From positions 1-47,359 of the forward strand of contig CAYIRJ010000004.1 in NCBI GenBank assembly GCA_964365915.1: a stretch of DNA of 47,359 bases, read 5' to 3'. The DNA comes from Candidatus Woesearchaeota archaeon. GTDB taxonomy: Archaea > Nanobdellota > Nanobdellia > SCGC-AAA011-G17 > DATDVL01. Shown here one piece after another: positions 1 to 47,359 of this stretch. Every line of letters starts with the position of its first letter. The first letter of the stretch is position 1. The position numbers and the translations under genes were made by a program. A model generated the notes under the pieces. That model had not been told where the DNA came from. It did not search any database and saw only the letters and a list, made by a program, of their open reading frames with translations.

Positions 1-129
1 AGGAACTTTATTAAAGTGCTTGCTCATTTTATCAGATCAATGAAAAAATCAGTGAAGATAGTTTCAATAGATTTTCAGAAAGAATTTGATGAACATATGC
101 CCAGCAAGCTCAATAACAGGCTCCTCTGA
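1..129 (+). CDS. possible 3' end of a CDS cut by the window edge
   Basis: Frame 1 is open from nt 1 to TGA at 127-129 (..RNFIKVLAHFIRSMKKSVKIVSIDFQKEFDEHMPSKLNNRLL*). No family recognised. Confidence 0.2.
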   Translation, partial: RNFIKVLAHFIRSMKKSVKIVSIDFQKEFDEHMPSKLNNRLL

Positions 130-468
130 TGGATACCATATTAAAATGCCTTTAAAAACCTAGATTATTCCCTTCTGGTTAATATCCTGCAGTTTTGCTG
201 TGACTAGGTGATTTATTCTATGGAGTTATTTAAATTCGTTGATTACTAAAAAATTTATTGCCTGCAATAGTTGTATTGATTTTTCAGTATCTATATAAAT
301 AAGCTCCCCTTCTCATAGAATTGTGTATGTGGATTGGAAATAGGTAGAATTCTCTTCTGTAGAAAGTTTTATAAATAGTCATTTTCTTTTTTGTTTCATG
401 CTCCTCCTTGCTTCATCTTATTCATTATAATGCAATAGTAAGATGACTGTAAGCAGGCAGCAGACCAT

Positions 469-565
469 GCCCTAGTCGTCTAGTGGTTAGGATACAGCCC
501 TGTCATGGGCATGCAGATCGGTCCAAAGAAAGGCTGTGGCGCGAGTCCGATTCTCGCCTAGGGCG
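469..565 (+). tRNA. tRNA-Asp(GUC) with a 25-nt canonical 37/38 intron (506-530)
   Basis: Acceptor GCCCTAG (469-475) pairs with CTAGGGC (558-564); discriminator G. D-loop is AGTGGTTA. Anticodon stem CAGCC (495-499) pairs with GGCTG (532-536); loop CT-GTC-A. BHB geometry is present: 3-nt bulges 504-506 and 529-531 flank a 4-bp helix with one G.A mismatch, and the outer helix is GGGC/GTCC. T-loop is TCCGATT (C at position 55, unusual). No encoded CCA. Confidence 0.85.
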
Positions 566-567
566 TT

Positions 568-669
568 GGGCCGGTAGCTCAGCTTGGTAGAGCATTTGCC
601 TTTTATCAAGCAAGCATATCCTGCTTCAAAGCAAGCAAGTGGTCATGGGTTCAAATCCCATCCGGCCCG
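568..669 (+). tRNA. tRNA-Lys(UUU) with a 28-nt canonical 37/38 intron (606-633)
   Basis: Acceptor GGGCCGG (568-574) pairs with CCGGCCC (662-668); discriminator G. D-arm is GCTC-AGCTTGGTA-GAGC. Anticodon stem TTTGC (595-599) pairs with GCAAG (635-639); loop CT-TTT-A. The central BHB helix CTTT/AAAG is perfect. T-arm is ATGGG-TTCAAAT-CCCAT. It lies 2 nt after tRNA-Asp. Confidence 0.9.
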
Positions 670-684
670 TTCAACTCGAGAGCA

Positions 685-927
685 ATGGCTGAAGACACCT
701 TCGACATCCGCGAACACACCCTTGTGCCAAAACACGAGCGATTGAGTGAGGAGGCTGCGCAGCAGCTCTTGCAGAGTTATCACATTGAAAGAAAGCATCT
801 GCCAAAGATTTCTGTTAAGGATCCCTCTATCAAACATCTTGAACCCAAAGAAGGAGACATCATTAAAATCACAAGAATAAGCCCGACTGCGGGGAAAATA
901 TTTTTTTATCGTGCGGTGATGGAATGA
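685..927 (+). CDS. rpoH: DNA-directed RNA polymerase subunit H (Rpo5)
   Basis: 80 aa. HTLVPKHERLSEEAAQQLLQSY..LPKISVKDP..GDIIKITRISPTAGKIFFYRAV matches the RpoH/Rpb5 C-terminal pattern. ATGA overlap with rpoB''. Confidence 0.93.
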   Translation: MAEDTFDIREHTLVPKHERLSEEAAQQLLQSYHIERKHLPKISVKDPSIKHLEPKEGDIIKITRISPTAGKIFFYRAVME

Positions 928-2405
928 AGAACGATTTATTAATCCAACGCTACTTTGAAGAACACAGTTTAATAGCAAGCAATATCCAGAGCTTTGACCA
1001 TTTTGTAGAAAAAGGCATGCAGGATATTATCAAGGAACTGCAGGATGTGGTGCCTACTATTATTCCTCAGGACATTGATGATTTCAGGATTCGTTTGGAC
1101 AAAGTTTGGGTGGAAAAGCCCAACCTTGTGGAAGCTGATGGAAGCAAACGCAACATCTTACCTATTGAAGCGCGGCTCAGGAACTTAACCTATTCTGCTC
1201 CTATCTATCTAGAAGTGTCTGCGCATATCAATGGTGTGCAGAAGGAAAGTTTTACCACACAGATTGGAAAGCTTCCTATCATGCTGAAGAGCAAGTACTG
1301 CCATCTGCATGGATTGAAACGAGATGATTTAATTAAGAACGGGGAAGATCCGCAGGATCCTGGAGGGTACTTTATTTTGAATGGCAATGAACGCGTGCTC
1401 ATTACTGTAGAAGACTTGGCGAGCAACAAGCTGTTTGTGGAGCAGCCGAGCAGCGGCACTGCCAAGTTTATTGGAAGAATCTTCTCAGAAAAAGGAAGCT
1501 ATAGGATTCCACACCTCATCGAGCAGATGAAGGATGGGATCATCACTGTTTCTTTTACGCGATTCACAAGAATTTCCGTGGTTGCGCTGATCAAGGCATT
1601 AGGAGTAACCAAGGATGTTGAAATCGTGAACTACATCGGAGAGGGGCATCAGTATGATGATGTGTACATCAATTTGTACGACATGGTGTATTTGAAAACC
1701 CAGCGGGATGCGCTTGATTACATTGCCAAGAAGGCGGGCATGGTGAACCAGCAGGAAGAGGATTATGTGAAAGTGCTGGATAACTTAGACAAATACTTGT
1801 TGCCGCACATTGGGACCACAGAAAAGGACAGAGTGTATAAAGCGTACAACCTCTGCAAGCTGCTGAAGCGCTTTTTGATTACTACGAAGCAGGACATGGA
1901 AAATCAGGACAAAGACCATTACATGAACAAACGGTTGAAACTGTCTGGAGATCTGCTTGCTGATCTTTTTAGGGTGAATATGCGTGCTTTGGTGAATGAT
2001 ATTCTCTACAACTTCCAAAGGCTGGTCAAGCGCGGCAAGTTTAGTAGCATCAAGATTATCATCAGGGATAAATTATTGACGAGTAGGGTGAAAAGTGCGA
2101 TGGCAACCGGAACATGGGTGGGAGGAAGGAAAGGCATTAGCCAGAACATGGACAGGACGAACTTCCTTGCCACATTAAGCCATCTGCAACGCGTGGTTTC
2201 CTTACTGAGTTCAAGTCAGGAAAACTTTAAAGCAAGAAGCTTGCATCCTACGAATTACTCGCGATTGTGTCCGATTGAGACTCCGGAAGGAACGCCCATC
2301 GGATTAAGAAAAAATTTAGCCATGCTTGCTTCCATAACGCAGGAAGAATATTCGGAAGAAAAAGTACGCAAGGTCTTGGAAGGCCTGGGACTGCACCATG
2401 ACTGA
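924..2405 (+). CDS. rpoB2: RNA polymerase subunit B'' (N-terminal part of split subunit B)
   Basis: 493 aa, ending ..LHPTNYSRLCPIETPEGTPIGLRKNLA. Position and size are typical of split archaeal B''. Confidence 0.95.
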   Translation: MKNDLLIQRYFEEHSLIASNIQSFDHFVEKGMQDIIKELQDVVPTIIPQDIDDFRIRLDKVWVEKPNLVEADGSKRNILPIEARLRNLTYSAPIYLEVSAHINGVQKESFTTQIGKLPIMLKSKYCHLHGLKRDDLIKNGEDPQDPGGYFILNGNERVLITVEDLASNKLFVEQPSSGTAKFIGRIFSEKGSYRIPHLIEQMKDGIITVSFTRFTRISVVALIKALGVTKDVEIVNYIGEGHQYDDVYINLYDMVYLKTQRDALDYIAKKAGMVNQQEEDYVKVLDNLDKYLLPHIGTTEKDRVYKAYNLCKLLKRFLITTKQDMENQDKDHYMNKRLKLSGDLLADLFRVNMRALVNDILYNFQRLVKRGKFSSIKIIIRDKLLTSRVKSAMATGTWVGGRKGISQNMDRTNFLATLSHLQRVVSLLSSSQENFKARSLHPTNYSRLCPIETPEGTPIGLRKNLAMLASITQEEYSEEKVRKVLEGLGLHHD

Positions 2406-4200
2406 CGTCTTCATGGATGAGCGCTTTATCGGAACAGTGGACAATGTGCAGAAGTTTACTGAGCAGGTCAAGGAAGAGCGGAAAAGCGGAAAACTTCCCA
2501 GTACTCTGAATCTTTATTACAATGATCGGCATGACGAGCTGCATGTTGAGCTTTCCAAAGGAAGAGTGAGAAGGCCGTTGATTGTTGTGAAGAACGGCAA
2601 GAGCTTGTTCACTGAAGAGATTTACCAGCAAGTACAAGCAAAAAAGATGGGATGGAAGGAACTGGTGAGCCAGGGTATTATTGAATATCTTGATGCGGCT
2701 GAAGAAGAAAATACGTATGTTGCACTCTATGAAGAGGATCTTACTCCCGAGCATACCCATCTTGAAATCTCTCCTACCATCATGTTTGGCATTACTACCA
2801 GTTTGGTGCCTTATGCGAATTTTGGTCAGTCTACACGACTCAACAGAGGAAGCAAAACTCAGAAACAATCATTGGGATTGTATGCCTTGAACTATTTATT
2901 GCGCATGGACACTGATGTTTCTATCTTGCAGTATCCCCAGCAGCCTATTGTCAGAACGTTCATGCATGAAATTTCTGGGTACAATCATCATCCTGCAGGG
3001 CAAAATATTACCATTGCGCTCATGAGCTATGAAGGATATAATATGAGCGATGCGATTATTTTGAACAAGGGCAGTGTGGAGCGAGGATTGGCGCGCAGTT
3101 TTTACTTTAGACCGTACAATGCAGAGGAACTGAGATACTCTGGAGGATTGGTGGATGAAATTGGCATTCCTGACAAGGAAACCAAAGGATACCGCAGCGA
3201 AAAAGACTATCGATTCCTGGAAGATGATGGCATTATCTACCCTGAGCAGCGCGTGAGACCTGAGGACATTCTGATTGGAAAAACCAGCCCTCCGAGATTC
3301 CTAGGAGAGATGGAAGAGTTTAGCATCGCAGCAAGCACACGGAGAGAGAGCTCGGTTGCAGTCAAGCAGGGAGAGGAAGGGGTTGTTGACTTTGTCGTTA
3401 TTACTGAAAACGAGGAAGGCAACAAGATCATCCAAGTACGATTACGTGAACAACGCATTCCTGAAATTGGAGATAAATTCGCATCACGCTACGGGCAAAA
3501 AGGAGTGATTGGCATGATTGTGCCGCAAGCTGACATGCCCTTCTCGGTTTCTGGCATTGTTCCTGATTTGATTTTCTCTCCGCACTCGGTTCCCAGCAGA
3601 ATGACTGTAAGCCATCTGATTGAAGTAATAGGAGGAAAGATGGGAGCGCTCACCGGGCGGTACATTGATGGTACGACTTTCAATTCTGAGCCTGAAGTTA
3701 ACATCCGCAGCATGCTAGGAGAGATGGGATTCAGGGAAAACGGTACTGAGCGCATGATTAACGGCATTACAGGAGAGGAATTTGAAGTCACGATCTACAC
3801 AGGAAATATGTTTTATCTGCGTTTAAAACACATGGTTGCGAACAAGCTGCATGCGCGGGCATCAGGAAGAATCCAGCTCCTGACCCGGCAGCCGGTGGAA
3901 GGAAGAAGCAAAGGCGGAGGGTTGCGCTTGGGAGAAATGGAAAAAGACTGCTTTGTCGCGCATGGCGCGAGCTTACTGCTGAAAGAACGCTTTGACTCTG
4001 ACAAGACCATTGTGCATATCTGCGAAGAATGCGGCATGCTTGCAGTCTATGACAGCTTCAGGAACAGAAAATTCTGTGTGAAAGATGGAAGCAATGTGGA
4101 AATTACCCCCATTGAAATCAGTTATGCATTCAAATTGCTGCTCGACGAATTGAAATCCATGGGTATTGCACCGAGGTTGCGCCTGAAAAGCAAATACTAA
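2398..4200 (+). CDS. rpoB1: RNA polymerase subunit B' (C-terminal part of split subunit B)
   Basis: 600 aa. Conserved blocks GDKFASRYGQKGV, PHSVPSRMTV, GGLRLGEMEKDC and a C-terminal Zn ribbon (CEECG). Confidence 0.95.
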   Translation: MTDVFMDERFIGTVDNVQKFTEQVKEERKSGKLPSTLNLYYNDRHDELHVELSKGRVRRPLIVVKNGKSLFTEEIYQQVQAKKMGWKELVSQGIIEYLDAAEEENTYVALYEEDLTPEHTHLEISPTIMFGITTSLVPYANFGQSTRLNRGSKTQKQSLGLYALNYLLRMDTDVSILQYPQQPIVRTFMHEISGYNHHPAGQNITIALMSYEGYNMSDAIILNKGSVERGLARSFYFRPYNAEELRYSGGLVDEIGIPDKETKGYRSEKDYRFLEDDGIIYPEQRVRPEDILIGKTSPPRFLGEMEEFSIAASTRRESSVAVKQGEEGVVDFVVITENEEGNKIIQVRLREQRIPEIGDKFASRYGQKGVIGMIVPQADMPFSVSGIVPDLIFSPHSVPSRMTVSHLIEVIGGKMGALTGRYIDGTTFNSEPEVNIRSMLGEMGFRENGTERMINGITGEEFEVTIYTGNMFYLRLKHMVANKLHARASGRIQLLTRQPVEGRSKGGGLRLGEMEKDCFVAHGASLLLKERFDSDKTIVHICEECGMLAVYDSFRNRKFCVKDGSNVEITPIEISYAFKLLLDELKSMGIAPRLRLKSKY

Positions 4201-4201
4201 C

Positions 4202-6811
4202 ATGGCAGAGGACTACGTTTACAAATATGTGGACCAGATCCAGTTTGGACTGTTAAGCCCGGAAGAGATCCAGAAAATGAGTGCAGTAAAAGTTGTGACG
4301 CCTGAGCTGTATGACAATGAAGGATACCCTGTGGATGGAGGATTGATGGATATTCGCCTGGGGGTGATTGATCCTGGCTTACGATGCAAGACTTGTGGAG
4401 GGAAACTCAAGGAATGCATGGGGCACTTTGGCTATATTGACTTGGCACGGCCTGTTATTCATATCAAGTACATCAAGATGCTTCTGGATTGCTTGCGGTC
4501 TTCCTGCAGAGAGTGTGGGAAATTATTGCTGCAAGATAAGGACATGGAGAAATGGGGTCATCGCTTAACAAAATCACAGGCAGAAGGGGGAGAAGATGCA
4601 CGCAGGGATGTGGTGAGTTCAGTCATTACTAGTGTGAAGAATATCAGAAAATGTCCGCACTGTAAGGCGAAACAATATAGTATCAAGATCGAGAAACCCA
4701 GCACCTTTATGGAAAATGACAGAAGATTGACTCCTATTGAGATCAGGACAAGGCTAGAACGCATTCCTGATGATGCACTAGTGTATCTGGGATTACAATC
4801 GAAATCTGCACGCCCTGAATGGGCAGTGATGAGTATTTTGAATATTCCTCCCGTAACCATGCGGCCGAGTATTACTTTGGAAACAGGAGAACGGAGCGAG
4901 GATGATTTGACGCACAAGTTGGGAGATGTGGTCAGGATCAACCAGCGGTTATTTGAGAACATCAATGCAGGCGCTCCTGAAATCATTGTGGAGGACTTGT
5001 GGGACTTACTGCAGTACCATGTGACAACCTACTTGGATAATACCATCAGCCAGGTTCCTCCTGCACGGCACAGAAGCGGACAGGCATTGAAAACCTTAAC
5101 CGAGCGCATCAAGAGCAAGGAAGGAAGATTCCGCCATAATCTCGCAGGGAAGCGCGTTAACTATGCTGCACGCACAGTCATCAGTCCTGATCCGAAAATC
5201 AAGTTCAATGAAGTGGGCATCCCCCAGCGGGTAGCAATGGAACTGACGGTTCCTGAGCGAGTGAATGTCTGGAATATTGCATTGCTGAAGGAACTGATTG
5301 AGCGCGGTCCTGAAGTGTATCCGGGAGCGAACTATGTCATTAGACATGACGGCAAGAAAAAACAGATTACTGAAGAAACACGAGAAGTGATTCTTGCGGA
5401 ATTGGGACCGGGCATGATTGTGGAACGGCATCTTGTGGATGGGGACATTGCTTTATTCAACCGGCAACCGAGCTTGCATAGGATGAGCATCATGTGCCAT
5501 CGCATTCGCGTACTTCCGGGAAAAAGTTTTCGGTTGAATCCGAGCGTGTGCAATGCGTTCAATGCAGACTTTGATGGAGATGAGATGAACTTGCACGTTC
5601 CGCAGACTGAGGAAGCGCGTGCAGAAGCAGAAATCCTGATGGAAGTGCAGACCCAGCTCATTACTCCGAAGCATGGCTATAATGTCATGGGATGTGTGGA
5701 AGATGCAGTTACCGGACTCTACTTGCTGACGAAGGGGGAGGGCATGCCATTTTCCAAAGAGGAGGCTGTACAACTGTTTGTTAGCATTGGTATTGAAGAT
5801 CCTAAGATCACCCGACAAAAAGTTAATGGAAAGGAATTGTTCAGCATGCTGCTGCCGAAGGATTTTACCTATGAAGGACTTGCCAAAGGTGTGCCGAAAG
5901 ATGCGGAATTAAAAAGAGGAGATGATGGCTTGGTTATTATTGAAAACGGGCAACTGGTGAGCGGCGTCATTGATGCCAATGCTGTCGGAGAAGAACGCGG
6001 AAAAATGATCATGGAATTTTATCGGCGCTATGGCCCGGTAACCACCATCGAATTTTTAGGGAACATCTTCAGGCTGGGGATTAAGGTCTTGCTGAAGCGC
6101 GGGTTTACGATCAGCATTGACGACATCGACATTACTGAGGAAGTGCAAGAGAAAATTACTACATCACTTAGCCAAGGGGATAAGGACGTGGATGAACTGG
6201 TCAAAGAATACCATGCAGGCAAGATGGAAACGCTGCCAGGAAGAACCCTTGCAGAAACTTTAGAAATCAAAACCTTAGGAGTCCTGAACAAGATCCGCGA
6301 CAAAATCGGACAATATGTTGCACAAAACACGCGTCCAAAAAATTCTGCGGTGATCATGGCAAAATCAGGTGCCAAAGGAAAAATTTTGAACCTTGCCCAG
6401 ATGTCAGGGTGCGTCGGGCAGCAGGCACTGATGGGACACCGCATTACTACGGGATACAAAGGAAGAACTTTGAGCATGTTCAAAAAGCACGATTTGTCTG
6501 CAAATGCGCACGGATTTGTGAAGAGCAGCTTCAAAAGAGGATTAAATCCTTACGAGTTTTTCTTCCATGCCATGACCGGAAGAGATGGATTAATGGATAC
6601 TGCACTGCGCACTCCTAAGTCTGGTTATCTTTATCGAAGGCTGGCAAATGCATTGCAAGACATGAAAGTGGAGTATGACAACAGTATCCGAGATGCCAAC
6701 AAGAACATCGTGCAGTTTGCCTATGGTGAAGACGGACTTGAAGTCAGCAAAACTTGGGGAGGCAATCTCAACATCAAGCGCATTGTGAAGAGTGTCAAAC
6801 ATGAAAGATAA
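4202..6811 (+). CDS. rpoA1: RNA polymerase subunit A'
   Basis: 869 aa. Zn motif CKTCGGKLKECMGHFG and catalytic NADFDGDEMNLHVPQ. Confidence 0.96.
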   Translation: MAEDYVYKYVDQIQFGLLSPEEIQKMSAVKVVTPELYDNEGYPVDGGLMDIRLGVIDPGLRCKTCGGKLKECMGHFGYIDLARPVIHIKYIKMLLDCLRSSCRECGKLLLQDKDMEKWGHRLTKSQAEGGEDARRDVVSSVITSVKNIRKCPHCKAKQYSIKIEKPSTFMENDRRLTPIEIRTRLERIPDDALVYLGLQSKSARPEWAVMSILNIPPVTMRPSITLETGERSEDDLTHKLGDVVRINQRLFENINAGAPEIIVEDLWDLLQYHVTTYLDNTISQVPPARHRSGQALKTLTERIKSKEGRFRHNLAGKRVNYAARTVISPDPKIKFNEVGIPQRVAMELTVPERVNVWNIALLKELIERGPEVYPGANYVIRHDGKKKQITEETREVILAELGPGMIVERHLVDGDIALFNRQPSLHRMSIMCHRIRVLPGKSFRLNPSVCNAFNADFDGDEMNLHVPQTEEARAEAEILMEVQTQLITPKHGYNVMGCVEDAVTGLYLLTKGEGMPFSKEEAVQLFVSIGIEDPKITRQKVNGKELFSMLLPKDFTYEGLAKGVPKDAELKRGDDGLVIIENGQLVSGVIDANAVGEERGKMIMEFYRRYGPVTTIEFLGNIFRLGIKVLLKRGFTISIDDIDITEEVQEKITTSLSQGDKDVDELVKEYHAGKMETLPGRTLAETLEIKTLGVLNKIRDKIGQYVAQNTRPKNSAVIMAKSGAKGKILNLAQMSGCVGQQALMGHRITTGYKGRTLSMFKKHDLSANAHGFVKSSFKRGLNPYEFFFHAMTGRDGLMDTALRTPKSGYLYRRLANALQDMKVEYDNSIRDANKNIVQFAYGEDGLEVSKTWGGNLNIKRIVKSVKHER

Positions 6812-9398
6812 CGCAATTGATTTTGCAGCAGCACTGCCGAAAAAAATTTTGGATGAGTTTGAAGAGCTGGCAGCAGCAGAAAAATTAACGCAGAAACAGA
6901 AACAGGAAGCACTGGCACTGCTGCATGAAGAATATCAGAACAGCAAGATCAGCCCTGGGGAGGCGATTGGGATCATCACTGCAGAGAGCTTTGGCGAACC
7001 AGGGACTCAAATGTCACTATTTTTTAGTAACAAAATAATTGTGAAAATAAACAACAATAAAATATTTACGGTAAAAATTGGACCGTTTGTTGATATGTTA
7101 ATGAAGATGAAAGGATCATTTAAACTCAACGATCATTCAGAAATTCTTCCTTTACATGATTTTGAAATTTATGTTCCTAGTTTAAATCAAGAAGAAAAGA
7201 TAGAATGGAAACGCGTGATTGAATGTAGTAGGCATATCACAAACAAAAAACTTATGAGAATTACTACTGCTTCTGGTAGGTCTGTTACCTGTACTGATAA
7301 TCACTCTTTTGTAAATCGTATTCATAATAAGATTACTCCAATAAAAGGGACAGAATTGCAAATTGGAAATAGAATTCCCGTTATTAATTCATTTGTGAAT
7401 CCCTTACCGATGCAAGAATTATCTATCAAAAACCACATCATCGATAATGAAGGAATAGTTGAAGAAAAAGGCGTACTTTCCAAACCAGGAACTAATGCTA
7501 AATCTATGAATGGAAGTTTACCATTAAATGAATCTACTGGATGGTTTATTGGTGCATATCTTGCAGAAGGCAATGGAGGAAAATACCACGCTTCTCTTTC
7601 CAATGTAAATGATAATTACATCAATAACGGTAAACGCTTCGCTGATTCTCTAGGTATTGAACCTGTCGACAGATTTTATATTGGAGAATATGGTCCAGGT
7701 AGATCATTAACATTACATTCTGGATTTTTAGGTAGTTTCATTATAACTCATTGTGGGCAAGGTTCAGATTTCAAAAAAGTCCCTTACTTTGCTTATTCTG
7801 CATCTGATGCGTTCATCTCTGGATTGCTGAGAGGCTACTTTGATGGCGATGGGAATTTCCATGTGGATAGAAAGATGATTCGCTGCTCTTCCAATTCCAA
7901 AGAATTAATAGATGGCATTGCCTTGCTGTTGTCACGATTCAGAATATTTTCCTTTAAAGTACAAGATAAGAAAGGGCAGCACTGGCTCTTGATTCCCTAT
8001 AAGTATGCTCCTTTATTCTTGCAGCACATTGGAAGCGATATTGATTACAAACGTGCTAGCCTCGAAACTTTAGCAGAAAAAGCCAAACGCTTCTGGAATT
8101 CGAGAAGCCAAGATTATACAGACATGATTTCAGGATTTGGAGAACTTTTCAGGAATACTGCAAAGAAGGTTGGCTATCCTACGCGTTACGTCAATAACTT
8201 TACGAACCGCCAAAAAATTGGAAGAACTGCCCTCTTCCGATACATGAAACTCTTTGAACATCTTGCCAAGGAAAAAAACATAGACATTAAGGATGAGCTT
8301 GCTATCATGCAGCGCATGTCTTCCTCTGATGTGGTGTGGGATGAGATTGTAAAGATTGAATATGTCGATAATGACAAGCCTGTTTATGACCTCAGCGTGC
8401 CAGGATTAGAAACATTCACGACAGCAGATGGCATTATCACCCATAACACTTTGAATGTTTTTCACTTTGCAGGCGTCGCGGAAGTGGCAGTGACCCAAGG
8501 ATTGCCCAGGCTTATTGAACTGTTTGATGCCAGAAAAGAAATCAAGACTCCTTTAATGGAAATTTATCTGGACAAGGATATTGCCAAGGATCCTGAAAAA
8601 GTGAGGAAGATGGCTGCACAAATCAGGGAAACCCGTGTCGAGGAAGTGGTCAGTGATTTTTCCATTGATGTTGCACGGCTGCAGATTGCATTGGTGCTGG
8701 ACAAACAGAAGATGAGAAACCTTTCCATTACCAACAATCAGCTAATGAAAGCACTGGAACAGGACATTAAAACTGCCTCGATCAAGGATGAAGGAGATAG
8801 CATTGTACTGAAAACTAAGGTAAAGGAAAATGAGCTGATGGAAACGTACAAGCTGAAGGAAAAAACAAAAACAGTGTTTGTCCGGGGAGTTGCGGGCATC
8901 ACCCAAGTATTGCCAGTGAAGGCAGGCAACGAGTTCATTATCCTTGCAGCAGGGTCGAATCTGAAGGAAGTGTTCGCACTGAAAGGAGTGGATGCTGCAC
9001 GTACGACTACGAACGACATCTTTGAAGTGCAAAAAGTGCTGGGTATTGAGGCAGCACGGCAGACCATCATTAACGAGGCGAAAAAAGTGATTGAGGACCA
9101 AGGACTGGAAGTGGATGTCCGTCATATTTTGTTTATTGCAGATGCCATGACTGCAACAGGAGTAGTAAAAGGGATTACTCGATCAGGCATTACTGGAGAG
9201 AAGGAAAGCGTGCTTGCCCGGGCCAGCTTTGAAACCCCTATTGAACACTTGGTGGATGCCTCGCTGGTGGGAGAAGTAGACTATTTGAATTCCGTCATTG
9301 AAAATGTGATGCTGAACCAGATTGTTCCTTTGGGAACAGGATTGCCTGACCTCAGGGCAGTGACCCAAACTGAGGACAAGGAAAAGAAGGAAGCATGA
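6792..9398 (+). CDS. rpoA2: RNA polymerase subunit A'' interrupted by an intein (390-aa extein plus 478-aa intein)
   Basis: The conserved A'' string GEPGTQM|TLNVFHFAGVAE is split by 478 aa. The ORF-track start at 6792 is GTG. ATG at 6801 is the alternative start. The gene overlaps the rpoA' stop (6809-6811). Confidence 0.93.
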   Translation: MSNMKDNAIDFAAALPKKILDEFEELAAAEKLTQKQKQEALALLHEEYQNSKISPGEAIGIITAESFGEPGTQMSLFFSNKIIVKINNNKIFTVKIGPFVDMLMKMKGSFKLNDHSEILPLHDFEIYVPSLNQEEKIEWKRVIECSRHITNKKLMRITTASGRSVTCTDNHSFVNRIHNKITPIKGTELQIGNRIPVINSFVNPLPMQELSIKNHIIDNEGIVEEKGVLSKPGTNAKSMNGSLPLNESTGWFIGAYLAEGNGGKYHASLSNVNDNYINNGKRFADSLGIEPVDRFYIGEYGPGRSLTLHSGFLGSFIITHCGQGSDFKKVPYFAYSASDAFISGLLRGYFDGDGNFHVDRKMIRCSSNSKELIDGIALLLSRFRIFSFKVQDKKGQHWLLIPYKYAPLFLQHIGSDIDYKRASLETLAEKAKRFWNSRSQDYTDMISGFGELFRNTAKKVGYPTRYVNNFTNRQKIGRTALFRYMKLFEHLAKEKNIDIKDELAIMQRMSSSDVVWDEIVKIEYVDNDKPVYDLSVPGLETFTTADGIITHNTLNVFHFAGVAEVAVTQGLPRLIELFDARKEIKTPLMEIYLDKDIAKDPEKVRKMAAQIRETRVEEVVSDFSIDVARLQIALVLDKQKMRNLSITNNQLMKALEQDIKTASIKDEGDSIVLKTKVKENELMETYKLKEKTKTVFVRGVAGITQVLPVKAGNEFIILAAGSNLKEVFALKGVDAARTTTNDIFEVQKVLGIEAARQTIINEAKKVIEDQGLEVDVRHILFIADAMTATGVVKGITRSGITGEKESVLARASFETPIEHLVDASLVGEVDYLNSVIENVMLNQIVPLGTGLPDLRAVTQTEDKEKKEA
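7014..8447 (+). mobile_element. Intein with LAGLIDADG homing endonuclease, in frame in rpoA''
   Basis: Starts at Ser (TCA 7014) right after GEPGTQM. Ends ..VYDLSVPGLETFTTADGIITHN (AAC 8445-8447), followed by Thr+1. Block B is TCTDNHSF. Two LAGLIDADG motifs: GWFIGAYLAEGNG and LLRGYFDGDGNF. The 5' part is very AT-rich (10/60 G+C at 7021-7080, against 30/60 at 6961-7020). Confidence 0.9.
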
Positions 9399-9649
9399 GT
9401 CTGGATGCACTGCGCAAAGCATTGAAGGAAAAAACCTTAGTCTATGGAAGTGATGCTACTTTGCGTAATCTCCGGCTGGGAAAAACGAAAACTATTTTCC
9501 TGGCGAAAAACTGCCCTGCTCTGGTGAAAGAAAGCATCCAAAGATACTCGCGGATAGCTGATGTCATGATTTATGCATTGGACGAGCCGAGCGACGAGCT
9601 TTCTCTTATCTGCAAGAAGAAATTCAATGTTGCGGTCGTGAGCTATTAA
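9395..9649 (+). CDS. rpl30e: 50S ribosomal protein L30e
   Basis: 84 aa, pattern ..LRNLRLGKTKTIFLAKNCP...Y..IADVMIYALDEPSDELSLICKKKFNVAVVSY. In the canonical position after rpoA''. Confidence 0.85.
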   Translation: MSLDALRKALKEKTLVYGSDATLRNLRLGKTKTIFLAKNCPALVKESIQRYSRIADVMIYALDEPSDELSLICKKKFNVAVVSY

Positions 9650-9652
9650 ACC

Positions 9653-10060
9653 ATGCAGTATGACCTCCAGTTGATTGGCTATCTCAATACTTTTGAATCC
9701 CTAACCCGATCGAAAGTGAAGGATGTGTTCTTTGATGCTACGGAGACCTTGGTGTTTGTGATGCAGCCAGGAGAGATGGGAAAAGCCATTGGCAAGAAAG
9801 GCAGCAATGTGAAACGCTTAGGAAACTTGCTGAAGAAGCGCATTCGCGTTATTGAATTTTCTTCTTCTGCCATTGATTTTGTTAAAAATTGCACGCTGCC
9901 CTTGATTCCGAAAAAGATGGTGCAGGAAGTGGATACTATCACTATCACCATGGAAAATACGCAACAGAAGGCTATGCTGCTGGGAAGGAACAAAAGCAAT
10001 TTCTTGAATATGCAGAAGATAGTGCAGAGATATTATCCGGTGCAGCTGAAAGTGTTATAG
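9653..10060 (+). CDS. nusA: archaeal NusA-like transcription termination/antitermination protein (KH domains)
   Basis: 135 aa. KH signature GKAIGKKGSNVKRL. In the canonical position after rpl30e. Confidence 0.85.
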   Translation: MQYDLQLIGYLNTFESLTRSKVKDVFFDATETLVFVMQPGEMGKAIGKKGSNVKRLGNLLKKRIRVIEFSSSAIDFVKNCTLPLIPKKMVQEVDTITITMENTQQKAMLLGRNKSNFLNMQKIVQRYYPVQLKVL

Positions 10061-11266
10061 AAATATATCATCCTCAGCATCGTAGTCCATTCCTAAGGCC
10101 TTTGTGAATTTTACTTGGTTTTCCTTGATCTGCAGTTTTTGCAGTGCCTTGTTCCTTATTTGTCGAATTCTTTCTCGTGTCACGTTTCCCTCGATTGTAC
10201 CTACTTCTTCCAATGTTCTTTTTTCTCCTGTAAGATACAATAATCTTATTATTCTTTTTTCTCTTTCTTTTAAAGAAGTTTTATCAAGTGCTTGAATAAT
10301 CATTTCTTTATCATAGACTAAAATATTTTCCCTTATCCTTTCTTGGTAATCATGGCAATCTCTTTTTTCCAAATAATCAACTATTTCTTGATCTTGTTGA
10401 TTGTGCTGAATATTTTCTTTTGCTGGAGTTAAGTCCTGCTTAGCTCTGTCATCTAATGTCAACGTTCGATGAAGATTCTGATCTTTGGGTTCTTGGTAAA
10501 GAGTGTTTATTTCTAGATTTACAGGATTCAAAGCCTTGCATATTAATTCAGTTTTTTTATCCGCAATTTCTTCTCCTCTTATTACCTTTTCTGCCCTTAG
10601 GAATAAAAAAGAATCTAGATGCACTGCTGCATAGGAATAGTTATGATAATTTTCACTCATTACACCAAAAAAGGCAGCTCTATACACTGCTGTGTATCCT
10701 GGATGTTTTTCTGCTTTTCTCACGAAATTAATAATAGATATAGAAGCCCGCTGTATGAGATCTTCCAATGGTGGTGATTCTAAATTCCTTGATTTTCTAT
10801 AGCGAATAAATGATTTTCCTGCCTGCGTGGCTGTATGCAGAAAATACGTCTCCATAAATCGTTGCATCTCTTGTTCAGAATATCCTGCTTCTTTCAACGC
10901 TGGAGCAATATGCCCTCGATAATGATGTACAAATGTTGCATGGTATCTTTGATTTACTTCTTCTTGCGTGGCAGATGGGTGCTGCTGTAAAAATTTGAGA
11001 AAGTTCCTTTTTCTTTCATCCCAGACTTTCTCTGACAATTGCCCTTTTCCCCTATTCCAAGCTGATTTTGAAATGCCTACATCTTTTTTTGCATTGTTAA
11101 TTCTCAACCGGTAGAACTTTTTGAGAATGGATTCTAGTCCTGCTTTCCTTACATCCCTTATGCTCGCTCCTTGATGACTTGCTAAATAGTCATAAAATTC
11201 TGTTAATCCTCTTTCCCAATATGCGTAATCCTTCTGTACCTGTTTTTGCTCTGATATAGTAGTCAT
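10055..11266 (-). CDS. sigma-70 family-like protein (region 2-like and region 4 HTH)
   Basis: 403 aa. The C-terminus LKEREKRIIRLLYLTGEKRTLEEVGTIEGNVTRERIRQIRNKALQKLQ is the classic sigma-70 region 4.1/4.2 signature. LEDLIQRASISIINFVRKAEKHPGYTAVYRAAF resembles region 2.1-2.3. The gene is AT-rich (15/60 G+C at 10201-10260). Confidence 0.8.
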   Translation of the reverse strand: MTTISEQKQVQKDYAYWERGLTEFYDYLASHQGASIRDVRKAGLESILKKFYRLRINNAKKDVGISKSAWNRGKGQLSEKVWDERKRNFLKFLQQHPSATQEEVNQRYHATFVHHYRGHIAPALKEAGYSEQEMQRFMETYFLHTATQAGKSFIRYRKSRNLESPPLEDLIQRASISIINFVRKAEKHPGYTAVYRAAFFGVMSENYHNYSYAAVHLDSFLFLRAEKVIRGEEIADKKTELICKALNPVNLEINTLYQEPKDQNLHRTLTLDDRAKQDLTPAKENIQHNQQDQEIVDYLEKRDCHDYQERIRENILVYDKEMIIQALDKTSLKEREKRIIRLLYLTGEKRTLEEVGTIEGNVTRERIRQIRNKALQKLQIKENQVKFTKALGMDYDAEDDIFL

Positions 11267-11287
11267 TTATCTCTTGTCATTCATTTT

Positions 11288-11306
11288 CTTTTTAAGACTT
11301 GTGAAC
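11288..11306 (-). promoter_or_regulatory. TATA box plus shared upstream motif for the sigma-like gene
   Basis: Minus strand reads GTTCACAAGTCTTAAAAAG. The TATA centre is about 26 nt upstream of ATG 11266. The motif recurs at 26553-26569. Confidence 0.45.
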
Positions 11307-11308
11307 TT

Positions 11309-11722
11309 TTAGAATTCCATAACGTGAGGAGATTCCTTTATTTCCTCATTAGCAATCAGTGGAGCTGGTTCCCTACGATACACTCTTCCTTTTGCAATCA
11401 GTTTCGAAGACTCTTCAGGGTGCACTAAAGGAGGATGTTTATACCGTACTTTGACAGCATCATTTTGATACAGTACTGTTCCCTCTGCTTGTAAAATACA
11501 TACCAACCCCTCATCAAGTCCTGCTAGTGGAATATGCCATCCTAAATGAGTTTTTACAGAAGCGAACTGGATACTTTGATTGGGATATGTACATACATAC
11601 CAAAATTTTCCTTCCTCCTCACCCCTTGTTATTCCTCGTGTGATAATGGTCAGAATTTCATTTTTCTTTACTGTCCTTAATACTTCTTCTAATGCAGAAA
11701 AGACCCCCATATGTGACTTCAT
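11309..11722 (-). CDS. hypothetical protein (137 aa), directly upstream of the sigma-like gene
   Basis: Long ORF on the same strand as the sigma-like gene and in the same AT-rich insert. No family recognised. Confidence 0.55.
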   Translation of the reverse strand: MKSHMGVFSALEEVLRTVKKNEILTIITRGITRGEEEGKFWYVCTYPNQSIQFASVKTHLGWHIPLAGLDEGLVCILQAEGTVLYQNDAVKVRYKHPPLVHPEESSKLIAKGRVYRREPAPLIANEEIKESPHVMEF

Positions 11723-11787
11723 ACGTGACTTATTAGGCGTTATGAGTATAAATACTTAATGTCTACCAAATAAAAAATCAGCACAAT

Positions 11788-11797
11788 CTTTATAAAT
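11788..11797 (+). promoter_or_regulatory. TATA box (CTTTATAAAT) for rps12
   Basis: Centre lies about 28 nt upstream of ATG 11820, which fits a leaderless transcript starting at [11 protein letters not shown]. Confidence 0.45.
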
Positions 11798-12257
11798 GGC
11801 TTTCAGAAATTATTTTCTTATGTCTGGAAAATCCAATGGATTATTTGCTGGAAAGCGCTTGAAGAATCGGAGAAAACAATTTCGGTGGAACTCTAAATGG
11901 TTCACTAGGAAAACACTGAATCTTAAGGAGAAAGCAGATCCTCTGGGAGGAGCTTCGCAGGCTAAGGGAATTGTTTTGGAAAAGACACAGCGGGAAGCGA
12001 AACAGCCAAATTCAGCGATGAGAAAATGCGTTCGCGTTCAGCTTCAGAAAAATGGAAAGATCATCACTGCATTTGCGCCAAGAGATGGAGCCATTAAGCA
12101 GATTGATGAGCATGATGAAGTCATTGTTGAATGCATTGGTGGTACTATGGGAAGGGCGAAAGGAGATTTGCCTGGTGTGAGATGGCAAGTGATCAAGATT
12201 AACGATCAAAGCTTGGATGCCTTACTGAAAGGCAAGATTGAAAAGGGACGACGATGA
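11796..12257 (+). CDS. rps12: 30S ribosomal protein S12 (uS12)
   Basis: [24 protein letters not shown]...[25 protein letters not shown]. The true start is probably ATG 11820 (see TATA spacing); the ORF-track start at 11796 overlaps the TATA box. Confidence 0.93.
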
Positions 12258-12844
12258 AGCTTTTTGGTAGATGGGATGTTGCTGGAATCCAGGTGGCTGA
12301 TCCTGGGCTGAAGGAGTACATTAATTTGAGAGCAATGCATGTGCCCCGCATGGCAGGTAGAAATATGAAAGTAAGATTCTGGAAGAACAAGTACACTTTA
12401 GTTGAACGCTTCATGAACAAGCTGATGGTGCCTGGGCATAAGGGAAAAAAACATCTCTTGAGTTCGGGAAGATGCGGAGGAAAGGGATTGACTTCTGTTG
12501 CTCTCACCTTGAAAACTTTCCAGCTTGTGGAGCAGAAGACCAAGAAAAACCCTATAGAAATTTTTGTGAAGGCTGTTGAGAATGCTGCTCCGCGCGAGGA
12601 TATTACTACTATTGAATATGGGGGTGCAAAATACCCGCATTCTGTTGACTGTGCACCACAACGCAGGATTGATATTGCCCTTCGCTTCATGATCCAGGGC
12701 AGCTACGGAAAAAGCTATGGCAAGAAAATTAAAGCGCATGAGGCTTTGGCAGATGAAATTATCAGAGCATATCAGAGTGATGGAAGGAGCTTTGCCATCT
12801 CCAAGAAACTGGAATTGGAACGGCAAGCTGATGCTGCGCGATAA
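12254..12844 (+). CDS. rps7: 30S ribosomal protein S7 (uS7)
   Basis: 196 aa starting [29 protein letters not shown] overlap with rps12. Confidence 0.93.
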
Positions 12845-13267
12845 TTACTCTTCTTCGATCCGTTTTTTCTCTACTCTATATCCAGCATATCGAAAAATAG
12901 ACTGATACTCTTTTTTACATACACTGCGTCGTGGTGATTGTTCGGGTTTTGGTTGATGGAGAAGTTCGTCAAGACTCTTGAGATTATAGTCCCATAATTT
13001 ACTTATTCTTCCTTGCGCAGCAAGTTCATTAAAAATTATTTTTATATTCTCTTCAGCATATACTCTCTTGTATCTTTCCCCTATACGTCCCAACATTTTT
13101 GCAATTTTTTCGTCTAGATACTGTACATAGGGAGCAAGTCTCCTTTCTAATCCTCCCCTTCTGCATCCTAATTGGAGTGCCATAGCTTTTACTTCTGGAA
13201 GGACATAGACCAACGTTTTCCCTTCCTGCGCTAATTGTTCTCGATACTGACGTAAACTTTCTGTCAT
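12845..13267 (-). CDS. hypothetical protein (140 aa) inserted between rps7 and EF-2
   Basis: Long ORF with its own TATA (revcomp of 13288-13298) about 25 nt upstream of ATG 13267. Its stop abuts the rps7 stop (TAATTA). No family recognised. Confidence 0.55.
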   Translation of the reverse strand: MTESLRQYREQLAQEGKTLVYVLPEVKAMALQLGCRRGGLERRLAPYVQYLDEKIAKMLGRIGERYKRVYAEENIKIIFNELAAQGRISKLWDYNLKSLDELLHQPKPEQSPRRSVCKKEYQSIFRYAGYRVEKKRIEEE

Positions 13268-13337
13268 ATGTTACCATTATTAAGAGACTCTTTTTAAACA
13301 TTATGCATCAGGAAACGTTTCCTTTCAGTGTTGAAAA

Positions 13338-13349
13338 GGTTTTTAAATC
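13338..13349 (+). promoter_or_regulatory. TATA box (GGTTTTTAAATC) for EF-2
   Basis: Centre lies about 28 nt upstream of ATG 13372; no SD sequence in between. Confidence 0.45.
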
Positions 13350-13371
13350 ATTTTCTTGATCTTCTTGAGTC

Positions 13372-15576
13372 ATGGGGAAAGCTACCACTATTGAAGATCT
13401 TAAGGCGTTGATGAAGAAGCCTGATAATATCAGGAATATCTGTACTTCAGCACACATCCATCACGGCAAAACGGCATTAACAGACAACCTTTTAGCAGCT
13501 GCTGGACTGATGAGTGAAAAGGCAGCAGGCAGTCTAGAAGAAGGCATGGCTACTTGGCAGCACAAGGATGAGCAAGAACGATTAATGACTGTGGATGCTG
13601 CGAACGTGAGCATGAGCCATGAGTATGAGGGGCAATCGTATTTGATTAATCTCATTGATACTCCTGGACACGTTGACTTTGGGGGCAATGTAACAAGGGC
13701 CATGCGCGCCATTGATGGTACGATTGTTTTGATTTGTGGGGTGGAAGGGATCATGCCCCAAACCGAGACTGTAATGAAGCAGGCCATCCGCGAACGGGTC
13801 AAACCAGTGTTGTTCATCAACAAAGTAGACAGGATGATCAATGAATTGAAATTGACTCCTGAGCAGATGCAGGAGCGATTCGTGAAACTGGTACTTGATT
13901 TCAACAAGTTAGTGGAAAATATTACAGAAGATGAATTCAAAGAAACATGGAAAGTTAACATTTTGGATGGTAGCGTGGCATTTGGATCTGCACGGGAAAA
14001 CTGGGGATTGAGCATTCCCAACATGAAGAAAAAAGGCATCACCTTCAAACACATCATTGAGCAATACACTTCAGGAAAACCCAAAGAGGAGATTACTGAC
14101 TGGTTCTGGAAGAACGCTCCTCTTTATGAAGTCATACTCGACATGGTGATTAAACATTTGCCGAATCCTCTGATTGCACAGCAATATAGAATTCCGCACA
14201 TCTGGAAAGGAGATATTCAAAGCCGTTTTGGGCAGGATCTGGTGCACTGCAATTCTGAGGGAAAAATTGCCTTTGTCATTACAAGAATTGTGATTGATCC
14301 GAAATTCAGCAGGGAGATGGCTGCAGGAAGGTTATTTTCTGGAACCATTAAAGATGGCATGCAGGTCTGGCTGAACAACGCCAAGCTGCACCAACGGGTA
14401 GGCCAAGTATTTCTCTATAAAGGAACAAGGCCTGAGCAGATTGGAGAAGCTGTTGCGGGGAATGTGATTGCCTTGGGAGGGGTTTCTGGATTTGCAGGAG
14501 AGACGATTACTTTAGAACAGGAGCAGCCGTTTGAGGATATGAAACACATCTTTGAACCTGTCATTACCAAGAGCATTGAACCTATGAAACCTCAAGATCT
14601 GCCGAAACTCGTAGAGATCCTGAAAAAAGTGAGCAAGGAAGATCCTTCCTTGAAAGTCACGATTAACCTGGAAACGGGAGAGAATTTAATTCACGGTATG
14701 GGAGAGTTGCATTTAGAGATTATTGAAAATAGGATCAAGGATGAGCGCGGTTTCCAGGTGAAGACAGGAGAGCCTATTGTTGTGTATCGAGAGACTGTGC
14801 AAAAGCCTTCTGTGGAAATGGAAGGGAAATCTCCGAACAAGCATAATAAATTCTACATTACTGTTGAACCTCTGAGCAAGGAATGGTACACATTAATAAA
14901 AGAAGACGTGCTCACAGGAGGAAAAATGAAGAAAGGCGATGCCGAGGCCTACTTGAAACTGGAAAAGGCAGGTATTCCTGTAAAGGAAGCAAAGAAAATC
15001 AGAGATGTCTACAATGAAAACGTGCTGATTGATGACACGAAAGGAATTGTGGCTATAGGAGAAGTGCAGGAACTGATTAATGAAGGATTTGAACAAGTGA
15101 TGCGCGAGGGTCCCATTGCTCGAGAGCCGTGCGTAAAATTAAAGGTATTTATCAAAGATTGCAAGCTGCATGAGGATGCAATCCATCGAGGGCCTGCTCA
15201 AGTGCTGCCTGCGATCAGAGAAGGTATCAAAGCTGCGATGGTGGATGCGAAGGCACTGCTCTACGAGCCGTACCAAGTTATTCTGATTGAGTGTCCCAGT
15301 GATTTCATGGGAGAAATCAACAAATTGGTTTCGAACAAGCGGGGTCAATTATTCGATATTGAGCATAAGGGCACAGAGATCTTAGTAAAATGCAGGATGC
15401 CGGTGGCTGAGATGATTGGGTTAGCTTCTGATCTGAGAAGCGCAACTGAAGGGAGAGGTACCTATTTCATGGTGGATCAGGAATTTGACAAGGTTCCTGG
15501 GGACTTGCAGGAAAAAGTGGCACGAAAGATTAGGGAAAGAAAAGGTTTGAATCCTGATCAAATGAACCTGAGCTAG
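13372..15576 (+). CDS. fusA: translation elongation factor aEF-2
   Basis: 734 aa. G domain AHIHHGKTALTD, DTPGHVDF, NKVDR. The diphthamide-site context HEDAIHRGPAQ is intact. Confidence 0.96.
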   Translation: MGKATTIEDLKALMKKPDNIRNICTSAHIHHGKTALTDNLLAAAGLMSEKAAGSLEEGMATWQHKDEQERLMTVDAANVSMSHEYEGQSYLINLIDTPGHVDFGGNVTRAMRAIDGTIVLICGVEGIMPQTETVMKQAIRERVKPVLFINKVDRMINELKLTPEQMQERFVKLVLDFNKLVENITEDEFKETWKVNILDGSVAFGSARENWGLSIPNMKKKGITFKHIIEQYTSGKPKEEITDWFWKNAPLYEVILDMVIKHLPNPLIAQQYRIPHIWKGDIQSRFGQDLVHCNSEGKIAFVITRIVIDPKFSREMAAGRLFSGTIKDGMQVWLNNAKLHQRVGQVFLYKGTRPEQIGEAVAGNVIALGGVSGFAGETITLEQEQPFEDMKHIFEPVITKSIEPMKPQDLPKLVEILKKVSKEDPSLKVTINLETGENLIHGMGELHLEIIENRIKDERGFQVKTGEPIVVYRETVQKPSVEMEGKSPNKHNKFYITVEPLSKEWYTLIKEDVLTGGKMKKGDAEAYLKLEKAGIPVKEAKKIRDVYNENVLIDDTKGIVAIGEVQELINEGFEQVMREGPIAREPCVKLKVFIKDCKLHEDAIHRGPAQVLPAIREGIKAAMVDAKALLYEPYQVILIECPSDFMGEINKLVSNKRGQLFDIEHKGTEILVKCRMPVAEMIGLASDLRSATEGRGTYFMVDQEFDKVPGDLQEKVARKIRERKGLNPDQMNLS

Positions 15577-15793
15577 AACTGAAAAACGAAATATTAATAA
15601 AGGGATTTTCTTTCATTTTTATATCTTTATTCCTGTACGATTGGGTTTTCTTTTTCCCGCAGGAAAGGAGATTTTCTCCTCATCGTTTTCTTAGAGGGTT
15701 TTTGCTCTTTTTTACTCTTTAGTAGTTACAAAACGAAAACTTTAAATATGCAAAGGATTTATTTCTCTTCATAACTTAATGAGGTGTTGACGA

Positions 15794-16117
15794 ATGAAAC
15801 TGATTACAGCAACGGAAAAAGTTGAAAGAATTCTTAATAAAGAAATTAGTGAATATAGAGTTGGGCATAGCTCTTATCAATCTGATTTTGCACGTGCCCT
15901 CCATCTTCGCGAACAGCTCTTCTCTTGTGTTGATCGCATTCTTGATGGGGACACAGAAATCCCACAGATTGTTGGCGTTATTCAACGTGCTTTAAATTAT
16001 GGACCTGAGGTAGAAAATCTTGTTTTACAACTTGGTGCTCAGAGGAATACTACTGTTAGTACTGTCTTACCTGCACCTATTGCAGAAGCAGTTTTTCACT
16101 ATCGACGGAAGAGGTGA
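15794..16117 (+). CDS. hypothetical protein (107 aa)
   Basis: ORF preceded by GAGGTG (15781-15786). No family recognised. Confidence 0.5.
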   Translation: MKLITATEKVERILNKEISEYRVGHSSYQSDFARALHLREQLFSCVDRILDGDTEIPQIVGVIQRALNYGPEVENLVLQLGAQRNTTVSTVLPAPIAEAVFHYRRKR

Positions 16118-16617
16118 TAATCATGAAGGAAAACGGTGCTGTTGCTGTTCTTGATCAATTTCCTTTTCATTTTGATGATGAGAGATATGTTTCTAGTGTT
16201 GGAGGCACTTATTGTGTTCCTTTACACACTTCGACGCTACGATGTTTCAGTAAGAAGGAAAGGATCTCCCTCCTTCGAGATAGAGAGGAAAGTCTTCAAG
16301 CAAGTCTTTTAGATGCGCGCCACGCATTCGCCAATGATGTTTTAGAACGATGGGTATGCAGAACTTATATTGCCCGACCGGAAGGAGGATCAGAACCATC
16401 TCTGGAAGATGCGGGCGACACTCGTTTATTGTGGTATATTATCGAGGAAAACACGGAACTCCAGTCACGCCTTGAAGATTTCAGAGAACTGAAAGAGGGT
16501 CCTGTGAATCGTGATAACCTTCTGCAAAGACTTTCCGGCTATATAAGGGGGAACTACGACTCGCTCGTTAATGAAGTTTTGGATACTCTCGCAGAAAAAA
16601 ACAGACTTACTGTTTAA
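16114..16617 (+). CDS. hypothetical protein (167 aa; likely start ATG 16123)
   Basis: GAGGTGA (16111-16117) sits 5 nt upstream of ATG 16123 and overlaps the upstream stop, so the two genes are coupled. No family recognised. Confidence 0.5.
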   Translation: MIIMKENGAVAVLDQFPFHFDDERYVSSVGGTYCVPLHTSTLRCFSKKERISLLRDREESLQASLLDARHAFANDVLERWVCRTYIARPEGGSEPSLEDAGDTRLLWYIIEENTELQSRLEDFRELKEGPVNRDNLLQRLSGYIRGNYDSLVNEVLDTLAEKNRLTV

Positions 16618-16729
16618 ATTTATCCTTTTCTTTTTTATTCATGCTAAAAGGATTGAAAAATTCTTTTATGGGGTTAAGATCACAAGTTTTAAATATCCCC
16701 TAATTCTGGCAATTTCCCCACGAGGTTTT

Positions 16730-17120
16730 ATGGTTTATCTTTTCAAGAACGATCGAGGAAGATTTACCTACAAGTTTCATACTCTTCTTGAAGGCAGGCC
16801 TCTGCGTGTGGGTGATATTTATCAGGAACTTACCGCTATTCAGGAATGCCTTGGTCAGCCCTGGCATGAGCACCCTGTTGCGCGACGCAGGATGGGAAAA
16901 GGTGAGATTACGCTTCCGGTATGGAACCTTGTCTCTTGTCATCCTCCGTTATGAACGGAACAAAACTCTTGTTGATGCCACTTTGAAAGCAGAAAAGTTT
17001 CTATCGCTTGACACTCCCGCGCTTCTTGCTCTTGAAGATTATTTCTTATCTTATCAGCACAAAGGAAAAGTCCTCCAACTTCTTCGAGAAAAACCTGTAT
17101 CTGCGTTTTCTGCGCTTTAG
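16730..17120 (+). pseudogene. hypothetical gene apparently split by a +1 frame change near 16860-16875
   Basis: Protein-like sequence runs in the frame of ATG 16730 (MVYLFKNDRGRFTYKFHTLLEGRPLRVGDIYQELTAIQECLGQPWHEH). It then continues in the +1 frame (..MSTLLRDAGWEKVRLRFRYGTLSLVILRYERNK...SAFSAL*). Each frame looks like junk outside its own half. Confidence 0.35.
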
Positions 17121-17671
17121 AATTCTTTCCTTTCCCTGAGATGCTTTATCAGTCCTGGAGGAAGCAAGGGCTTTCCCTTCCTGAGAACGTAAGTGAACGG
17201 CAGCTCTACAGATTCTGTTGTGTTCAAGTGAATTTCAATACCGTCTCGGAATTGAAGATCGTTCAGCTTCTTTCCCTGCATAATCTTTCTTGCCACATAG
17301 ACTGCAGTGTCTGTAGAGAACTGTTTCTTTCCTAGGTTTCTTGTGGGATAGGGGAGCTTTAAGGAAAGCTCTTTTTTGGTTCTTGCACGCGGAGGATGAT
17401 CACCTAAAATGCCCCCTAAAATCAGCGTATCAAACCTGTCCTGCGGGGATAATGTTTTTTGAGCAGACGGATCTAACACATATGCATTTGGGAACTTCAG
17501 CTGGAGAATTGATTTTTTATATACTGTCCCCCACTTTTGGAGTTCCCTTTTTCCCTTCTTGATATTGGTGAAGATAACATTTTCCTTTCCCGCAATCTTG
17601 GAAATGTGCTTGTATTCTATCAGGCACCAGGGAAATAATTCAGGTTCACGATGCTCGACGATGAACTTCAT
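17117..17671 (-). CDS. SPOUT-class SAM-dependent methyltransferase, DUF431/Sfm1 family
   Basis: 184 aa. MKFIVEH.EPEL..W.L.EYKHIS, GGILGDHPPRARTKKEL, STDTAVYVARKI and ELPFTYVLRKGKPLLPPG align closely with yeast Sfm1/YOR021C as I recall it. Confidence 0.82.
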   Translation of the reverse strand: MKFIVEHREPELFPWCLIEYKHISKIAGKENVIFTNIKKGKRELQKWGTVYKKSILQLKFPNAYVLDPSAQKTLSPQDRFDTLILGGILGDHPPRARTKKELSLKLPYPTRNLGKKQFSTDTAVYVARKIMQGKKLNDLQFRDGIEIHLNTTESVELPFTYVLRKGKPLLPPGLIKHLRERKEF

Positions 17672-17836
17672 GGTTGCTCTTCAATAAAAATAAGCAAGCA
17701 AAGGCAAGGTTTATAACAATATTTATCTTGTTCATTTAACTTAACAGTAATGAAATCTCAAGAAATAGAAACGCTTATAAATCATCATCTCCGCATCTCC
17801 ACACATCTTTATCCTAATAAACATGAGGTAACCACT

Positions 17837-19123
17837 ATGGCACGAACAAAACCCCATTTGAACGTTGTCTTTGTCGGACACGTTGACCATGGAAAAAGCA
17901 CTACGATAGGAAGATTGCTCTATGATTCTGGGAACATTGATGAAACTGCTATGCGCAAGCTGAAGGAAACTGCGCAGCAAGTAGGAAAAGTAGGATTTGA
18001 ATTTGCATTTGTCATGGATAACCTCAAGGAAGAGCGCGAGCGGGGAGTGACCATTGACCTTTCGTACAAGAAATTCATCACGCAAAAGTTTGAAATTACC
18101 ATTATTGATGCGCCGGGGCACAAGGATTTTATCAAGAACATGATTACTGGCACAAGTCAGGCAGATGCGGCATTTTTAGTGGTTGCTGCGCCTGAAGGTG
18201 CTATGGCCCAGACCAAGGAGCACTTATGGCTGCTCAAGACATTGGGAGTGCAGCAGCTTGCAGTGCTTATTAATAAAATGGATGTTTCTAAGTATGACCA
18301 GAAGCGCTTTGAAGAAGTGAAGAATGAATTAAGCAAGCTCATTCAAAGCGTTGGGTACAAGCTAGAGAAGGTACAGTTCATCCCCACTGCTGGATTCCCT
18401 GGGGACAATGTAGCAAAGAAATCCCAGAACATGTCCTGGTATACGGGGCCTACGTTACTAGAACAGCTGGACAAGTTTGACACTCCCGAAAAGCCGACGC
18501 AACTACCTTTACGCCTGCCTATCCAGGATGTGTACAACATCACGGGAATTGGTGTGGTCCCTGTAGGCAGAGTAGAAACTGGAATCATGAAAGTCAATGA
18601 CAAAGTTATTATTGTTCCTGGGAGAGATGGAAAAGGAGTGAAAGGAGAAGTCAAGACCATTGAAATGCACCATGAACAGATTCCTGAAGCATTGCCTGGA
18701 GACAATGTCGGATTTTCCATTAAAAACATTGGGAAGAAGGACATTGAACGGGGAGATGTGTTAGGGCATGAGAACAATGTGCCTACAGTGGTGAGCGAGT
18801 TTACTGCGCAGATTGCAGTGATCAACCATCCTACAGTCATTACTGTAGGCTATACTCCCGTGTTCCATATCCATACTGCACAAGTGGCATGCCAATTTGC
18901 AGAATTAATGTACAAGGTGGATCCTCGCACAGGACAGAAGATGGAAGGCAAAGTGGACTTCCTCAAGAATGGGGATGTGGCTGTAGTGAAGATCAAGCCT
19001 ACCAAGCCTGTAGTGCTGGAGAAGCAAAAAGACATTCCGCACATGGCACGATTTGCTATTCGAGATGCAGGCGCTACGGTTGCCGCAGGCATGTGCATTG
19101 ACTACGTGAAGAAGACGCTGTAA
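17837..19123 (+). CDS. tuf: translation elongation factor aEF-1alpha
   Basis: [39 protein letters not shown] (17825-17829) lies 7 nt upstream of ATG 17837. The ORF-track start at 17750 adds 29 non-conserved residues. Confidence 0.95.
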
Positions 19124-19332
19124 CAGCGGTTCTTTTCTTATTTTAATCTCTTGTTTTTTAATTCTGCTTCTGTTAACATCATGTTAATTTATGAAGACTT
19201 AGTGATTGTAACATAGTTGCCCAGCTTTGCACATAAATCTATTTAAATCAGTTTGTCTAAAGAATATGGAAGGAATATGGATAAAATGCATGATTCATAT
19301 GAACCGCAGGATATTGATATTATATAACCAAA

Positions 19333-19917
19333 ATGGTAAAATTATTTTTAGTGCGCCACGGGGAAGCAATTGAAGCAGAGCCTGAGCCTATGCTTTCGAA
19401 AAAAGGTAAACAACAAGCAAAGGCTGTTGCAAAAAGGCTTGTACAATTTCGAATAACGAAAGTATATACGAGTAGCGCACGGCGAGCTTTGGAAACTTAT
19501 GAGCTATACAAAAAATTGAAACCTGATATTCCGGTTATAGTTTCTGATAAGTTAAAAGAAGTATATCGTACATTAGTTGGTGGTCCTGAACGTGAAGGTA
19601 CATCTCTCGATCGTGCAAAGAAAGATATGCAACGTGCAGATACTATCTTAAAAGAGATCCTTGATGATACTAAAGAAGATGATATTGTTCTTTTGTTTAT
19701 TCATGGAAATTTAATTCGATATATTCTTGCTCACTTTTTACAAATAAGTAAAGTGAACTTATGGGAAGAGTTAGAGATTCATGATGCTTCAATCTCATTA
19801 ATCGAAATTGTTAACAACAAACCACAAATCCGCTTGGTTAATTCCATCGAACATTTAGATAAAAAAGAAGTTGATGAATTCTACAATTGCTATGCAAAAA
19901 CAGAATATCTTTCTTAG
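19333..19917 (+). CDS. histidine phosphatase family protein (phosphoglycerate-mutase-like)
   Basis: 194 aa. N-terminal LFLVRHGEA (RHG catalytic motif) and a later IHGNLIRY block. Confidence 0.75.
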   Translation: MVKLFLVRHGEAIEAEPEPMLSKKGKQQAKAVAKRLVQFRITKVYTSSARRALETYELYKKLKPDIPVIVSDKLKEVYRTLVGGPEREGTSLDRAKKDMQRADTILKEILDDTKEDDIVLLFIHGNLIRYILAHFLQISKVNLWEELEIHDASISLIEIVNNKPQIRLVNSIEHLDKKEVDEFYNCYAKTEYLS

Positions 19918-21086
19918 GAAAGAAGTGTAACTAAAGATTTTGAAGGGCTATCATTAAATTGGTTAATTCCTCGTATTCGTCCTTGCCTTCCCATTGTTGC
20001 TCGTAATTCTGAAAAATTGTATAGTTCAATCGTTTTTGCCTCTAATGCTCCTCTTGATTTTGGATTGATAAGATAACCTGTTGTTCCGTTAACTATTGCT
20101 TCAACAACTCCTCCACTGTTTCCTCCTATAACTGGTATTTGATGCATGCCAGCTTCAAGAAAGACAATTCCAAAACCCTCTACATCATTAGGTGGAATAA
20201 ATTCTGTTGGTAAAACAAAAATATCAGCAGCACCATAGTGCGTTGCTAAACCCACGTTATCAACTTGATCATGAATGTGCACTCTTTCTTCGAGATTATG
20301 AAGATTTATGGTTTCTTGAATATGTGCTTTATTTGGACCATCACCTACGATGGCATAATGGATGTTAGGTATAGCTGTTCGCAGATTAGGAAATATCTCA
20401 ACAAAGCTATACTGACCTTTTCTGTCTATGAGACGCCCTACAGAGAGCACAACAAAATCATCTGGAGTATAACCAAGTGCTATTTTACAATTTGCTTTAT
20501 CTTGTAATGTTGGCGTGCTTAAAGAAGGCGGAAGTAAATGGAATCTTGCATGAATACCTTGATGTACCAATAAATTTTGCGTGAATTTGCTAATACAAAA
20601 AACACGATCTGCATCTTGTAATACAGTTTTGTAAAATAGAGCTTCATCTTGTGTGTATCCTTGATGTGCCCCTGTCGAAGAGCGGTTTTCATTAACAATA
20701 GCATTATCAATGAATACTTCTTTTGCATGGGTAATAATTCCTGTTCGTACAGAAGGTTTATATATTTTATAATCTCGACCAGCTTCTGGATGTGAGCGGA
20801 GATAACCAAAAAGTGCTATATCTGTGTTTGTTTGTCTTAAGATGTCAACAATAGTACGATTCGTTTGTCTTCTGGGAGGAGTTTCATGTTCAAAGGGAAA
20901 AAAATCGGTCCTATACACATCAAATGGTAGACTTTGATAATCTGTAACTTGGCCAATATTATTAGGAACAATAACTTGAAAACGCTCACTTGCAAAATAC
21001 TTTCTATAAATTTGCATTAAGTAAGTTGCTATGCCTCCCTTCATAGGATGGAAATCTTGTGTGATCAGTGTAACACTTTTTACCAT
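19914..21086 (-). CDS. glycosyltransferase family 4 (GT-B, retaining type)
   Basis: 390 aa. EGFGIVFLEAGMHQIPVIGGNSGGVVEAIVNGTTGYLI is the GT4 E-x7-E region. Confidence 0.85.
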   Translation of the reverse strand: MVKSVTLITQDFHPMKGGIATYLMQIYRKYFASERFQVIVPNNIGQVTDYQSLPFDVYRTDFFPFEHETPPRRQTNRTIVDILRQTNTDIALFGYLRSHPEAGRDYKIYKPSVRTGIITHAKEVFIDNAIVNENRSSTGAHQGYTQDEALFYKTVLQDADRVFCISKFTQNLLVHQGIHARFHLLPPSLSTPTLQDKANCKIALGYTPDDFVVLSVGRLIDRKGQYSFVEIFPNLRTAIPNIHYAIVGDGPNKAHIQETINLHNLEERVHIHDQVDNVGLATHYGAADIFVLPTEFIPPNDVEGFGIVFLEAGMHQIPVIGGNSGGVVEAIVNGTTGYLINPKSRGALEAKTIELYNFSELRATMGRQGRIRGINQFNDSPSKSLVTLLS

Positions 21087-21090
21087 AGGA

Positions 21091-21915
21091 TTATTTGAAT
21101 ACCTCTCGGAATTGTCTTAAAGATGTTTTCGCCTCCCTTGGATGTCCCCATCGATGACGATCATATGCCTGAATTAAAAAGAAAATACCTCTGCCGAAGC
21201 GTAATTCTTCTTGACTTAAGTGAGATTTTCCTTGAAAATATTGATCAAGGTAAGTTGCTTGTTCTGTTCCATTACGACAAACTCGAAGAAGAGGTCTTGC
21301 TAAATCGAAGGCGACAGGTCCATCTAATACATGTTCTAAATCAATAGCAACGAGCCTTTGTTTTGTTTTAACAATATTGCTCAGCGAATAGTCTCCATGA
21401 ATCAACCCATAAGTAGAAAATTGAGGTGTAGGCAATTCATTTTTTCTTACTAACTGATGCTGTAAAAGATAGGTGTAAACACGATCAAGTTTTTCAGCCC
21501 AACCATCTAAATTATAATTATCTACCTGGTGGAATGCTGCTTGAAGCTGTGCGACAGCAAAAATATCTAGGGTAGGTAAGGTCTCTAACACCTCTCCATC
21601 GATAAATGTAGTTACAAATCCTCGTTCAAGTATTCCTACAATAGGTGAAGAAATTATTCTTGATCTATTTTTCTCATCGAGTCTTTGTTTATATTGTGTT
21701 ATATTTGACGTTCTATCTGTAGGATGATAAATAAACGTTCCATTTGCTGTTGTAAATAATAATGGGCTTTGTCTTGTTCCTGCTTTCCATCCCGTATTAA
21801 TAACTTGGTGATGAGTGATTTCTCCAAAATTTCTTGATAATGTAGACATTACTTCTCTTACATTATTTATACTCATTTGAATAATCCTCGGTATGTTTGG
21901 AAGATAATATTCCAA
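21091..21915 (-). CDS. aminoglycoside/choline-kinase-like phosphotransferase (APH fold)
   Basis: 274 aa. GLIHGDYSLSNIV (HxDxxxxN) and VAIDLEHV (IDxE) motifs. Confidence 0.7.
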   Translation of the reverse strand: MEYYLPNIPRIIQMSINNVREVMSTLSRNFGEITHHQVINTGWKAGTRQSPLLFTTANGTFIYHPTDRTSNITQYKQRLDEKNRSRIISSPIVGILERGFVTTFIDGEVLETLPTLDIFAVAQLQAAFHQVDNYNLDGWAEKLDRVYTYLLQHQLVRKNELPTPQFSTYGLIHGDYSLSNIVKTKQRLVAIDLEHVLDGPVAFDLARPLLRVCRNGTEQATYLDQYFQGKSHLSQEELRFGRGIFFLIQAYDRHRWGHPREAKTSLRQFREVFK

Positions 21916-23060
21916 TCAAATAATGTTTCTGCTCGTATTCTTCCCTTTACTCCCATAGCACGTCGTGTTGTAGGGTTTTGGATAAGCTCAACAAGCCTAT
22001 TGGCTGCTGTTTCATAATCTCTTTCAGATACTAAGAACCCCGTTTCACCATCTTGCACTATTTCAGGGACGCCTCCTACTCGAGAAGCGATGATGGGTAG
22101 ACCTGAAGCAGACGCTTCACAAAGACATCTTCCCATAGTTTCCGTGTGAACATAAGATGAGCCTCGTTCATGCTTTTCTAAGTGGATAGGCATATGTAAA
22201 AAAATATCTGCTGTCCTGAAATATGCAGGCATATCTTCTATTCTTCGTGCACCAAGTAAATGCACATTATTCAATCCACGATCAACCACTATCTTTTCGA
22301 TAGTTTCTCGTTCTGGACCATCACCTAAAATATGATATTGAAAATGGACATCTTGCCTTGTTGCTTGTTCTATTGCTCGAAGTGAATATTCCCAACCTTT
22401 AAAATCAACAAGTCGTGCAGCAGTTAGTATGTTAACAGTTTCTCTTGAGGATGATGTAGTGGGATAAAAAGTATTACAGTCAACACCACCAGTAACTTTA
22501 ACAAGTTTGTCAGAATTCACGCCGACCGATATTGTTCTATGATAAGAGTATTGACTATTGACTATGAATCTGTCTACGTATTTATTTACTAAGTTTACAA
22601 CTCTTGCTCGTGAAGCCTCTAAGCTTCTTGTAGTGTCTGTTTCATCTCCAATCCATCCAGCCACAATATCATTTCCACCTGATCGAACAATAACTTGTGT
22701 TTGTGGATATGTTTGCTTGATAATTGCAAGCGAAGGTAGCCATGTTGGACTATTTAAGTAGAAAATAGTGTTGTTAGGATCTTGATTTGCAAGGAGTATT
22801 ACTGCATCTTTCTCAAAGTTGCCAGTTAATGATTTGTTTACCAATACTTCTAAATCTTTATTTGCAAGTGCTTGTGCTGGTCCATGTGAACTGTCGCCTG
22901 GAGCTGGAACGCCGTCAGTGACTAAATCTTTAACAAATATCTTACTTATAGGAAATTCTTGATGCCCAGCAAATGCACGAGCGAATTCATACGCATGTGT
23001 TTCCATACCACCGATATGGCTAGAGAATTTTGGTGAGATAAAGCAAATTTGCTTAACCAT
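21873..23060 (-). CDS. glycosyltransferase family 4
   Basis: 395 aa. The N-terminus ICFISPKFSSHIGGMETH and CEASASGLPIIASRVGGVPEIVQDGETGFLV are typical of GT4. Confidence 0.85.
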   Translation of the reverse strand: MVKQICFISPKFSSHIGGMETHAYEFARAFAGHQEFPISKIFVKDLVTDGVPAPGDSSHGPAQALANKDLEVLVNKSLTGNFEKDAVILLANQDPNNTIFYLNSPTWLPSLAIIKQTYPQTQVIVRSGGNDIVAGWIGDETDTTRSLEASRARVVNLVNKYVDRFIVNSQYSYHRTISVGVNSDKLVKVTGGVDCNTFYPTTSSSRETVNILTAARLVDFKGWEYSLRAIEQATRQDVHFQYHILGDGPERETIEKIVVDRGLNNVHLLGARRIEDMPAYFRTADIFLHMPIHLEKHERGSSYVHTETMGRCLCEASASGLPIIASRVGGVPEIVQDGETGFLVSERDYETAANRLVELIQNPTTRRAMGVKGRIRAETLFDWNIIFQTYRGLFK

Positions 23061-23698
23061 TAAAACTCACCTCGTTCACGAAGAATATCGTCAACAGGTA
23101 CGCCCTTTTTAATATCTTCTTTTATCTTTTGTTCTAAATCGGCAACTGCAACACATTGTGTGAGAACTTCACTTTCAATTGTTTGAGGAATAACAGCGAC
23201 CGCATCATAATCACCAAATAATAAATCTCCTGGCTTGATAGTACATTCTCCAATAATGACTGATATATCTAATTTATCAACAATACCTCTCTTTTTAATA
23301 TCTCGAGCATAGTTGGTTCGCGCAAAGACAGGATAACACATATTTATGGTTTCAATAGTATCTCTTGTACAACCATCAATAATTGTTCCATCAACACCCC
23401 GATATTGAGCTAATGTTGCCATGAGTTCCCCAAAAAATGCCATTTCTTTGAAACCATTTCCAACAACAAGAACATCTCCCTTATTTAATTGCTCAAGAAA
23501 ATGGGGTCCTCTATAAACCTCTCGGTGGTCTTCACCATTAGTAATCGGTTTAAGAGACATTGGTCTTGCTCGCCCAAATAAACGTGCTTTAACAAAGTTA
23601 GGTTTAATGTCTGAAGGAAGTAATTGGTGTGTATACCCCATTTCGTCTAAAACATCAGAGATTATTGCTGAAGAGAGACGTGTTTTATAATCAATCAT
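23060..23698 (-). CDS. RraA-like / class II pyruvate-aldolase-like protein
   Basis: 212 aa. SSAIISDVLDEMG, GDVLVV.., FFGELMATLAQYRGVDGTIIDGCTRD and PVFAR follow the RraA/HMG-aldolase family pattern. Confidence 0.75.
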   Translation of the reverse strand: MIDYKTRLSSAIISDVLDEMGYTHQLLPSDIKPNFVKARLFGRARPMSLKPITNGEDHREVYRGPHFLEQLNKGDVLVVGNGFKEMAFFGELMATLAQYRGVDGTIIDGCTRDTIETINMCYPVFARTNYARDIKKRGIVDKLDISVIIGECTIKPGDLLFGDYDAVAVIPQTIESEVLTQCVAVADLEQKIKEDIKKGVPVDDILRERGEF

Positions 23699-25112
23699 GG
23701 TTATTCACCCTTTTAAGCCCACGCATGACTGTTTCTGCAAATGCAAAATCTTCTTCAGTATTGATGTCAATACTTTCTATTAATTGGATTGGAAGAATAT
23801 GCGGGGTTTTTCCAATGCGGGATTTACCACTGAGAAGCGCAGCTCTTCTGATAGCATATAAACTCATAGTTTCAATAATGGTTGCGGGAAGGTCAACACT
23901 GTTAGGAATATGGATTGGATCATAGTTTCTTGGTGTACCATCTGCATTCCAAAGATATATCTTTTCTCTTCGTGCAGCAAAGACACTATCATGTTCTTTT
24001 CTTACTGTCAGACGAAATACTGCTTCATCAATAGTACTTCGTAAGAGAAATGGCGCTGTAGGAAGTACCTGCACATATATATCAGCATCTGGAACTCGTC
24101 CTGCCTCGTACAAAAGCAGTTGATTACCGTCAGTGCTATTAGAGGCAAGGCTCTCTGGTCGACGTAATTCTTTATGTCCTCGTCCACTTGCAATATCAAA
24201 TACGATTTGTGATTCACTATCTAAGTAAACGTCTTGAATAGTGTGGCAAGTGAGTAAGGTATCTAAGACATGAAGGAGTAATGGTTTATCACCGAGCTGT
24301 CTAATATTTTTACTTGTAACTCGAGTGCTTGTTCCTTTTGCAGGCACAAATGCTACAACATGATATTTTTGCGCAATTTTTCCTAATAAATCTTCTTGTA
24401 CAAATACATCTAATGAACTTGTTGCATCGTTGACAATACGTCGTCCTGCTTGTTCAAATTGTCGTTGCGCTTCTTGCATATAACTTATAATGAGTGCACG
24501 ATATTCAGGATGCCCAGGTAAACCTTTTTGGATAATGTGACTTTGTGTTCTTGGAAATATTAAATTTGGGAAGTCAGTATTTCGATGAATTTCATAAGCG
24601 TGACCATCTTTTCCCCAATCGTGGTTTGTGCTCAGATCCATGCCTATAATATTTACTCTATTAAATCCAAGGAAGTATGCAAGTTGTAATGCGTCATAGG
24701 CTACTGTTTTTCCTCGCCAAAACCCCTCTTGTAAAGGATTTTGTGCAAAACGAACAACTCCCTGCGGATGACATTGCGGTACAAAGTAGGTTCGCTCATC
24801 TGCTAATTCTTGAGGAAATGTTTTGCAGGCTCCAGCAGCAATAATCTTTATAGTTGGTGTGCCTCTCAATACTCGTTCATACACATCTCTGAACTGGGGA
24901 ATAACATCTTTGTCAGCAACAATGTTAAATGTAGGAGTTACACCTGATTGCCTTAAGATAAGTGGGCTGAGGTTAAGACCAATGGTTACTTCATTTCTCA
25001 GCGCTGAGAGGTCCCTATAGGCTAAACTTGGGCCCGTTCCTGCAATAAACCCATGCTTTCCTCTGAACTTATTTTCCAAGCTAAGAAGGGCTTCAAGACT
25101 ATTTGTAACCAT
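23691..25112 (-). CDS. fusion protein: N-terminal DUF115/MptE-like (Maf-type) domain plus C-terminal CMP-sugar-acid cytidylyltransferase (NeuA/KdsB-like)
   Basis: 473 aa. The N-terminal half (GFIAGTGPSLAY...NIVADKD) resembles DUF115. The C-terminal half (VAFVPAKGTSTRVTSKNIRQLGDKPLLLHVLDT...VQVLPTAPFL...SIDINTEEDFAFAE) matches the acylneuraminate cytidylyltransferase pattern. Confidence 0.7.
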   Translation of the reverse strand: MVTNSLEALLSLENKFRGKHGFIAGTGPSLAYRDLSALRNEVTIGLNLSPLILRQSGVTPTFNIVADKDVIPQFRDVYERVLRGTPTIKIIAAGACKTFPQELADERTYFVPQCHPQGVVRFAQNPLQEGFWRGKTVAYDALQLAYFLGFNRVNIIGMDLSTNHDWGKDGHAYEIHRNTDFPNLIFPRTQSHIIQKGLPGHPEYRALIISYMQEAQRQFEQAGRRIVNDATSSLDVFVQEDLLGKIAQKYHVVAFVPAKGTSTRVTSKNIRQLGDKPLLLHVLDTLLTCHTIQDVYLDSESQIVFDIASGRGHKELRRPESLASNSTDGNQLLLYEAGRVPDADIYVQVLPTAPFLLRSTIDEAVFRLTVRKEHDSVFAARREKIYLWNADGTPRNYDPIHIPNSVDLPATIIETMSLYAIRRAALLSGKSRIGKTPHILPIQLIESIDINTEEDFAFAETVMRGLKRVNNHD

Positions 25113-25242
25113 TATTGGATAGTGGTTTTAATATTATATAAACCATTTGTTTTTCTAACATTTGTGGTAGGTTTCTTTATCAATCACATGCATTCGACTT
25201 AAGAATCATCACCCGTTATTGCGACAGAGAGGCTCACACAAA

Positions 25243-25254
25243 GTTTTATAAATC
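25243..25254 (+). promoter_or_regulatory. TATA box (GTTTTATAAATC) for rps10
   Basis: Centre lies about 27 nt upstream of ATG 25275; no SD sequence. Confidence 0.45.
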
Positions 25255-25274
25255 ACTTTTTAGAAGATATTCTT

Positions 25275-25583
25275 ATGCCTCAAGCAAGAATCAACTTATC
25301 ATCCTTAGACATTGGAAAATTGAATGAGATCTGTACCAGCATTGTCGACATTGCAGATAAAACGAAGACCCAAATTTCCGGACCGATTCCTCTGCCGACG
25401 AAGCGATTGCGCCATACGGTGAGAAAAAGCCCGTGTGGAAATGGAAAAGCTTCCTTTGATAATTTTGAGATGCGCATCCATAAGCGCTTGATCTACATGG
25501 GCATTGATGATCGAGCATTGCGATTAGTCATGAGAGTTCCTATTCCTGAAGGGGTCCAAATCAGTATTGCAAGCGTTGAGTAA
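25275..25583 (+). CDS. rps10: 30S ribosomal protein S10 (uS10)
   Basis: 102 aa. ..GPIPLPTKRLRHTVRKSPCGNGKASFDNFEMRIHKRLI. Confidence 0.93.
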   Translation: MPQARINLSSLDIGKLNEICTSIVDIADKTKTQISGPIPLPTKRLRHTVRKSPCGNGKASFDNFEMRIHKRLIYMGIDDRALRLVMRVPIPEGVQISIASVE

Positions 25584-25632
25584 ATTAATGCTGTAGTGCT
25601 CTTAATTCTTCCTTTATTCCCAGCTGGGTTTA

Positions 25633-25655
25633 ATACCCCGCAGCTCTGCTGCGGT
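25633..25655 (+). repeat. IS left-end hairpin repeat ATACCCCGCAGCTCTGCTGCGGT
   Basis: Identical 23-mer at 26119-26141. Stem 25638-25644 pairs with 25648-25654. Confidence 0.85.
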
Positions 25656-25687
25656 ACTATTATAACTTCAGCAGACATTCCAGTTTA

Positions 25688-26119
25688 ATGGATGTTCAGC
25701 ATGCGTGCCATTGTTCATATAGGATTCGCTATCACATGGTGTTTGTGCTCAAGTATAGGAAAAATCTCATCAGCGATGAGATATTTGAATTTCTGAAAGA
25801 AATTTGCAAAGGGATTGAACAGCGTTACTTCATCAAGTTCGATGCTCTTGGCAGCGATGGAGATCATCTGCATTTGGTGATTGAAGCTGCTCCTCGCTAT
25901 GCTCCATCAAATGTTATGCAGATCTGCAAGAGCATTCTTGCAAAGCAAGTCTTCAAGCAATTTCCTGAAGTGCGTGAAGAGCTGTGGAATGGAGAGTTCT
26001 GGAGTGATGGAGGACACATTGATACTGTTGGAGATGGCAGAGGACTGGATGCAGTCAGGCAATATGTAGAAAAGCAAGGTAAGAAATCAGATCAGCTCAC
26101 ACTCTACTCGTTCGTCTGA
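25688..26119 (+). CDS. tnpA: IS200/IS605 family transposase TnpA (Y1, HUH)
   Basis: 143 aa. YHMVFVLKYRK, HUH motif GDHLHLVIE, and a C-terminal ..VRQYVEKQ tyrosine helix. Confidence 0.9.
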   Translation: MDVQHACHCSYRIRYHMVFVLKYRKNLISDEIFEFLKEICKGIEQRYFIKFDALGSDGDHLHLVIEAAPRYAPSNVMQICKSILAKQVFKQFPEVREELWNGEFWSDGGHIDTVGDGRGLDAVRQYVEKQGKKSDQLTLYSFV

Positions 26120-26531
26120 TACCCCGCAGCTCTGCTGCGGTTGGGTAGTTCATTTGAGCAAATTCATTCCCGGATAGATCTTTGAGAAGAATATAATTTC
26201 CGGAAGGATCTCTTGCAAATAGTTGATACGTCGGAAGCTGTTGCGAATCTTTGATAATAAAACTTGTGGAGCCTATTGTCTGGTTTATCCTGATTTCCAA
26301 GGGGATTCCCAAACCGTAAATAATATACGAAAGCGCCGATGCAACCCCGAAATCGGATGGTCTTGCAGCAATTTCTATCCTTCTTTCAAAGTCTAAGGCA
26401 TACACCCCTTTCTTAAGCATCCAAGTCTCTCCCTCTTTCTTTTTCATTTCTTCTGCAGATGTGATGCGCTCGCGCTCAAGAAAATCCAAGATATCTTTGC
26501 TGATTAGTTTTCGCAATTGAGAAGTTATCAT
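26097..26531 (-). CDS. hypothetical protein (144 aa); the last 14 codons are encoded by the IS right end
   Basis: Long ORF with a TATA about 24 nt upstream. The C-terminal TAAELRGIRRTSRV is read from the IS hairpin and the tnpA 3' end. Confidence 0.5.
   Translation of the reverse strand: MITSQLRKLISKDILDFLERERITSAEEMKKKEGETWMLKKGVYALDFERRIEIAARPSDFGVASALSYIIYGLGIPLEIRINQTIGSTSFIIKDSQQLPTYQLFARDPSGNYILLKDLSGNEFAQMNYPTAAELRGIRRTSRV
26119..26141 (+). repeat. IS right-end hairpin repeat ATACCCCGCAGCTCTGCTGCGGT
   Basis: Identical to 25633-25655. It starts at the last base of the tnpA stop codon. Confidence 0.85.
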
Positions 26532-26552
26532 ATTCTTTTCTTCTTTTCTTTC

Positions 26553-26569
26553 TTTTAAGACTTATGAAC
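26553..26569 (-). promoter_or_regulatory. TATA box plus shared upstream motif (GTTCATAAGTCTTAAAA on the minus strand)
   Basis: Lies about 24 nt upstream of ATG 26531. It matches 11290-11306 at 16 of 17 positions. Confidence 0.4.
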
Positions 26570-26614
26570 CACTGCAGCACTCTATGAACCTGGAACTACT
26601 CTTTAATACGGAAT

Positions 26615-26625
26615 CTTTAAAAAAG
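26615..26625 (+). promoter_or_regulatory. TATA box (CTTTAAAAAAG) for the tRNA at 26648
   Basis: Centre lies about 28 nt upstream of tRNA position 1. Confidence 0.5.
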
Positions 26626-26647
26626 AACTTTCTTGTTTTATTTCATT

Positions 26648-26767
26648 GCCGCAGTCGCATAACCTGGTATTGCACAAATCAAGTTTTGAGTGTAGGCCTG
26701 GAAACTTCCAGAATTACTAGGGAGCTTGACCTGAAAGGGTATCACGGTTCAAATCCGTGCTGCGGCG
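26648..26767 (+). tRNA. intron-containing tRNA, isotype unresolved (best model anticodon UUG/Gln, with non-canonical extra nucleotides)
   Basis: Perfect 7-bp acceptor: GCCGCAG (26648-26654) pairs with CTGCGGC (26760-26766); discriminator G. D-loop AACCTGGTA is canonical. T-arm is CACGG-TTCAAAT-CCGTG. The only canonical anticodon arm is TCAAG (26679-26683) with loop TT-TTG-A and, after about 34 nt, CTTGA (26725-26729). That model leaves 4 extra nt (CAAA, 26675-26678) after position 26 and a 13-nt class-II-like variable arm (CCT-GAA-AGG-GTAT). Confidence 0.7.
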
Positions 26768-26808
26768 TACTTAATAACTAGAATATTTAAGAAAGAAAAT
26801 TGTTGAAA

Positions 26809-27012
26809 TCAATTAACCTTCTTTTCTAATTTATTCTGCTCTTCTAATTTCTTCTGCTCTGCTTCCAAATCCACGCCTAAGTCTTTCAATGCATTCAGAT
26901 GCGCTTGAATCAATTGCTCAGTAATTGCAACCATTCTCAATAATTCCTGGCGCTCTTTTGCCAAGGTTGTTAATGATCCTTTATGGAAACCCACTTGTTC
27001 TGCTTTGTCCAT
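26809..27012 (-). CDS. small coiled-coil protein (67 aa), hypothetical
   Basis: ORF with heptad-like charged sequence (..LEAEQKKLEEQNKLEKK). No family recognised. Confidence 0.4.
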   Translation of the reverse strand: MDKAEQVGFHKGSLTTLAKERQELLRMVAITEQLIQAHLNALKDLGVDLEAEQKKLEEQNKLEKKVN

Positions 27013-27063
27013 GAAAAAAAGCAGGACAGAAACTATTTAAGGCTTCTTTTTTATTATCCTCTC

Positions 27064-27441
27064 ATGCACCTTATGGAATCTTATCCTGTAACGATTACTG
27101 CTTCCCTTGATGAAGAGCTACAGCATACAACAACTGCAAGCTTTGCAGGCTATCAACCTGATAATATTGAACGTGATGAGGATGGATTCTTACGGGTATT
27201 TCTGAACAGTTATCAAATAGGAGACACGGAAACGTTAGGATTTATGAACTGGTATTCTCCTGAAAAAGTTGTCTTCATTAATGCAGATAAAGTAAGAACG
27301 CAGCCCGCGCTTGAATGGATTGTGTTGCATGAAAAAGGGCATACTTTGCATACGAATGAATTAACAAACAGAAGACACACCTATACTTACAATAACTATG
27401 CCATGCGTTCTCCTGAATTGATTCTTTCGGGAACGTACTAA
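27064..27441 (+). CDS. putative small zinc metallopeptidase (HExxH)
   Basis: Contains IVLHEKGHTLH. TATA TATTTAAG (27034-27041) lies about 27 nt upstream of ATG 27064. The ORF-track start at 26983 would overlap the divergent gene. Confidence 0.45.
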   Translation: MHLMESYPVTITASLDEELQHTTTASFAGYQPDNIERDEDGFLRVFLNSYQIGDTETLGFMNWYSPEKVVFINADKVRTQPALEWIVLHEKGHTLHTNELTNRRHTYTYNNYAMRSPELILSGTY

Positions 27442-27662
27442 GGCCTTCTGAAAAAGATCAGCATGAGAATAAAAATAATTATTGCAAGTATCCAGAGTAC
27501 GAAAAATATTTTTTTGTTGCCAAAACCAAACAACGGAATCGGGCCGAGAAAGATTCCTCCGGAAGCCTGCACATTATTTTTATTTTGCTGCAAAGATCCC
27601 ACAATAATAAGAAGGAGAGCAATGAACAATAAGATTATTCCGATATTGAACAAATTTGTCAT
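27438..27662 (-). CDS. small two-TM membrane protein (DUF131/TIGR00304-like)
   Basis: 74 aa. Two hydrophobic helices flank GGIFLGPIPLFGFG. Confidence 0.5.
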   Translation of the reverse strand: MTNLFNIGIILLFIALLLIIVGSLQQNKNNVQASGGIFLGPIPLFGFGNKKIFFVLWILAIIIFILMLIFFRRP

Positions 27663-27706
27663 GTCTTTTTCGCGGATAAATAACCATATAAACTTTTAGA
27701 AAAAAA

Positions 27707-27988
27707 TTACTCAGGATTAGGCATTAAGTCTGCAGGTGATGTGTGACCAATATTAATGAGCAGATCCACGCTTTTCAGATAAGCAGGATAGTCGCAGGAA
27801 CCCCAATTCGTGTCTAGCCAGATGACTATCTTTGCTTTTGTTTTCTTTCCTAGATAATCAGCAATAGCAGTGGCATAGGGCTTCAACCCATCTGCCAACT
27901 GGATACAGACTGTTCTCGCTTTCTCTTTTTTGATGCGCGCAATGATTTCCGGCCATTCCAAATCATATCCCTTGATGTGAGGTTGCAT
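27707..27988 (-). pseudogene. dph2: N-terminal remnant (93 aa) of diphthamide synthase Dph2
   Basis: ..ARTVCIQLADGLKPYATAIADYL...IVIWLDTNWGSCDYPAYLKSVDLLINIGHTS aligns with the first ~90 aa of archaeal Dph2 (~330-340 aa), including the first Fe-S cysteine. The remaining two thirds are absent. Confidence 0.65.
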
Positions 27989-28028
27989 ATTTCCTTCAAG
28001 CAGTGAGCGCTTTTATTTGTATCGGAAT

Positions 28029-28043
28029 CCTTTTATATAAATT
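28029..28043 (+). promoter_or_regulatory. TATA box (CCTTTTATATAAATT) for the AbrB-PhoU gene
   Basis: Centre lies about 24 nt upstream of ATG 28060. Confidence 0.4.
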
Positions 28044-28059
28044 CCTACAAGAAATATAT

Positions 28060-28974
28060 ATGCAGCGCAAGGTTGCCAAGATTGGGCCAAGCACGTTGAT
28101 GGTCAGCCTGCCCACGCAATGGGTAAAAAAGCACGGCATCAACAAAGGAGATGTGGTGAATGTGCTGGAGGATGGCGATAAATTAACCATCAATCTCGGA
28201 ACGCATACCCCTACAGAAAAGAGCGCAACACTTTCTGTCGAAGGACTTGATGTCATGCTGAGCAGGGCTATTGCTGGATATTATAAAAAAGGCTACTCTG
28301 AAATCAAGATTGTTTGCGATTCCCACAAAAAGCTTGCTGATGTCTATCAAGCATTAAATGTGCACTGGACAGGCATGGAAATTGTGGAACAAGGAGCTTC
28401 TCACATTTTGCTCCGTCAGGTTAGCGAGGTTACTAAGGAAAGTTTTCCTGCCATGCTTAACCGCGCCTTCCTTTTTTTGATTGCGACGAGTGATGCGTCC
28501 TGCCATGCGCTTACGTCTGGGAATAAAGAATCCTTACGGATGGTGGTTGCACGCGATCCTACACAAAATAAGTACTGTGATTTCTGCAGGAGAGTGCTGA
28601 ACAAAGAATCGATCACCGGAGCACCCATGATTTACTACATTGTGGAACAGCTTGAGCGGATGGGGGATTTGTATCGCGATCTTTGCAAGCATTTTCTGGA
28701 ACATCCCGCGAAGCTGAAAAAACATACTGCACTCTTCCAAGAGGCGCATGCATTGCTGCAACAGTTCTATACTCTTTATTACCGGTTTACTCTGGAACGC
28801 TATGAAACTCTGGGAACTTCCTTTAAAACATTGCAGAAGAGGATTGAAGATGCTCTTTCCCCTGCGGATAAACAAGATGTTTTCTTTCTGATGTATCTGC
28901 ACCAGATTGCAGAAGCCATTTTTGATATCAATGGTGCTGCACTGGTTCTTAACCTAGAAACACGGAAGGATTGA
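28060..28974 (+). CDS. AbrB/SpoVT-domain plus PhoU-domain regulator
   Basis: MQRKVAKIGPSTLMVSLPTQWVKKHGINKGDVVNV is an AbrB swapped hairpin. The later IVEQLERMGDLYRDLCKH is PhoU-like. The ORF-track start at 28003 lies upstream of the TATA box. Confidence 0.75.
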   Translation: MQRKVAKIGPSTLMVSLPTQWVKKHGINKGDVVNVLEDGDKLTINLGTHTPTEKSATLSVEGLDVMLSRAIAGYYKKGYSEIKIVCDSHKKLADVYQALNVHWTGMEIVEQGASHILLRQVSEVTKESFPAMLNRAFLFLIATSDASCHALTSGNKESLRMVVARDPTQNKYCDFCRRVLNKESITGAPMIYYIVEQLERMGDLYRDLCKHFLEHPAKLKKHTALFQEAHALLQQFYTLYYRFTLERYETLGTSFKTLQKRIEDALSPADKQDVFFLMYLHQIAEAIFDINGAALVLNLETRKD

Positions 28975-30595
28975 TACTTTCTTCAAATGATTTATTTAAT
29001 TCTGGATATGTTTCAGCAATTGCACGCTTGGTTCCTACATAGATACGCTCTATTCTTTCTTTATCTTCAGGCTTGCGGCGCTCTGACAGTGCAGCAAGCT
29101 GACACAACGAGTTTTGAATGGTAATATTCTTCCACGTATCTATCCAAAGCTGATAATCGCGAGCAGGAAAATATTTTTTCCATTCGTTCCATGCATGCTG
29201 CAAGAGTTCATTACGCTGACCTGGACGGGCAGCCATGAATGCAGCAATGTCGTGCAAAGAATCGGAACGTCCACCGGTCTCCCAGTCAATGACATATCCC
29301 CCTTCCAAAACGTTTGATTCTGCAGCATCACGATGCGCAAGCACTTCAATCCCTAACAGATTACGAAGCTTCGCAAGATTTTCCAATTTTCTTTCGTACT
29401 GGTCCAAAAATTCCTGCTGCCTTGAATGCTGCAACCTTCTCCTGCACCTTCTCTTAAATTCATCTTGATAATCATGCACCGGCTCATCAGGAAAATGCTC
29501 TTGGTACGGGCCTGTTCCTGCTGCCATCAACTTGATGAGATGGGTAATGCCTTGCTTGAAATCATTTAAGTTATTTTCTGCACATTGGTTCAAAGTTTTT
29601 TTGTTTACTCGACGCGTTACAAGAATATACTCCTCCCCATATGGAAAACTGCTCAACGGATCTTCGCATGGCACCTGTTCAATATTCAGTACACCATAGC
29701 GTTGTATATATGCATCTCGCTGCAAACTGGCTATTGCTTCCTCTCGCTTCAATGCTTTTGGATCAATACTACGCTTGAAGAAATAACTATCTTTAGTGAA
29801 AAGATTCTCTTTGCATTCTAACAATACATGTGTCTTGCGGGATTGTGTAACTTTAGCTAATCGTGCAGGATTCTCTAAGATCTTTTCCAATGAAGAACGA
29901 AAATGCTGCTGTGCACGTTTGTATTCTCCCAGAGAACGACAAAAAATTCCTGCCAATAATTCAAGATTTACCGTGTTCTCAGGATATTTCTTAGGAAGCG
30001 ACTCGACTATTCGATGTGCAAGGTAATACCAACCCGATCTTTGATACATATCAAACCGCATAATATCCTTTCTTAATGTCCCACGGAAAGGAAATCCCAA
30101 CCATCCCAACAACGGCAGCATATATTCTGCAAATGTTTTAATATTATCATATTTTTTTTGGTTTTGGATCTTTTGTGCAGTATACAAAAAATATTGATCA
30201 TATCTCTGATTGAGGAACGCTTCCTTTGCACATAGGTCCAAATAAATAGTTGGATTATTTGTTTGTTCTTTTATTGTATCGATTTTTTCAAGGATTTTCT
30301 TTTTTTTCCCAAAAACAGTTTTCGCAAGAGGGAGTATTCCCGTTTTTGGTTCTGCACTTGTTAAGAAGCAAGATGTCATGAACGTCCCACCAAAAAAGCC
30401 CAAAAAAAACAAACGAAGATGATCTTCAATAGGTAGATCTATGTCTGATAACCAATATCGTATTCCTCCATAGATAACTGCGCCCCCTCCTATGGAAAGA
30501 CCATTCATTTCTTTTACCCATTTTTGATGCTTTCGTAATCTCTCCTCAAGCGTTTGTTCCTGATACATCAACTTTTTCTCGTTTTTGAAATTCAA
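28949..30595 (-). CDS. membrane-anchored protein with a C-terminal APH/choline-kinase-like phosphotransferase domain
   Basis: 548 aa. N-terminal hydrophobic helices (GLSIGGGAVIYGGIRYWL, FFLGFFGGTFMTSCFL) and C-terminal LAHRDAAESNVLEGGYVIDWETGG (HxDxxxxN, IDWE). Confidence 0.6.
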   Translation of the reverse strand: MNFKNEKKLMYQEQTLEERLRKHQKWVKEMNGLSIGGGAVIYGGIRYWLSDIDLPIEDHLRLFFLGFFGGTFMTSCFLTSAEPKTGILPLAKTVFGKKKKILEKIDTIKEQTNNPTIYLDLCAKEAFLNQRYDQYFLYTAQKIQNQKKYDNIKTFAEYMLPLLGWLGFPFRGTLRKDIMRFDMYQRSGWYYLAHRIVESLPKKYPENTVNLELLAGIFCRSLGEYKRAQQHFRSSLEKILENPARLAKVTQSRKTHVLLECKENLFTKDSYFFKRSIDPKALKREEAIASLQRDAYIQRYGVLNIEQVPCEDPLSSFPYGEEYILVTRRVNKKTLNQCAENNLNDFKQGITHLIKLMAAGTGPYQEHFPDEPVHDYQDEFKRRCRRRLQHSRQQEFLDQYERKLENLAKLRNLLGIEVLAHRDAAESNVLEGGYVIDWETGGRSDSLHDIAAFMAARPGQRNELLQHAWNEWKKYFPARDYQLWIDTWKNITIQNSLCQLAALSERRKPEDKERIERIYVGTKRAIAETYPELNKSFEESINPSVFLG

Positions 30596-30612
30596 AAATT
30601 TTTCGCCAAAAA

Positions 30613-30625
30613 GCTTATATAAACC
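30613..30625. promoter_or_regulatory. single palindromic TATA element (GCTTATATAAACC) between divergent genes
   Basis: Lies about 24 nt from the minus-strand ATG 30595 and about 26 nt from the plus-strand ATG 30645. Confidence 0.4.
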
Positions 30626-30644
30626 CTTTTTAACTGACTTGATT

Positions 30645-32486
30645 ATGGCGAAGAAAACACCTGACGCACCTTCTTCTCAACCTGATTTGGCTTCCAAGCT
30701 TCCAGAACTGCCTGATGCAGTGAAACAGCGCTTTGAAGAAGTCAAGAAAAAACTAGAAACTTTTAAAGATAAGACCTTAGAAAAATTTGACAAATATATT
30801 CTGGGCATTTCATTATTGCCGCCAGAGAAACAGCCTTTTGAAGGTCCCCCTCCTGCGGCTGCAACACCTCCTCCCGGACCTGAACAGAAAAGTGATGAAC
30901 TGAACATTCTTGTCTTGATAAATGATAGTGACAGTGAGAAAATGAGCAAGTTTGAGCTGCGGGAAAAAATGTTTACTGTTCTTGACAAGATTGCTGCGGA
31001 CATTGACAAAAGCTTCAAGCCTGAAGTGATGCTGCTGACAGAACTGCGCGAAAGTTTGTATGACGCGAAATATGAAATTTTGCGACTTATCGGCATGAGC
31101 GCTCCTATTTACGATCCCAAGGATCTGCTTGCTGCACTCAGGATCAGCGAAGTGCACAAAAGCATGGTCATCAAGAAATTTGAGAAATATGTGGTGAGCT
31201 ATGTTGCTGTGGGAAGCTTGTTTAGAGGAGATGCAAAGAGCAATGACATTGACGTTGCGGTGATCATTGATGATACTGATGTGAAAAAGATGAGCAGGGC
31301 AGAGCTGAGAGACAAGCTTGGAGCAATCATCAGAAGCATGGGATACGAGGCTTCTTCCATTACTGGAGTGAAAAAGAGCTTTCACATTCAAGTATACATC
31401 TTAACTGACTATTGGGAAAGCATCAAGGAAGCGAATCCCGTAATCTTTACGTTCTTGAGAGATGGCGTGCCGCTCTATGACCGAGGGACGTTCATGCCCT
31501 GGAAACTGCTGTTGGAACAGGGAAGAATTCGACCCAGCCCGGAAGCCATTGACTTGTTCATGGACATGGGAAAACGGCTGATTGAGAGGGCAAAAGGAAG
31601 GATGATTGGTATTGTTGCAGAAGATATTTACTATGCAGCCTTGAATCCGAGTCAGGCTGCGTTGATGCTGTATGGCATTCCTCCTCCTACGCCGAAGGAA
31701 ACGGTGAAACTGCTGGAGGATATTTTTGTGAAGAAAGAAAAATTACTGGAAATGAAGTATGTCAACACGCTTGAAAAGATCAGGAAGTGCTACAAGGACA
31801 TTGAGCATGGCACGATCAAGGACATTACGGGAAAAGAAATTGACCAGATGCTGCAGGAGACTGAGGATTATTTGAAGAGGATTGATCATTTGTTCAAGCA
31901 GATTGAGAAGCAGGCTGACAAGAAAGCAGTTGAGGAATTTTACAGCACTTTTGCTAAGGCGGTAAATGATGTTCTTGCTACTGAAAACATTATTGCCAAC
32001 AAAGACTTGGAAAAGGACTTCAAGCTGCTTGTCAAGAAAAACATCATTCCCAAGACCTTTGAAAAAAATCTTGAAGCTGTTGTTGGGCTGAAAAAGAAAA
32101 AATTAACGCGCTTTGAACAGAACAAAGTCATTCGTGAGAATACTTTTTTGATCCGCATCTTGTTTGAACATATCCAACGGAAAAAGGCGCTGGAGCTGGA
32201 ACGGGCAAAGATACGGGTGAAATACGGGGAGAAGTTTGCAGATGTTTACTTATTGGATAAGGTGGCTTATCTGGTGGAGGATGCGGATGGAACGGAAAAA
32301 CGCATCAACAAGGCTCTCTTGACTAAGGAAGGGGGATTAGAAAACATCCAGGAAAGTAACTTAAATGAACTGGAGACGGCATTGACTGCAGTGCCGATTC
32401 CCCAGAAGGTGTTCATCAAGGAAAAGATCTTTGAAGACTTAAGAAAATTGTATGGCGAAGATATTGAGATTGCTGTCGGACGATAA
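30645..32486 (+). CDS. large nucleotidyltransferase (Pol-beta superfamily) protein with a degenerate N-terminal NTase repeat and a helical C-terminal region
   Basis: GSLFRGDAKSNDIDVAVIIDD is the NTase G-S...D-x-D motif. An earlier degenerate copy reads LNILVLINDSDSEKMSKFELREKM. The segment ..LLEQGRIRPSPEAI..YGIPPPTPKE is paralogous to 42354-43166. The likely start is ATG 30645. Confidence 0.65.
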   Translation: MAKKTPDAPSSQPDLASKLPELPDAVKQRFEEVKKKLETFKDKTLEKFDKYILGISLLPPEKQPFEGPPPAAATPPPGPEQKSDELNILVLINDSDSEKMSKFELREKMFTVLDKIAADIDKSFKPEVMLLTELRESLYDAKYEILRLIGMSAPIYDPKDLLAALRISEVHKSMVIKKFEKYVVSYVAVGSLFRGDAKSNDIDVAVIIDDTDVKKMSRAELRDKLGAIIRSMGYEASSITGVKKSFHIQVYILTDYWESIKEANPVIFTFLRDGVPLYDRGTFMPWKLLLEQGRIRPSPEAIDLFMDMGKRLIERAKGRMIGIVAEDIYYAALNPSQAALMLYGIPPPTPKETVKLLEDIFVKKEKLLEMKYVNTLEKIRKCYKDIEHGTIKDITGKEIDQMLQETEDYLKRIDHLFKQIEKQADKKAVEEFYSTFAKAVNDVLATENIIANKDLEKDFKLLVKKNIIPKTFEKNLEAVVGLKKKKLTRFEQNKVIRENTFLIRILFEHIQRKKALELERAKIRVKYGEKFADVYLLDKVAYLVEDADGTEKRINKALLTKEGGLENIQESNLNELETALTAVPIPQKVFIKEKIFEDLRKLYGEDIEIAVGR

Positions 32487-32540
32487 CCTGCTTAGAAGTT
32501 ATCACCATCGCTTGCCTTCTTTCCCTTTTTTGTTCAGCGA

Positions 32541-32918
32541 TCACCACATAAATACTAAATCTTCTGCTGTTTTCCTTATCCGATCCATCAGCTCCCTTCG
32601 CTCTTTTCTCTCAGTAATAGGTTCAAAAAAGGAAACACGTGACTGATCATTTTTCCTCGGTTGATAAAACGGATAGGGTAATTTATTTTCCTTTTCCCTT
32701 GACCCTTTATAGTATCCTAAAATCACCCGGTAATTGGCATTGAGCATTATTGATTCTTTGGGATCCTTTCCTAACTCTCTTAAGAATGCTTCCTTTTGTG
32801 ATTGCGCAACATATTCTGGAAAACTTGAACCGGGAAGAGTTAGAACGATGACTTCTTTATTTTTATAAATTATTCTTTCTAAGTGTTCATCCTTTTTATG
32901 GCAGTAATGTATGATCAT
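32541..32918 (-). CDS. hypothetical protein (125 aa)
   Basis: Long ORF downstream of 32950-33705 on the same strand. No family recognised. Confidence 0.45.
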   Translation of the reverse strand: MIIHYCHKKDEHLERIIYKNKEVIVLTLPGSSFPEYVAQSQKEAFLRELGKDPKESIMLNANYRVILGYYKGSREKENKLPYPFYQPRKNDQSRVSFFEPITERKERRELMDRIRKTAEDLVFMW

Positions 32919-32949
32919 TTTTTTCTTGCTTTATCAAAAGGAAACATCT

Positions 32950-33705
32950 TCATTGCTTTACCACCTTGAGCAACCCTTCCATGCGCTCCACCAAACCCCC
33001 AACATTCGCTTGCGTATATGGCTCTTCATGATATCCAATAAGCAACTGCAATATTGAAGATTCCTTTTCAGCGAATGAAGTGATGTGGAATCTCTTTCCT
33101 TGGCTCCCTTCTATAAACACTTGAGGTGTGCCTGATCTGTAGGTCCAGTCATGAACATCCTCTCCATACGTGTAGGCATTCACTATTCTTCCTGGTAATT
33201 GCATGCAGAGAACTCCTTTGATCATACGTGTTATTGCTGCGGGGCGATCTGCTGCATATTTGATCGTTACATTCTCTCTGTGTTCATCTTTTGTATTATG
33301 AAGGTAGCGTTCTAATTCTTGCGCATTCTTAATTAGCACAGGTCGTTGTTTCGCCTCTTCTGCAACATTGGTAAGACGGTACTCCAGACCCAGCCATCCT
33401 CTCGCAACCTTGATGGGACTGCATTCCTGTATATAGAGGACACCATTAAAATGCTTAGTGAATGCTTCTTGAATGCATCTATCGGAAGGAATGGTGGGAC
33501 AGGGATAAAATATTTCTTGTATTACGCGCATCTCATGCAGTGCTGCGCCATATTGTCGATGTTGCCATACTACTCCTTGCATGTGCTGGAGCTGTTGTCC
33601 CAATATATTCATTCCCATGATCTTGATTGGTTCATTCCTTCTTTTAAATCTTTCTATTAATGTCACTTTAGAGTAATTATTATAATCTTCTCGTCTCTTG
33701 GGCAA
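32950..33705 (-). CDS. hypothetical protein (up to 251 aa; start uncertain)
   Basis: Long ORF. The codon at 33705 is TTG; the first in-frame ATG is at 33618. No family recognised. Confidence 0.5.
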   Translation of the reverse strand: MPKRREDYNNYSKVTLIERFKRRNEPIKIMGMNILGQQLQHMQGVVWQHRQYGAALHEMRVIQEIFYPCPTIPSDRCIQEAFTKHFNGVLYIQECSPIKVARGWLGLEYRLTNVAEEAKQRPVLIKNAQELERYLHNTKDEHRENVTIKYAADRPAAITRMIKGVLCMQLPGRIVNAYTYGEDVHDWTYRSGTPQVFIEGSQGKRFHITSFAEKESSILQLLIGYHEEPYTQANVGGLVERMEGLLKVVKQ

Positions 33706-33706
33706 A

Positions 33707-33718
33707 GTTTTTTAAACC
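33707..33718 (+). promoter_or_regulatory. TATA box (GTTTTTTAAACC) for rpl35ae
   Basis: Centre lies about 26 nt upstream of ATG 33738. Confidence 0.4.
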
Positions 33719-33737
33719 TTTTTTGACAGTTACGATT

Positions 33738-33995
33738 ATGGCACAAGCATTAATTACCCAGTTCCGTAGAGGAAAAACCACAAAACAAGAACGGCAAATG
33801 CTCATTTGTATTACCGGCGTAGATAAAAAGAAGGCTGTAGGTTACTTAGGTAAGCAAGTCGTCTGGAAAAGCACTGCAGGAAAAGAAATCAAGGGTATGA
33901 TCAGCAGAATCCATGGCAATAAGGGAGTGATGAGTGTTATTTTCGAGAAAGGCATGCCTGGCCAGGCCATTGGCACAGCAGTAGAGGTGCAATAA
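33738..33995 (+). CDS. rpl35ae: 50S ribosomal protein L35Ae (eL33)
   Basis: MAQALITQFRRGKTTKQERQMLI..GKQVVWKS.AGKEIKGMISRIHGNKGVMSVIFEKGMPGQAIG. The ORF-track start at 33723 is TTG. Confidence 0.85.
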   Translation: MAQALITQFRRGKTTKQERQMLICITGVDKKKAVGYLGKQVVWKSTAGKEIKGMISRIHGNKGVMSVIFEKGMPGQAIGTAVEVQ

Positions 33996-33996
33996 T

Positions 33997-34551
33997 ATGG
34001 CAGGATTACGACCCGCGCATTGCTATACTGAAATTAAGCGTGCGTACACCAGAAAAAGCAAGTTCAAAAGCAAGGGATATGTCAAGGCAGCACCGAATTC
34101 CAAGATTGTGAAATACTTCTTTGGCGATGTTACAAAAAATTTCAGCCATCAGCTGGATTTTGTTGCAATAGTTCCTGTGCAAATTCGGCATAATGCATTG
34201 GAAAGCGTGCGCCAGATTGTGAACAGGAGATTAAGCATTGATATTGGGAAGAATTACCGCCTAATTATTCGAGGGCATCCCCATCATGTGCTGCGCGAGC
34301 ATAAAATGTTAACGGGAGCGGGTGCAGACCGCATGAGCCCGGGAATGGCCCATGCCTTTGGAAGGCCTATTGGACTAGCAGTGCAAGCAAAGAGAGGCAA
34401 AGTGCTGATGAGTATATGGGTGGACAAATCTGATATTGAGAAAGCGAAATACGCGTACAGCAAGGCCTTTCCCCGATTGCCAGGACGATGGAATGTGGTT
34501 GTAACAGACATTGTAAAAATTCCTGAAATTACTTCCTTTCCAAGCAGATAA
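33997..34551 (+). CDS. rpl10e: 50S ribosomal protein L10e (uL16)
   Basis: MAGLRPAHCYTEIKRAYTRKSKFKSKGYVKAAPNSKI. Confidence 0.9.
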   Translation: MAGLRPAHCYTEIKRAYTRKSKFKSKGYVKAAPNSKIVKYFFGDVTKNFSHQLDFVAIVPVQIRHNALESVRQIVNRRLSIDIGKNYRLIIRGHPHHVLREHKMLTGAGADRMSPGMAHAFGRPIGLAVQAKRGKVLMSIWVDKSDIEKAKYAYSKAFPRLPGRWNVVVTDIVKIPEITSFPSR

Positions 34552-34630
34552 AAAGAATTCTGAATTTTTGATTATTTTCTACTCTTATTCTGTTGTCTTT
34601 AAGACCTATATCTTTTTATAGATAATTTTT

Positions 34631-36292
34631 ATGCGCGGGGGTATGTTGATTGCCTGGTTGAATGCTGCAACGCCTGAAACCTTTATTGGAGAGAAAGCAA
34701 GAACCCTTGCTGCATTAGCAACTCATGGGATCAATGTGCCGAAAGGATTTGTCATTACCCAAGAGGCATTTACCCACTTTCTTGCGGCAAACCAGATTGA
34801 CTTGCAGTTTCTTGAAAACTTGAACTTGGAGGATCAGGAACAAGTGGCGCATGCGGCAGCAGAACTCCAGCATCTTTTCCAGCAGGCCTATTTTCCAGAA
34901 ACACTACAGCAGGAAATTCTTTCAGCGTATGACCAGATGCTGGTGAGTGCTGAAGTGTATCATCATGTCAGCGCAGAAGCCTTGAACATTCTGAAGACAG
35001 GAAGAGACCTTCCTAAGGTCCTGATTCGGTCCAGCTGGAAGGAAGGAAAAGCGCTTTTTCATATTAAAGGGAAGGAAGCACTGCTGCAAGCCATCAAGGA
35101 AAGTTGGATGCTCCGCTTTCAGCCTGCACTATTGCAGCACCACATGCATGACATGGAAGTTATTGTACAAAAAATGCTTACTGTAGAACGCTCGGGTGTT
35201 GTTGTCCCTGATCAGCAGACTCACATTGAAGTAGTGTTAGGACTCTATGATGCGGTTACTCAGCAGCTTGTTCAGCCTGATGTGTATGCTCTTGATGAGC
35301 AGGGCACGTTTATTACCAAACAAGTGGTGAAGCAGGAATTCCTCTTCGTACGCGATTCCCAGGGAAGCTTGATCAAAAAGCATTTATTCTACCATGGGGA
35401 AAGCCAGAAACTCAGCGATTATGATGCACGCCAAATAGCAAAGCTCTACCAGAAAATTACGAGCATACTTGGATACATGTCTATTCTTGAATTTGCATTT
35501 GATGGTAATCAATTGTATGTACTGCAGGCTACCCAGCAGAAGCAGGAACCTGTCGTGGAACACGTAATGCAGCAAGCACAACCAGATATGCAAGCACAGG
35601 AACCGGAAACGCTTTCTTCAGAAGATCTGCATACTGTGACTGAACTGAAGGTGTTTCTTGAACAGAAGGACAGCTCTATTCCCTGTGATGGAGTGTTTAC
35701 TACTGCCTCTCTCCAAGATCTTCAAGAGATAGCCAAGGAATACCAACAAAATACGGTGTGGTATGCATTGCGCGATGCGCAGGATCTCCTGGACATTGCT
35801 AAGTTCCATGATGCAGGAGCGAACAATGTGGGGATTGCTATTTGTGGACTCACGGAAATTGAGCAGCTGCGGATGGTGAAGAACTCCCTGAAGAAGGCGG
35901 GGCTGGAACCTTTGGAGGAAATTGAAGTAGGATTAGTTATCGATTCCCCTCTTCTCCTCTATTTGCTTGATGACATTGACAGAGAAGGAATTGATTTCTT
36001 AGTAGTGGATTTTGCAACGCTGGCAGAGCGGAGTGCGGGAAAAGTCACGGACGGAAAAAACAAGGGATACTTGAAGTTACTGCATCATTTAGTGAAGGAA
36101 TGCAAATTGAGAAATATTGAAATTGGGGTTGCGGGGACCTTTGATGACGAACTGATTGACTTCTTTGTGAAGGCAGGATTTGACAGCTTGATATTGCCGA
36201 AGGCACAGCTGGAAAATGTGAAGAAAACAGTTGCGCGTGCGGAAAAAAGGCTGTTATTAAACGCTGCACGAAGAGACTTGAAAGAGATATGA
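34631..36292 (+). CDS. PEP synthase/PPDK-like protein without the phosphohistidine swivel domain
   Basis: 553 aa. The N-terminus GEKARTLAALATHGINVPKGFVITQEAF..VQKMLTVERSGVV is a PPDK_N-type ATP-grasp. The C-terminus ..IEVGLVIDSPLLLYLLDDIDREGIDFLVVDFATLAE is PEP-utilizer TIM-barrel-like. No GGxTSHAAI-type motif is present. Confidence 0.6.
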   Translation: MRGGMLIAWLNAATPETFIGEKARTLAALATHGINVPKGFVITQEAFTHFLAANQIDLQFLENLNLEDQEQVAHAAAELQHLFQQAYFPETLQQEILSAYDQMLVSAEVYHHVSAEALNILKTGRDLPKVLIRSSWKEGKALFHIKGKEALLQAIKESWMLRFQPALLQHHMHDMEVIVQKMLTVERSGVVVPDQQTHIEVVLGLYDAVTQQLVQPDVYALDEQGTFITKQVVKQEFLFVRDSQGSLIKKHLFYHGESQKLSDYDARQIAKLYQKITSILGYMSILEFAFDGNQLYVLQATQQKQEPVVEHVMQQAQPDMQAQEPETLSSEDLHTVTELKVFLEQKDSSIPCDGVFTTASLQDLQEIAKEYQQNTVWYALRDAQDLLDIAKFHDAGANNVGIAICGLTEIEQLRMVKNSLKKAGLEPLEEIEVGLVIDSPLLLYLLDDIDREGIDFLVVDFATLAERSAGKVTDGKNKGYLKLLHHLVKECKLRNIEIGVAGTFDDELIDFFVKAGFDSLILPKAQLENVKKTVARAEKRLLLNAARRDLKEI

Positions 36293-36580
36293 TTACTTCT
36301 TTGAATACTGCTCACTGGGATCGTAGGGAAGAGGATTCTCTGCATACGAGATGATCATTTCTTTCTTTCCCAGATTGTGGTACATCATGAAAAACTGCTC
36401 AAGAGGTGGAGGGGCAGGTAAAGACTTTTCTGGTTTGGGAGGAGCTACAGGCATTTGGCTCATGATCTTTCCTCTTTGATATTGTTCTTGTTTATCTGGT
36501 AATGTTTTTTTGGTCATGCATGCAACAGTTAATGCACTGAGTATGGCAAGCAATGATGAAGTACGTGCAAGCGATCTCAT
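36293..36580 (-). CDS. small putative lipoprotein (95 aa)
   Basis: Signal-like MRSLARTSSLLAILSALTVAC followed by a Pro-rich region. ATGA overlap with the upstream gene. Confidence 0.5.
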   Translation of the reverse strand: MRSLARTSSLLAILSALTVACMTKKTLPDKQEQYQRGKIMSQMPVAPPKPEKSLPAPPPLEQFFMMYHNLGKKEMIISYAENPLPYDPSEQYSKK

Positions 36581-37806
36581 TTTCTTCCTCCGCTTTTATC
36601 TAAGACTTCTGGTAGCATAGGAAGCGCTTCTGGAGTTAATCTCTCAGTTCCATACACCACTTCTCCTGTTATTTCTCCTTCTTTCCTGTTTATCTGGAGG
36701 CGAAGATGAGAACTTTTGAATTTTACTTTCCCGTTACCAATCTTTTCATCAATGTGCTCAGGCCGGACTAATGCATATGCTATCTGTGCATCCTCTGATG
36801 GCAATTTTATTCCGATGACTTCTCCTTCATTGTCTAAATTGAGAAAATCAAACTTCAGCACGGGTATTTCCTTGACGGTTCCTTCTGTGACTGTGATATC
36901 CCCCCAGTAATGTGCAGAAGTTCCCTTTGGGACAAAGAGGCTTGATTGCTTCGGCTGGACTGAGTTTTGACGCATCAATTCTTTCTTTTCTGCATCATAT
37001 TTTTGTTGCAAATCCAGAATGAGGCCATTGGTCCCTTTGATCATTTCCTTTGTGTTTCCCATGTCGTCAATTACTTTTTCTAGATTATTATTGACGGCAC
37101 CTAGGGAAGTCTCTACTCCTTCCACTCTTTCGTTCAATGTCCTTGTCATTCCTGCAGTCTTTTGCATATCTTGTGAGATCCTATTATAGGTTCCATCCTG
37201 TTTTCTTTGCATTCCGCGAAATTGGCGCTGCAATTCTCTTTTCTCTCTGCCTGCTGCATTCTTCACTTCATCCCGATATTGCTGCAATGTTTGCTGCTCT
37301 GCAGCATGCATCTGATCATGCACTTCCCATCCTTTTCTTGTTATGTAATATGCAGTAATACCCATAGCAAGTGCTGCAATGCCAATTCCTATTCCGAGAC
37401 CCCATCCTATTCTTTCTGGTAGTTGCGGTGGAACTTGTGGGACTGGGGCAGGTGGAGCTAGAGTTTGAGGAAGAACATAGATGGGTGGTTGATTTTTTCC
37501 TGCTTGCTTCACTTCTTCTCGTAACTGACCATAATTTTGCTGCGCTTCTGCCCGCAGAGCATCCACCTTTGCATGTAACCTTTCTTGATTCTTGTCTATT
37601 TTATCCATTCCTCTTAATCCTACTGCGGCAGCTTCTCCATATACTACTAATGTTTCTTTAGTGAGGTCATTCTCCTTGCGGTACTGTTCTTCAAATTTGT
37701 TTAGTGTGGTATTTACATTCTTCACATCTGTTGTTAAACCTGCAAGGGAGCATTCTATTCTAAGCCCTTGTTCGAGAATATCAGAGAAACTTCCGTCCGC
37801 AGTCAT
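36577..37806 (-). CDS. bitopic coiled-coil membrane protein (409 aa)
   Basis: Coiled-coil N-terminus, a Pro-rich linker, one TM helix (IGWGLGIGIGIAALAMGITAYYI), a second coiled coil and a beta-rich C-terminal domain. No family recognised. Confidence 0.55.
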   Translation of the reverse strand: MTADGSFSDILEQGLRIECSLAGLTTDVKNVNTTLNKFEEQYRKENDLTKETLVVYGEAAAVGLRGMDKIDKNQERLHAKVDALRAEAQQNYGQLREEVKQAGKNQPPIYVLPQTLAPPAPVPQVPPQLPERIGWGLGIGIGIAALAMGITAYYITRKGWEVHDQMHAAEQQTLQQYRDEVKNAAGREKRELQRQFRGMQRKQDGTYNRISQDMQKTAGMTRTLNERVEGVETSLGAVNNNLEKVIDDMGNTKEMIKGTNGLILDLQQKYDAEKKELMRQNSVQPKQSSLFVPKGTSAHYWGDITVTEGTVKEIPVLKFDFLNLDNEGEVIGIKLPSEDAQIAYALVRPEHIDEKIGNGKVKFKSSHLRLQINRKEGEITGEVVYGTERLTPEALPMLPEVLDKSGGRK

Positions 37807-37808
37807 AC

Positions 37809-38222
37809 TTATTTCCTTGTCCGAATATCAAACTTCTCTTTCCCACAGTCAACTTGTACCCGAGATTCTGGAGATTTTCGTTCTCCCATTGGGCCATATT
37901 GGGGATGGCTGGAAGCAGGTGCTGATGGCAAGGATTGCTGAATCATATGCTGCAATAATTGCTGGTACTGTTGCATGAGCATTTGTATTTGTACATCTCC
38001 CTGAGGCTGATATGTCGGTATAGGGATTATTGTCGAGGCATTTGCTGGCTGGTTCAGGACATAGCTTAGTCCAGATCCTTGAGGAACGCCTTGAAATACG
38101 AAAACTTGTGGTTCAGGTTTTTCACATTTCTTGCTACAATCTATGTTAATTCCTGGTGCAGTGCACGCGGCAAGCGCAATGCCTACTAAAGAACTTTCTG
38201 TTAATGCTTTGAACATCTTCAT
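37809..38222 (-). CDS. putative lipoprotein (137 aa from ATG 38222)
   Basis: MKMFKALTESSLVGIALAAC has a lipobox-like Cys, followed by a Gln/Pro-rich region. ATG 38222 lies 1 nt after the upstream stop (38224-38226). The ORF-track start is 38264. Confidence 0.5.
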   Translation of the reverse strand: MKMFKALTESSLVGIALAACTAPGINIDCSKKCEKPEPQVFVFQGVPQGSGLSYVLNQPANASTIIPIPTYQPQGDVQIQMLMQQYQQLLQHMIQQSLPSAPASSHPQYGPMGERKSPESRVQVDCGKEKFDIRTRK

Positions 38223-38223
38223 T

Positions 38224-38754
38224 TTATTTTCCTCCCCTGCTTTGAGCATACTGTTCCACTTCATTGATCAAACCCACAAGATCGTCTTGCGACTGGACCT
38301 CGATATCATTCCAAAATGCATAAACCCCAGTATCACACGGATCTTTTGACCTTCCGAAATAGAAATGCGGACGGACGGTAGTTTCTCCATCATGATATAC
38401 AACCCATGCACGATCTCCCTCTTTTTCTCCATAGAAATGTTCTCTGACTTTTCCACCTACTATTAGTGCACATCTTTCCGGCGCTGCCTTTGCACGCTCT
38501 TCTAAGTTCTTTTTTTGTGAAGAAGCAGCTTCCTTTGGCTTTTTTTCTGGCTCTTCTATCAACTCGTCTGAATCCTTTGGCATGGAATCTGGGTTTTCAA
38601 CAAGGTACTCTTTGCCATTTTTATCAGTTTTTTCTTCCCTTCTCACTGTTTCTTGTGGTACATAGGCTTTATTGCAGTGAGTAGCAACAAGAATTCCCGC
38701 TAATCCTGCTAAAGTAAGTGTACTGGTGATCGCAGTATATTTTGCTGTATTCAT
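38224..38754 (-). CDS. putative membrane-anchored/secreted protein (176 aa)
   Basis: N-terminal hydrophobic segment ITSTLTLAGLAGILVATHC, then a charged linker and a globular C-terminus. No family recognised. Confidence 0.5.
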   Translation of the reverse strand: MNTAKYTAITSTLTLAGLAGILVATHCNKAYVPQETVRREEKTDKNGKEYLVENPDSMPKDSDELIEEPEKKPKEAASSQKKNLEERAKAAPERCALIVGGKVREHFYGEKEGDRAWVVYHDGETTVRPHFYFGRSKDPCDTGVYAFWNDIEVQSQDDLVGLINEVEQYAQSRGGK

Positions 38755-38836
38755 TTTTCAAACCCCTCTTTTTTGCAAATGCTAAGATTATTTAAAGCTT
38801 TCTATTGTTCTTATCCTTAAGTGGTTACTTAGGTTG

Positions 38837-39703
38837 TTATGATTGGGTGGCTTTTGCTGTAAGTCCTAAGAAAGGTTCTACGCCAATGAATAGGTTAGGA
38901 TTTGCTCTTTGGGTTTCTACAAGATTGTCTAGAGACTGTAAACGCCGTATATCCATTGCTTTAGGATGTTGTTCGTAGAATTCTGCGGCTTTTGCATACT
39001 CTGCTGCCATTTCTGTTTCTTTTTTGGCCAAATTTAAACGTCCTTCTGCTTCTTCGGCTGCAAGAGTTGCTTCTGCTAATCTTGCCTCTAATTCAGGAGG
39101 GAGATCTATGCGACGGTATAATAGTGCATCTGCCGTTATCCCTAATTGTTCTATTGCGAATTTTTTTGTATCCTCAGAGAGGGTATCAATAGTCTTCTGT
39201 CCACCAACAGTTGCTTGCGCGAGTTCTCTCATTTCTTTTAACTTTTTAGAAAGCACGAATTGCCGCAAGTCTGCTTCTGCGCGATGAATGAGTAAAGTTT
39301 TATAATCAATCTTTTCTGATTCGCTATCATATGCGGCTTGTACAGTTTTTTTTGGATCAGTAATACGGTAATAAAGTGATGCTGACGCCGAAAGGACATC
39401 AATATAATCCCCAGTCTGCACTGTCTTTACCTCGATGTGTTCATTTCTTGGTCTTACGGTATTAATGACCATTCCGCTGCCCCATAATTTAGCTGGGCTA
39501 AAAATAATACGCCATCCTGCACCCTTTACTTCCTCACTTAATTTTCCCCTTCTCCAATAAATCCATTCTTGACCCGACCGTATTTGTAATAATTTAAGAA
39601 ATCTTGTTTCAATAATCATTTCTTCATGAGGACTTTCTAAATAGAACTTGTTTTGCGTATCTTCATCACTTGATTCTGAAAGTTCTGGCTCTTCTGTTGA
39701 CAT
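38837..39703 (-). CDS. SPFH/Band-7 (stomatin-prohibitin-like) domain protein with no N-terminal TM helix
   Basis: 288 aa. ..VKTVQTGDYIDVLSASASLYYRITDPKK, ..HRAEADLRQFV.., ..LGITADALLYRRIDLPPELEARLAEA.. and ..AMDIRRLQSLDNLV follow the SPFH pattern. The N-terminus is acidic, not hydrophobic. Confidence 0.72.
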   Translation of the reverse strand: MSTEEPELSESSDEDTQNKFYLESPHEEMIIETRFLKLLQIRSGQEWIYWRRGKLSEEVKGAGWRIIFSPAKLWGSGMVINTVRPRNEHIEVKTVQTGDYIDVLSASASLYYRITDPKKTVQAAYDSESEKIDYKTLLIHRAEADLRQFVLSKKLKEMRELAQATVGGQKTIDTLSEDTKKFAIEQLGITADALLYRRIDLPPELEARLAEATLAAEEAEGRLNLAKKETEMAAEYAKAAEFYEQHPKAMDIRRLQSLDNLVETQRANPNLFIGVEPFLGLTAKATQS

Positions 39704-39824
39704 ATTATTTTACAGTCATTTCCCCTTTAAAAATCTTTCTTTTGTCGTCTTTTTATGGTGATTACAAATGCATAAGGTTTATATAGGAGTTCAACTATTA
39801 TGATTACTATTAAGTAGTATACTT

Positions 39825-40145
39825 ATGGAGAGAAAAATGGATGTTAAAACAAAAGTAAAAGAAAAGGGAAAGAAACATTGGAAATACGCAGTGGGTTTAG
39901 CAATTGGAATTCCCTTAGGTACGTGTGCAGGATCTTGCGCGGGCGAACCTGATAAATATTATAGAATAGATGCAACAGGAGACGGCAAGCAGGATATTGT
40001 CCTAGAAGACAGGGGCTATTGTTTTGGTCTTTGGGGTGTTGATCATTATGTCCTTACTAGAGATGGAAGCAAGAACCGTATCTTGGATGGGAAAACTCTT
40101 ATTGAACGCATTGCTGAAAATGCGGAGAATGTTGAGGTAGAATAA
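39825..40145 (+). CDS. small membrane-anchored protein with one FG-GAP-type Ca-binding motif (106 aa)
   Basis: Hydrophobic AVGLAIGIPLGTCAGSC followed by DATGDGKQDIVL. Confidence 0.5.
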   Translation: MERKMDVKTKVKEKGKKHWKYAVGLAIGIPLGTCAGSCAGEPDKYYRIDATGDGKQDIVLEDRGYCFGLWGVDHYVLTRDGSKNRILDGKTLIERIAENAENVEVE

Positions 40146-40146
40146 T

Positions 40147-40269
40147 ATGAAATGCGCTAAATGTTATTACATCTGGGAAAGCAGAATCGAAGATCCGAAA
40201 AGCTGTCCACGCTGCAAAACGCGCTTGGATTATGGAAAAGCTTTAGAAGCTGTAATGATAGGAGCATAA
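40147..40269 (+). CDS. 40-aa zinc-ribbon mini-protein (absent from the ORF track)
   Basis: MKCAKCYYIWESRIEDPKSCPRCKTRLDYGKALEAVMIGA carries CxxC-x13-CxxC. Its ATG is 1 nt after the upstream TAA, and its TAA is 1 nt before the next ATG. Confidence 0.55.
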   Translation: MKCAKCYYIWESRIEDPKSCPRCKTRLDYGKALEAVMIGA

Positions 40270-40270
40270 T

Positions 40271-40582
40271 ATGAAAGAAGAAAATAGCAATACGGGAAGA
40301 ATCTTAGTACTTAGTTTTATTGGTGGAATCGCAGCTACGACCTGTGTTCGAACAGGTGATATCAAGGAGAGATTAAATGAAATAGATCAGAAACAGATAA
40401 GGTATATACAACATCAATTAGATGAATTAGACAAAAAAACGAAACAAGAAACCGTTACTTCAAGCAACGTTTTTGGTGATGAGAAACCAGAAACTTTTTA
40501 TGAAGTCAATGGCCAGCGCGCTTATCTTACCATTGACGGAAAACCTGTTGAAGAATATATAAGGGATATAAGGGAACGATAA
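40271..40582 (+). CDS. small N-terminally anchored protein (103 aa)
   Basis: TM-like ILVLSFIGGIAATTCV, a coiled segment and a C-terminal FYEVNGQRAYLTIDGKPVEEY. No family recognised. Confidence 0.5.
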   Translation: MKEENSNTGRILVLSFIGGIAATTCVRTGDIKERLNEIDQKQIRYIQHQLDELDKKTKQETVTSSNVFGDEKPETFYEVNGQRAYLTIDGKPVEEYIRDIRER

Positions 40583-40584
40583 CA

Positions 40585-41226
40585 ATGGCAGAAACAAAAG
40601 AAACAAAGAAACCTGTATACACGCTTGAAAGCGCTCGCAAGAGCTTGCCTTTTACTGGGTATGGCATTCATAGACATCTTGTTGAAACGTATTCTGGCAT
40701 GCTGAAAAAGACCAAGGGATCACTTTACATTGATCCTCAACAGATTGAAGCCTTGAATAACGTTCTTGCTGAGGAAACAGAAAAGGCAGTTTTACGTGAA
40801 GTGGGAGTCAAAGAACTTGCAACTCCTGCTAAAGGTTCAGAAGCTATGGGTGCTTTTTTTCAACGTGCCTTGGGCTTGAAAGAACTTACCCCAAAATTTG
40901 GAAAAGATGGCTCGCTTCTTGGTGTTTATGAGCAGATTAACCGATTTACTCAAGGATATCGCCAACGCGTACAAAGTACTATGGTTCAGGAAATGCCTGG
41001 AGATGATAGAAAATCCCTTGCTGGAGAAATTCAGAAATACGGGAATTTCAAACTCAAAGAAGAAGTTGTAAATACTCCTGAAGCACTCGCTGCAGCTTGG
41101 GCCACCTACGAGAATATTAAACAAAGTGAAGAGAAGGATGAAGATAAGAAGTTCGCATTACGAAAAAGTCTTGAAAAACTGATCAAAGAAGAGGAAGAAA
41201 AACAAGAAATGAGGAAAGCTGCTTAA
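40585..41226 (+). CDS. hypothetical soluble protein (213 aa)
   Basis: Long ORF in the operon with no signal sequence and a Lys/Glu-rich tail. No family recognised. Confidence 0.5.
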   Translation: MAETKETKKPVYTLESARKSLPFTGYGIHRHLVETYSGMLKKTKGSLYIDPQQIEALNNVLAEETEKAVLREVGVKELATPAKGSEAMGAFFQRALGLKELTPKFGKDGSLLGVYEQINRFTQGYRQRVQSTMVQEMPGDDRKSLAGEIQKYGNFKLKEEVVNTPEALAAAWATYENIKQSEEKDEDKKFALRKSLEKLIKEEEEKQEMRKAA

Positions 41227-41237
41227 GGAGAAAAACC

Positions 41238-41534
41238 ATGAAAACATTACCAAAACTCGGATTGCTGGGATTATTGGGTGGTGGTTTAATGGGTTGTGGA
41301 GATGTAGGATATCAACCTGCTAATGAACCTCTCGAAAGAGATACTTCCCAGGATACTGTTCCTTTCTTTAACCAGTTTGGGGTGCTCTATCCTGTAGAGT
41401 CTACTTTTGGAATTGACTATCCAGTTAATTCCCTTGCTACTGGTGATTTTGATGGTGATGGGGATTTAGATCTTGCTGTGGGAAGTGAAGATGCGATAAT
41501 TATTTACGAGAACAAAATTCCTCAGAAGAAATAA
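41238..41534 (+). CDS. small lipoprotein with one FG-GAP repeat (98 aa)
   Basis: MKTLPKLGLLGLLGGGLMGC has a lipobox-like Cys; ATGDFDGDGDLDLAVG follows. GGAG lies upstream of the ATG. Confidence 0.6.
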   Translation: MKTLPKLGLLGLLGGGLMGCGDVGYQPANEPLERDTSQDTVPFFNQFGVLYPVESTFGIDYPVNSLATGDFDGDGDLDLAVGSEDAIIIYENKIPQKK

Positions 41535-41535
41535 C

Positions 41536-41952
41536 ATGAAACTGTTGCAAACGCTGGGACTCATTGGTGCAGGATTAGCATCTTTGCTCCAGGGATGCAG
41601 TAAAACCCCTTCCGTTTCTATCAATAACAATGTCGTGCCGAAAGAAGGGGACAGGGCTATTCTGCAGTTACCCAGTCTGATTAAACCTCCTTACTACTAT
41701 GCCTATATCTGGGATTTAAATGGTGATGGGAACATTGATGAAGCAGTCCATGTCTATGACGTTGATCATCTCAACATAGGTGTAGATCTCAACAAATTGG
41801 CAGGAATTCTTAACACATTAAATAAAGAACAATGGGCTCATTTCCGAGCTGAGGATATTCAACAACCTTATTTTGTTACTCCTCAAACGCGAATCATGTC
41901 TGAAGACCAAAGAACATTTTTCACGCAATCCTATCAACGTTTGCAAAGATAA
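41536..41952 (+). CDS. small lipoprotein with one DxNxDGxID Ca-binding motif (138 aa)
   Basis: MKLLQTLGLIGAGLASLLQGC is followed later by WDLNGDGNIDEAV. Confidence 0.55.
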   Translation: MKLLQTLGLIGAGLASLLQGCSKTPSVSINNNVVPKEGDRAILQLPSLIKPPYYYAYIWDLNGDGNIDEAVHVYDVDHLNIGVDLNKLAGILNTLNKEQWAHFRAEDIQQPYFVTPQTRIMSEDQRTFFTQSYQRLQR

Positions 41953-41953
41953 C

Positions 41954-42352
41954 ATGACTCATCCTACAAAACCTTCAGTTGAATTTAAGGAAGAACCCTT
42001 ACGCTATCTTTGTAATGAATCCTTCTTTGGATTACGAAAACTTTTTCCTGAACATTGGAACGATGGAAATATTGCATATATTGAAGGACTGATTGGAGGA
42101 TACTTTTTGGCAGATGCAGGCACAAGCCTTTATGGAGAAGCTGCTGTTCTTCCTAATATTAATCAACCTACGTTTTCACGCGATACAGAATTGCAAGGAA
42201 TAGTTAAAGGATCATTACTTGTCGAAGGCATTTACAGTTTAATTGCACCTAAGAAATTAAAACAATTCTGGAATGAAAATCCCATTTATTCCCGTGGCGC
42301 ACTCGGAACCATGATTGGCGCATCAGCACGAGGCATTCAACAACTTTTGTAA
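41954..42352 (+). CDS. hypothetical protein (132 aa from ATG 41954)
   Basis: ATG 41954 lies 1 nt after the upstream TAA. The ORF-track start at 41873 overlaps the previous gene. Confidence 0.5.
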   Translation: MTHPTKPSVEFKEEPLRYLCNESFFGLRKLFPEHWNDGNIAYIEGLIGGYFLADAGTSLYGEAAVLPNINQPTFSRDTELQGIVKGSLLVEGIYSLIAPKKLKQFWNENPIYSRGALGTMIGASARGIQQLL

Positions 42353-42353
42353 T

Positions 42354-43166
42354 TCACATTCCCTTTTTCTTCTCAATATATTCCTTCATTGCATGTACAA
42401 AATCCTCTGCCTTTTCCTTTAATTCATCGTAGTGCTTTCCAGAAATTTCCTTGATGTCGCGATGTACAATGTGCTTGAATGTTAGATACAGTTCTTGCAT
42501 GATCTTGGCATGCTTATGCTTAATATGGGTTCCTGCTAGTTTTCTTTCCACCATTTCAGCAACATGGCTCGGAGTGGGGGGAATCTCGCCTGCAGCCATT
42601 AAAGCAGCATGTGCAGCGTCAATAGCAGCCCAATACAAATCAATGGTTGCTCCGAGCAGGTGATCCCGCGACCTGGCAAGAGAAGCAGGAGCCAAGGTAA
42701 AATAGGTCCAGACTGATTCGTCTGTTGGTCTGATCCTTCCTTGTTCCAGCAATGCCTGCAGAGGATCAAAGAAGCCTGTGTCAATGACTGCAATGCCATA
42801 GCGCATGACATTAATGGCAACAGGATCGCCTGCACGCACATATTCCCACCAGGCAGTCAACTTCATGGACTGGACATGCAATCTCCTTGGATCGACATCA
42901 TTCATTGCCCTTGCCACGATAACCCGGTAAGCCTCGACCAATTCTTTATTGAACTGAAAACGGAGATCATCTACGATAATAAGAATGTCCAGATCGCGCT
43001 TCTTTCCTCCCGGATCCTTGACTGCAGAACCAAACAAGACCAAGGCGCGGATAAAATTGCCAAATTCCTTGTAAAGAATCTTAGCGAATTTCTGCGTGGT
43101 TTCAATATCCTCTGCAAGATAACGGGAGAAATTCCTCTGCTCACGCTGCGGAATAGAAAACTTCAC
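42354..43166 (-). CDS. nucleotidyltransferase (Pol-beta superfamily) fused to a helical HEPN-like C-terminal domain
   Basis: 270 aa. LVLFGSAVKDPGGKKRDLDILIIVDD is the NTase motif. ..LLEQGRIRPTDES..AGEIPPTPSH is paralogous to 30645-32486. Confidence 0.7.
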   Translation of the reverse strand: MKFSIPQREQRNFSRYLAEDIETTQKFAKILYKEFGNFIRALVLFGSAVKDPGGKKRDLDILIIVDDLRFQFNKELVEAYRVIVARAMNDVDPRRLHVQSMKLTAWWEYVRAGDPVAINVMRYGIAVIDTGFFDPLQALLEQGRIRPTDESVWTYFTLAPASLARSRDHLLGATIDLYWAAIDAAHAALMAAGEIPPTPSHVAEMVERKLAGTHIKHKHAKIMQELYLTFKHIVHRDIKEISGKHYDELKEKAEDFVHAMKEYIEKKKGM

Positions 43167-43296
43167 GGTATCACCTCTGGACTAAAAGGCAGGAAAAGAG
43201 TATATAAATGTTATTCTTGATCTGGGCTAAGGCATCGAGAATTGAATTCCTTCATCCTCTTTCTGCTTGAAGCGCGACCTTCTTCAACGCTTTTTC

Positions 43297-43458
43297 TTAA
43301 TGATCAGCTTGTTCTTTACTTAACATTCCTGCAAATTTTAGAATACTTCCTTTATTTGTAATCCTCTTAATAACACCACTAAAGCTTTCATTTTCTCTTT
43401 TCTTGCTTGCAAGACGTTTGTATGCTTCTTCTGTGATCTTTATTTTTTTGGTAGCCAT
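43297..43458 (-). CDS. 53-aa COG1753/DUF217-type putative antitoxin (absent from the ORF track)
   Basis: MATKKIKITEEAYKRLASKKRENESFSGVIKRITNKGSILKFAGMLSKEQADH matches the archaeal VapB-like K-I-x-I-x-E-E-x-Y..L...K...ESFS.VI.R pattern. Confidence 0.6.
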   Translation of the reverse strand: MATKKIKITEEAYKRLASKKRENESFSGVIKRITNKGSILKFAGMLSKEQADH

Positions 43459-43486
43459 GCTTATTTTCTTATTCGTAAAATTTTAT

Positions 43487-45355
43487 CTATTCTAATGGCA
43501 CTTGGCTCCAGAGCGTCCAGTCCTTGGAGGGGGCGAAATCTCCTACAATATAGCTGGGAGCCTGCGTTCTGCCGAAGTAACTGCCCTGAATATCTGTCCA
43601 TGCGCGTGACGTAGTATCTGTCCTGTAAATAGGAGAGGCATTCATTCCTAGGGCGCTTGTCCAGGGGGTATGGAACTGCCCTTGCTTTTGCCCACCTGGC
43701 TCTGCAATGATTTTTCCTTTATAGCCTGCTTTTTCTAGTTCCTTCAAAAATTCCTTAATCGGAGCATTGCCTTCTCCTGGACGGAGATGCTCGTCATGAA
43801 AACCAAAATTATCTGAAATATGCACATTGCCAAGAATGCCTTCTTCAAAAAGGGTTTTGACATTCTGCACTGCCCACTTTTTGAAATCCTCATCACTGCC
43901 TTCATAGTACTTCTTCCAAAAATTAAGATGGCCAATGTCAAACGTGCCTTTGATATGGTCATTTGCAATGCGCTTGGCATCTTCTGGATCTACTTCTTTC
44001 TTGATGAGCTCTTTCTCCATCTCCTTGCGCGCATCCACAATGAGCTCTTTCATTTCTTTGGGATGCGATCCGTACAATTCCGGAGTCCAGTTTTCAGGAG
44101 CTATCCATAAGGGCTTATCTAAGTCCTGCTTCTTTTCTACTTCATATGCATACAATGCAGCCTGCGCAAGATTATGTGCAGACTGTTCTTTTCCGTATTC
44201 TTCTATAGGCACGGTGTTTTCCAAGCGCTTCTTTGCTTCATCAATGCGGGATTGCGCAGCAAGTGCAGTTTGCTGGCCTGATTCCATCACCTTTTTCAGC
44301 CTGTCTTGCTCCTTTCCCAAATATTGCATAGGATCCAAGACTTGTGCAGGAAGAAATGGCTGGTTCTGGAATTTGAATGACTCCTTTAATATTGCCCATT
44401 TTTTTTCTTTCTCCTCTTCAGAACGATCAGGATTCTCAAAGATCGCGTCCTTTAGTTGCTTAAATTTCACATATTCCTGATGAGTACGTTCATAGAGCTC
44501 TTTTGCTTGGTCATACTGCGCTTCATATTCTCGTGCTTGCCCCTCTGCCTGCCTGATCTGTACCGCATTCTGCTCCTTGTAAAATTCCTTTGCAATTTTT
44601 CCTTCGTCTACGATGCCTTTTTTCTTTTGAATTTCAACATACTCTTTCCAAGGAACTGGCTTCAGCTCGATATCTCCTGTTTCCGTATGCTTGAACTCCT
44701 TCAATCCTATGCCTTCTTCCTTCCAGATGATGTTTCCTTCGTTGTCGAGAGGGCGATAAATGACTTCATCATTGCGCACGGTTTGAATGACTTCTCCGGT
44801 TTTCTTGTCCACCAGATAATGGCGCGCAGTCTCTTCTTCTTTTTCATATTGCCTGAACTTTCCAGGAGCTTTTTCTCCGTACCATTCACCCTCATCCACA
44901 TTATAGATGGGGCGGGGAAACTCATGTGTGTGCACGACTACTGGGCCGCCTTCAGCAACGTCTGCTGCAAACTCAATCGCGCGCTTCACTTCGTGAATGC
45001 TCTGCTCTGCTGCTTCCTTGGAAAATGACCTTCCATCAAAACCTGAAAGCGCTCCTAAATCTGGAGCTGCGTGGGTAGATAATTCAACCTCATTGATCTT
45101 TGCAAGCTGGCGCATCTCCTCGCGCTCGTCCTTGCCGTAACTTTCCGGAGTGTGACCTGTGGGGTTGGAACGTGACCCTTTGCCGCGACCGAAGAATCCC
45201 AATTCCACAGTGGAGGCGCCTAGGAAAATGTCTGCCTTTAATCCTTCTGCGACGTCTCCAATGCCATGGGAAATGCCAATGTTCTTCAAGTCTAAACGTA
45301 AATCTTCGTCAAAGATCCTATCGTTCGCGTTGAAATACTCATCTTCAAATGCCAT
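43487..45355 (-). CDS. xylose-isomerase-like TIM-barrel protein (AP_endonuc_2 type) with a large internal charged insertion of a few hundred residues
   Basis: 622 aa. The N-terminal part is ..ELSTHAAP..AIEFAADVAEGGPVVVHTHEF. The C-terminal part is ..GTFDIGHLNFW..GNVHISDNFGFHDEHLRPGEGNAPIKEFLKELEKAGYKGKIIAEPG. The middle is Glu/Lys-rich and helical. Confidence 0.65.
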   Translation of the reverse strand: MAFEDEYFNANDRIFDEDLRLDLKNIGISHGIGDVAEGLKADIFLGASTVELGFFGRGKGSRSNPTGHTPESYGKDEREEMRQLAKINEVELSTHAAPDLGALSGFDGRSFSKEAAEQSIHEVKRAIEFAADVAEGGPVVVHTHEFPRPIYNVDEGEWYGEKAPGKFRQYEKEEETARHYLVDKKTGEVIQTVRNDEVIYRPLDNEGNIIWKEEGIGLKEFKHTETGDIELKPVPWKEYVEIQKKKGIVDEGKIAKEFYKEQNAVQIRQAEGQAREYEAQYDQAKELYERTHQEYVKFKQLKDAIFENPDRSEEEKEKKWAILKESFKFQNQPFLPAQVLDPMQYLGKEQDRLKKVMESGQQTALAAQSRIDEAKKRLENTVPIEEYGKEQSAHNLAQAALYAYEVEKKQDLDKPLWIAPENWTPELYGSHPKEMKELIVDARKEMEKELIKKEVDPEDAKRIANDHIKGTFDIGHLNFWKKYYEGSDEDFKKWAVQNVKTLFEEGILGNVHISDNFGFHDEHLRPGEGNAPIKEFLKELEKAGYKGKIIAEPGGQKQGQFHTPWTSALGMNASPIYRTDTTSRAWTDIQGSYFGRTQAPSYIVGDFAPSKDWTLWSQVPLE

Positions 45356-45363
45356 GCTTTACT

Positions 45364-45930
45364 TCAGATCCCCAATCTTTTATATTTTTCCGTTTTCTTC
45401 AGCTCGCGCTCTGCAGGACTTTTCGTAGCTTCTTCAAGCTGCTCTTGTGCAGTCTTTTCTGGCTTAAATGTTTCTGTAGGAGTGCCGCCAGGCTTCCATT
45501 CTGCTGGTTTATAACTTTCTTCTTTTCCATAGGCGGGACGTTCAGCTCCATACGTAATCACAGGAACAGGTTCCTCTTTCTTCACTGGAGTTTCTTCCAC
45601 TACAGTATCTAAGGTGGGAGTTTGCGCCTTGACTTCAGAAAAACGCCTTCTTTCCTCTCGCCCCCTTTCTTCTCGTGCTTCTGTTGATTCTGGCTGCAGG
45701 GCAAGTTCATCCACAGATTTTCCTAAAGATTTCCAGGGCTCTTGCTTTTTCTGCTTGATAGGATGCTCAAGATGGGGTGTAGGAGAAAAAGTTGCCAGCA
45801 GCTGCAGCATTTCCTGCTTGATTTTGGGATCCCCTACTGTGGATAATTCCTTCTCTATGGTAAGCCGCTGGTCTATAAGGGGGAGCTTCTTCAATGATTC
45901 CTTGAGCTTCATCCAGGAACGCTGATCCAT
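45364..45930 (-). CDS. hypothetical Lys/Glu/Pro-rich, probably disordered protein (188 aa)
   Basis: Long ORF between two co-oriented genes. No family recognised. Confidence 0.45.
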   Translation of the reverse strand: MDQRSWMKLKESLKKLPLIDQRLTIEKELSTVGDPKIKQEMLQLLATFSPTPHLEHPIKQKKQEPWKSLGKSVDELALQPESTEAREERGREERRRFSEVKAQTPTLDTVVEETPVKKEEPVPVITYGAERPAYGKEESYKPAEWKPGGTPTETFKPEKTAQEQLEEATKSPAERELKKTEKYKRLGI

Positions 45931-47359
45931 TAGGGAGTGTACATTTTATGCGCCTTCTTAAAGATATCATACAACAACAATGCTTCAGTTTTAGCGCTAT
46001 CGTTTGCTGCCTTTTTCTCAACAGCTAGTTCCTTCTTTGATACTACTCTTTCTTTTTCTTCCTTGTCTTCAGTTTTCCACTGGAAGGGAATTTTTCCTAT
46101 TTCTGCAAAGCCAGAAAGCAAGGCTTTGAATGGCTCGAAAAGAGAATTGGATTCCTTTTGCTTTTTTTCTTCAGCAATGGGATACAAGCCTTGCACATTC
46201 TCCAGCTTGTACAGCTCTACTGCTTCCTTCAGATATTTATCCAGGTCATCCTTCAATGCCTCGACTGTCTGGTCCACTGCAGCAAGCACTTCAAAAGTGT
46301 CATAGTCCTGTTGTTTTTTGTACATTTCCAAGTCTTCTTTCTTGGCAACAAATCCTTCGATAGTGATTTCTGTATGACCTGTATGAATAGCGCCGCGCTG
46401 GTATTCTTGCTGGTATGCCATCTGCGGAATCGTCACATGCTTGATGCGCGCCCTGATGACAGGAAAATACTTTGCAAAAAACCGTTCTTCCTTGTTGCCA
46501 TAGTACGTTTCTATTTCGTATCTCTTTCGGATGGCAATGACCTCCAGCTCAATCTTTGCAGTATCAAATGCAGTAGCAATATCATAGCTTGCGAGGTCTG
46601 CGCGCTGCTGCAGTTTTTTGATATTTTCCAAGTACGGCTTGAGCCACTGCGCATACATCTTGATGATATTGAATTCCTGGATCAGATACACCAGCACAAA
46701 CTTTCTGCGTTGACGTAATTCCCGCTCGGTATTGTCACGCCATAAGATGTACTGCTCCAGCTTTCTTTTCAGCACTTCCCTCACTTTCCTGTTGATGCCT
46801 TTGCTTTCATAGCCCTCTACAATTTTATCTACGCTTTCTCCTGACTTGACAAACGTATCGAAGAACAGATCAGGCAACGTAACAAATCCTACTTGGCTTG
46901 CCAATCCATAGACAGAAGAAGGATTCTTTCCTGCGCCTTCCACAATATCTACCCAGATGCCTTTTAACGCAATGTCTGCTGCTTTTTCTCCTTTCAGAAT
47001 GCCATCGTAAAATCCTAAACGCTCATCAAGAATGCGGAGCTCGCGAATGATCTGGAACAAGTCCTTGATGAATTTTCCGATGTTGGCAAGATATTGTCCT
47101 ACCCGATCCTGCTGGACTCCCTTGCGCTGCTCTACATTTCCCCAGTAAGAAGAAGTTTCTGCAGAGGTATAGACATCCTTGATCTTGATGATCTCTCCAT
47201 TTTCTCCGGAGAACTCCCTGCCAAACGCCCCTGCCTTTTCCAGATAGCGGATGATCCAGAAATAATAGCGCTCCACATTTGCAGTAGGAGCATTGATAGT
47301 AATGCGAAAAGGGCCTCCATCATCCACAGGCCTTTTGAAGCTTTCGGGAAGTTCCCAGC
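45930..47359 (-). CDS. large hypothetical protein, probably 5'-truncated by the window edge
   Basis: The ORF-track start at 47327 is a GTG. The frame stays open to nt 47359 (..WELPESFKRPVDDGGPF..). At least 465 aa. Overlaps the downstream gene by 1 nt. No family recognised. Confidence 0.6.
   Translation of the reverse strand, partial: WELPESFKRPVDDGGPFRITINAPTANVERYYFWIIRYLEKAGAFGREFSGENGEIIKIKDVYTSAETSSYWGNVEQRKGVQQDRVGQYLANIGKFIKDLFQIIRELRILDERLGFYDGILKGEKAADIALKGIWVDIVEGAGKNPSSVYGLASQVGFVTLPDLFFDTFVKSGESVDKIVEGYESKGINRKVREVLKRKLEQYILWRDNTERELRQRRKFVLVYLIQEFNIIKMYAQWLKPYLENIKKLQQRADLASYDIATAFDTAKIELEVIAIRKRYEIETYYGNKEERFFAKYFPVIRARIKHVTIPQMAYQQEYQRGAIHTGHTEITIEGFVAKKEDLEMYKKQQDYDTFEVLAAVDQTVEALKDDLDKYLKEAVELYKLENVQGLYPIAEEKKQKESNSLFEPFKALLSGFAEIGKIPFQWKTEDKEEKERVVSKKELAVEKKAANDSAKTEALLLYDIFKKAHKMYTP

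Follow-up and report, generated by a model that had tools for sequence, protein, structure and literature searches.

What remains of a PEP synthase once its phosphohistidine swivel domain is gone is the question raised by a short PEP synthase-like open reading frame, here termed P0001, in the window analysed, i.e. the whole 47,359-nucleotide stretch of DNA of a Candidatus Woesearchaeota archaeon. A previous interpretation made from the letters alone (the sequence-only reading) had described a protein that keeps both end domains of the PEP synthase/PPDK type, lacks the His-bearing domain between them, and may act either as a pseudo-enzyme or regulator or together with a separate His-domain partner. 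The features used to pursue this question are:

34614..34622, + strand: TTTTTATAG, resembling a TATA box, in the spacer of 79 bp that follows the L10e gene
34631..36292, + strand: whole open reading frame of P0001, 553 aa plus stop
34646..35536, + strand: N-terminal ATP-grasp (PPDK_N) domain, aa 6-302 (Pfam, Foldseek, alignments)
35537..35629, + strand: linker replacing the His swivel domain, aa 303-333, acidic and Gln-rich, pI 4.05
35630..36199, + strand: minimal (beta/alpha)8 PEP-utilizer-type barrel, aa 334-523 (AF2, Foldseek, alignments)
36200..36289, + strand: long basic C-terminal helix, aa 524-553, with ARAEKRLLLNAARRDLKEI (alignments; AF2 helix 524-552)

A PEP synthase-like protein without a swivel domain

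Translation probably starts at the ATG at 34643, as it is with Met5 that MHIAWLN, the N-terminus of the homologues, lines up. The TATA-like TTTTTATAG, read directly from the sequence, lies ~25 bp upstream of this position and suggests a promoter of its own and a leaderless mRNA starting near 34643. Compared with its nearest canonical relatives, which measure 768-808 aa, P0001 is short by ~250 aa; the shortening had been recognized correctly from the letters, at a figure of about 200 aa that proved too low. The deficit is made up of the swivel domain and linkers (~130 aa), three deletions within the barrel (~95-110 aa) and a trimmed phosphate loop in the ATP-grasp domain (~10 aa). Against the NCBIfam PEP-synthase equivalogs NF005057 and TIGR01418, P0001 scored 119.4 and 116.3 bits, respectively, and thus missed the cut-offs of 598 and 739.75 bits by ~480-620 bits.

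Pfam mapping identified PF01326 (PPDK_N) at aa 18-308 with an E-value of 1.4e-29 and a partial PF02896 (PEP-utilizers_C) match restricted to aa 412-538, corresponding to profile positions 156-292 of 293 (E 3e-5; 23.8 bits, the cut-off being 22.8), while PF00391 gave no match in P0001 even at E<=10. A swivel-domain HMM built from eight canonical enzymes likewise matched neither the protein nor any of the six frames of the window. When the profile of the P0001 family was aligned with canonical PpsA by hhalign (probability 100%, E 1.4e-53), query residues 308-333 faced a gap opposite the ~130-residue swivel domain of the template with its GGxTSHAAI motif, as they did in a further alignment, and no invariant His column was present among the six family members. 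By these results, no divergent PF00391 domain with the catalytic His is present at aa 300-380, the region that the sequence-only reading had singled out for a possible refutation of its claim. The loss of the swivel domain is thereby borne out: a ~30-aa disordered linker stands in its place. This linker is the least conserved part of the protein (27% mean identity), and its disorder is predicted by AF2 with pLDDT values <50 at aa 305-333. The AF2 model (mean pLDDT 80.7) otherwise comprises the ATP-grasp domain and a complete eight-stranded barrel on either side of the linker, the relative placement of the two domains not being confidently predicted (pTM 0.53).

The barrel is stripped of its substrate loops and catalytic residues

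Two positions in the barrel are of particular relevance for the catalytic potential of P0001:

35990..36028, + strand: IDFLVVDFATLAE, aa 454-466, degenerate counterpart of DxFSIGSNDLTQ / (D)FFSIGTNDLTQ
36131..36133, + strand: Ala501, standing where canonical enzymes have the catalytic acid/base Cys (ICGQ changed to VAG; alignments)

The barrel measures ~190 aa compared with ~310 in canonical enzymes and retains eight predicted strands in the AF2 model (338-343, 354-357, 375-380, 400-404, 433-437, 456-460, 497-501 and 519-523). Foldseek matched it to the octahedral PpsA cores 8a8e_A (E 2.5e-11, rmsd 2.7 Å, TMt 0.66) and 9dae (E 1.5e-9). Thus, the two end domains are indeed retained as folds according to AF2 and Foldseek, but not as active sites. 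Catalytic-looking positions had already been noted as substituted, and the degeneration goes further than that. The barrel loops GLxRxEF, FKTNE..NPMxGxRG and DRDS are deleted, which takes away the Arg-bearing substrate loops, and the residues R(GLxR), R(VxVR), R(GxRG), N-D, R(DR) and Cys are all either deleted or substituted, leaving only an Asp at the Glu position from the canonical barrel set. The Asn-Asp metal/PEP motif is lost at IDFLVVDFATLAE, and Ala is invariant in the six-member family at the position of the catalytic Cys, the equivalent of which, Cys756, has been named catalytic in P. furiosus PpsA (10.1101/2022.08.11.503304). As PF00391, the invariant His and the barrel catalytic residues are all missing, P0001 is best read as having lost the dikinase reaction, and canonical shuttling of phosphate is impossible with the swivel domain absent and no conserved His in the family, as had been proposed.

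Across a wider clade, beta5 carries a conserved acidic residue (13 of 14 sequences) and beta6 a D/N throughout (14 of 14); in P0004, the beta5 residue is Thr. Judging from this pattern, the barrel may still bind a metal or another ligand, so that the term 'non-catalytic' is provisional.

The ATP-grasp domain keeps part of its nucleotide site

For the N-terminal domain, RPH ATP-grasp (5hv6_A; E 7e-18, TMt 0.79) was the top structural match in Foldseek, with further matches to HpeI (9goj; E 1.2e-16) and to PPDK ATP-grasp domains. The stretch GEKARTLAALATHGINVPKGFVITQEAF, which had been quoted earlier as the mark of this region, is present at aa 20-47. Two further elements are needed to describe the nucleotide site:

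34949..35014, + strand: conserved SxEALxIxKTGRxxP segment, aa 107-128 (72% mean identity within the family)
35027..35053, + strand: R133, corresponding to the VRSS Arg and RPH Arg117, with the shortened phosphate loop (hhalign; comparison with P0020)

The domain keeps K22, R133, Q180/M182 and E287, of which K22, R133 and E287 align with RPH Lys22, Arg117 and Glu297; the roles of these residues in the RPH ATP-grasp domain have been described (PMC4844700). By this correspondence, the residues predicted to position the nucleotide phosphates are retained as K22, R133 and E287, along with Thr141 in four of the six members. P0001 itself carries A141 in place of the alpha-phosphate Thr, and P0003 has Ala at the equivalent of E287. 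The Gln/Arg pair of the LQxR motif (PPDK Q335/R337) varies across the six-member family, reading Q/N/N/Q/T/T and T/R/E/Q/K/K. In addition, the phosphate loop is reduced from SSATAEDLPxASFAGQQ to SSWKEGK with the loss of ~10 residues, as revealed by hhalign and by comparison with P0020. Pairwise alignments with HMMER and MAFFT placed KTGRDLP opposite ATAEDLP, which would turn the VRSS Arg into Asn; this placement was rejected, since hhalign, the strand pattern in the AF2 model and bridging sequences carrying both motifs (P0020) support R133 as the VRSS Arg. The KTGR segment was also considered as a family-specific innovation and rejected as such: SxEALxIxKTGRxxP is found in the canonical relatives P0020 and P0061 as well and is therefore a marker of the parental PpsA lineage.

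A C-terminal helix of the oligomerisation type

The C-terminal helix of P0001 aligns with the oligomerisation helix of P. furiosus PpsA (QEERKLMLEAARKQL), with AEKRLLLNAARRDLK aligned to EERKLMLEAARKQL of 8a8e (residues ~790-808). In 8a8e, this helix builds the tetramers of the 24-mer, and the S. marinus enzyme no longer oligomerised once its last 20 residues were deleted (10.1101/2022.08.11.503304). The position of the Fe-binding Met799 is occupied by Leu542, an invariant Leu in the family. The motif E[KR]x followed by three hydrophobic residues is kept in 14 of the 19 proteins of the class of P0001, and in 34 of 54 proteins scored as His-replaced, a figure from which about six canonical enzymes with inteins have not been removed. 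In Enzyme I and PPDK, the dimer interface is formed in part by the beta3-alpha3 and beta6-alpha6 loops, both of which are deleted in P0001, so that a 24-mer is far from assured here.

Conservation and gene context

Five orthologues with 44-61% identity were found in Nanoarchaeia. The six clusters including P0001 share the architecture with intact open reading frames of 534-564 aa, the loci L008 and L009 carry the family too, and the architecture is uninterrupted on eight independent contigs. Mean column identity amounts to 66% and is distributed unevenly, being highest in the second half of the barrel (0.73 at aa 410-523) and the C-terminal helix (0.67) and lower in the N domain (0.51) and the linker (0.27). 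Long blocks are invariant, including LEPLEEIE, KNKGYLKLL, VKECKLRNIE and AEKRLLL. Judged by its sequence conservation, the protein is under selection and not a pseudogene. A profile search of an index of 5.8 billion proteins with the family alignment returned no new family members, and a search for related loci with a different alignment returned only two Nanoarchaeia loci.

The genes L35Ae and L10e lie upstream even in the case of P0023, a family member with 29% identity carried by the complete genome CP066683.1 (736,802 bp). An operon was considered and rejected: since the genes on both sides are collinear over >10 kb and other genes are inserted in between in L002, L003 and L004, this neighbourhood is read as inherited gene order, and it offers no specific functional clue. 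Retention of the gene by genome-reduced DPANN archaea in a collinear core region beside translation genes implies that it has a function.

P0001 within a radiation of degenerate DPANN PpsA-like proteins

The survey of homologues revealed that P0001 is not a one-off; its relatives number roughly 2,700. Domain states were assigned with domain HMMs and extraction of hmmalign columns, as counting of motifs by regular expression missed cases such as GGRTCHAAI in P0007. Not counted as dead were about six proteins >1100 aa that had fallen into the class scored as swivel present and His replaced, since they are canonical enzymes interrupted by an intein at the His site. On these alignments, P0001 is part of a large DPANN radiation of degenerate PpsA-like proteins in Woesearchaeota, Nanoarchaeota and Aenigmatarchaeota, the members of which share the KAGR segment and the C-terminal helix and have dead or deleted swivel domains. 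The sister and closest swivel-bearing relative, P0019, has Pro at the catalytic His position, P0018, a close relative of P0019, has lost the swivel domain, and many related DPANN proteins carry N, S, K, Y or Q instead of the His. As far as the alignments tell, the six-member subfamily is the most reduced form seen, combining a deleted swivel domain with the shortest barrel.

As His replacement is seen in P0019 and in many other DPANN relatives that still have the domain, we concluded that in this lineage the His relay was abandoned before the swivel domain was deleted. The series would thus document a stepwise dismantling of a three-domain swivel enzyme, from substitution of the His via deletion of the swivel domain to trimming of the substrate loops of the barrel, while at every stage the helix for oligomerisation stayed conserved, as did part of the nucleotide site. 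P0001 would be a rare pseudoenzyme derived from a dikinase of central carbon metabolism.

Comparison with known systems

The multimeric archaeal PpsA/MAPS (EC 2.7.9.2; P. furiosus 8a8e, S. marinus 9dae) is the best match of P0001 in both sequence and structure, with an E-value of 5.6e-49 for the family profile against 8a8e. Common to both are the ATP-grasp fold, the barrel topology and the C-terminal motif E-[KR]-[KR]-L-[LM]-L-x-A-A-R-[KR]. Unlike MAPS, P0001 has no swivel domain or catalytic His, its barrel is ~100 aa shorter, its phosphate loop is trimmed and the Arg, Asn-Asp and Cys residues are gone; Leu stands in for the Fe-binding Met799 of the P. furiosus enzyme. RPH provides the nearest structure to the N domain and has equivalents of all three retained residues (Lys22, Arg117, Glu297), yet possesses a rifampin-binding domain and a C-terminal swivel with His825, neither of which is found in P0001, and the NCBIfam RPH model gave only 71.7 bits against a cut-off of 999.

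The polypeptide lacks part of the canonical three-domain set, as do those of HpeHI, CreHI and phenylphosphate synthase, and the ATP-grasp domain of P0001 is structurally similar to HpeI of a two-component dikinase. In HpeHI-type systems, the ATP-grasp domain forms a subunit alone and the partner combines the swivel with a substrate-binding domain and the essential His (PMC12167813), whereas in P0001 a degenerate PEP-type barrel follows the ATP-grasp domain on the same chain and no partner was detectable nearby (167 kb across ten loci). PTS Enzyme I and PPDK share a PEP-utilizer barrel of the same superfamily and, unlike P0001, keep the full set of catalytic barrel residues. The architecture of Enzyme I, a swivel/HPr-binding N-terminal part plus barrel without ATP-grasp, is complementary to that of P0001.

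What P0001 may do

As the best explanation, to which we would give an even chance, P0001 is a PpsA paralogue that is no longer a dikinase and serves as a nucleotide-responsive, non-catalytic oligomeric scaffold or regulator. The ancestor would have been an archaeal PpsA of the type with a KAGR segment and a C-terminal oligomerisation helix. Assembly via this helix, and perhaps also via the barrel, may lead to a tetramer or a larger particle resembling the PpsA core, which would display the ATP-grasp modules on flexible tethers; from the three or four residues retained, these modules are expected to bind nucleotide without productive turnover. The hallmarks of a pseudoenzyme fit this picture, with the fold retained, catalytic residues lost and the sequence conserved across species, the inactivity itself being predicted from sequence and model.

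A more far-reaching version, which we regard as rather doubtful, extends this to a DPANN family derived from PpsA that has given up dikinase chemistry and forms big homo-oligomeric particles with a non-metabolic role, retaining the MAPS-type helix and a nucleotide-binding ATP-grasp domain, with the 553-aa protein as the minimal version of the particle. If true, such a particle could for example sense energy charge as a scaffold, serve as a hub in the manner of a chaperone, or have a structural role in connection with the episymbiotic lifestyle.

The main competitor to the scaffold or regulator is a neofunctionalised enzyme, for which we see a real if minor chance. Its ATP-grasp domain would cleave ATP and, bypassing any His relay, pass a phosphoryl or adenylyl group straight on to a new substrate, which either the remodelled barrel would bind or the two domains would hold between them; alternatively, the barrel alone would have acquired a new metal-dependent activity, comparable to the small HpcH/HpaI-type barrels of the same superfamily. 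To our knowledge, no member of the PPDK_N family works without the His relay. The retained K22, R133 and E287 are consistent with such an enzyme, as is the report that RPH Arg117Ala and Thr136Val keep ATP pyrophosphatase activity (PMC4844700). The beta5 and beta6 residues conserved across the 14-sequence clade point in the same direction, HpaI/HpcH aldolases resemble the stripped barrel in both size and fold (Foldseek E ~1e-6, TMt ~0.6), and an active site, not an interface, could be the reason why aa 410-523 are so strongly conserved. Against this stand the free variation of the LQxR pair within the family and the changes of E287 to Ala in P0003 and of the beta5 acidic residue to Thr in P0004, since a conserved active site would not be expected to differ at candidate catalytic positions between close orthologues. 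The disordered linker joining the two domains and the low confidence of their predicted relative placement likewise speak against this reading.

A split dikinase, in which P0001 provides the ATP-grasp and perhaps the acceptor domain and the swivel is encoded elsewhere as a separate polypeptide, appears highly improbable. The stand-alone ATP-grasp protein HpeI, which works with the swivel-bearing HpeH (PMC12167813), sets a precedent and also turned up among the Foldseek matches to the N domain, and a distant partner is conceivable given that 47 kb of the genome are covered. Six-frame searches of the window and nine related loci, 167 kb in total, revealed no stand-alone swivel domain, the sole matches being those inside P0019 itself, where the His is Pro, and the relay was abandoned in this lineage before the domain was deleted. 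In known split systems, moreover, one subunit combines the swivel with the substrate-binding domain and the other consists of the ATP-grasp domain alone, unlike in P0001. With three Arg, the Asn-Asp motif and the catalytic Cys lost, there would be no PEP/pyruvate site at which a partner in trans could deliver phosphate, and the canonical second half-reaction has no place to occur. Between the two options left by the sequence-only reading, the pseudo-enzyme or regulator is therefore favoured over a His-domain partner in trans. Finally, it is scarcely credible that P0001 is a genuine PEP synthase gene in decay or one garbled by the assembly: the many deletions, the substituted catalytic residues and the ongoing reduction of DPANN genomes would fit, but the architecture recurs uninterrupted on independent contigs with long invariant blocks, the fold is predicted with confidence, and the deletions, all of them in frame, are confined to loops, so that none of the eight strands is lost.

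Consequences for annotation

Neither a description of a swivel-less PpsA in DPANN or other archaea nor a characterised member of the group was found in the literature. Database names within the group include 'PEP/pyruvate-binding domain-containing protein' and 'hypothetical protein', and sometimes 'pyruvate, water dikinase' or K01007; the swivel-less P0025 and P0041 are among the proteins labelled 'pyruvate, water dikinase', K01007 or COG0574. Proteins of the group match PF01326 and PF02896, and if metabolic reconstructions of DPANN genomes take them for PEP synthase, a step of gluconeogenesis would be assigned in error. A filter that demands PF00391 with the catalytic His together with the Arg, Asn-Asp and Cys set of the barrel would remove this error.

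Domain content and loss of the swivel domain

The PEP synthase-like protein of Candidatus Woesearchaeota and its gene display the following features:

34631..36292 (+): open reading frame, 553 aa
34614-34622: TATA-like TTTTTATAG, upstream of the probable start at 34643
aa 18-308: PPDK_N (PF01326), Pfam E 1.4e-29
aa 412-538 only: PEP-utilizers_C (PF02896), Pfam 23.8 bits vs a cut-off of 22.8

As homologues begin at MHIAWLN and the TATA-like element precedes this position, translation probably starts at Met5 (34643). The PF02896 match, only just above its cut-off, is confined to the latter half of the profile, from position 156 to 292 of 293, and the NCBIfam PEP-synthase equivalogs give the protein 116-119 bits where their cut-offs require 598-740. 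The closest solved structure is the 24-meric PEP synthase of P. furiosus (8a8e), which was matched at E 5.6e-49 by a profile of the family, comprising the protein and five close homologues.

No Pfam match to the phosphohistidine swivel domain (PF00391) was obtained for the protein, even at E<=10, and an HMM made from eight canonical enzymes, which recovers the domain in all canonical sequences (E 1e-44 to 1e-57), did not match the family. Alignment of the six members with canonical PpsA by MAFFT and by hhalign (probability 100%, E 1.4e-53) placed residues 308-333 opposite the entire swivel domain, including the GGxTSHAAI motif, and none of the His columns is invariant across the six members. 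In the AF2 model (mean pLDDT 80.7), aa 305-333 are disordered (pLDDT below 50); this acidic, Gln-rich stretch is also the least conserved of the protein (27% mean identity in the family). A divergent PF00391 domain with a catalytic His is thus not found at aa 300-380, and the absence of the swivel domain noted in the sequence-only reading stands.

Degeneration of the end domains

The same reading had considered both end domains to be retained, which holds for their folds but not for their active-site residues. The AF2 model contains all eight barrel strands and a long C-terminal helix, and Foldseek superposed the barrel on 8a8e_A (E 2.5e-11, rmsd 2.7 Å, TMt 0.66) as well as on 9dae_A, so that the barrel of about 190 aa is predicted to be complete in fold, yet stripped. 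MAFFT alignment and column extraction showed the barrel to lack three internal segments of canonical PpsA (GLxRxEF..., FKTNE...NPMxGxRG and the DRDS loop), and with them the three substrate-binding Arg. In addition, canonical IGSNDLTQ is changed to VVDFATLAE, the catalytic Cys (ICGQ; Cys756 in P. furiosus PpsA, 10.1101/2022.08.11.503304) is an invariant Ala in the family, and the MxExP Glu position reads D/D/D/T/E/E across the six members. Degeneration hence goes further than the substituted catalytic-looking positions first reported. The wider clade keeps an acidic residue on beta5 and D/N on beta6, a pattern compatible with a metal or ligand site that persists in residual form.

The ATP-grasp domain retains K22 (GGK), R133 (VRSS), Q180/M182 (VQxM) and E287 (DIEW), while the loop following R133 has lost about 10 residues (SSWKEGK vs SSATAEDLPxASFAGQQ), and the LQxRP Gln and Arg read Q/N/N/Q/T/T and T/R/E/Q/K/K across the family. 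In rifampin phosphotransferase (RPH), the residues positioning the ATP phosphates are Lys22, Arg117 and Thr136, with Glu297 as the Mg2+ ligand (PMC4844700); their counterparts are K22, R133, A141 (Thr in 4/6 members) and E287. Judged by these correspondences, nucleotide binding appears plausible, whereas canonical catalysis does not.

Conservation and gene neighbourhood

The gene is real and conserved. Five homologue clusters (534-564 aa, 44-61% identity), whose named members are Nanoarchaeota MAGs, share its architecture, and the gene itself occurs at two more loci in Candidatus Nanoarchaeia species-representative genomes. Conservation peaks in the barrel at aa 410-523 (0.73), in the KTGR segment (0.72) and in the C-terminal helix (0.67), and invariant blocks include GLEPLEEIE, KNKGYLKLL, VKECKLRNIE, FDDEL and ARAEKRLLL; the parts kept under selection are the second barrel half and the C-terminal helix.

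L35Ae and L10e lie upstream in all loci examined, an arrangement also seen for a relative with 29% identity, located on a complete Woesearchaeota genome of 737 kb. Since extra genes are sometimes inserted before the PpsA-like gene and more distant genes are collinear too, we interpret the arrangement as gene order inherited within a core region, which also carries RNA polymerase subunits, EF-2 and EF-1alpha, and not as a functional operon. The following neighbours were also observed:

28949..30595 (-): 548-aa protein, weak APH-type kinase domain
30585..32486 (+): 633-aa protein, weak nucleotidyltransferase domain
36293..38754 (-): four ORFs of 95, 409, 151 and 176 aa, convergent with the PpsA-like gene

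The first two overlap at their starts, are divergently transcribed, and are kept at the same place upstream of L35Ae/L10e in two related loci (L001, L002). The four convergent ORFs have no significant Pfam family; as several show Pro/Gln-rich stretches and hydrophobic N-termini, they may encode secreted or membrane proteins. Pfam-less ORF runs on the opposite strand also follow the gene in L001-L003. A PCMT-like (protein-L-isoaspartate O-methyltransferase family) gene is the immediate upstream, divergent neighbour of the distant relatives P0023 and P0019 (L004 9231..9869 (-) and L006 9285..9902 (-)), and is absent at the corresponding position in the window.

A radiation of degenerate PpsA-like proteins

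Exhaustive searching of 1.84 billion representatives with phmmer yielded 2,707 matches at E<=1e-3, the best 161 of which were classified by our own domain HMMs and catalytic-column extraction.

Classes among the best 161 of 2,707 matches
Fully canonical: 16
Swivel recognisable, catalytic His replaced (N/S/K/Y/Q/P and others): 54, about 6 being mis-scored intein-bearing canonical enzymes
ATP-grasp and full-length barrel, no swivel: 24
ATP-grasp and short barrel, no swivel (class of the protein studied): 19
ATP-grasp alone: 24
His kept, barrel residues altered: 12
ATP-grasp and swivel, no barrel: 12 (His replaced in 8, kept in 4)

By domain content, the protein belongs to a large radiation of PpsA-like proteins, with named members in Candidatus Woesearchaeota, Nanoarchaeota and Aenigmatarchaeota, and the series shows the stepwise dismantling of a swivel enzyme. 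Because the canonical relatives P0020 and P0061 also carry the KTGR/KAGR segment, this segment marks the parental PpsA lineage and is ruled out as an innovation of the dead forms. In a rough, only indicative NJ tree, the clade of the protein groups with P0014/P0029 and next to the pair of P0018, which lacks the swivel domain, and P0019, which keeps it with TSH changed to DSP, suggesting that the His relay was inactivated before the domain was deleted.

In seven canonical relatives of 1170-1727 aa (P0020, P0034, P0066, P0072, P0076, P0101, P0130), the swivel HMM match is split at profile positions ~65-68, which indicates an intein inserted at the catalytic His or beside it and led to mis-scoring as His-replaced; some also show a break in the N-domain match, close to profile position 130.

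Literature searches yielded no account of PpsA paralogues whose swivel domain is missing or has lost its catalytic His, whether from DPANN archaea or from other organisms. In databases they appear as 'hypothetical protein' or 'PEP/pyruvate-binding domain-containing protein', while the swivel-less P0025 and P0041 go under 'COG0574 K01007' (Tara) and 'pyruvate, water dikinase' (JGI). Domain-based annotation thus likely over-calls PEP synthase in DPANN genomes, a clear consequence for the annotation of DPANN metabolism.

Proposed function

The dikinase mechanism requires an ATP-grasp site, a phosphoryl-carrying His and a PEP/pyruvate site. With the latter two lost, the protein is very probably not a PEP synthase, and the sequence-only reading was essentially right that it cannot shuttle phosphate canonically. 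Its C-terminal helix motif AEKRLLLNAARRDLK, still present in most degenerate DPANN proteins, aligns with EERKLMLEAARKQL of P. furiosus PpsA, although the Fe ligand Met799 is replaced by Leu. These helices form the tetramers of the P. furiosus 24-mer core, and removal of the last 20 residues abolished oligomerisation of the S. marinus enzyme (10.1101/2022.08.11.503304). We propose, at about even odds for the model as a whole, a pseudoenzyme that would respond to nucleotides and serve as a scaffold or regulator: ATP-grasp modules, partly intact and able to bind nucleotide, would be displayed by an oligomeric core to which flexible acidic linkers tether them. The beta3-alpha3 and beta6-alpha6 loops, deleted here, are part of the dimer interface of the Enzyme I/PPDK type, which leaves the higher-order state uncertain.

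A neofunctionalised enzyme is conceivable at roughly one chance in four, but candidate catalytic positions differ among close orthologues. A split dikinase with its swivel partner in trans has a precedent in HpeHI (PMC12167813), yet is improbable: no separately encoded swivel domain was found in 167 kb of ten loci, the barrel lacks an acceptor site, and relatives retaining the swivel domain have lost its His. Conservation on eight contigs and a confident fold prediction make a pseudogene or artefact highly improbable.

Other genes in the window

6792..9398 (+): RNA polymerase subunit A'' (Rpb1 domain 5)
10055..11266 (-): 403-aa ORF
924..2405 and 2398..4200 (+): RNA polymerase subunits B'' and B'

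An intein that carries a LAGLIDADG homing-endonuclease domain (Intein_splicing E 1.3e-18, LAGLIDADG_3 E 3.5e-11) interrupts the A'' gene. In the 403-aa ORF, Pfam recognises nothing but a Sigma-70 region 4 helix-turn-helix (E 1.3e-10), unusual for an archaeal genome; a generic HTH regulator is the presumed product. In keeping with the archaeal assignment to which the L35Ae/L10e ribosomal proteins and the homologue names point, subunit B is encoded by separate B'' and B' genes, which overlap by 8 nt.

Follow-up and report, generated by a model that had tools for sequence, protein, structure and literature searches.

An anchorless stomatin-type SPFH gene and small orphan partners in a candidate membrane module of groundwater Nanoarchaeia

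Membranes are organised universally by SPFH proteins, few of whose clients have been identified. To our knowledge, almost no envelope proteins have been characterised in the DPANN archaea, which rely on cell–cell contact. Stomatin-type SPFH genes are found in operons with NfeD genes, as in PH1511/PH1510 of P. horikoshii and QmcA(YbbK)–YbbJ of E. coli. The QmcA–YbbJ complex is cited as consisting of 26 heterodimers, and in P. aeruginosa an NfeD partner is missing for seven of the nine SPFH genes (PMC13086221). In B. subtilis, the TM-less SPFH protein YdjI/SamI, which carries a Zn finger, is recruited by co-encoded membrane proteins (PMC8581546; bioRxiv 10.64898/2026.02.06.704340), and SPFH domains of the YdjI type belong to Band_7_1 (PF13421) (PMC3581485). 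The ‘Meth_adaptin’ ESCRT-linked loci of methanogens encode an SPFH, coiled-coil and Zn-ribbon protein (Makarova et al., 2024; PMC10936438).

The window analysed here, a whole stretch of 47,359 nucleotides, comes from a Nanoarchaeota MAG of the 0.1 µm fraction of Hainich groundwater; the source archaeon is assumed to be episymbiotic. A first-pass annotation had described a five-gene operon at 36293–39703. The results showed that this operon, on the minus strand, is real: all five ORFs were present, with spacers of 82, 1, 2 and −4 nt (the last an ATGA overlap of g4 and g5), and independent gene callers gave identical products of 288, 176, 137, 409 and 95 aa in two public assemblies. The 1-nt spacer presupposes that g3 starts at ATG 38222, behind GGAGG; were the mechanical ORF start (38264) used, g3 would overlap with g2. 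A divergent operon of seven genes on the plus strand (39825–42352) is as tight as the minus-strand one, with spacers of 1, 1, 2, 11, 1 and 1 nt when the u6 start is reassigned to ATG 41954, 1 nt past the u5 stop. The first-pass annotation was thus right about the operon but drew the functional unit too narrowly, since u1, znr and u3 lie outside it. Arranged as two back-to-back operons (36293–42352), the 12 genes of the putative module share one conserved promoter region (Table 1). The inclusion of u6, for which neither a family match nor a homologue in other loci was found, is based on spacing only.

Table 1. Features of the two divergent operons and the region between them
Feature	Coordinates	Strand	Description
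g5	36293..36580	minus	95 aa; lipoprotein-like, h-region then TVAC, Pro-rich segment
g4	36577..37806	minus	409 aa; bitopic, TM 133–155 (hydropathy)
g3	37809..38222	minus	137 aa; lipoprotein-like, lipobox LAAC, Q/P-rich middle
g2	38224..38754	minus	176 aa; N-terminal TM residues 7–25, charged linker, ~85-aa C-terminal domain
SPFH	38837..39703	minus	288 aa; Pfam Band_7 (PF01145), stomatin-type SPFH/Band 7
Putative divergent promoter region, common to both operons	39704..39824	both directions	TATA-like elements and conserved element
u1	39825..40145	plus	106 aa; small single-pass protein
znr	40147..40269	plus	40-aa Zn-ribbon mini-protein, unannotated; MKCAKCYYIWESRIEDPKSCPRCKTRLDYGKALEAVMIGA
u2	40271..40582	plus	103 aa; N-terminal hydrophobic anchor (…AATTC), short coiled coil, small C-terminal segment
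u3	40585..41226	plus	213 aa; soluble, all-alpha
u4	41238..41534	plus	98 aa; lipoprotein-like (LMGC), one FG-GAP repeat DFDGDGDLD
u5	41536..41952	plus	138 aa; lipoprotein-like (LQGC), DLNGDGNID loop
u6	41954..42352	plus	132 aa; last operon gene, weakly hydrophobic segments

From the archaeal TATA consensus, we take the region between the operons to act as their promoter. It contains a TATA-like TTTTTAAA for SPFH (minus strand, 39726–39733), a TATA-like TTTATATA for u1 (39778–39785) and, between both sites, a conserved GTGATTACA...TCAC-type element (39757–39773). The DNA of the region is 75–80% identical in the related loci L006, L008 and L011, and the element also occurs in L001, where it precedes the first gene of a single operon.

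The SPFH protein matched PF01145 with an E value of 8.8e-15 (55.6 bits, cut-off 23.6). In the PDB it matched the P. horikoshii (PH) stomatin 3bk6 at 6e-7, and the chains matched by the SPFH family profile were stomatins only (2.7e-15 for PH stomatin to about 1e-11 for human stomatin), aligned over query residues 90–256 and 47–278, respectively; no HflK/C, flotillin or prohibitin chain was matched by this profile at E ≤ 1. The C-terminal coiled-coil/oligomerisation segment could be aligned to stomatins, and the protein ends at the stomatin-like C-terminus, with no Cys motifs behind it. The lack of a membrane hairpin and the acidic N-terminus, both reported in the first-pass annotation, were confirmed: hydropathy analysis revealed no TM or N-terminal hairpin (no 19-residue window with KD ≥ 1.6), and residues 1–30 contain 10 D/E and 1 K/R. 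Given that a stop codon lies directly 5′ of the start, the ORF cannot be extended. In five of five homologues, too, TM segments and hairpins were absent and the N-terminus was acidic, so that all six alleles are TM-less. Solved stomatin entries in the PDB contain 16 identical chains, by analogy with which a ring- or cage-like homo-oligomer on the membrane would be expected.

Like the stomatin–NfeD operons, the locus combines an SPFH domain closest to stomatins with a C-terminal coiled-coil segment. However, its SPFH protein has no hairpin or TM, and its partners are orphan single-pass and lipoprotein-like proteins together with a Zn-ribbon mini-protein. Neither NfeD (OB-fold domain, PF01957) nor ClpP was found at E ≤ 1 in the 12 window products, the L001 and L013 partners or five g2-family members. 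The absence of NfeD had been seen correctly before, although the accompanying statement that SPFH genes are usually paired with NfeD overstated the oddity, given the P. aeruginosa genes cited above.

We tentatively read the locus as a lineage-specific membrane module of groundwater Nanoarchaeia in which co-encoded membrane proteins and small adaptors dock a cytoplasmic SPFH ring that organises fast-evolving envelope proteins, a reading to which we give a little less than even credence. The SPFH protein, having lost the N-terminal hairpin of its stomatin-type relatives, would stay cytoplasmic. It keeps the C-terminal coiled-coil segment, by which it would oligomerise, as solved stomatins do, to form a ring or cap beneath the membrane. 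Because it could not insert itself, it would be docked by co-encoded single-pass membrane proteins; u1 is the main candidate, via its conserved basic W-K-Y juxtamembrane tail, and g2 and g4 may add to the docking. Two further products, the invariant Zn-ribbon protein of 40 aa and u3 with its helical bundle, would be cytoplasmic adaptors. The membrane partners would display small, fast-diverging extracytoplasmic domains, as would four or five lipoprotein-like proteins; among these domains would be calcium-type loops of the DxDGD/FG-GAP-like kind and a beta domain borne by a ~125-residue helical stalk. The outcome would be a surface platform, not an enzyme system, with envelope proteins corralled into a patch by SPFH. 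An envelope-spanning contact structure, as proposed in the first-pass annotation, is conjecture.

An anchorless SPFH protein with membrane partners has a precedent in YdjI/SamI (PMC8581546). Like PspA–SamGHI (YdjGHI), the locus pairs such a protein with membrane-protein genes and a Zn-binding unit, and following the same logic it might serve in membrane-stress sensing and repair: the membrane proteins would sense envelope perturbation and bring in the soluble SPFH protein, which, with the Zn ribbon and u3 as effectors or adaptors, would stabilise the damaged membrane. A Zn finger in SamI and a Zn ribbon in archaeal ESCRT-linked SPFH proteins (PMC10936438), the constant co-occurrence of znr here and the soluble, all-helical nature of u3 are consistent with this explanation. 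However, the SPFH protein is of the stomatin type and not of the YdjI type PF13421 (PMC3581485), PF01145 being the only Pfam family matched at E ≤ 1; the Zn ribbon is a separate gene instead of a C-terminal fusion as in SamI; and none of the 12 products matched the PspA/ESCRT-III families (PspA_IM30/Snf7). The membrane partners are unrelated to those of SamGHI, and the only fold matches of the u3 model were generic helical bundles, which are not diagnostic. The fast divergence and cassette swaps described below would be unexpected for housekeeping repair, and the many lipoprotein-like partners would be left unexplained. We consider this explanation unlikely; the likeness to SamGHI/YdjI is analogy, not homology. 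The Meth_adaptin loci likewise share an archaeal SPFH domain, a coiled coil and a Zn ribbon with the module, in a context of conserved membrane-remodelling genes, but the Zn ribbon of the module is stand-alone and no Vps4, ESCRT-III, adaptin-appendage or GOLD domain was matched in it.

In agreement with the first-pass view of the four minus-strand partners as orphans, g2–g5 gave no significant family match in Pfam, NCBIfam, PADLOC, PHROGs or the PDB. As a conserved set they held up in part. Homologues of g3 were found by sequence at the same position in L005, L006, L009 and L013 (phmmer 1e-8 to 4e-7; jackhmmer), with a dN/dS of 0.14–0.18. The same four loci have positional analogues of g2 (244–259 aa) with its architecture; the C-domains of g2 and these analogues align weakly, a marginal match (hhalign E 0.017), and g2 itself had no Pfam or PDB match. 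A search of 5.8 billion proteins for g4 returned g4 alone, and g5 had no sequence homologue in other loci, so the conservation of g2, g4 and g5 is one of architecture. L013 retains the order of the window: SPFH, a TM-linker-domain protein, a lipoprotein, a bitopic coiled-coil protein (360 aa, with TM, coiled coil and C-domain but without significant sequence similarity to g4) and, in the g5 position, lipoproteins of 209 and 134 aa. A low-confidence AF2 model of g4 (pLDDT 50), which is informative on architecture only, has helices at 7–104, a Pro-rich linker, the TM segment, a helix at 134–280 and a beta-rich C-terminal domain (strands 329–383). Charges around the TM segment weakly favour C-in, whereas the L013 analogue shares a domain with a lipoprotein, suggesting an extracytoplasmic placement; the topology of g4 is therefore ambiguous. 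In a regular-expression and hydropathy scan, the lipobox [LVI][ASTVI][GAS]C was matched by g3 and its homologues (LAGC), and g5, u4 and u5 were near fits.

The best-conserved SPFH partners, u1, znr and u3, all sit in the plus-strand operon. The u1 product has a basic juxtamembrane KKHWKY, a Gly/Cys-rich hydrophobic GTCAGSCAG and, in a short domain, an FG-GAP-like loop of the DxDGD type. Its homologues adjoin the SPFH gene in L005, L006, L008, L009, L010 and L018 (3e-16 to 3e-23), and analogues in L001 and L011 were recognised by position and a WKY-type motif. It might be a cleaved lipoprotein instead of a single-pass protein, in which case the proposed docking tail would be lost. The znr gene, spotted first as a conserved block of ‘intergenic’ DNA and missed by the public gene callers in public assemblies, lies directly 3′ of the u1-type gene in every allele, with 21 of 40 positions invariant and a dN/dS of 0–0.19; its match to Pfam Zn_ribbon_PF0610 (E 7e-4) was under the cut-off. 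In 26 viral contigs, relatives of znr stand alone, and neither SPFH nor u1 nor u3 genes are near them, suggesting that znr could be a generic regulator. No homologue of u2 was found in other loci, and u5 had no family match in Pfam and other family searches.

The first-pass annotation had made a functional module depend on conservation of the neighbourhood across related genomes, and the neighbourhood proved to be conserved. Only six alleles are known, from a few Nanoarchaeia groundwater assemblies and a few sites; SPFH, a u1-type gene and znr occur together in all six, u3 in five and g3 in four. DPANN genomes are rich in small ORFan genes for secreted or membrane proteins, and the locus might encode no complex at all, the stomatin-like gene lying among unrelated, rapidly evolving genes of this kind and being co-transcribed with them through genome compaction. 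Most partners are indeed orphans, no homologues of g2 (the marginal C-domain match apart), g4, g5, u2, u4, u5 and u6 were detectable in other loci, and the distal genes of both operons vary between alleles. Nevertheless, znr and the u1-type gene stay with SPFH despite rearrangement: in L001 all three are co-directional in one operon behind the same promoter element, and in L011 the gene order is reshuffled. The recurrence of u3 and g3, the conserved promoter region and the joint exchange of u1 and the SPFH domain (below) also make an absence of any complex quite improbable.

The module genes have dN/dS values of 0.12–0.30, indicating that they are real and constrained by purifying selection. 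Their dN is 0.29–0.76 compared with 0.08–0.10 for the flanks, so that the module proteins evolve 3–9 times faster. The DNA of L005 and L008 is 99.8% identical up to the 3′ end of u1; similarity is absent over u1, the promoter and ~690 nt at the start of SPFH and then resumes at 89% identity. The SPFH proteins of these two loci are 35% identical in the N-part and 74% in the C-part. These breakpoints demonstrate that u1 and the SPFH domain were exchanged as one unit, a cassette of u1, promoter and SPFH domain. Fast divergence and cassette replacement between near-identical strains would fit a virus-facing module, that is, membrane-level defence or superinfection exclusion diversified by an arms race, as would the AbiEii and NTase (MNT-like) genes that flank the L001 module and the abundance of the Zn-ribbon family in viral contigs. 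However, PADLOC-DB gave no SPFH or partner match save coiled-coil noise for g4 (best E 0.0013), family searches recognised no nuclease, protease, NTPase or pore-forming effector among the module products, dN/dS is well below 1, and a literature search on SPFH proteins and anti-phage activity yielded nothing relevant. In all genomes compared, the module lies between L10e and a 270-aa NTase gene, a fixed site that favours vertical inheritance over a mobile defence island. A virus-facing role is thus highly unlikely.

A stomatin without its own anchor that is inherited with fixed, tiny partners would help on both SPFH clients and the DPANN envelope. The module offers a compact natural system in which the recruitment of SPFH rings and the contents of such rings can be studied, and it nominates candidate surface proteins in Nanoarchaeia; znr illustrates a conserved 40-aa gene that standard annotation misses. 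The practical impact is limited, as the module is very narrowly distributed and its hosts are not in culture.

FG-GAP/VCBS beta-propellers of the integrin-alpha type have about seven tandem blades. The FG-GAP match of u4 was above the Pfam threshold (E 1e-6; 29.0 bits, cut-off 22.1), FG-GAP_3 was weakly matched by two of six u1-family members (E 0.002), and the same DxDGDxxD loop is present in u1 homologues and u5. In contrast to the propellers, each module protein has one repeat, with no tandem blades in one chain; a propeller assembled from several module chains is pure conjecture. An extension of the docked-ring reading, which we consider very doubtful, is an SPFH-organised attachment platform of episymbiotic Nanoarchaeia, in which a cytoplasmic stomatin ring, docked by means of the Zn-ribbon adaptor and the u1 tail, would bring together the stalked beta-domain protein and several single-blade FG-GAP-like lipoproteins, which would co-assemble as a Ca2+-dependent adhesin; strains would swap cassettes so as to keep up with host or virus surfaces. 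A motif scan showed that the DxDxDG loops of the whole window are confined to module proteins.

The window, a contig, belongs to a Nanoarchaeota (DPANN) MAG, and genes identical to its own were found on contigs recovered from well H51 of the Hainich aquifer (0.1 µm fraction). The first-pass annotation had described an operon in which an SPFH gene is followed by four partners (here g2 to g5), and this observation was confirmed. The five minus-strand ORFs are real, with two public gene calls agreeing on products of 288, 176, 137, 409 and 95 aa, and they are tightly packed, with spacers of 82, 1, 2 and −4 nt when g3 is taken to start at ATG 38222, which is preceded by GGAGG. In the g2 protein, a charged linker joins an N-terminal transmembrane (TM) segment to a ~85-aa C-domain; g3 carries the canonical lipobox LAAC, and in g5 a Cys comes directly after the hydrophobic N-terminus. 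The g4 protein is predicted to contain helices at residues 7–104, a Pro-rich linker, a TM segment at 133–155, an unbroken helix that ends near residue 280 and, at the C-terminus, a region rich in strands; its AF2 model, built from a single sequence (pLDDT 50), supports the architecture only and is unusable for fold search. As had been proposed, the four partners are orphans, giving no significant match in Pfam, NCBIfam, PADLOC, PHROGs or PDB sequences.

Pfam Band_7 was the match of the first gene product (E 8.8e-15; 55.6 bits, cut-off 23.6). When a profile of the six-member SPFH family was compared with all PDB sequences, stomatins were the only matches, the best being the P. horikoshii stomatin (2.7e-15) and human stomatin entries of 16 chains each (about 1e-11). 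The alignment spans residues 47–278 and therefore takes in the SPFH domain as well as the C-terminal coiled-coil segment. A scan of the protein detected no hydrophobic window, and residues 1–30 include 10 acidic residues and one basic residue, bearing out the description of an acidic N-terminus in place of a membrane hairpin. A stop codon lies immediately upstream of the start, and a TM segment is absent from the homologues too (5/5). Among 5.8 billion proteins, the relatives comprised only five other 90%-identity clusters (45%–51% identity), all from Nanoarchaeia-type contigs; scans of GTDB and JGI yielded no more than fragments from these lineages, and only six alleles of the locus are known. 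The absence of NfeD was upheld by Pfam, NCBIfam and PDB sequence searches, and the possibility that g2, g4 or their analogues are divergent NfeD proteins was rejected because these sequence searches gave no such signal. However, an SPFH gene without NfeD is in itself ordinary: in P. aeruginosa, seven of nine SPFH genes have no NfeD partner (PMC13086221).

Comparison of the allele neighbourhoods by phmmer and jackhmmer indicated, at the sequence level, that the best-conserved partners of the SPFH gene lie beyond the five genes, in a divergent plus-strand operon with the order u1-znr-u2-u3-u4-u5-u6 and spacers of 1, 1, 2, 11, 1 and 1 nt. The five-gene unit was thus too small and was re-delimited to 36293–42352. 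Among 1.84 billion representative proteins, no more than four proved to be real relatives of u3, and the AF2 model built with this four-sequence alignment was all-alpha (pLDDT 76, pTM 0.68). In related locus L011, u3 aligned with the gene that follows SPFH (hhalign E 1.3e-5); a match to a 1852-aa repeat protein was judged spurious because it consisted of repeated weak matches. The u4 protein scored above the Pfam FG-GAP threshold. The DxDGDxxD loop also occurs in u1 homologues and in u5, and among all window ORFs the motif is confined to module proteins.

Coordinates of features in the window and in related loci
Feature	Locus	Coordinates	Strand	Remark
u1	window	39825–40145	+	adjoins SPFH gene in relatives, 3e-16 to 3e-23
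znr, 40-aa Zn-ribbon gene, CxxC...CxxC	window	40147–40269	+	unannotated; missed by public gene calls
u3	window	40585–41226	+	homologues score 2e-79 to 2e-24
GTGATTACA(n)ATTCAC-type imperfect palindrome	window	39757–39773		between two TATA-like boxes; conserved in five loci
tRNA gene	window	469–565	+	Rfam, 49 bits
tRNA gene	window	568–669	+	Rfam, 60.7 bits
633-aa protein	window	30585–32486	+
553-aa PPDK-like protein	window	34631–36292	+	PPDK_N (ATP-grasp) and PEP-utilizers_C domains
270-aa NTP_transf_2/Polbeta-type protein	window	42354–43166	−	89% to L006, 70% to L001
Cassette replacement	L005	7568–8688
Cassette replacement	L008	1980–3179
g2 analogue	L005	8971–9750
g2 analogue	L006	4285–5019
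AbiEii-family gene	L001	5899–6546
HTH/NTP_transf_2 pair	L001	10845–11802
Zn-ribbon mini-protein (example)	L019	6001–6084

What revealed the znr gene was solely the conservation of a block of 'intergenic' DNA, which exceeded that of the coding DNA on either side. The znr product is invariant at 21 of 40 positions in a set of alleles with about 50% identity between their SPFH proteins, the gene always lies 1–5 nt behind a u1-type gene, and its dN/dS is 0–0.19. Similarity to Pfam Zn_ribbon_PF0610 was below threshold (E 7e-4). Stand-alone Zn-ribbon mini-proteins of 33–48 aa were also found in 26 viral contigs from IMG/VR (L019–L044), with the signature CxKCxYxW...PKxCPRCKxRLD in common with the module protein; none of the 26 had an SPFH, u1 or u3 gene near the Zn-ribbon gene. 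These mini-proteins form a widespread small-protein family, and the one in the module may be a regulator.

The two operons are separated by 121 nt; this region contains two TATA-like boxes together with an element of the GTGATTACA...TCAC type, and is conserved in L006, L008 and L011. The palindrome may be an operator. In L001, the counterpart of the region is found upstream of one co-directional array that comprises a u1-like gene, znr, two small genes, the SPFH gene and four further genes, and this arrangement argues most strongly for the two window operons being one unit. As to g2 to g5, true homologues of g3 occupy the same position in four alleles, g2 resembles its positional analogues weakly (244–259 aa; common TM-linker-C-domain plan; hhalign E 0.017, C-domains aligned), and no homologue of g4 or g5 was detected in the compared loci, nor any of g4 in the protein database search. 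Locus L013 contains the whole downstream operon of a further allele, which encodes in order SPFH, a TM-linker-domain protein, a lipoprotein, a 360-aa bitopic coiled-coil protein with a C-domain and two lipoproteins, followed, as in the window, by a convergent PPDK-like gene. The matching gene order implies that the downstream architecture is conserved even where sequence is not. Mere co-location of ORFan genes, as an alternative account of the whole set, was judged quite unlikely. The linkers of two g2 analogues contain three copies of a short motif (KDVLEGI or NDVLDDV), spaced by about 15 residues; the motif is missing from the window's g2 and might serve in binding as a repeat.

Between the window and L006, flanking genes showed 86%–89% protein identity, against 58% for u3, 50% for SPFH, 45% for u1 and 32% for g3, with the remainder of the module undetectable. 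In the more distant L001 the flanks fell to 42%–70% and the SPFH protein was still 49% identical, so that SPFH alleles do not track genome distance. For window and L006, where dS was saturated, dN was 0.29–0.76 in the module and 0.08–0.10 in the flanks; where measurable, dN/dS was 0.12–0.30 in the module and 0.05 in the flanking NTase gene. These values show that the genes are real and constrained, yet fast-evolving. Positive selection was not demonstrated: dN/dS was below 1 everywhere measurable, and the data are 'fast but constrained' rather than diversifying selection. A strain-level replacement was found between L005 and L008, whose DNA is 99.8% identical up to the 3′ end of u1, unalignable through u1 itself and the promoter and into the SPFH gene for its first ~690 nt, and 89% identical beyond that. 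The N-part of the SPFH protein is 35% identical and the C-part 74%. The unalignable stretch between similar flanks, together with this contrast, shows that u1 and the SPFH domain were replaced as one cassette.

Taken together, the 12 genes form an established module around a hairpin-less stomatin that is clade-restricted, co-inherited and putatively co-regulated. A mechanism, in which a docked SPFH ring with adaptors organises fast-evolving envelope proteins, is put forward tentatively, as the most likely of the accounts considered, though at less than even odds. The SPFH protein would assemble into a stomatin-like ring on the cytoplasmic side of the membrane and would be docked by co-encoded, putatively single-pass proteins. 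The main candidate is u1, because its basic W-K-Y juxtamembrane motif is kept even in L001 and because it is swapped together with the SPFH domain. The Zn-ribbon protein and u3 might serve as adaptors, and the ring might organise a patch of the envelope proteins. The earlier interpretation as a scaffold plus envelope-spanning complex was supported in part.

The way of working may resemble that of B. subtilis SamGHI, in which SamI, a TM-less SPFH protein, is recruited by SamG and SamH (PMC8581546; bioRxiv 10.64898/2026.02.06.704340). However, the module is not a member of the SamGHI family: its SPFH protein is of the PF01145 and not the PF13421 type (PMC3581485), its Zn ribbon is a separate gene, and PspA is absent; a role in stress sensing rather than envelope organisation was considered unlikely. 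Nor is it a stomatin–NfeD operon; it is an SPFH scaffold operon with unconventional partners. A virus or provirus origin was rejected, as PHROGs gave no match, no SPFH relative was found in IMG/VR, the u3 model had no match in BFVD, and the position is syntenic between housekeeping genes. A known defence system was likewise rejected (PADLOC negative), and a virus-facing or defence function of the fast-evolving module was regarded as highly improbable.

L001 is the most distant allele. Its module has the opposite orientation with respect to the flanking L10e and 270-aa genes, and lies between an AbiEii-family gene on one side and an HTH/NTP_transf_2 pair on the other, a toxin–antitoxin-like context. 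The 270-aa protein is unusually conserved (70% to L001 against about 52% for ribosomal proteins) and has a ~180-aa domain in common with the 633-aa protein (33% identity). The PPDK-like gene is conserved in L013, where it likewise converges on the module; its product gave no match to the central phosphohistidine domain. The two adjacent tRNA genes, not found by ARAGORN, measure 97 and 102 nt against a 71-position model and therefore probably contain introns.

Follow-up and report, generated by a model that had tools for sequence, protein, structure and literature searches.

The seven small genes g1–g7, encoded at positions 39825–42352 of a 47,359-nt stretch of archaeal DNA (the window), appear to form a fast-evolving, strain-variable chromosomal island that supplies a DPANN (Nanoarchaeota/Woesearchaeota-like) archaeon with independent small surface proteins bearing calcium-stabilised loops; we put the probability of this reading at roughly 55%. 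DPANN archaea are mostly tiny symbionts, whose surface proteins presumably mediate contact with the host and are almost all unannotated. In the arrangement we propose, g1, g5 and g6 would each display one 9-residue Dx[DNT]xDGxxD loop on a tiny, probably extracellular domain, and would each work on its own at the cell surface; they would not be parts of a single propeller.

Gene anatomy and chromosomal setting

The locus lies in an archaeal chromosomal setting, with split RNAP subunits, EF-2, EF-1alpha and intron-containing tRNAs. Its features are:

36293–38754, minus strand: four genes downstream of SPFH, of 176, 151, 409 and 95 aa, each with an N-terminal or internal hydrophobic segment
38837–39703, minus strand: SPFH/Band_7 gene (PF01145, E = 8.8e-15), divergent neighbour of g1
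39704–39824, no strand: divergent intergenic region between SPFH and g1, putative promoter, 121 nt, TATA-like TTTATATA at 39778–39785
39825–40145, plus strand: g1, 106 aa, Lys-rich N terminus, one hydrophobic segment and a C-terminal domain of ~65 aa with DATGDGKQD
40147–40269, plus strand: g2, 40-aa zinc-ribbon micro-protein, CxxC-x15-CPRC, without a hydrophobic anchor
40271–40582, plus strand: g3, 103 aa, TM segment at the N terminus and then a charged stretch
40585–41226, plus strand: g4, 213 aa, without a hydrophobic segment, C terminus Lys/Glu-rich
41238–41534, plus strand: g5, 98-aa lipobox protein (LMGC, Cys20) with one FG-GAP repeat
41536–41952, plus strand: g6, 138-aa lipobox protein (LQGC, Cys21) of an unnamed family of ~135–145 aa
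41954–42352, plus strand: g7, 132 aa from ATG (as in the NCBI call), Gly-rich amphipathic stretches
42354–43166, minus strand: nucleotidyltransferase (NT) gene, 270 aa, NTP_transf_2 and Polbeta matches, convergent with the operon

All seven ORFs that an earlier note on this DNA had grouped into an operon were confirmed. They run in the same direction with junctions of 1–11 nt: direct reading of the sequence gives TAA, 1–2 nt and ATG at five operon junctions, and the 11-nt gap between g4 and g5 contains GGAG. The g7 stop codon lies 1 nt from that of the convergent NT gene. For g1 the start may be either 39825 or 39837 (the NCBI call is 102 aa). When codon usage was scored by log-odds, with the window's housekeeping genes as training set, each of g1–g7 was positive solely in its own frame, and codon usage in the operon was host-like. 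We suggest that g1–g7 constitute one translationally coupled operon, probably transcribed from a conserved promoter shared with the divergent SPFH gene.

It is highly improbable that the small ORFs include spurious genes, g3 and g7 foremost, and that the clustering of motifs described below is incidental. Homologues of g3 were found in no fetched locus, the closest relative included, and none was found for g7, which by hydropathy has no strong TM segment; both are singleton clusters. Against this, own-frame coding scores are positive for all seven ORFs, stop–start coupling is uniform along the operon, homologues exist for g1, g2, g4, g5 and g6, and three motifs were observed against 0.0004 expected.

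The divergence of the operon from SPFH genes across a 121-nt region, also proposed earlier, held up: the gap is exact, the Band_7 match is genuine and the region is conserved in the nearest relative. Positions 39758–39830 are 80% identical in nucleotides to locus L001, versus only 45% amino-acid identity for g1, and 39704–39824 probably functions as a promoter. In both L001 and L002 SPFH itself lies in synteny, with 50% identity. In Pfam, the locus shows no match to NfeD, the partner expected in an SPFH–NfeD pair. Of the four genes downstream of SPFH, L001 preserves very little: the sole weak match is to the 151-aa protein (31%).

Predicted membrane tethering

The description of the operon as a set of envelope proteins applies to part of it. 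A hydrophobic N-terminal segment is present in g1, g3, g5 and g6; g2, g4 and g7 have none, and the operon therefore does not encode seven envelope proteins. The g2 and g4 products are likely cytoplasmic. The island would thus combine these two with small membrane-tethered proteins, g1 being of a signal-anchor type, g3 TM-anchored (hydropathy peak of 1.82 at residues 10–27), and g5 and g6 putative lipobox lipoproteins. The hydrophobic segment of g1 holds a conserved LGTCAG[ST]C[AS]G.

Lipoproteins are predicted to be prevalent in DPANN archaea, and the archaeal lipobox follows the consensus [L/V/I][A/S/T/V/I][G/A/S]C (PMC12462473). g5, g6, the g6 homologues and two of the four genes downstream of SPFH (LAAC, TVAC) resemble such lipoproteins in their short charged N terminus, their hydrophobic stretch and a Cys near position 20. 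Position -2, however, is off-consensus in both operon proteins, with Met in g5 and Gln in g6; lipidation here is a prediction, and matches to LPAM_1 were sub-threshold. Among the g6 homologues, P0011 (LSGC), P0019 (LSSC) and P0020 (IASC) fit the consensus, and in P0026 (GLSAC) the Leu is one residue out of register.

A putative calcium-loop motif in three proteins

Translating the 47-kb window in all six frames yields three matches to the motif D-x-[DNT]-G-D-G-x-x-D, every one inside the operon: DATGDGKQD in g1 (39969–39995), DFDGDGDLD in g5 (41445–41471) and DLNGDGNID in g6 (41713–41739), exactly as first quoted. This is non-random, the expectation from composition being 0.0004 matches with none in 300 shuffles; about 200 kb of related genomes yielded only one further match. 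DNA repeats in the operon are limited to the shared motif codons, and there are no flanking insertion repeats.

In integrin/FG-GAP blades the loop takes a 9-residue form with Asp at position 9, and this is the form of all three motifs. The 12-residue loop of EF-hands and dockerins was considered and rejected: in place of an acidic residue at position 12, g1 has Leu and both g5 and g6 have Val, and helices are expected beside such a loop, whereas the g5 and g6 models predict strands on both sides. EF-hand_5 gave sub-threshold matches only, in two g6 homologues.

Three unrelated small proteins can share the motif because Dx[DN]xDG loops are known from at least twelve unrelated folds (Rigden et al. 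2011, PMC3123361). The linear motif D-x-[DN]-x-D-G is matched exactly by g5 (DFDGDG), g6 (DLNGDG) and the g1 orthologue (DLDGDG). The g1 loop itself, DATGDG, differs from these loops in having Thr at position 3, and the g6 family would present an additional, undescribed structural context. Each of the three loops probably binds one Ca2+ ion, which would rigidify the mini-domain or support Ca-dependent contact with a surface ligand, and an adhesive role may follow. The occurrence of three Ca-loop proteins in one 2.5-kb operon suggests a functional link, and this clustering is left unexplained if the proteins are independent.

A single FG-GAP repeat in g5

g5 is the sole operon protein to pass Pfam FG-GAP (PF01839; score 29.0 bits, cut-off 22.1); against FG-GAP_3 (PF13517) it scores 23.5 bits, below the cut-off of 26.9. 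The FG-GAP/VCBS assignment suggested earlier for all three motif proteins is thus retained for g5, by PF01839 only, and lost for g1 and g6, neither of which gave a match at E <= 10. Indeed, g1 has no match in Pfam at all. Its orthologue in L001 (45% amino-acid identity, loop DLDGDGSSD) is sub-threshold with both FG-GAP_3 (19.1 bits, cut-off 26.9) and FG-GAP (15.6 bits, cut-off 22.1).

As in FG-GAP/VCBS propeller repeats, g5 shows the signature ...FG...GDFDGDGDLDLAVG... and a 9-residue DxDxDGxxD loop between two strands, and its profile matches six blades of an FG-GAP propeller (PDB 9oee). It differs in having one repeat per chain, not several tandem blades, fused to a lipobox signal peptide alone; g1 and g6 differ further in failing the HMM test, and the fold predicted for g6 is a different one that contains helices. 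Integrin alpha has about seven tandem blades. For highly repetitive VCBS-like sequences the median is six repeats (PMC9218822). Each of the three operon proteins has exactly one motif, in a mature chain of ~65–117 aa. The single repeat is seen again in the g5 homologue P0004 (114 aa, lipobox FSGC). The AF2 model of g5 has four strands at a pLDDT of only 48.9 (two-sequence alignment), and because confidence is low the stand-alone single-blade fold is putative.

g6 belongs to an unnamed family of putative lipoproteins

In g6 the motif lies within YIWDLNGDGNIDEA. An exhaustive search recovered the full-length homologues P0011, P0019, P0020 and P0026 and a tandem-duplicated protein, P0017; the family alignment is invariant at D60, G63, D64, D68, E69, A70, W100, H102, R119, M121 and R126. 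Neither g6 nor any of these homologues, P0017 included, belongs to a Pfam family, and five members of the family gave no FG-GAP match. The AF2 model of g6 (pLDDT 76.6, pTM 0.69) shows a compact alpha/beta domain in which strands flank the loop before and after it, and a structural search with it found no match, propeller or other. Weak PDB profile matches of the family, to CRTAC1 at its first blade (E = 0.15) and to a propeller related to hemolysin (E = 0.09), are not significant and serve as a lead only.

The sequence context seen in g6, YIWDLNGDGNIDEA, is found unchanged in repeat after repeat of large PKD-repeat proteins, which represent a PKD subtype with Y-x-WDLDGDGxxD[DE]A; the first ~50 positions of such a repeat can be aligned with g6. 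In contrast, neither g6 nor its family matches Pfam PKD/PKD_4, and the C-terminal half of g6, with predicted helices, a conserved W-x-H and TRxM..xR, is foreign to PKD. A home-made PKD repeat profile aligned to the motif only, plus ~30 preceding residues in g6. That the g6 context also fits PKD-type repeats agrees with the presence of Dx[DN]xDG in at least twelve folds (PMC3123361). Large proteins (PKD, TPR and others) returned by the exhaustive search proved to be sums of weak motif matches and were set aside as non-homologous, and metagenome loci L023 and L024 were rejected as bacterial PKD-like or weak matches.

The remaining proteins

Word-indexed homologue searches returned one near-identical match for g1, two for g4 and, besides itself, two for g5. 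In 5.8 billion clusters g4 has only these two homologues, a protein with 58% identity and a copy that is truncated and stems from the same assembly, and it has no match in Pfam, PHROG, NCBIfam, PADLOC or PDB. For the operon proteins as a whole, PHROG, NCBIfam, PADLOC and PDB-sequence searches gave nothing useful. g2 has weak zinc-ribbon matches in Pfam and is 82% identical in L001 and 51–57% identical in L007, L010 and L013, always adjoining the NT gene, with substitutions mostly at codon position 3. Its exact sequence was not found in the protein collection, and it is unannotated in the public record. Small proteins downstream of g2 in L007, L010 and L013 were rejected as relatives of g4 (hhalign probability 0.3%).

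Variation between genomes

We compared loci using the NT gene as a synteny anchor; it is 89% identical in L001 and 48–65% identical in 13 Woesearchaeota/Nanoarchaeia loci. In the nearest relative, SPFH, g1, g2, g4 and the NT gene of the flank are present, g3 is missing and two unrelated ORFs take the place of g5–g7; L001 and L002 both retain g1, g2 and g4 and miss g3, g5, g6 and g7. Amino-acid identity to L001 is 86–89% in the flanks versus 45–58% for SPFH, g1 and g4. Elsewhere, g5 and g6 homologues stand alone with no other operon gene nearby, in contexts that include a large acidic surface protein, TA genes and a tRNA/integrase-bounded element. The expectation that the operon would recur in related genomes thus failed for g3, g5, g6 and g7, in a comparison that covers few genomes and one close relative only. 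Judged from these alignments, g1–g2–g4 is the conserved core.

This pattern bears on the possibility, which we consider unlikely, that a mobile element was the source of g5–g7, and perhaps of g3, as an accessory cassette whose lipoproteins would serve in exclusion/immunity or in recognition of host or partner cells, not in a housekeeping envelope. Such an origin would fit the loss or replacement of g3 and g5–g7 in the closest relative. Moreover, the g6 homologue P0019 lies between TrmB and a tRNA-abutting integrase, in an element with a VirB4/TraC-like ATPase and a T4SS pilin, two other g6 homologues adjoin PIN or MazE genes, and in this assembly the sequence of a second contig breaks off within g4. 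Other g6 homologues, however, adjoin ordinary chromosomal genes, and the family was not found in the viral contigs scanned for it. Within the window no integrase, repeats or mobility genes lie beside the operon, whose codons are used as in the host and whose proteins have no PADLOC match and no convincing PHROG match (one marginal, g3, E = 0.002).

Separate proteins or one propeller

A propeller assembled from g1, g5 and g6, one form of assembly that the earlier note considered, is not supported, given the HMM failures of g1 and g6 and the lack of co-conservation. Profile comparison of the three families (hhalign) confined their similarity to the loop (16–32 columns), and the g6 model is not a blade. 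The three families are unrelated and not inherited together, which makes a propeller of separate subunits unlikely. Hence we favour separate families, with g1 seen only in sister genomes, g5 among putative one-blade FG-GAP lipoproteins and g6 among unnamed alpha/beta lipoproteins of ~140 aa.

A lone blade would normally require partners. A split or oligomeric beta-propeller, with one blade per lipid-tethered chain and made by g5 alone as a 5–8-mer or by g5 with g1, is quite unlikely. g5 is a genuine FG-GAP repeat, its model has about four predicted strands, one blade's worth, and P0004 keeps the one-blade architecture; the g1 orthologue is weakly FG-GAP-like. Low confidence in the g5 monomer would be expected if the blade needs partners, but may simply reflect the two-sequence alignment. 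g6 has its own predicted globular fold and no FG-GAP signal, the nearest relative keeps g1 without g5, and a g5 homologue occurs without g1 or g6. Engineered one- or few-blade fragments of WD40-type (WRAP) propellers can form oligomeric beta-propellers (Afanasieva et al. 2019, PMC6805158). The likeness is one of concept, short chains supplying blades to a ring; the difference is that g1, g5 and g6 are not homologous blades and that any assembly of theirs is hypothetical.

Implications

If its proteins neither assemble nor bind specifically, the locus is one more variable patch of hypothetical surface genes. It also supplies a conserved but unannotated 40-aa zinc-ribbon gene, g2, and, in the g6 family, unnamed putative lipoproteins of ~140 aa whose calcium loop is conserved and for which no structural relative could be detected. 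The one-blade FG-GAP lipoprotein g5 is relevant to the question whether a single blade can work, or assemble, in nature. It is a long shot that g5 and P0004, as natural one-blade FG-GAP lipoproteins, form a homo-oligomeric, Ca2+-dependent beta-propeller on the membrane; in the same reading g6 would give the Dx[DN]xDG loop a further context, a new fold that stands alone. If g5 and P0004 do assemble in this way, they would show in a living organism the ancestral stage with one blade from which propellers have been proposed to evolve.

Operon anatomy and genomic setting

The seven plus-strand ORFs that the earlier note described as one operon were all found, and the claimed 121-nt gap indeed separates g1 from the divergent SPFH gene.

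38837–39703 (−), SPFH, Band_7 gene
39825–40145 (+), g1, motif protein (DATGDGKQD)
40147–40269 (+), g2, four-Cys zinc ribbon, 40 aa
40271–40582 (+), g3
40585–41226 (+), g4
41238–41534 (+), g5, motif protein (DFDGDGDLD)
41536–41952 (+), g6, motif protein (DLNGDGNID)
41954–42352 (+), g7
42354–43166 (−), NT, convergent nucleotidyltransferase gene

By a codon-usage log-odds score trained on the window's housekeeping genes, each of the seven ORFs is positive in its own frame only. Five junctions consist of TAA, 1–2 nt and ATG; the g4–g5 gap is 11 nt with GGAG inside, and the stop codons of g7 and NT lie 1 nt apart. The SPFH/g1 gap holds TTTATATA at 39778–39785. A TATA-like AATATATAAGG at 40556–40563, in the 3′ end of g3, precedes the g4 ATG by ~29 nt and could allow g4 to be transcribed separately, without a leader. 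The motif D-x-[DNT]-G-D-G-x-x-D has three matches in the six-frame translation of the whole window, in g1, g5 and g6 and nowhere else, with 0.0004 expected from composition and none in 300 shuffles. The seven products are not all envelope proteins: N-terminal hydrophobic segments are present in g1, g3, g5 and g6 and absent from g2, g4 and g7, so the operon is a mixture.

The window, one contig, is part of a DPANN archaeal chromosome and has genes for split RNA polymerase subunits, EF-2, EF-1alpha, ribosomal proteins and glycosyltransferases; the loci nearest to it in synteny carry Woesearchaeota or Nanoarchaeia labels. The RNA polymerase A″ gene (6792–9398) contains an intein that includes a LAGLIDADG homing-endonuclease domain. 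Adjacent tRNA genes at 469–565 (97 nt) and 568–669 (102 nt), both detected by Rfam and neither by ARAGORN, presumably contain introns. Positions 30578–40961 are duplicated at 99.6% identity in L003, another contig from this assembly, which stops within g4. Nearly all differences fall at 30.97–31.12 kb in a 633-aa gene, where L003 has an N-run, which suggests strain heterogeneity or assembly redundancy. A VapB-type antitoxin gene (43297–43458), without a neighbouring PIN gene, occupies a ~320-nt gap between NT and an AP-endonuclease-like gene; it looks like an insertion, because the same gap is only 47 nt in L001, a nearest-relative locus.

FG-GAP scoring of the motif proteins

The proposal that the three motifs are of FG-GAP type stood for g5 only, which matches PF01839 at 29.0 bits (cut-off 22.1); g1 and g6 have no Pfam match, even allowing E ≤ 10. 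A profile built from g5 and its homologue P0004 matches six consecutive blades of the FG-GAP propeller of PDB 9oee. The nearest-relative g1 orthologue has a canonical DLDGDGSSDIVV with sub-threshold FG-GAP_3 (19.1 bits) and FG-GAP (15.6 bits) scores, and in five g6-family members FG-GAP gave no signal at all; their matches to EF-hand_5 and to lipoprotein sites were below threshold. In profile–profile comparison, just 16–32 columns around the loop align (probabilities 6% for g1 with g5, 84% for g1 with g6 and 73% for g5 with g6). Because g5 alone is FG-GAP and the alignments are confined to loop columns, the three proteins have a loop in common, not a domain.

Mature g5 has ~78 residues (FGVLYPV...STFG...SLATGDFDGDGDLDLAVGS..AIIIYENKIPQK) and the strand content of about one blade; its AlphaFold2 model has four strands and, at pLDDT 48.9 from a two-sequence input, is too uncertain for use. 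P0004, the single real homologue (114 aa, 41% identical, lipobox FSGC), shares with g5 its single repeat and the ...ENKIPQK tail. Its gene, in another archaeon, is directly downstream of that for an acidic surface protein of 575 aa that combines a signal peptide with a TM anchor at the C-terminus; other operon genes were not found nearby.

Searched exhaustively with HMMER, 1.84 billion representatives yielded four full-length g6 relatives of 134–145 aa and one of 252 aa, in which the module is tandemly duplicated. Every relative carries a short hydrophobic N-terminal signal that ends in Cys; in three of the four ~140-aa homologues it matches the lipobox consensus exactly. D60, G63, D64, D68, E69, A70, W100, H102, R119, M121 and R126 are invariant. 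The AlphaFold2 model from the five-sequence alignment (pLDDT 76.6, pTM 0.69) comprises strands 40–45 and 54–59, the loop 60–68, strand 69–74, helix 85–92, strands 100–104 and 118–120, and helix 123–137. The remaining matches are giant repeat proteins, mostly with PKD repeats, each PKD repeat carrying Y-x-WDLDGDGxxD[DE]A, which is nearly identical to the g6 context. A PKD-type repeat profile covers residues 28–77 of the window g6, but in other family members the motif only. This fits the published recurrence of Dx[DN]xDG loops across twelve or more unrelated folds (PMC3123361); g6 cannot be assigned to FG-GAP from the motif alone.

Conservation of the locus

In L001/L002 (GCA_053530935.1), the nearest relative, the NT and AP-endonuclease-like genes of the flank are 86–89% identical at the amino-acid level; in between, identity is 50% for SPFH, 45% for g1, 82% for g2 and 58% for g4. 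There g3 is absent, and two unrelated ORFs (120 and 91 aa) stand where g5–g7 would be. Unlike the more diverged genes, the putative SPFH/g1 promoter region is 80% identical in nucleotides. Downstream of SPFH, four genes at 36293–38754 (two for lipobox proteins, one for a signal-anchored protein and one for a coiled-coil TM protein of 409 aa) are almost unrecognisable in this sister genome despite its conserved flanks.

Among 13 more distant loci (NT 48–65% identical), the g2 zinc ribbon is the sole recognisable operon gene, in three, all Woesearchaeota. There it is 51–57% identical and adjoins NT in every case. Substitutions in g2 fall mostly at codon position 3. The best-conserved gene of the operon, g2 (40147–40269) is yet without an entry in the public protein collection. 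At L006 9742–10065, in one of these 13 distant loci (a Woesearchaeota genome), NT adjoins a different TM-anchored protein, which is 107 aa long and carries DENGDGSPD; the variable position beside NT may be a recurrent site of small Ca-loop membrane proteins.

The settings of the g6 homologues are of three kinds: one homologue has ribosomal protein L1 and a PIN gene as neighbours, one has MazE, and one lies between TrmB and a tRNA-abutting integrase, in an element that also encodes a VirB4/TraC-like ATPase and a T4SS pilin. As for g5, no further operon gene was nearby in any case. The last locus (L021 1–9952) is an archaeal integrated element with an intron-containing tRNA and a tyrosine integrase as its boundaries, and with TrmB and the g6-family lipoprotein among its cargo.

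Interpretation

The earlier note drew attention to a real feature, and its interpretation was borne out in part only. Its hetero-oligomeric propeller is not supported by HMM scoring, fold or co-conservation, the criteria that the note itself set. Treating the motif proteins as independent does not explain why a single operon contains three Ca-loop proteins, the main weakness of that view. The locus is best read as a fast-diverging island of small surface proteins, replaceable in part and attached to a core in which SPFH, the putative shared promoter, g1, g2 and g4 are conserved. The Ca-type loop probably either serves the structure of very small secreted domains or acts as a site of Ca-dependent contact. 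A high prevalence of lipoproteins is predicted for DPANN (PMC12462473).

A narrower form of the propeller idea survives, in which g5-type one-blade lipoproteins might homo-oligomerise; engineered blade fragments are able to oligomerise (PMC6805158). Such an assembly, if true, would merit attention, since a single-blade origin has been proposed for propellers (PMC9218822). Known elements (Ca loop, FG-GAP repeat and lipobox) are brought together at this locus in unusual minimal architectures, alongside one unnamed family.

Follow-up and report, generated by a model that had tools for sequence, protein, structure and literature searches.

Genes at the locus

The window, that is the whole stretch of DNA analysed here, is an entire contig of 47,359 bp from a groundwater archaeon of the Nanoarchaeota/Woesearchaeota type. 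It carries three co-oriented genes, referred to below as A, B and C, and a further gene, D, which is the usual fourth member of this neighbourhood and follows C (Table 1). The last base of the TAA stop codon of A is also the first base of B's ATG (..cccTAATGgat..), and the TGA of B is followed by 8 nt (agtaaagc) and then by the ATG of C. A previous reading made from the letters alone (the sequence-only reading) had described three co-oriented genes with a 1-nt overlap and an 8-nt gap, and both the open reading frame coordinates and the junction sequences agree with it.

Table 1. Position of the genes and of the parts of protein C in the 47,359-bp window
Feature	Position	Strand	Description
Gene A	45930..>47359	minus	475 codons + stop inside the window; 5' end past the contig edge
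Gene B	45364..45930	minus	188 aa
Gene C	43487..45355	minus	622 residues
C residues 1-150	44906..45355	minus	N-terminal half of the TIM barrel, strands 1-4
C residues 151-415	44111..44905	minus	folded insertion specific to this family, placed between strands 4 and 5 of the barrel
C residues 416-573	43637..44110	minus	C-terminal half of the TIM barrel, strands 5-8
C residues 574-622 + stop	43487..43636	minus	conserved C-terminal tail, low-confidence prediction
Gene D	42354..43166	minus	270-aa minimal nucleotidyltransferase + helical domain; Pfam Polbeta, NTP_transf_2

Protein C, a TIM barrel with a large insertion

Protein C is a (beta/alpha)8 barrel of the xylose-isomerase-like/endonuclease-IV superfamily, closest to MJ1311 of Methanocaldococcus jannaschii. 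It matches the Pfam family PF01261 (AP_endonuc_2) in two stretches that flank an insertion (E=3e-17, 63.5 bits against a cut-off of 31.1), and this family was found in all the C relatives listed. The fold is superposable on solved members of the xylose isomerase-like TIM barrels, in agreement with the class assigned from the letters, and the motifs then quoted lie at residues 139-146 (VVVHTHEF), 474-480 (IGHLNFW), 511-516 (VHISDN) and 520-529 (HDEHLRPGEG). AlphaFold2 places the strands of the N-terminal half at residues 26-29, 49-53, 91-95 and 137-142.

Alignment of the C relatives revealed invariant residues in both halves of the barrel, namely E51, H95, H142 and a Gly-rich loop G-x-G-K-G-S in the N-terminal half, and E421, D473, H476, H512, D515, N516, D521, H523 and E552 in the C-terminal half. 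H95, H142, E421, D473, H476, H512, D521, H523 and E552 do not vary in 56 C sequences; among them, the Glu/Asp/His/Glu set at the C-terminal ends of strands 5-8 (E421, D473, H512, E552) aligns with the corresponding residues of MJ1311, of the epimerases and of endonuclease IV (Nfo).

The two halves had been described as separated by a Glu/Lys-rich helical insertion. An insertion is indeed present, covering approximately residues 150-415 (265 aa, K+E 28%), but it is a folded domain rather than a simple helix. In the AlphaFold2 model it comprises a beta subdomain (residues 178-235) and four long helices (251-306, 313-331, 342-379 and 384-410), mostly with pLDDT above 90. The possibility of a frameshift fusion or an assembly artefact is excluded, since every full-length C relative listed measures approximately 550-700 aa and shares the architecture; the open reading frame is moreover continuous and the predicted fold confident. 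The insertion-bearing architecture is therefore genuine and family-wide. The insertion also gave a weak profile match to 8tsh, a capsular-biosynthesis protein of the Wzc type (E=0.007), which was treated as the product of helical and compositional bias.

The barrel is followed by a tail conserved as SPIYR..W.D..SYFG....PSKDWTLWSE.PLE, in which Y577, W586 and G595 never vary and conservation reaches at least 90% at S574, P575, Y593, F594, W616 and E622. Its pLDDT in the AlphaFold2 model is below 50, and it is probably a docking peptide.

Proteins A and B

Protein A runs off the contig, as the sequence-only reading had noted, and since no in-frame stop is met as far as the window edge it spans at least 475 codons here, not the 465 aa given in that reading. 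Recovery of the 5' end, which had been proposed as a check, was partly achieved: a sister contig provides 15 further residues and, as a homologue that is 79% identical (P0001) has 498 aa, just about 8 residues are still missing from a full length of about 498 aa. Relatives of A are present in at least 564 species genomes.

Nothing significant was retrieved for A or for B in Pfam, PHROGs, NCBIfam, PADLOC or PDB sequences, the best returns having E of 0.2 or worse, and A gave no whole-fold match to known structures. The previous statement that the large protein has no nameable match thus holds for characterised families by sequence as well as by fold. According to the structure prediction, A begins with a small alpha/beta element and continues with two helices of 50-60 residues and a sheet of 5-6 strands, after which come a disordered linker and a conserved amphipathic C-terminal helix. 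The protein also contains an invariant segment, VEGG.KNP.SV.GLASQVGF.TLPDLFF. Structure comparison comes closest to generic helical hairpins (the N-terminal domain of CNOT3/Not5, the seryl-tRNA synthetase arm, prefoldin and CdvB2), to none of which A has a sequence relationship; they leave three quarters of the protein unmatched, including the beta-sheet, the invariant VEGG segment and the terminal helix. Longer homologues were checked for extra domains and none was found, save a UBA_HYPK-type domain in one subclade. Comparison of the beta domain of A with a 166-aa family encoded upstream was not significant (hhalign E=0.04-0.08). Protein A is a candidate new fold.

Protein B is rich in Glu, Lys and Pro (16, 13 and 9%, respectively) and is probably disordered. 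It had been presented as a Lys/Glu/Pro-rich protein matching nothing; the composition and the lack of a database match were confirmed, but B is not an orphan and belongs to a fast-evolving family defined by short conserved motifs, which are an N-terminal helix (L..L.KLP...L..L), W-K, (S/P)LE..V, YG and a C-terminal E.YK+. In related loci, B-like open reading frames occupy the A-C gaps of 430-950 nt and mostly overlap or abut A. An HMM built from them matches 42 loci, always downstream of A and on the same strand as A, and upstream of C in every locus where C was found. As judged by this HMM, B remains with A where C is missing and with C where A is displaced. No similarity was detected between B and the small upstream MGIFGKLFG protein.

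Conservation of gene order

For linkage, the informative species loci are the 67 that extend at least 2.5 kb past A on its downstream side. In 54 of these, C follows A on the same strand, and in 49 it does so within 1.4 kb, the distance being within 100 nt in 13 loci and 100-1400 nt in 36. The order A-B-C, start/stop overlaps included, is retained in relatives as distant as 36-40% identity, and A-B-C-x-D is kept in a locus in which C is only 36% identical (L086). Conversely, C is absent within 10 kb of A in 13 of the 67 loci, and A and C are adjacent without B in 13, so that the partnership is not obligatory in gene order. The conserved order could also reflect in part slow rearrangement within one order. 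Nevertheless, the earlier suggestion that tight linkage denotes one functional unit is supported, as the linkage extends beyond this contig to 54 of 67 loci, with B-like genes between A and C.

The A-B-C cluster is neither a mobile element nor a defence system. PADLOC returned no match for A, B or C; tblastn of A and C against 50,697 phage records gave none, and no PHROG match was better than E=0.2. The three genes are syntenic with housekeeping genes. No description of the cluster was found in the literature searched. The three genes form a real module, passed on vertically in DPANN archaea of the Woesearchaeota/Pacearchaeota type, and most likely specify one protein assembly centred on C; we give this explanation, with the functions proposed below, about even odds.

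Relationship of protein C to known enzymes

The closest relative of C in both sequence and structure is MJ1311 (PDB 3WQO, 'D-tagatose 3-epimerase-like protein'), with which it shares the VVVH, FDIGH and DN.GY.DEH motifs. MJ1311 is a single domain (a 293-residue PDB chain), whereas C reaches 622 residues with its 265-residue insertion and conserved 49-residue tail, and differs further in its long conserved Gly-rich beta2-alpha2 loop and in the orphan partners A and B encoded alongside. We know of no activity for MJ1311, the structure of which has been available since a 2014 PDB entry. Uechi et al. in 2014 reportedly found it to be devoid of a DNA-binding groove, and the structure paper is said to list nine conserved Zn ligands.

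The trinuclear zinc site of Escherichia coli Nfo is formed by H69, H109, E145, D179, H182, H216, D229, H231 and E261. Invariant candidates for all nine ligands are present in C, in alignments to Nfo that are not significant (E about 0.06). At that level of profile comparison, hhalign pairs H512/D521/H523/E552 of C with H216/D229/H231/E261 of Nfo; a forced hhalign alignment of low confidence adds H95 with H69 and D473/H476 with D179/H182, and H142 and E421 were matched by strand order in the predicted model only. No NCBIfam nfo match was obtained for C, and endonuclease IV was not among the structures returned by PDB profile searches. In addition, endonuclease IV (PDB 1QTW, 3AAM, 2X7W) has neither the insertion nor the tail, and its DNA-intercalating residues are not recognisable in C.

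Sugar epimerases also differ from C. The only NCBIfam return for C is fructoselysine 3-epimerase, at a sub-threshold 23 bits against a cut-off of 305. In HMM alignments, the G-F-H-D-E-H of C and the G-Y-x-D-E-H of MJ1311 fall opposite a 5-residue gap in YcjR and the D-tagatose 3-epimerases, and the ketose 3-epimerases and sugar isomerases (D-tagatose/D-allulose 3-epimerase, YcjR, IolI) do not contain the insertion.

Proposed assembly and alternative explanations

C would stand at the centre of a single assembly, with A and B as non-catalytic partners. The insertion departs from the barrel where strand 4 ends on its C-terminal side, which in TIM barrels is the catalytic face, and it is therefore probably a platform for binding a substrate or a partner. 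The chemistry is most likely metal-activated phosphoester hydrolysis in a phosphate-bearing, probably polymeric substrate, because C keeps invariant candidate counterparts of the nine endonuclease IV ligands, including the D-x-H loop that is absent in ketose epimerases; a free sugar undergoing isomerisation is the less likely option. The non-significance of the profile comparison with Nfo, the placing of H142 and E421 by strand order only and the reported missing DNA-binding groove of MJ1311 speak against it. Protein A, with its structured core, flexible linker and terminal helix, and the disordered B may scaffold, localise or regulate C through peptide docking, and D, the nucleotidyltransferase, may work in one pathway with them. 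Carried further, A-B-C together with D, and perhaps also with the small proteins conserved upstream, would be an undescribed lineage-specific macromolecular machine, in which an endonuclease-IV-like trinuclear-metal enzyme was rebuilt by the insertion and docking tail for a polymeric or membrane substrate and is held and regulated by the new-fold A and the adaptor B. In this extended form, in which A would found a new family and fold and have an essential role in organisms with genomes of about 1 Mb, the proposal is tentative.

Alternatively, C could be the AP endonuclease of these reduced genomes, functionally equivalent to endonuclease IV, in a lineage-specific base-excision-repair unit with A and B as DNA-repair or chromatin accessory factors and D as a repair nucleotidyltransferase. 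We consider this unlikely, given the missing NCBIfam endonuclease IV match, the D-S-Y-L that enters DNA after H69 in Nfo and faces A-A-P-D after H95 in C (in a low-confidence alignment), with no counterpart there, and the linkage to a glycosylase in only 13 of 82 loci. Somewhat less probable still is what the public annotation proposes, an ordinary sugar or sugar-phosphate isomerase/epimerase with A and B unrelated to it and adjacent by chance or through a shared promoter. The score, far below the NCBIfam cut-off, speaks against it, as do the extra invariant His/Asp residues and the D-x-H loop that those epimerases do not have, an insertion and a conserved tail unknown in epimerases, the maintenance of A-B-C with its overlaps in distant relatives and the absence of sugar transport or catabolic genes from the annotated neighbourhoods.

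A cytoskeletal or membrane assembly was also considered, for example ESCRT-III/PspA-like remodelling or lipoprotein/lipid handling, in which A would be a membrane-binding filament or scaffold and C would modify a lipid head group. No Snf7 or PspA_IM30 signature was found in A, nor a whole-fold match that would place it in the ESCRT-III/PspA group, and we hold this explanation to be improbable. Finally, C could act as a multinuclear non-haem iron oxidase (MNIO/DUF692-like) with the disordered B as its substrate; C displays no DUF692 signature and its closest fold match is not among these oxidases. Of the explanations considered, this is the least probable.

DPANN archaea have very small genomes, and yet no function has been assigned to a large part of the genes conserved in them. 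At this locus, in a tightly organised module retained by at least 564 species-level genomes, a recognisable catalytic scaffold of the MJ1311/endonuclease-IV-like type is coupled to two partners: C is a known enzyme superfamily in a new insertion-bearing form, and A and B are partners without characterised relatives. If the C-centred assembly is real, it would open a concrete way to test what the MJ1311 subgroup of TIM barrels does, and would provide a candidate new fold in A and a TIM barrel with an acquired 265-residue domain, probably on its catalytic face. Should C be an AP endonuclease or another essential phosphoesterase, it would fill a gap in the reconstructed core biology of these archaea.

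Gene D and other neighbours

The linkage of D is looser than that of A, B and C. Here, D has its own TATA-like box, TTTATATA, and a VapB-like open reading frame lies between C and D; the sister contig (L087) has the same open reading frame and an identical C-D spacing of 320 nt. Among the open reading frames that follow C in 34 related loci, the best matches to D are 59-74% identical, and D stays linked to C in a locus in which A is 100 kb away (L085). As for other neighbours, a glycosylase gene is linked in the 13 of 82 loci mentioned above, and a divergently transcribed signal peptidase II is part of the conserved neighbourhood upstream.

A conserved three-gene cluster

Three adjoining minus-strand genes at the contig end encode an orphan protein (A), a probably disordered protein (B) and an insertion-bearing TIM barrel (C). 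For A, 475 codons lie in the window and a sister contig provides 15 more residues, the 5' extension that a sequence-only reading had proposed as a check; since the homologue P0001, 79% identical to A, has 498 aa, about 8 residues are still missing. The 1-nt overlap and 8-nt gap noticed in that reading are seen at the stop/start junctions, A's TAA sharing one base with B's ATG and 8 nt separating B's stop from C's start. The three genes are probably co-translated.

Coordinates of the features discussed (in the window unless a related locus is named)
Feature	Location	Strand	Remark
Gene A	45930..47327+	-	large ORF, frame open to contig edge
Gene B	45364..45930	-	large ORF
Gene C	43487..45355	-	large ORF
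VapB-type antitoxin ORF	43297..43458	-	53 aa; PF02697, E=8e-14
Gene D	42354..43166		270-aa nucleotidyltransferase
Small ORF	41536..41952	+	lipobox-like signal peptide at start
Small ORF	41238..41534	+	lipobox-like signal peptide at start
Band_7/SPFH gene	38837..39703	-	small flanking ORFs
633-aa ORF	30585..32486	+	Pfam-free
Sigma-70 region 4 protein	10055..11266	-	403 aa; PF04545, E=1e-10
rpoA''	6792..9398	+	RNA polymerase Rpb1 domain 5
MGIFGKLFG protein, L042	9497..9835	-
MGIFGKLFG protein, L055	9463..9822	-
166-aa family, L066	8237..9796	-
166-aa family, L037	7822..8872	-
Band_7/SPFH gene, L001	15919..16779
638-aa protein, L086	10081..11997

To assess linkage, 67 species loci were used in which the sequence extends at least 2.5 kb past the downstream end of A. 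C lies within 100 nt of A in 13 of them, 100-1400 nt away in 36 and farther but still inside the flank in 5, and is missing from the flank in the other 13; wherever it is present (54/54 loci), it shares A's strand and lies downstream. In related loci, an A-C gap of 430-950 nt contains a K/E-rich ORF of 138-229 aa, the start of which typically overlaps the stop of A or lies right next to it. An HMM built from these B-like ORFs picked up a B-like gene in 42 loci, including 11 that had not contributed to it, and in every case (42/42) the gene shares A's strand and lies downstream of it. B still adjoins A where C is absent (L011, L073, L082 and L083), and still adjoins C where other genes lie between A and C (L008, L009 and L022).

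The TIM-barrel protein

Two separate stretches of C match the xylose isomerase-like TIM barrel family PF01261, scoring 63.5 bits where the Pfam cut-off is 31.1, and every motif quoted in the sequence-only reading was found. Among PDB sequences, MJ1311/3WQO matches best, at E=5e-6 when C alone is the query and at 8e-11 when the family profile is used; MJ1311 is listed as the predicted endonuclease IV homologue of M. jannaschii (PMC2770678). Among the best 120 of 157 relatives at E<=1e-3, which originate from Woesearchaeota/Nanoarchaeota MAGs, all carry PF01261 and, save for one partial entry and one protein of 515 aa, measure 550-696 aa. The interrupted barrel described earlier is therefore a family trait. 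Within a known enzyme superfamily, C represents a new architectural variant.

An AlphaFold2 model of C (56 sequences; pLDDT 83.8, pTM 0.80) predicts eight barrel strands, with a well-predicted insertion between strand 4 (137-142) and strand 5 (416-421) that comprises beta strands (178-235) and helices 251-306, 313-331, 342-379 and 384-410. Confidence is low for the last 49 residues, yet this tail is one of the best-conserved regions of the family in the 56-sequence alignment; it would be a peptide folding on a partner.

Invariant residues in the same alignment include E51, H95, H142, E421, D473, H476, H512, D515, N516, D521, H523 and E552. In a weak hhalign comparison with E. coli endonuclease IV (Nfo; E about 0.06), H512, D521, H523 and E552 are paired with H216, D229, H231 and E261. 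An equally weak forced alignment of the insertion-deleted C family (E about 0.06) adds H95 = H69 and D473/H476 = D179/H182, while H142 in strand 4 and E421 in strand 5 correspond to Nfo H109 and E145 by strand order only. Because these comparisons are weak, the equivalence of nine ligands is likely rather than proven. It receives independent support from profile alignments, in which YcjR and D-tagatose 3-epimerases show a 5-residue gap exactly opposite the G-Y-x-D-E-H of C and MJ1311. Together, the ligand comparisons and this gap place C with MJ1311 in a subgroup that probably keeps the endonuclease-IV-type third metal site. In the MJ1311 structure of Uechi et al. 2014, the nine Zn ligands are reportedly conserved and a DNA groove is lacking.

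Proteins A and B

A search at E<=1e-3 returned 1386 homologues of A, all hypothetical and Pfam-free apart from one UBA_HYPK match. At 50% identity they fall into 657 clusters; those listed are mostly 450-560 aa long, with some shorter fragments among them. Relatives are present in 564 or more species-representative genomes. The earlier reading could name no match for A, and searches of Pfam, PHROGs, NCBIfam, PADLOC, PDB sequences and phage genomes gave no significant one either. The AlphaFold2 model made on P0001 (pLDDT 79, pTM 0.63) starts with strands 35-44 and 75-86 and helix 50-61, followed by a 52-residue helix (91-142) and a 60-residue helix (211-270) that flank the invariant segment ..W.D.VEGG.KNP.SV.GLASQVGF.TLPDLFF... 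Next come a sheet (288-360) and helices spanning 361-404; a disordered linker then leads to a conserved amphipathic C-terminal helix (464-492). In one subclade (P0073, P0042, P0060, P0063, P0094 and P0120), a NAC/HYPK-type UBA domain of about 40 residues (PF19026, E=4e-8 in P0073) resides in the linker before this helix, which fits an exposed, interaction-prone linker.

B has 188 aa (16% E, 13% K and 9% P), in agreement with its earlier description as Lys/Glu/Pro-rich; it is cysteine-free and has no significant match in the databases searched, Pfam and PHROGs among them. When the B-like ORFs are aligned, the conserved elements are an N-terminal helix motif, W-K, (S/P)LE..V, YG and an E.YK+ motif at the C-terminus, with non-conserved spacers around them. 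Both A and B belong to conserved families for which sequence searches gave no known relative.

Neighbouring genes

Further conserved neighbours were found by clustering ORFs around A-C loci. D follows C in 34 loci (59-74% identity in best matches), and the C-D pair is intact even with A 100 kb off on the same contig. D has a TATA-like box of its own in the window. The VapB-type ORF between C and D is solitary, with no toxin gene adjoining, and in other species this interval has either no gene or small unrelated ones. The distant member L086 has the order A-B-C-flavodoxin-D. A region of the 633-aa ORF is 31% identical to D residues 94-257, and the 638-aa protein, two genes after D in L086, has a weak NTP_transf_2 match; the two may form a larger paralogue family.

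Of 82 related loci, 52 have a bacterial-type signal peptidase II (Peptidase_A8) gene close upstream of A, and in 44 it lies on the opposite strand; in L086 an AliA_AliB lipoprotein-biogenesis gene takes its place. The lipobox-like signal peptides of the two small ORFs in the window include ..LMGC.. and ..LLQGC... A conserved 112-aa or so protein starting MGIFGKLFG recurs in 25 loci. Its gene sits immediately upstream of A, on the other strand; the protein has a disordered middle, ends in a helix (..LSKLDLINARLENLNRRLE..) with a terminal Trp, and has no Pfam match. A 166-aa family occurs upstream of A in one to three tandem copies in 30 loci, with no match in Pfam or PDB and no significant likeness to the beta-sheet part of A (hhalign E=0.04). 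Both the window and the 57%-identical locus L001 have a Band_7/SPFH gene a few kb downstream of the module, indicating extended synteny.

Proposed function

A-B-C is established by these data as a conserved unit with a metal enzyme of the MJ1311/endonuclease-IV subgroup at its centre. The earlier observation is confirmed, and its interpretation as one functional unit supported. No description of the cluster was found in the literature searched. From its ligand pattern, C would catalyse phosphoester hydrolysis, and the model topology suggests that its insertion forms a platform on the catalytic face. Judging by their architecture, with folded cores present or absent, linkers disordered and terminal peptides conserved, A and B may act as docking partners.

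Other readings scored below this one. A base-excision-repair endonuclease is unlikely. A plain sugar epimerase, against which the gap opposite G-Y-x-D-E-H speaks, is a little less probable still. C matched none of the curated nfo or epimerase models of NCBIfam. A role in membrane or cytoskeletal assembly is improbable, and an MNIO-type oxidase with B as substrate is very improbable. Nothing favours a mobile element or defence system, with no PADLOC match for A, B or C and no phage-genome match for A or C.

Other genes of the contig

The source is a groundwater archaeon of Nanoarchaeota/Woesearchaeota type, with sister contigs named Hain_H51. The window is a whole contig of 47,359 bp, with a GC content of about 0.42, and no tRNA gene was found in it. 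Among its genes are split rpoB, rpoA' and an intein-bearing rpoA'', as well as EF-2 and EF-1alpha. The intein splitting rpoA'' includes a LAGLIDADG homing-endonuclease domain. In addition, this archaeal contig encodes a protein with a bacterial-type Sigma-70 region 4 helix-turn-helix.
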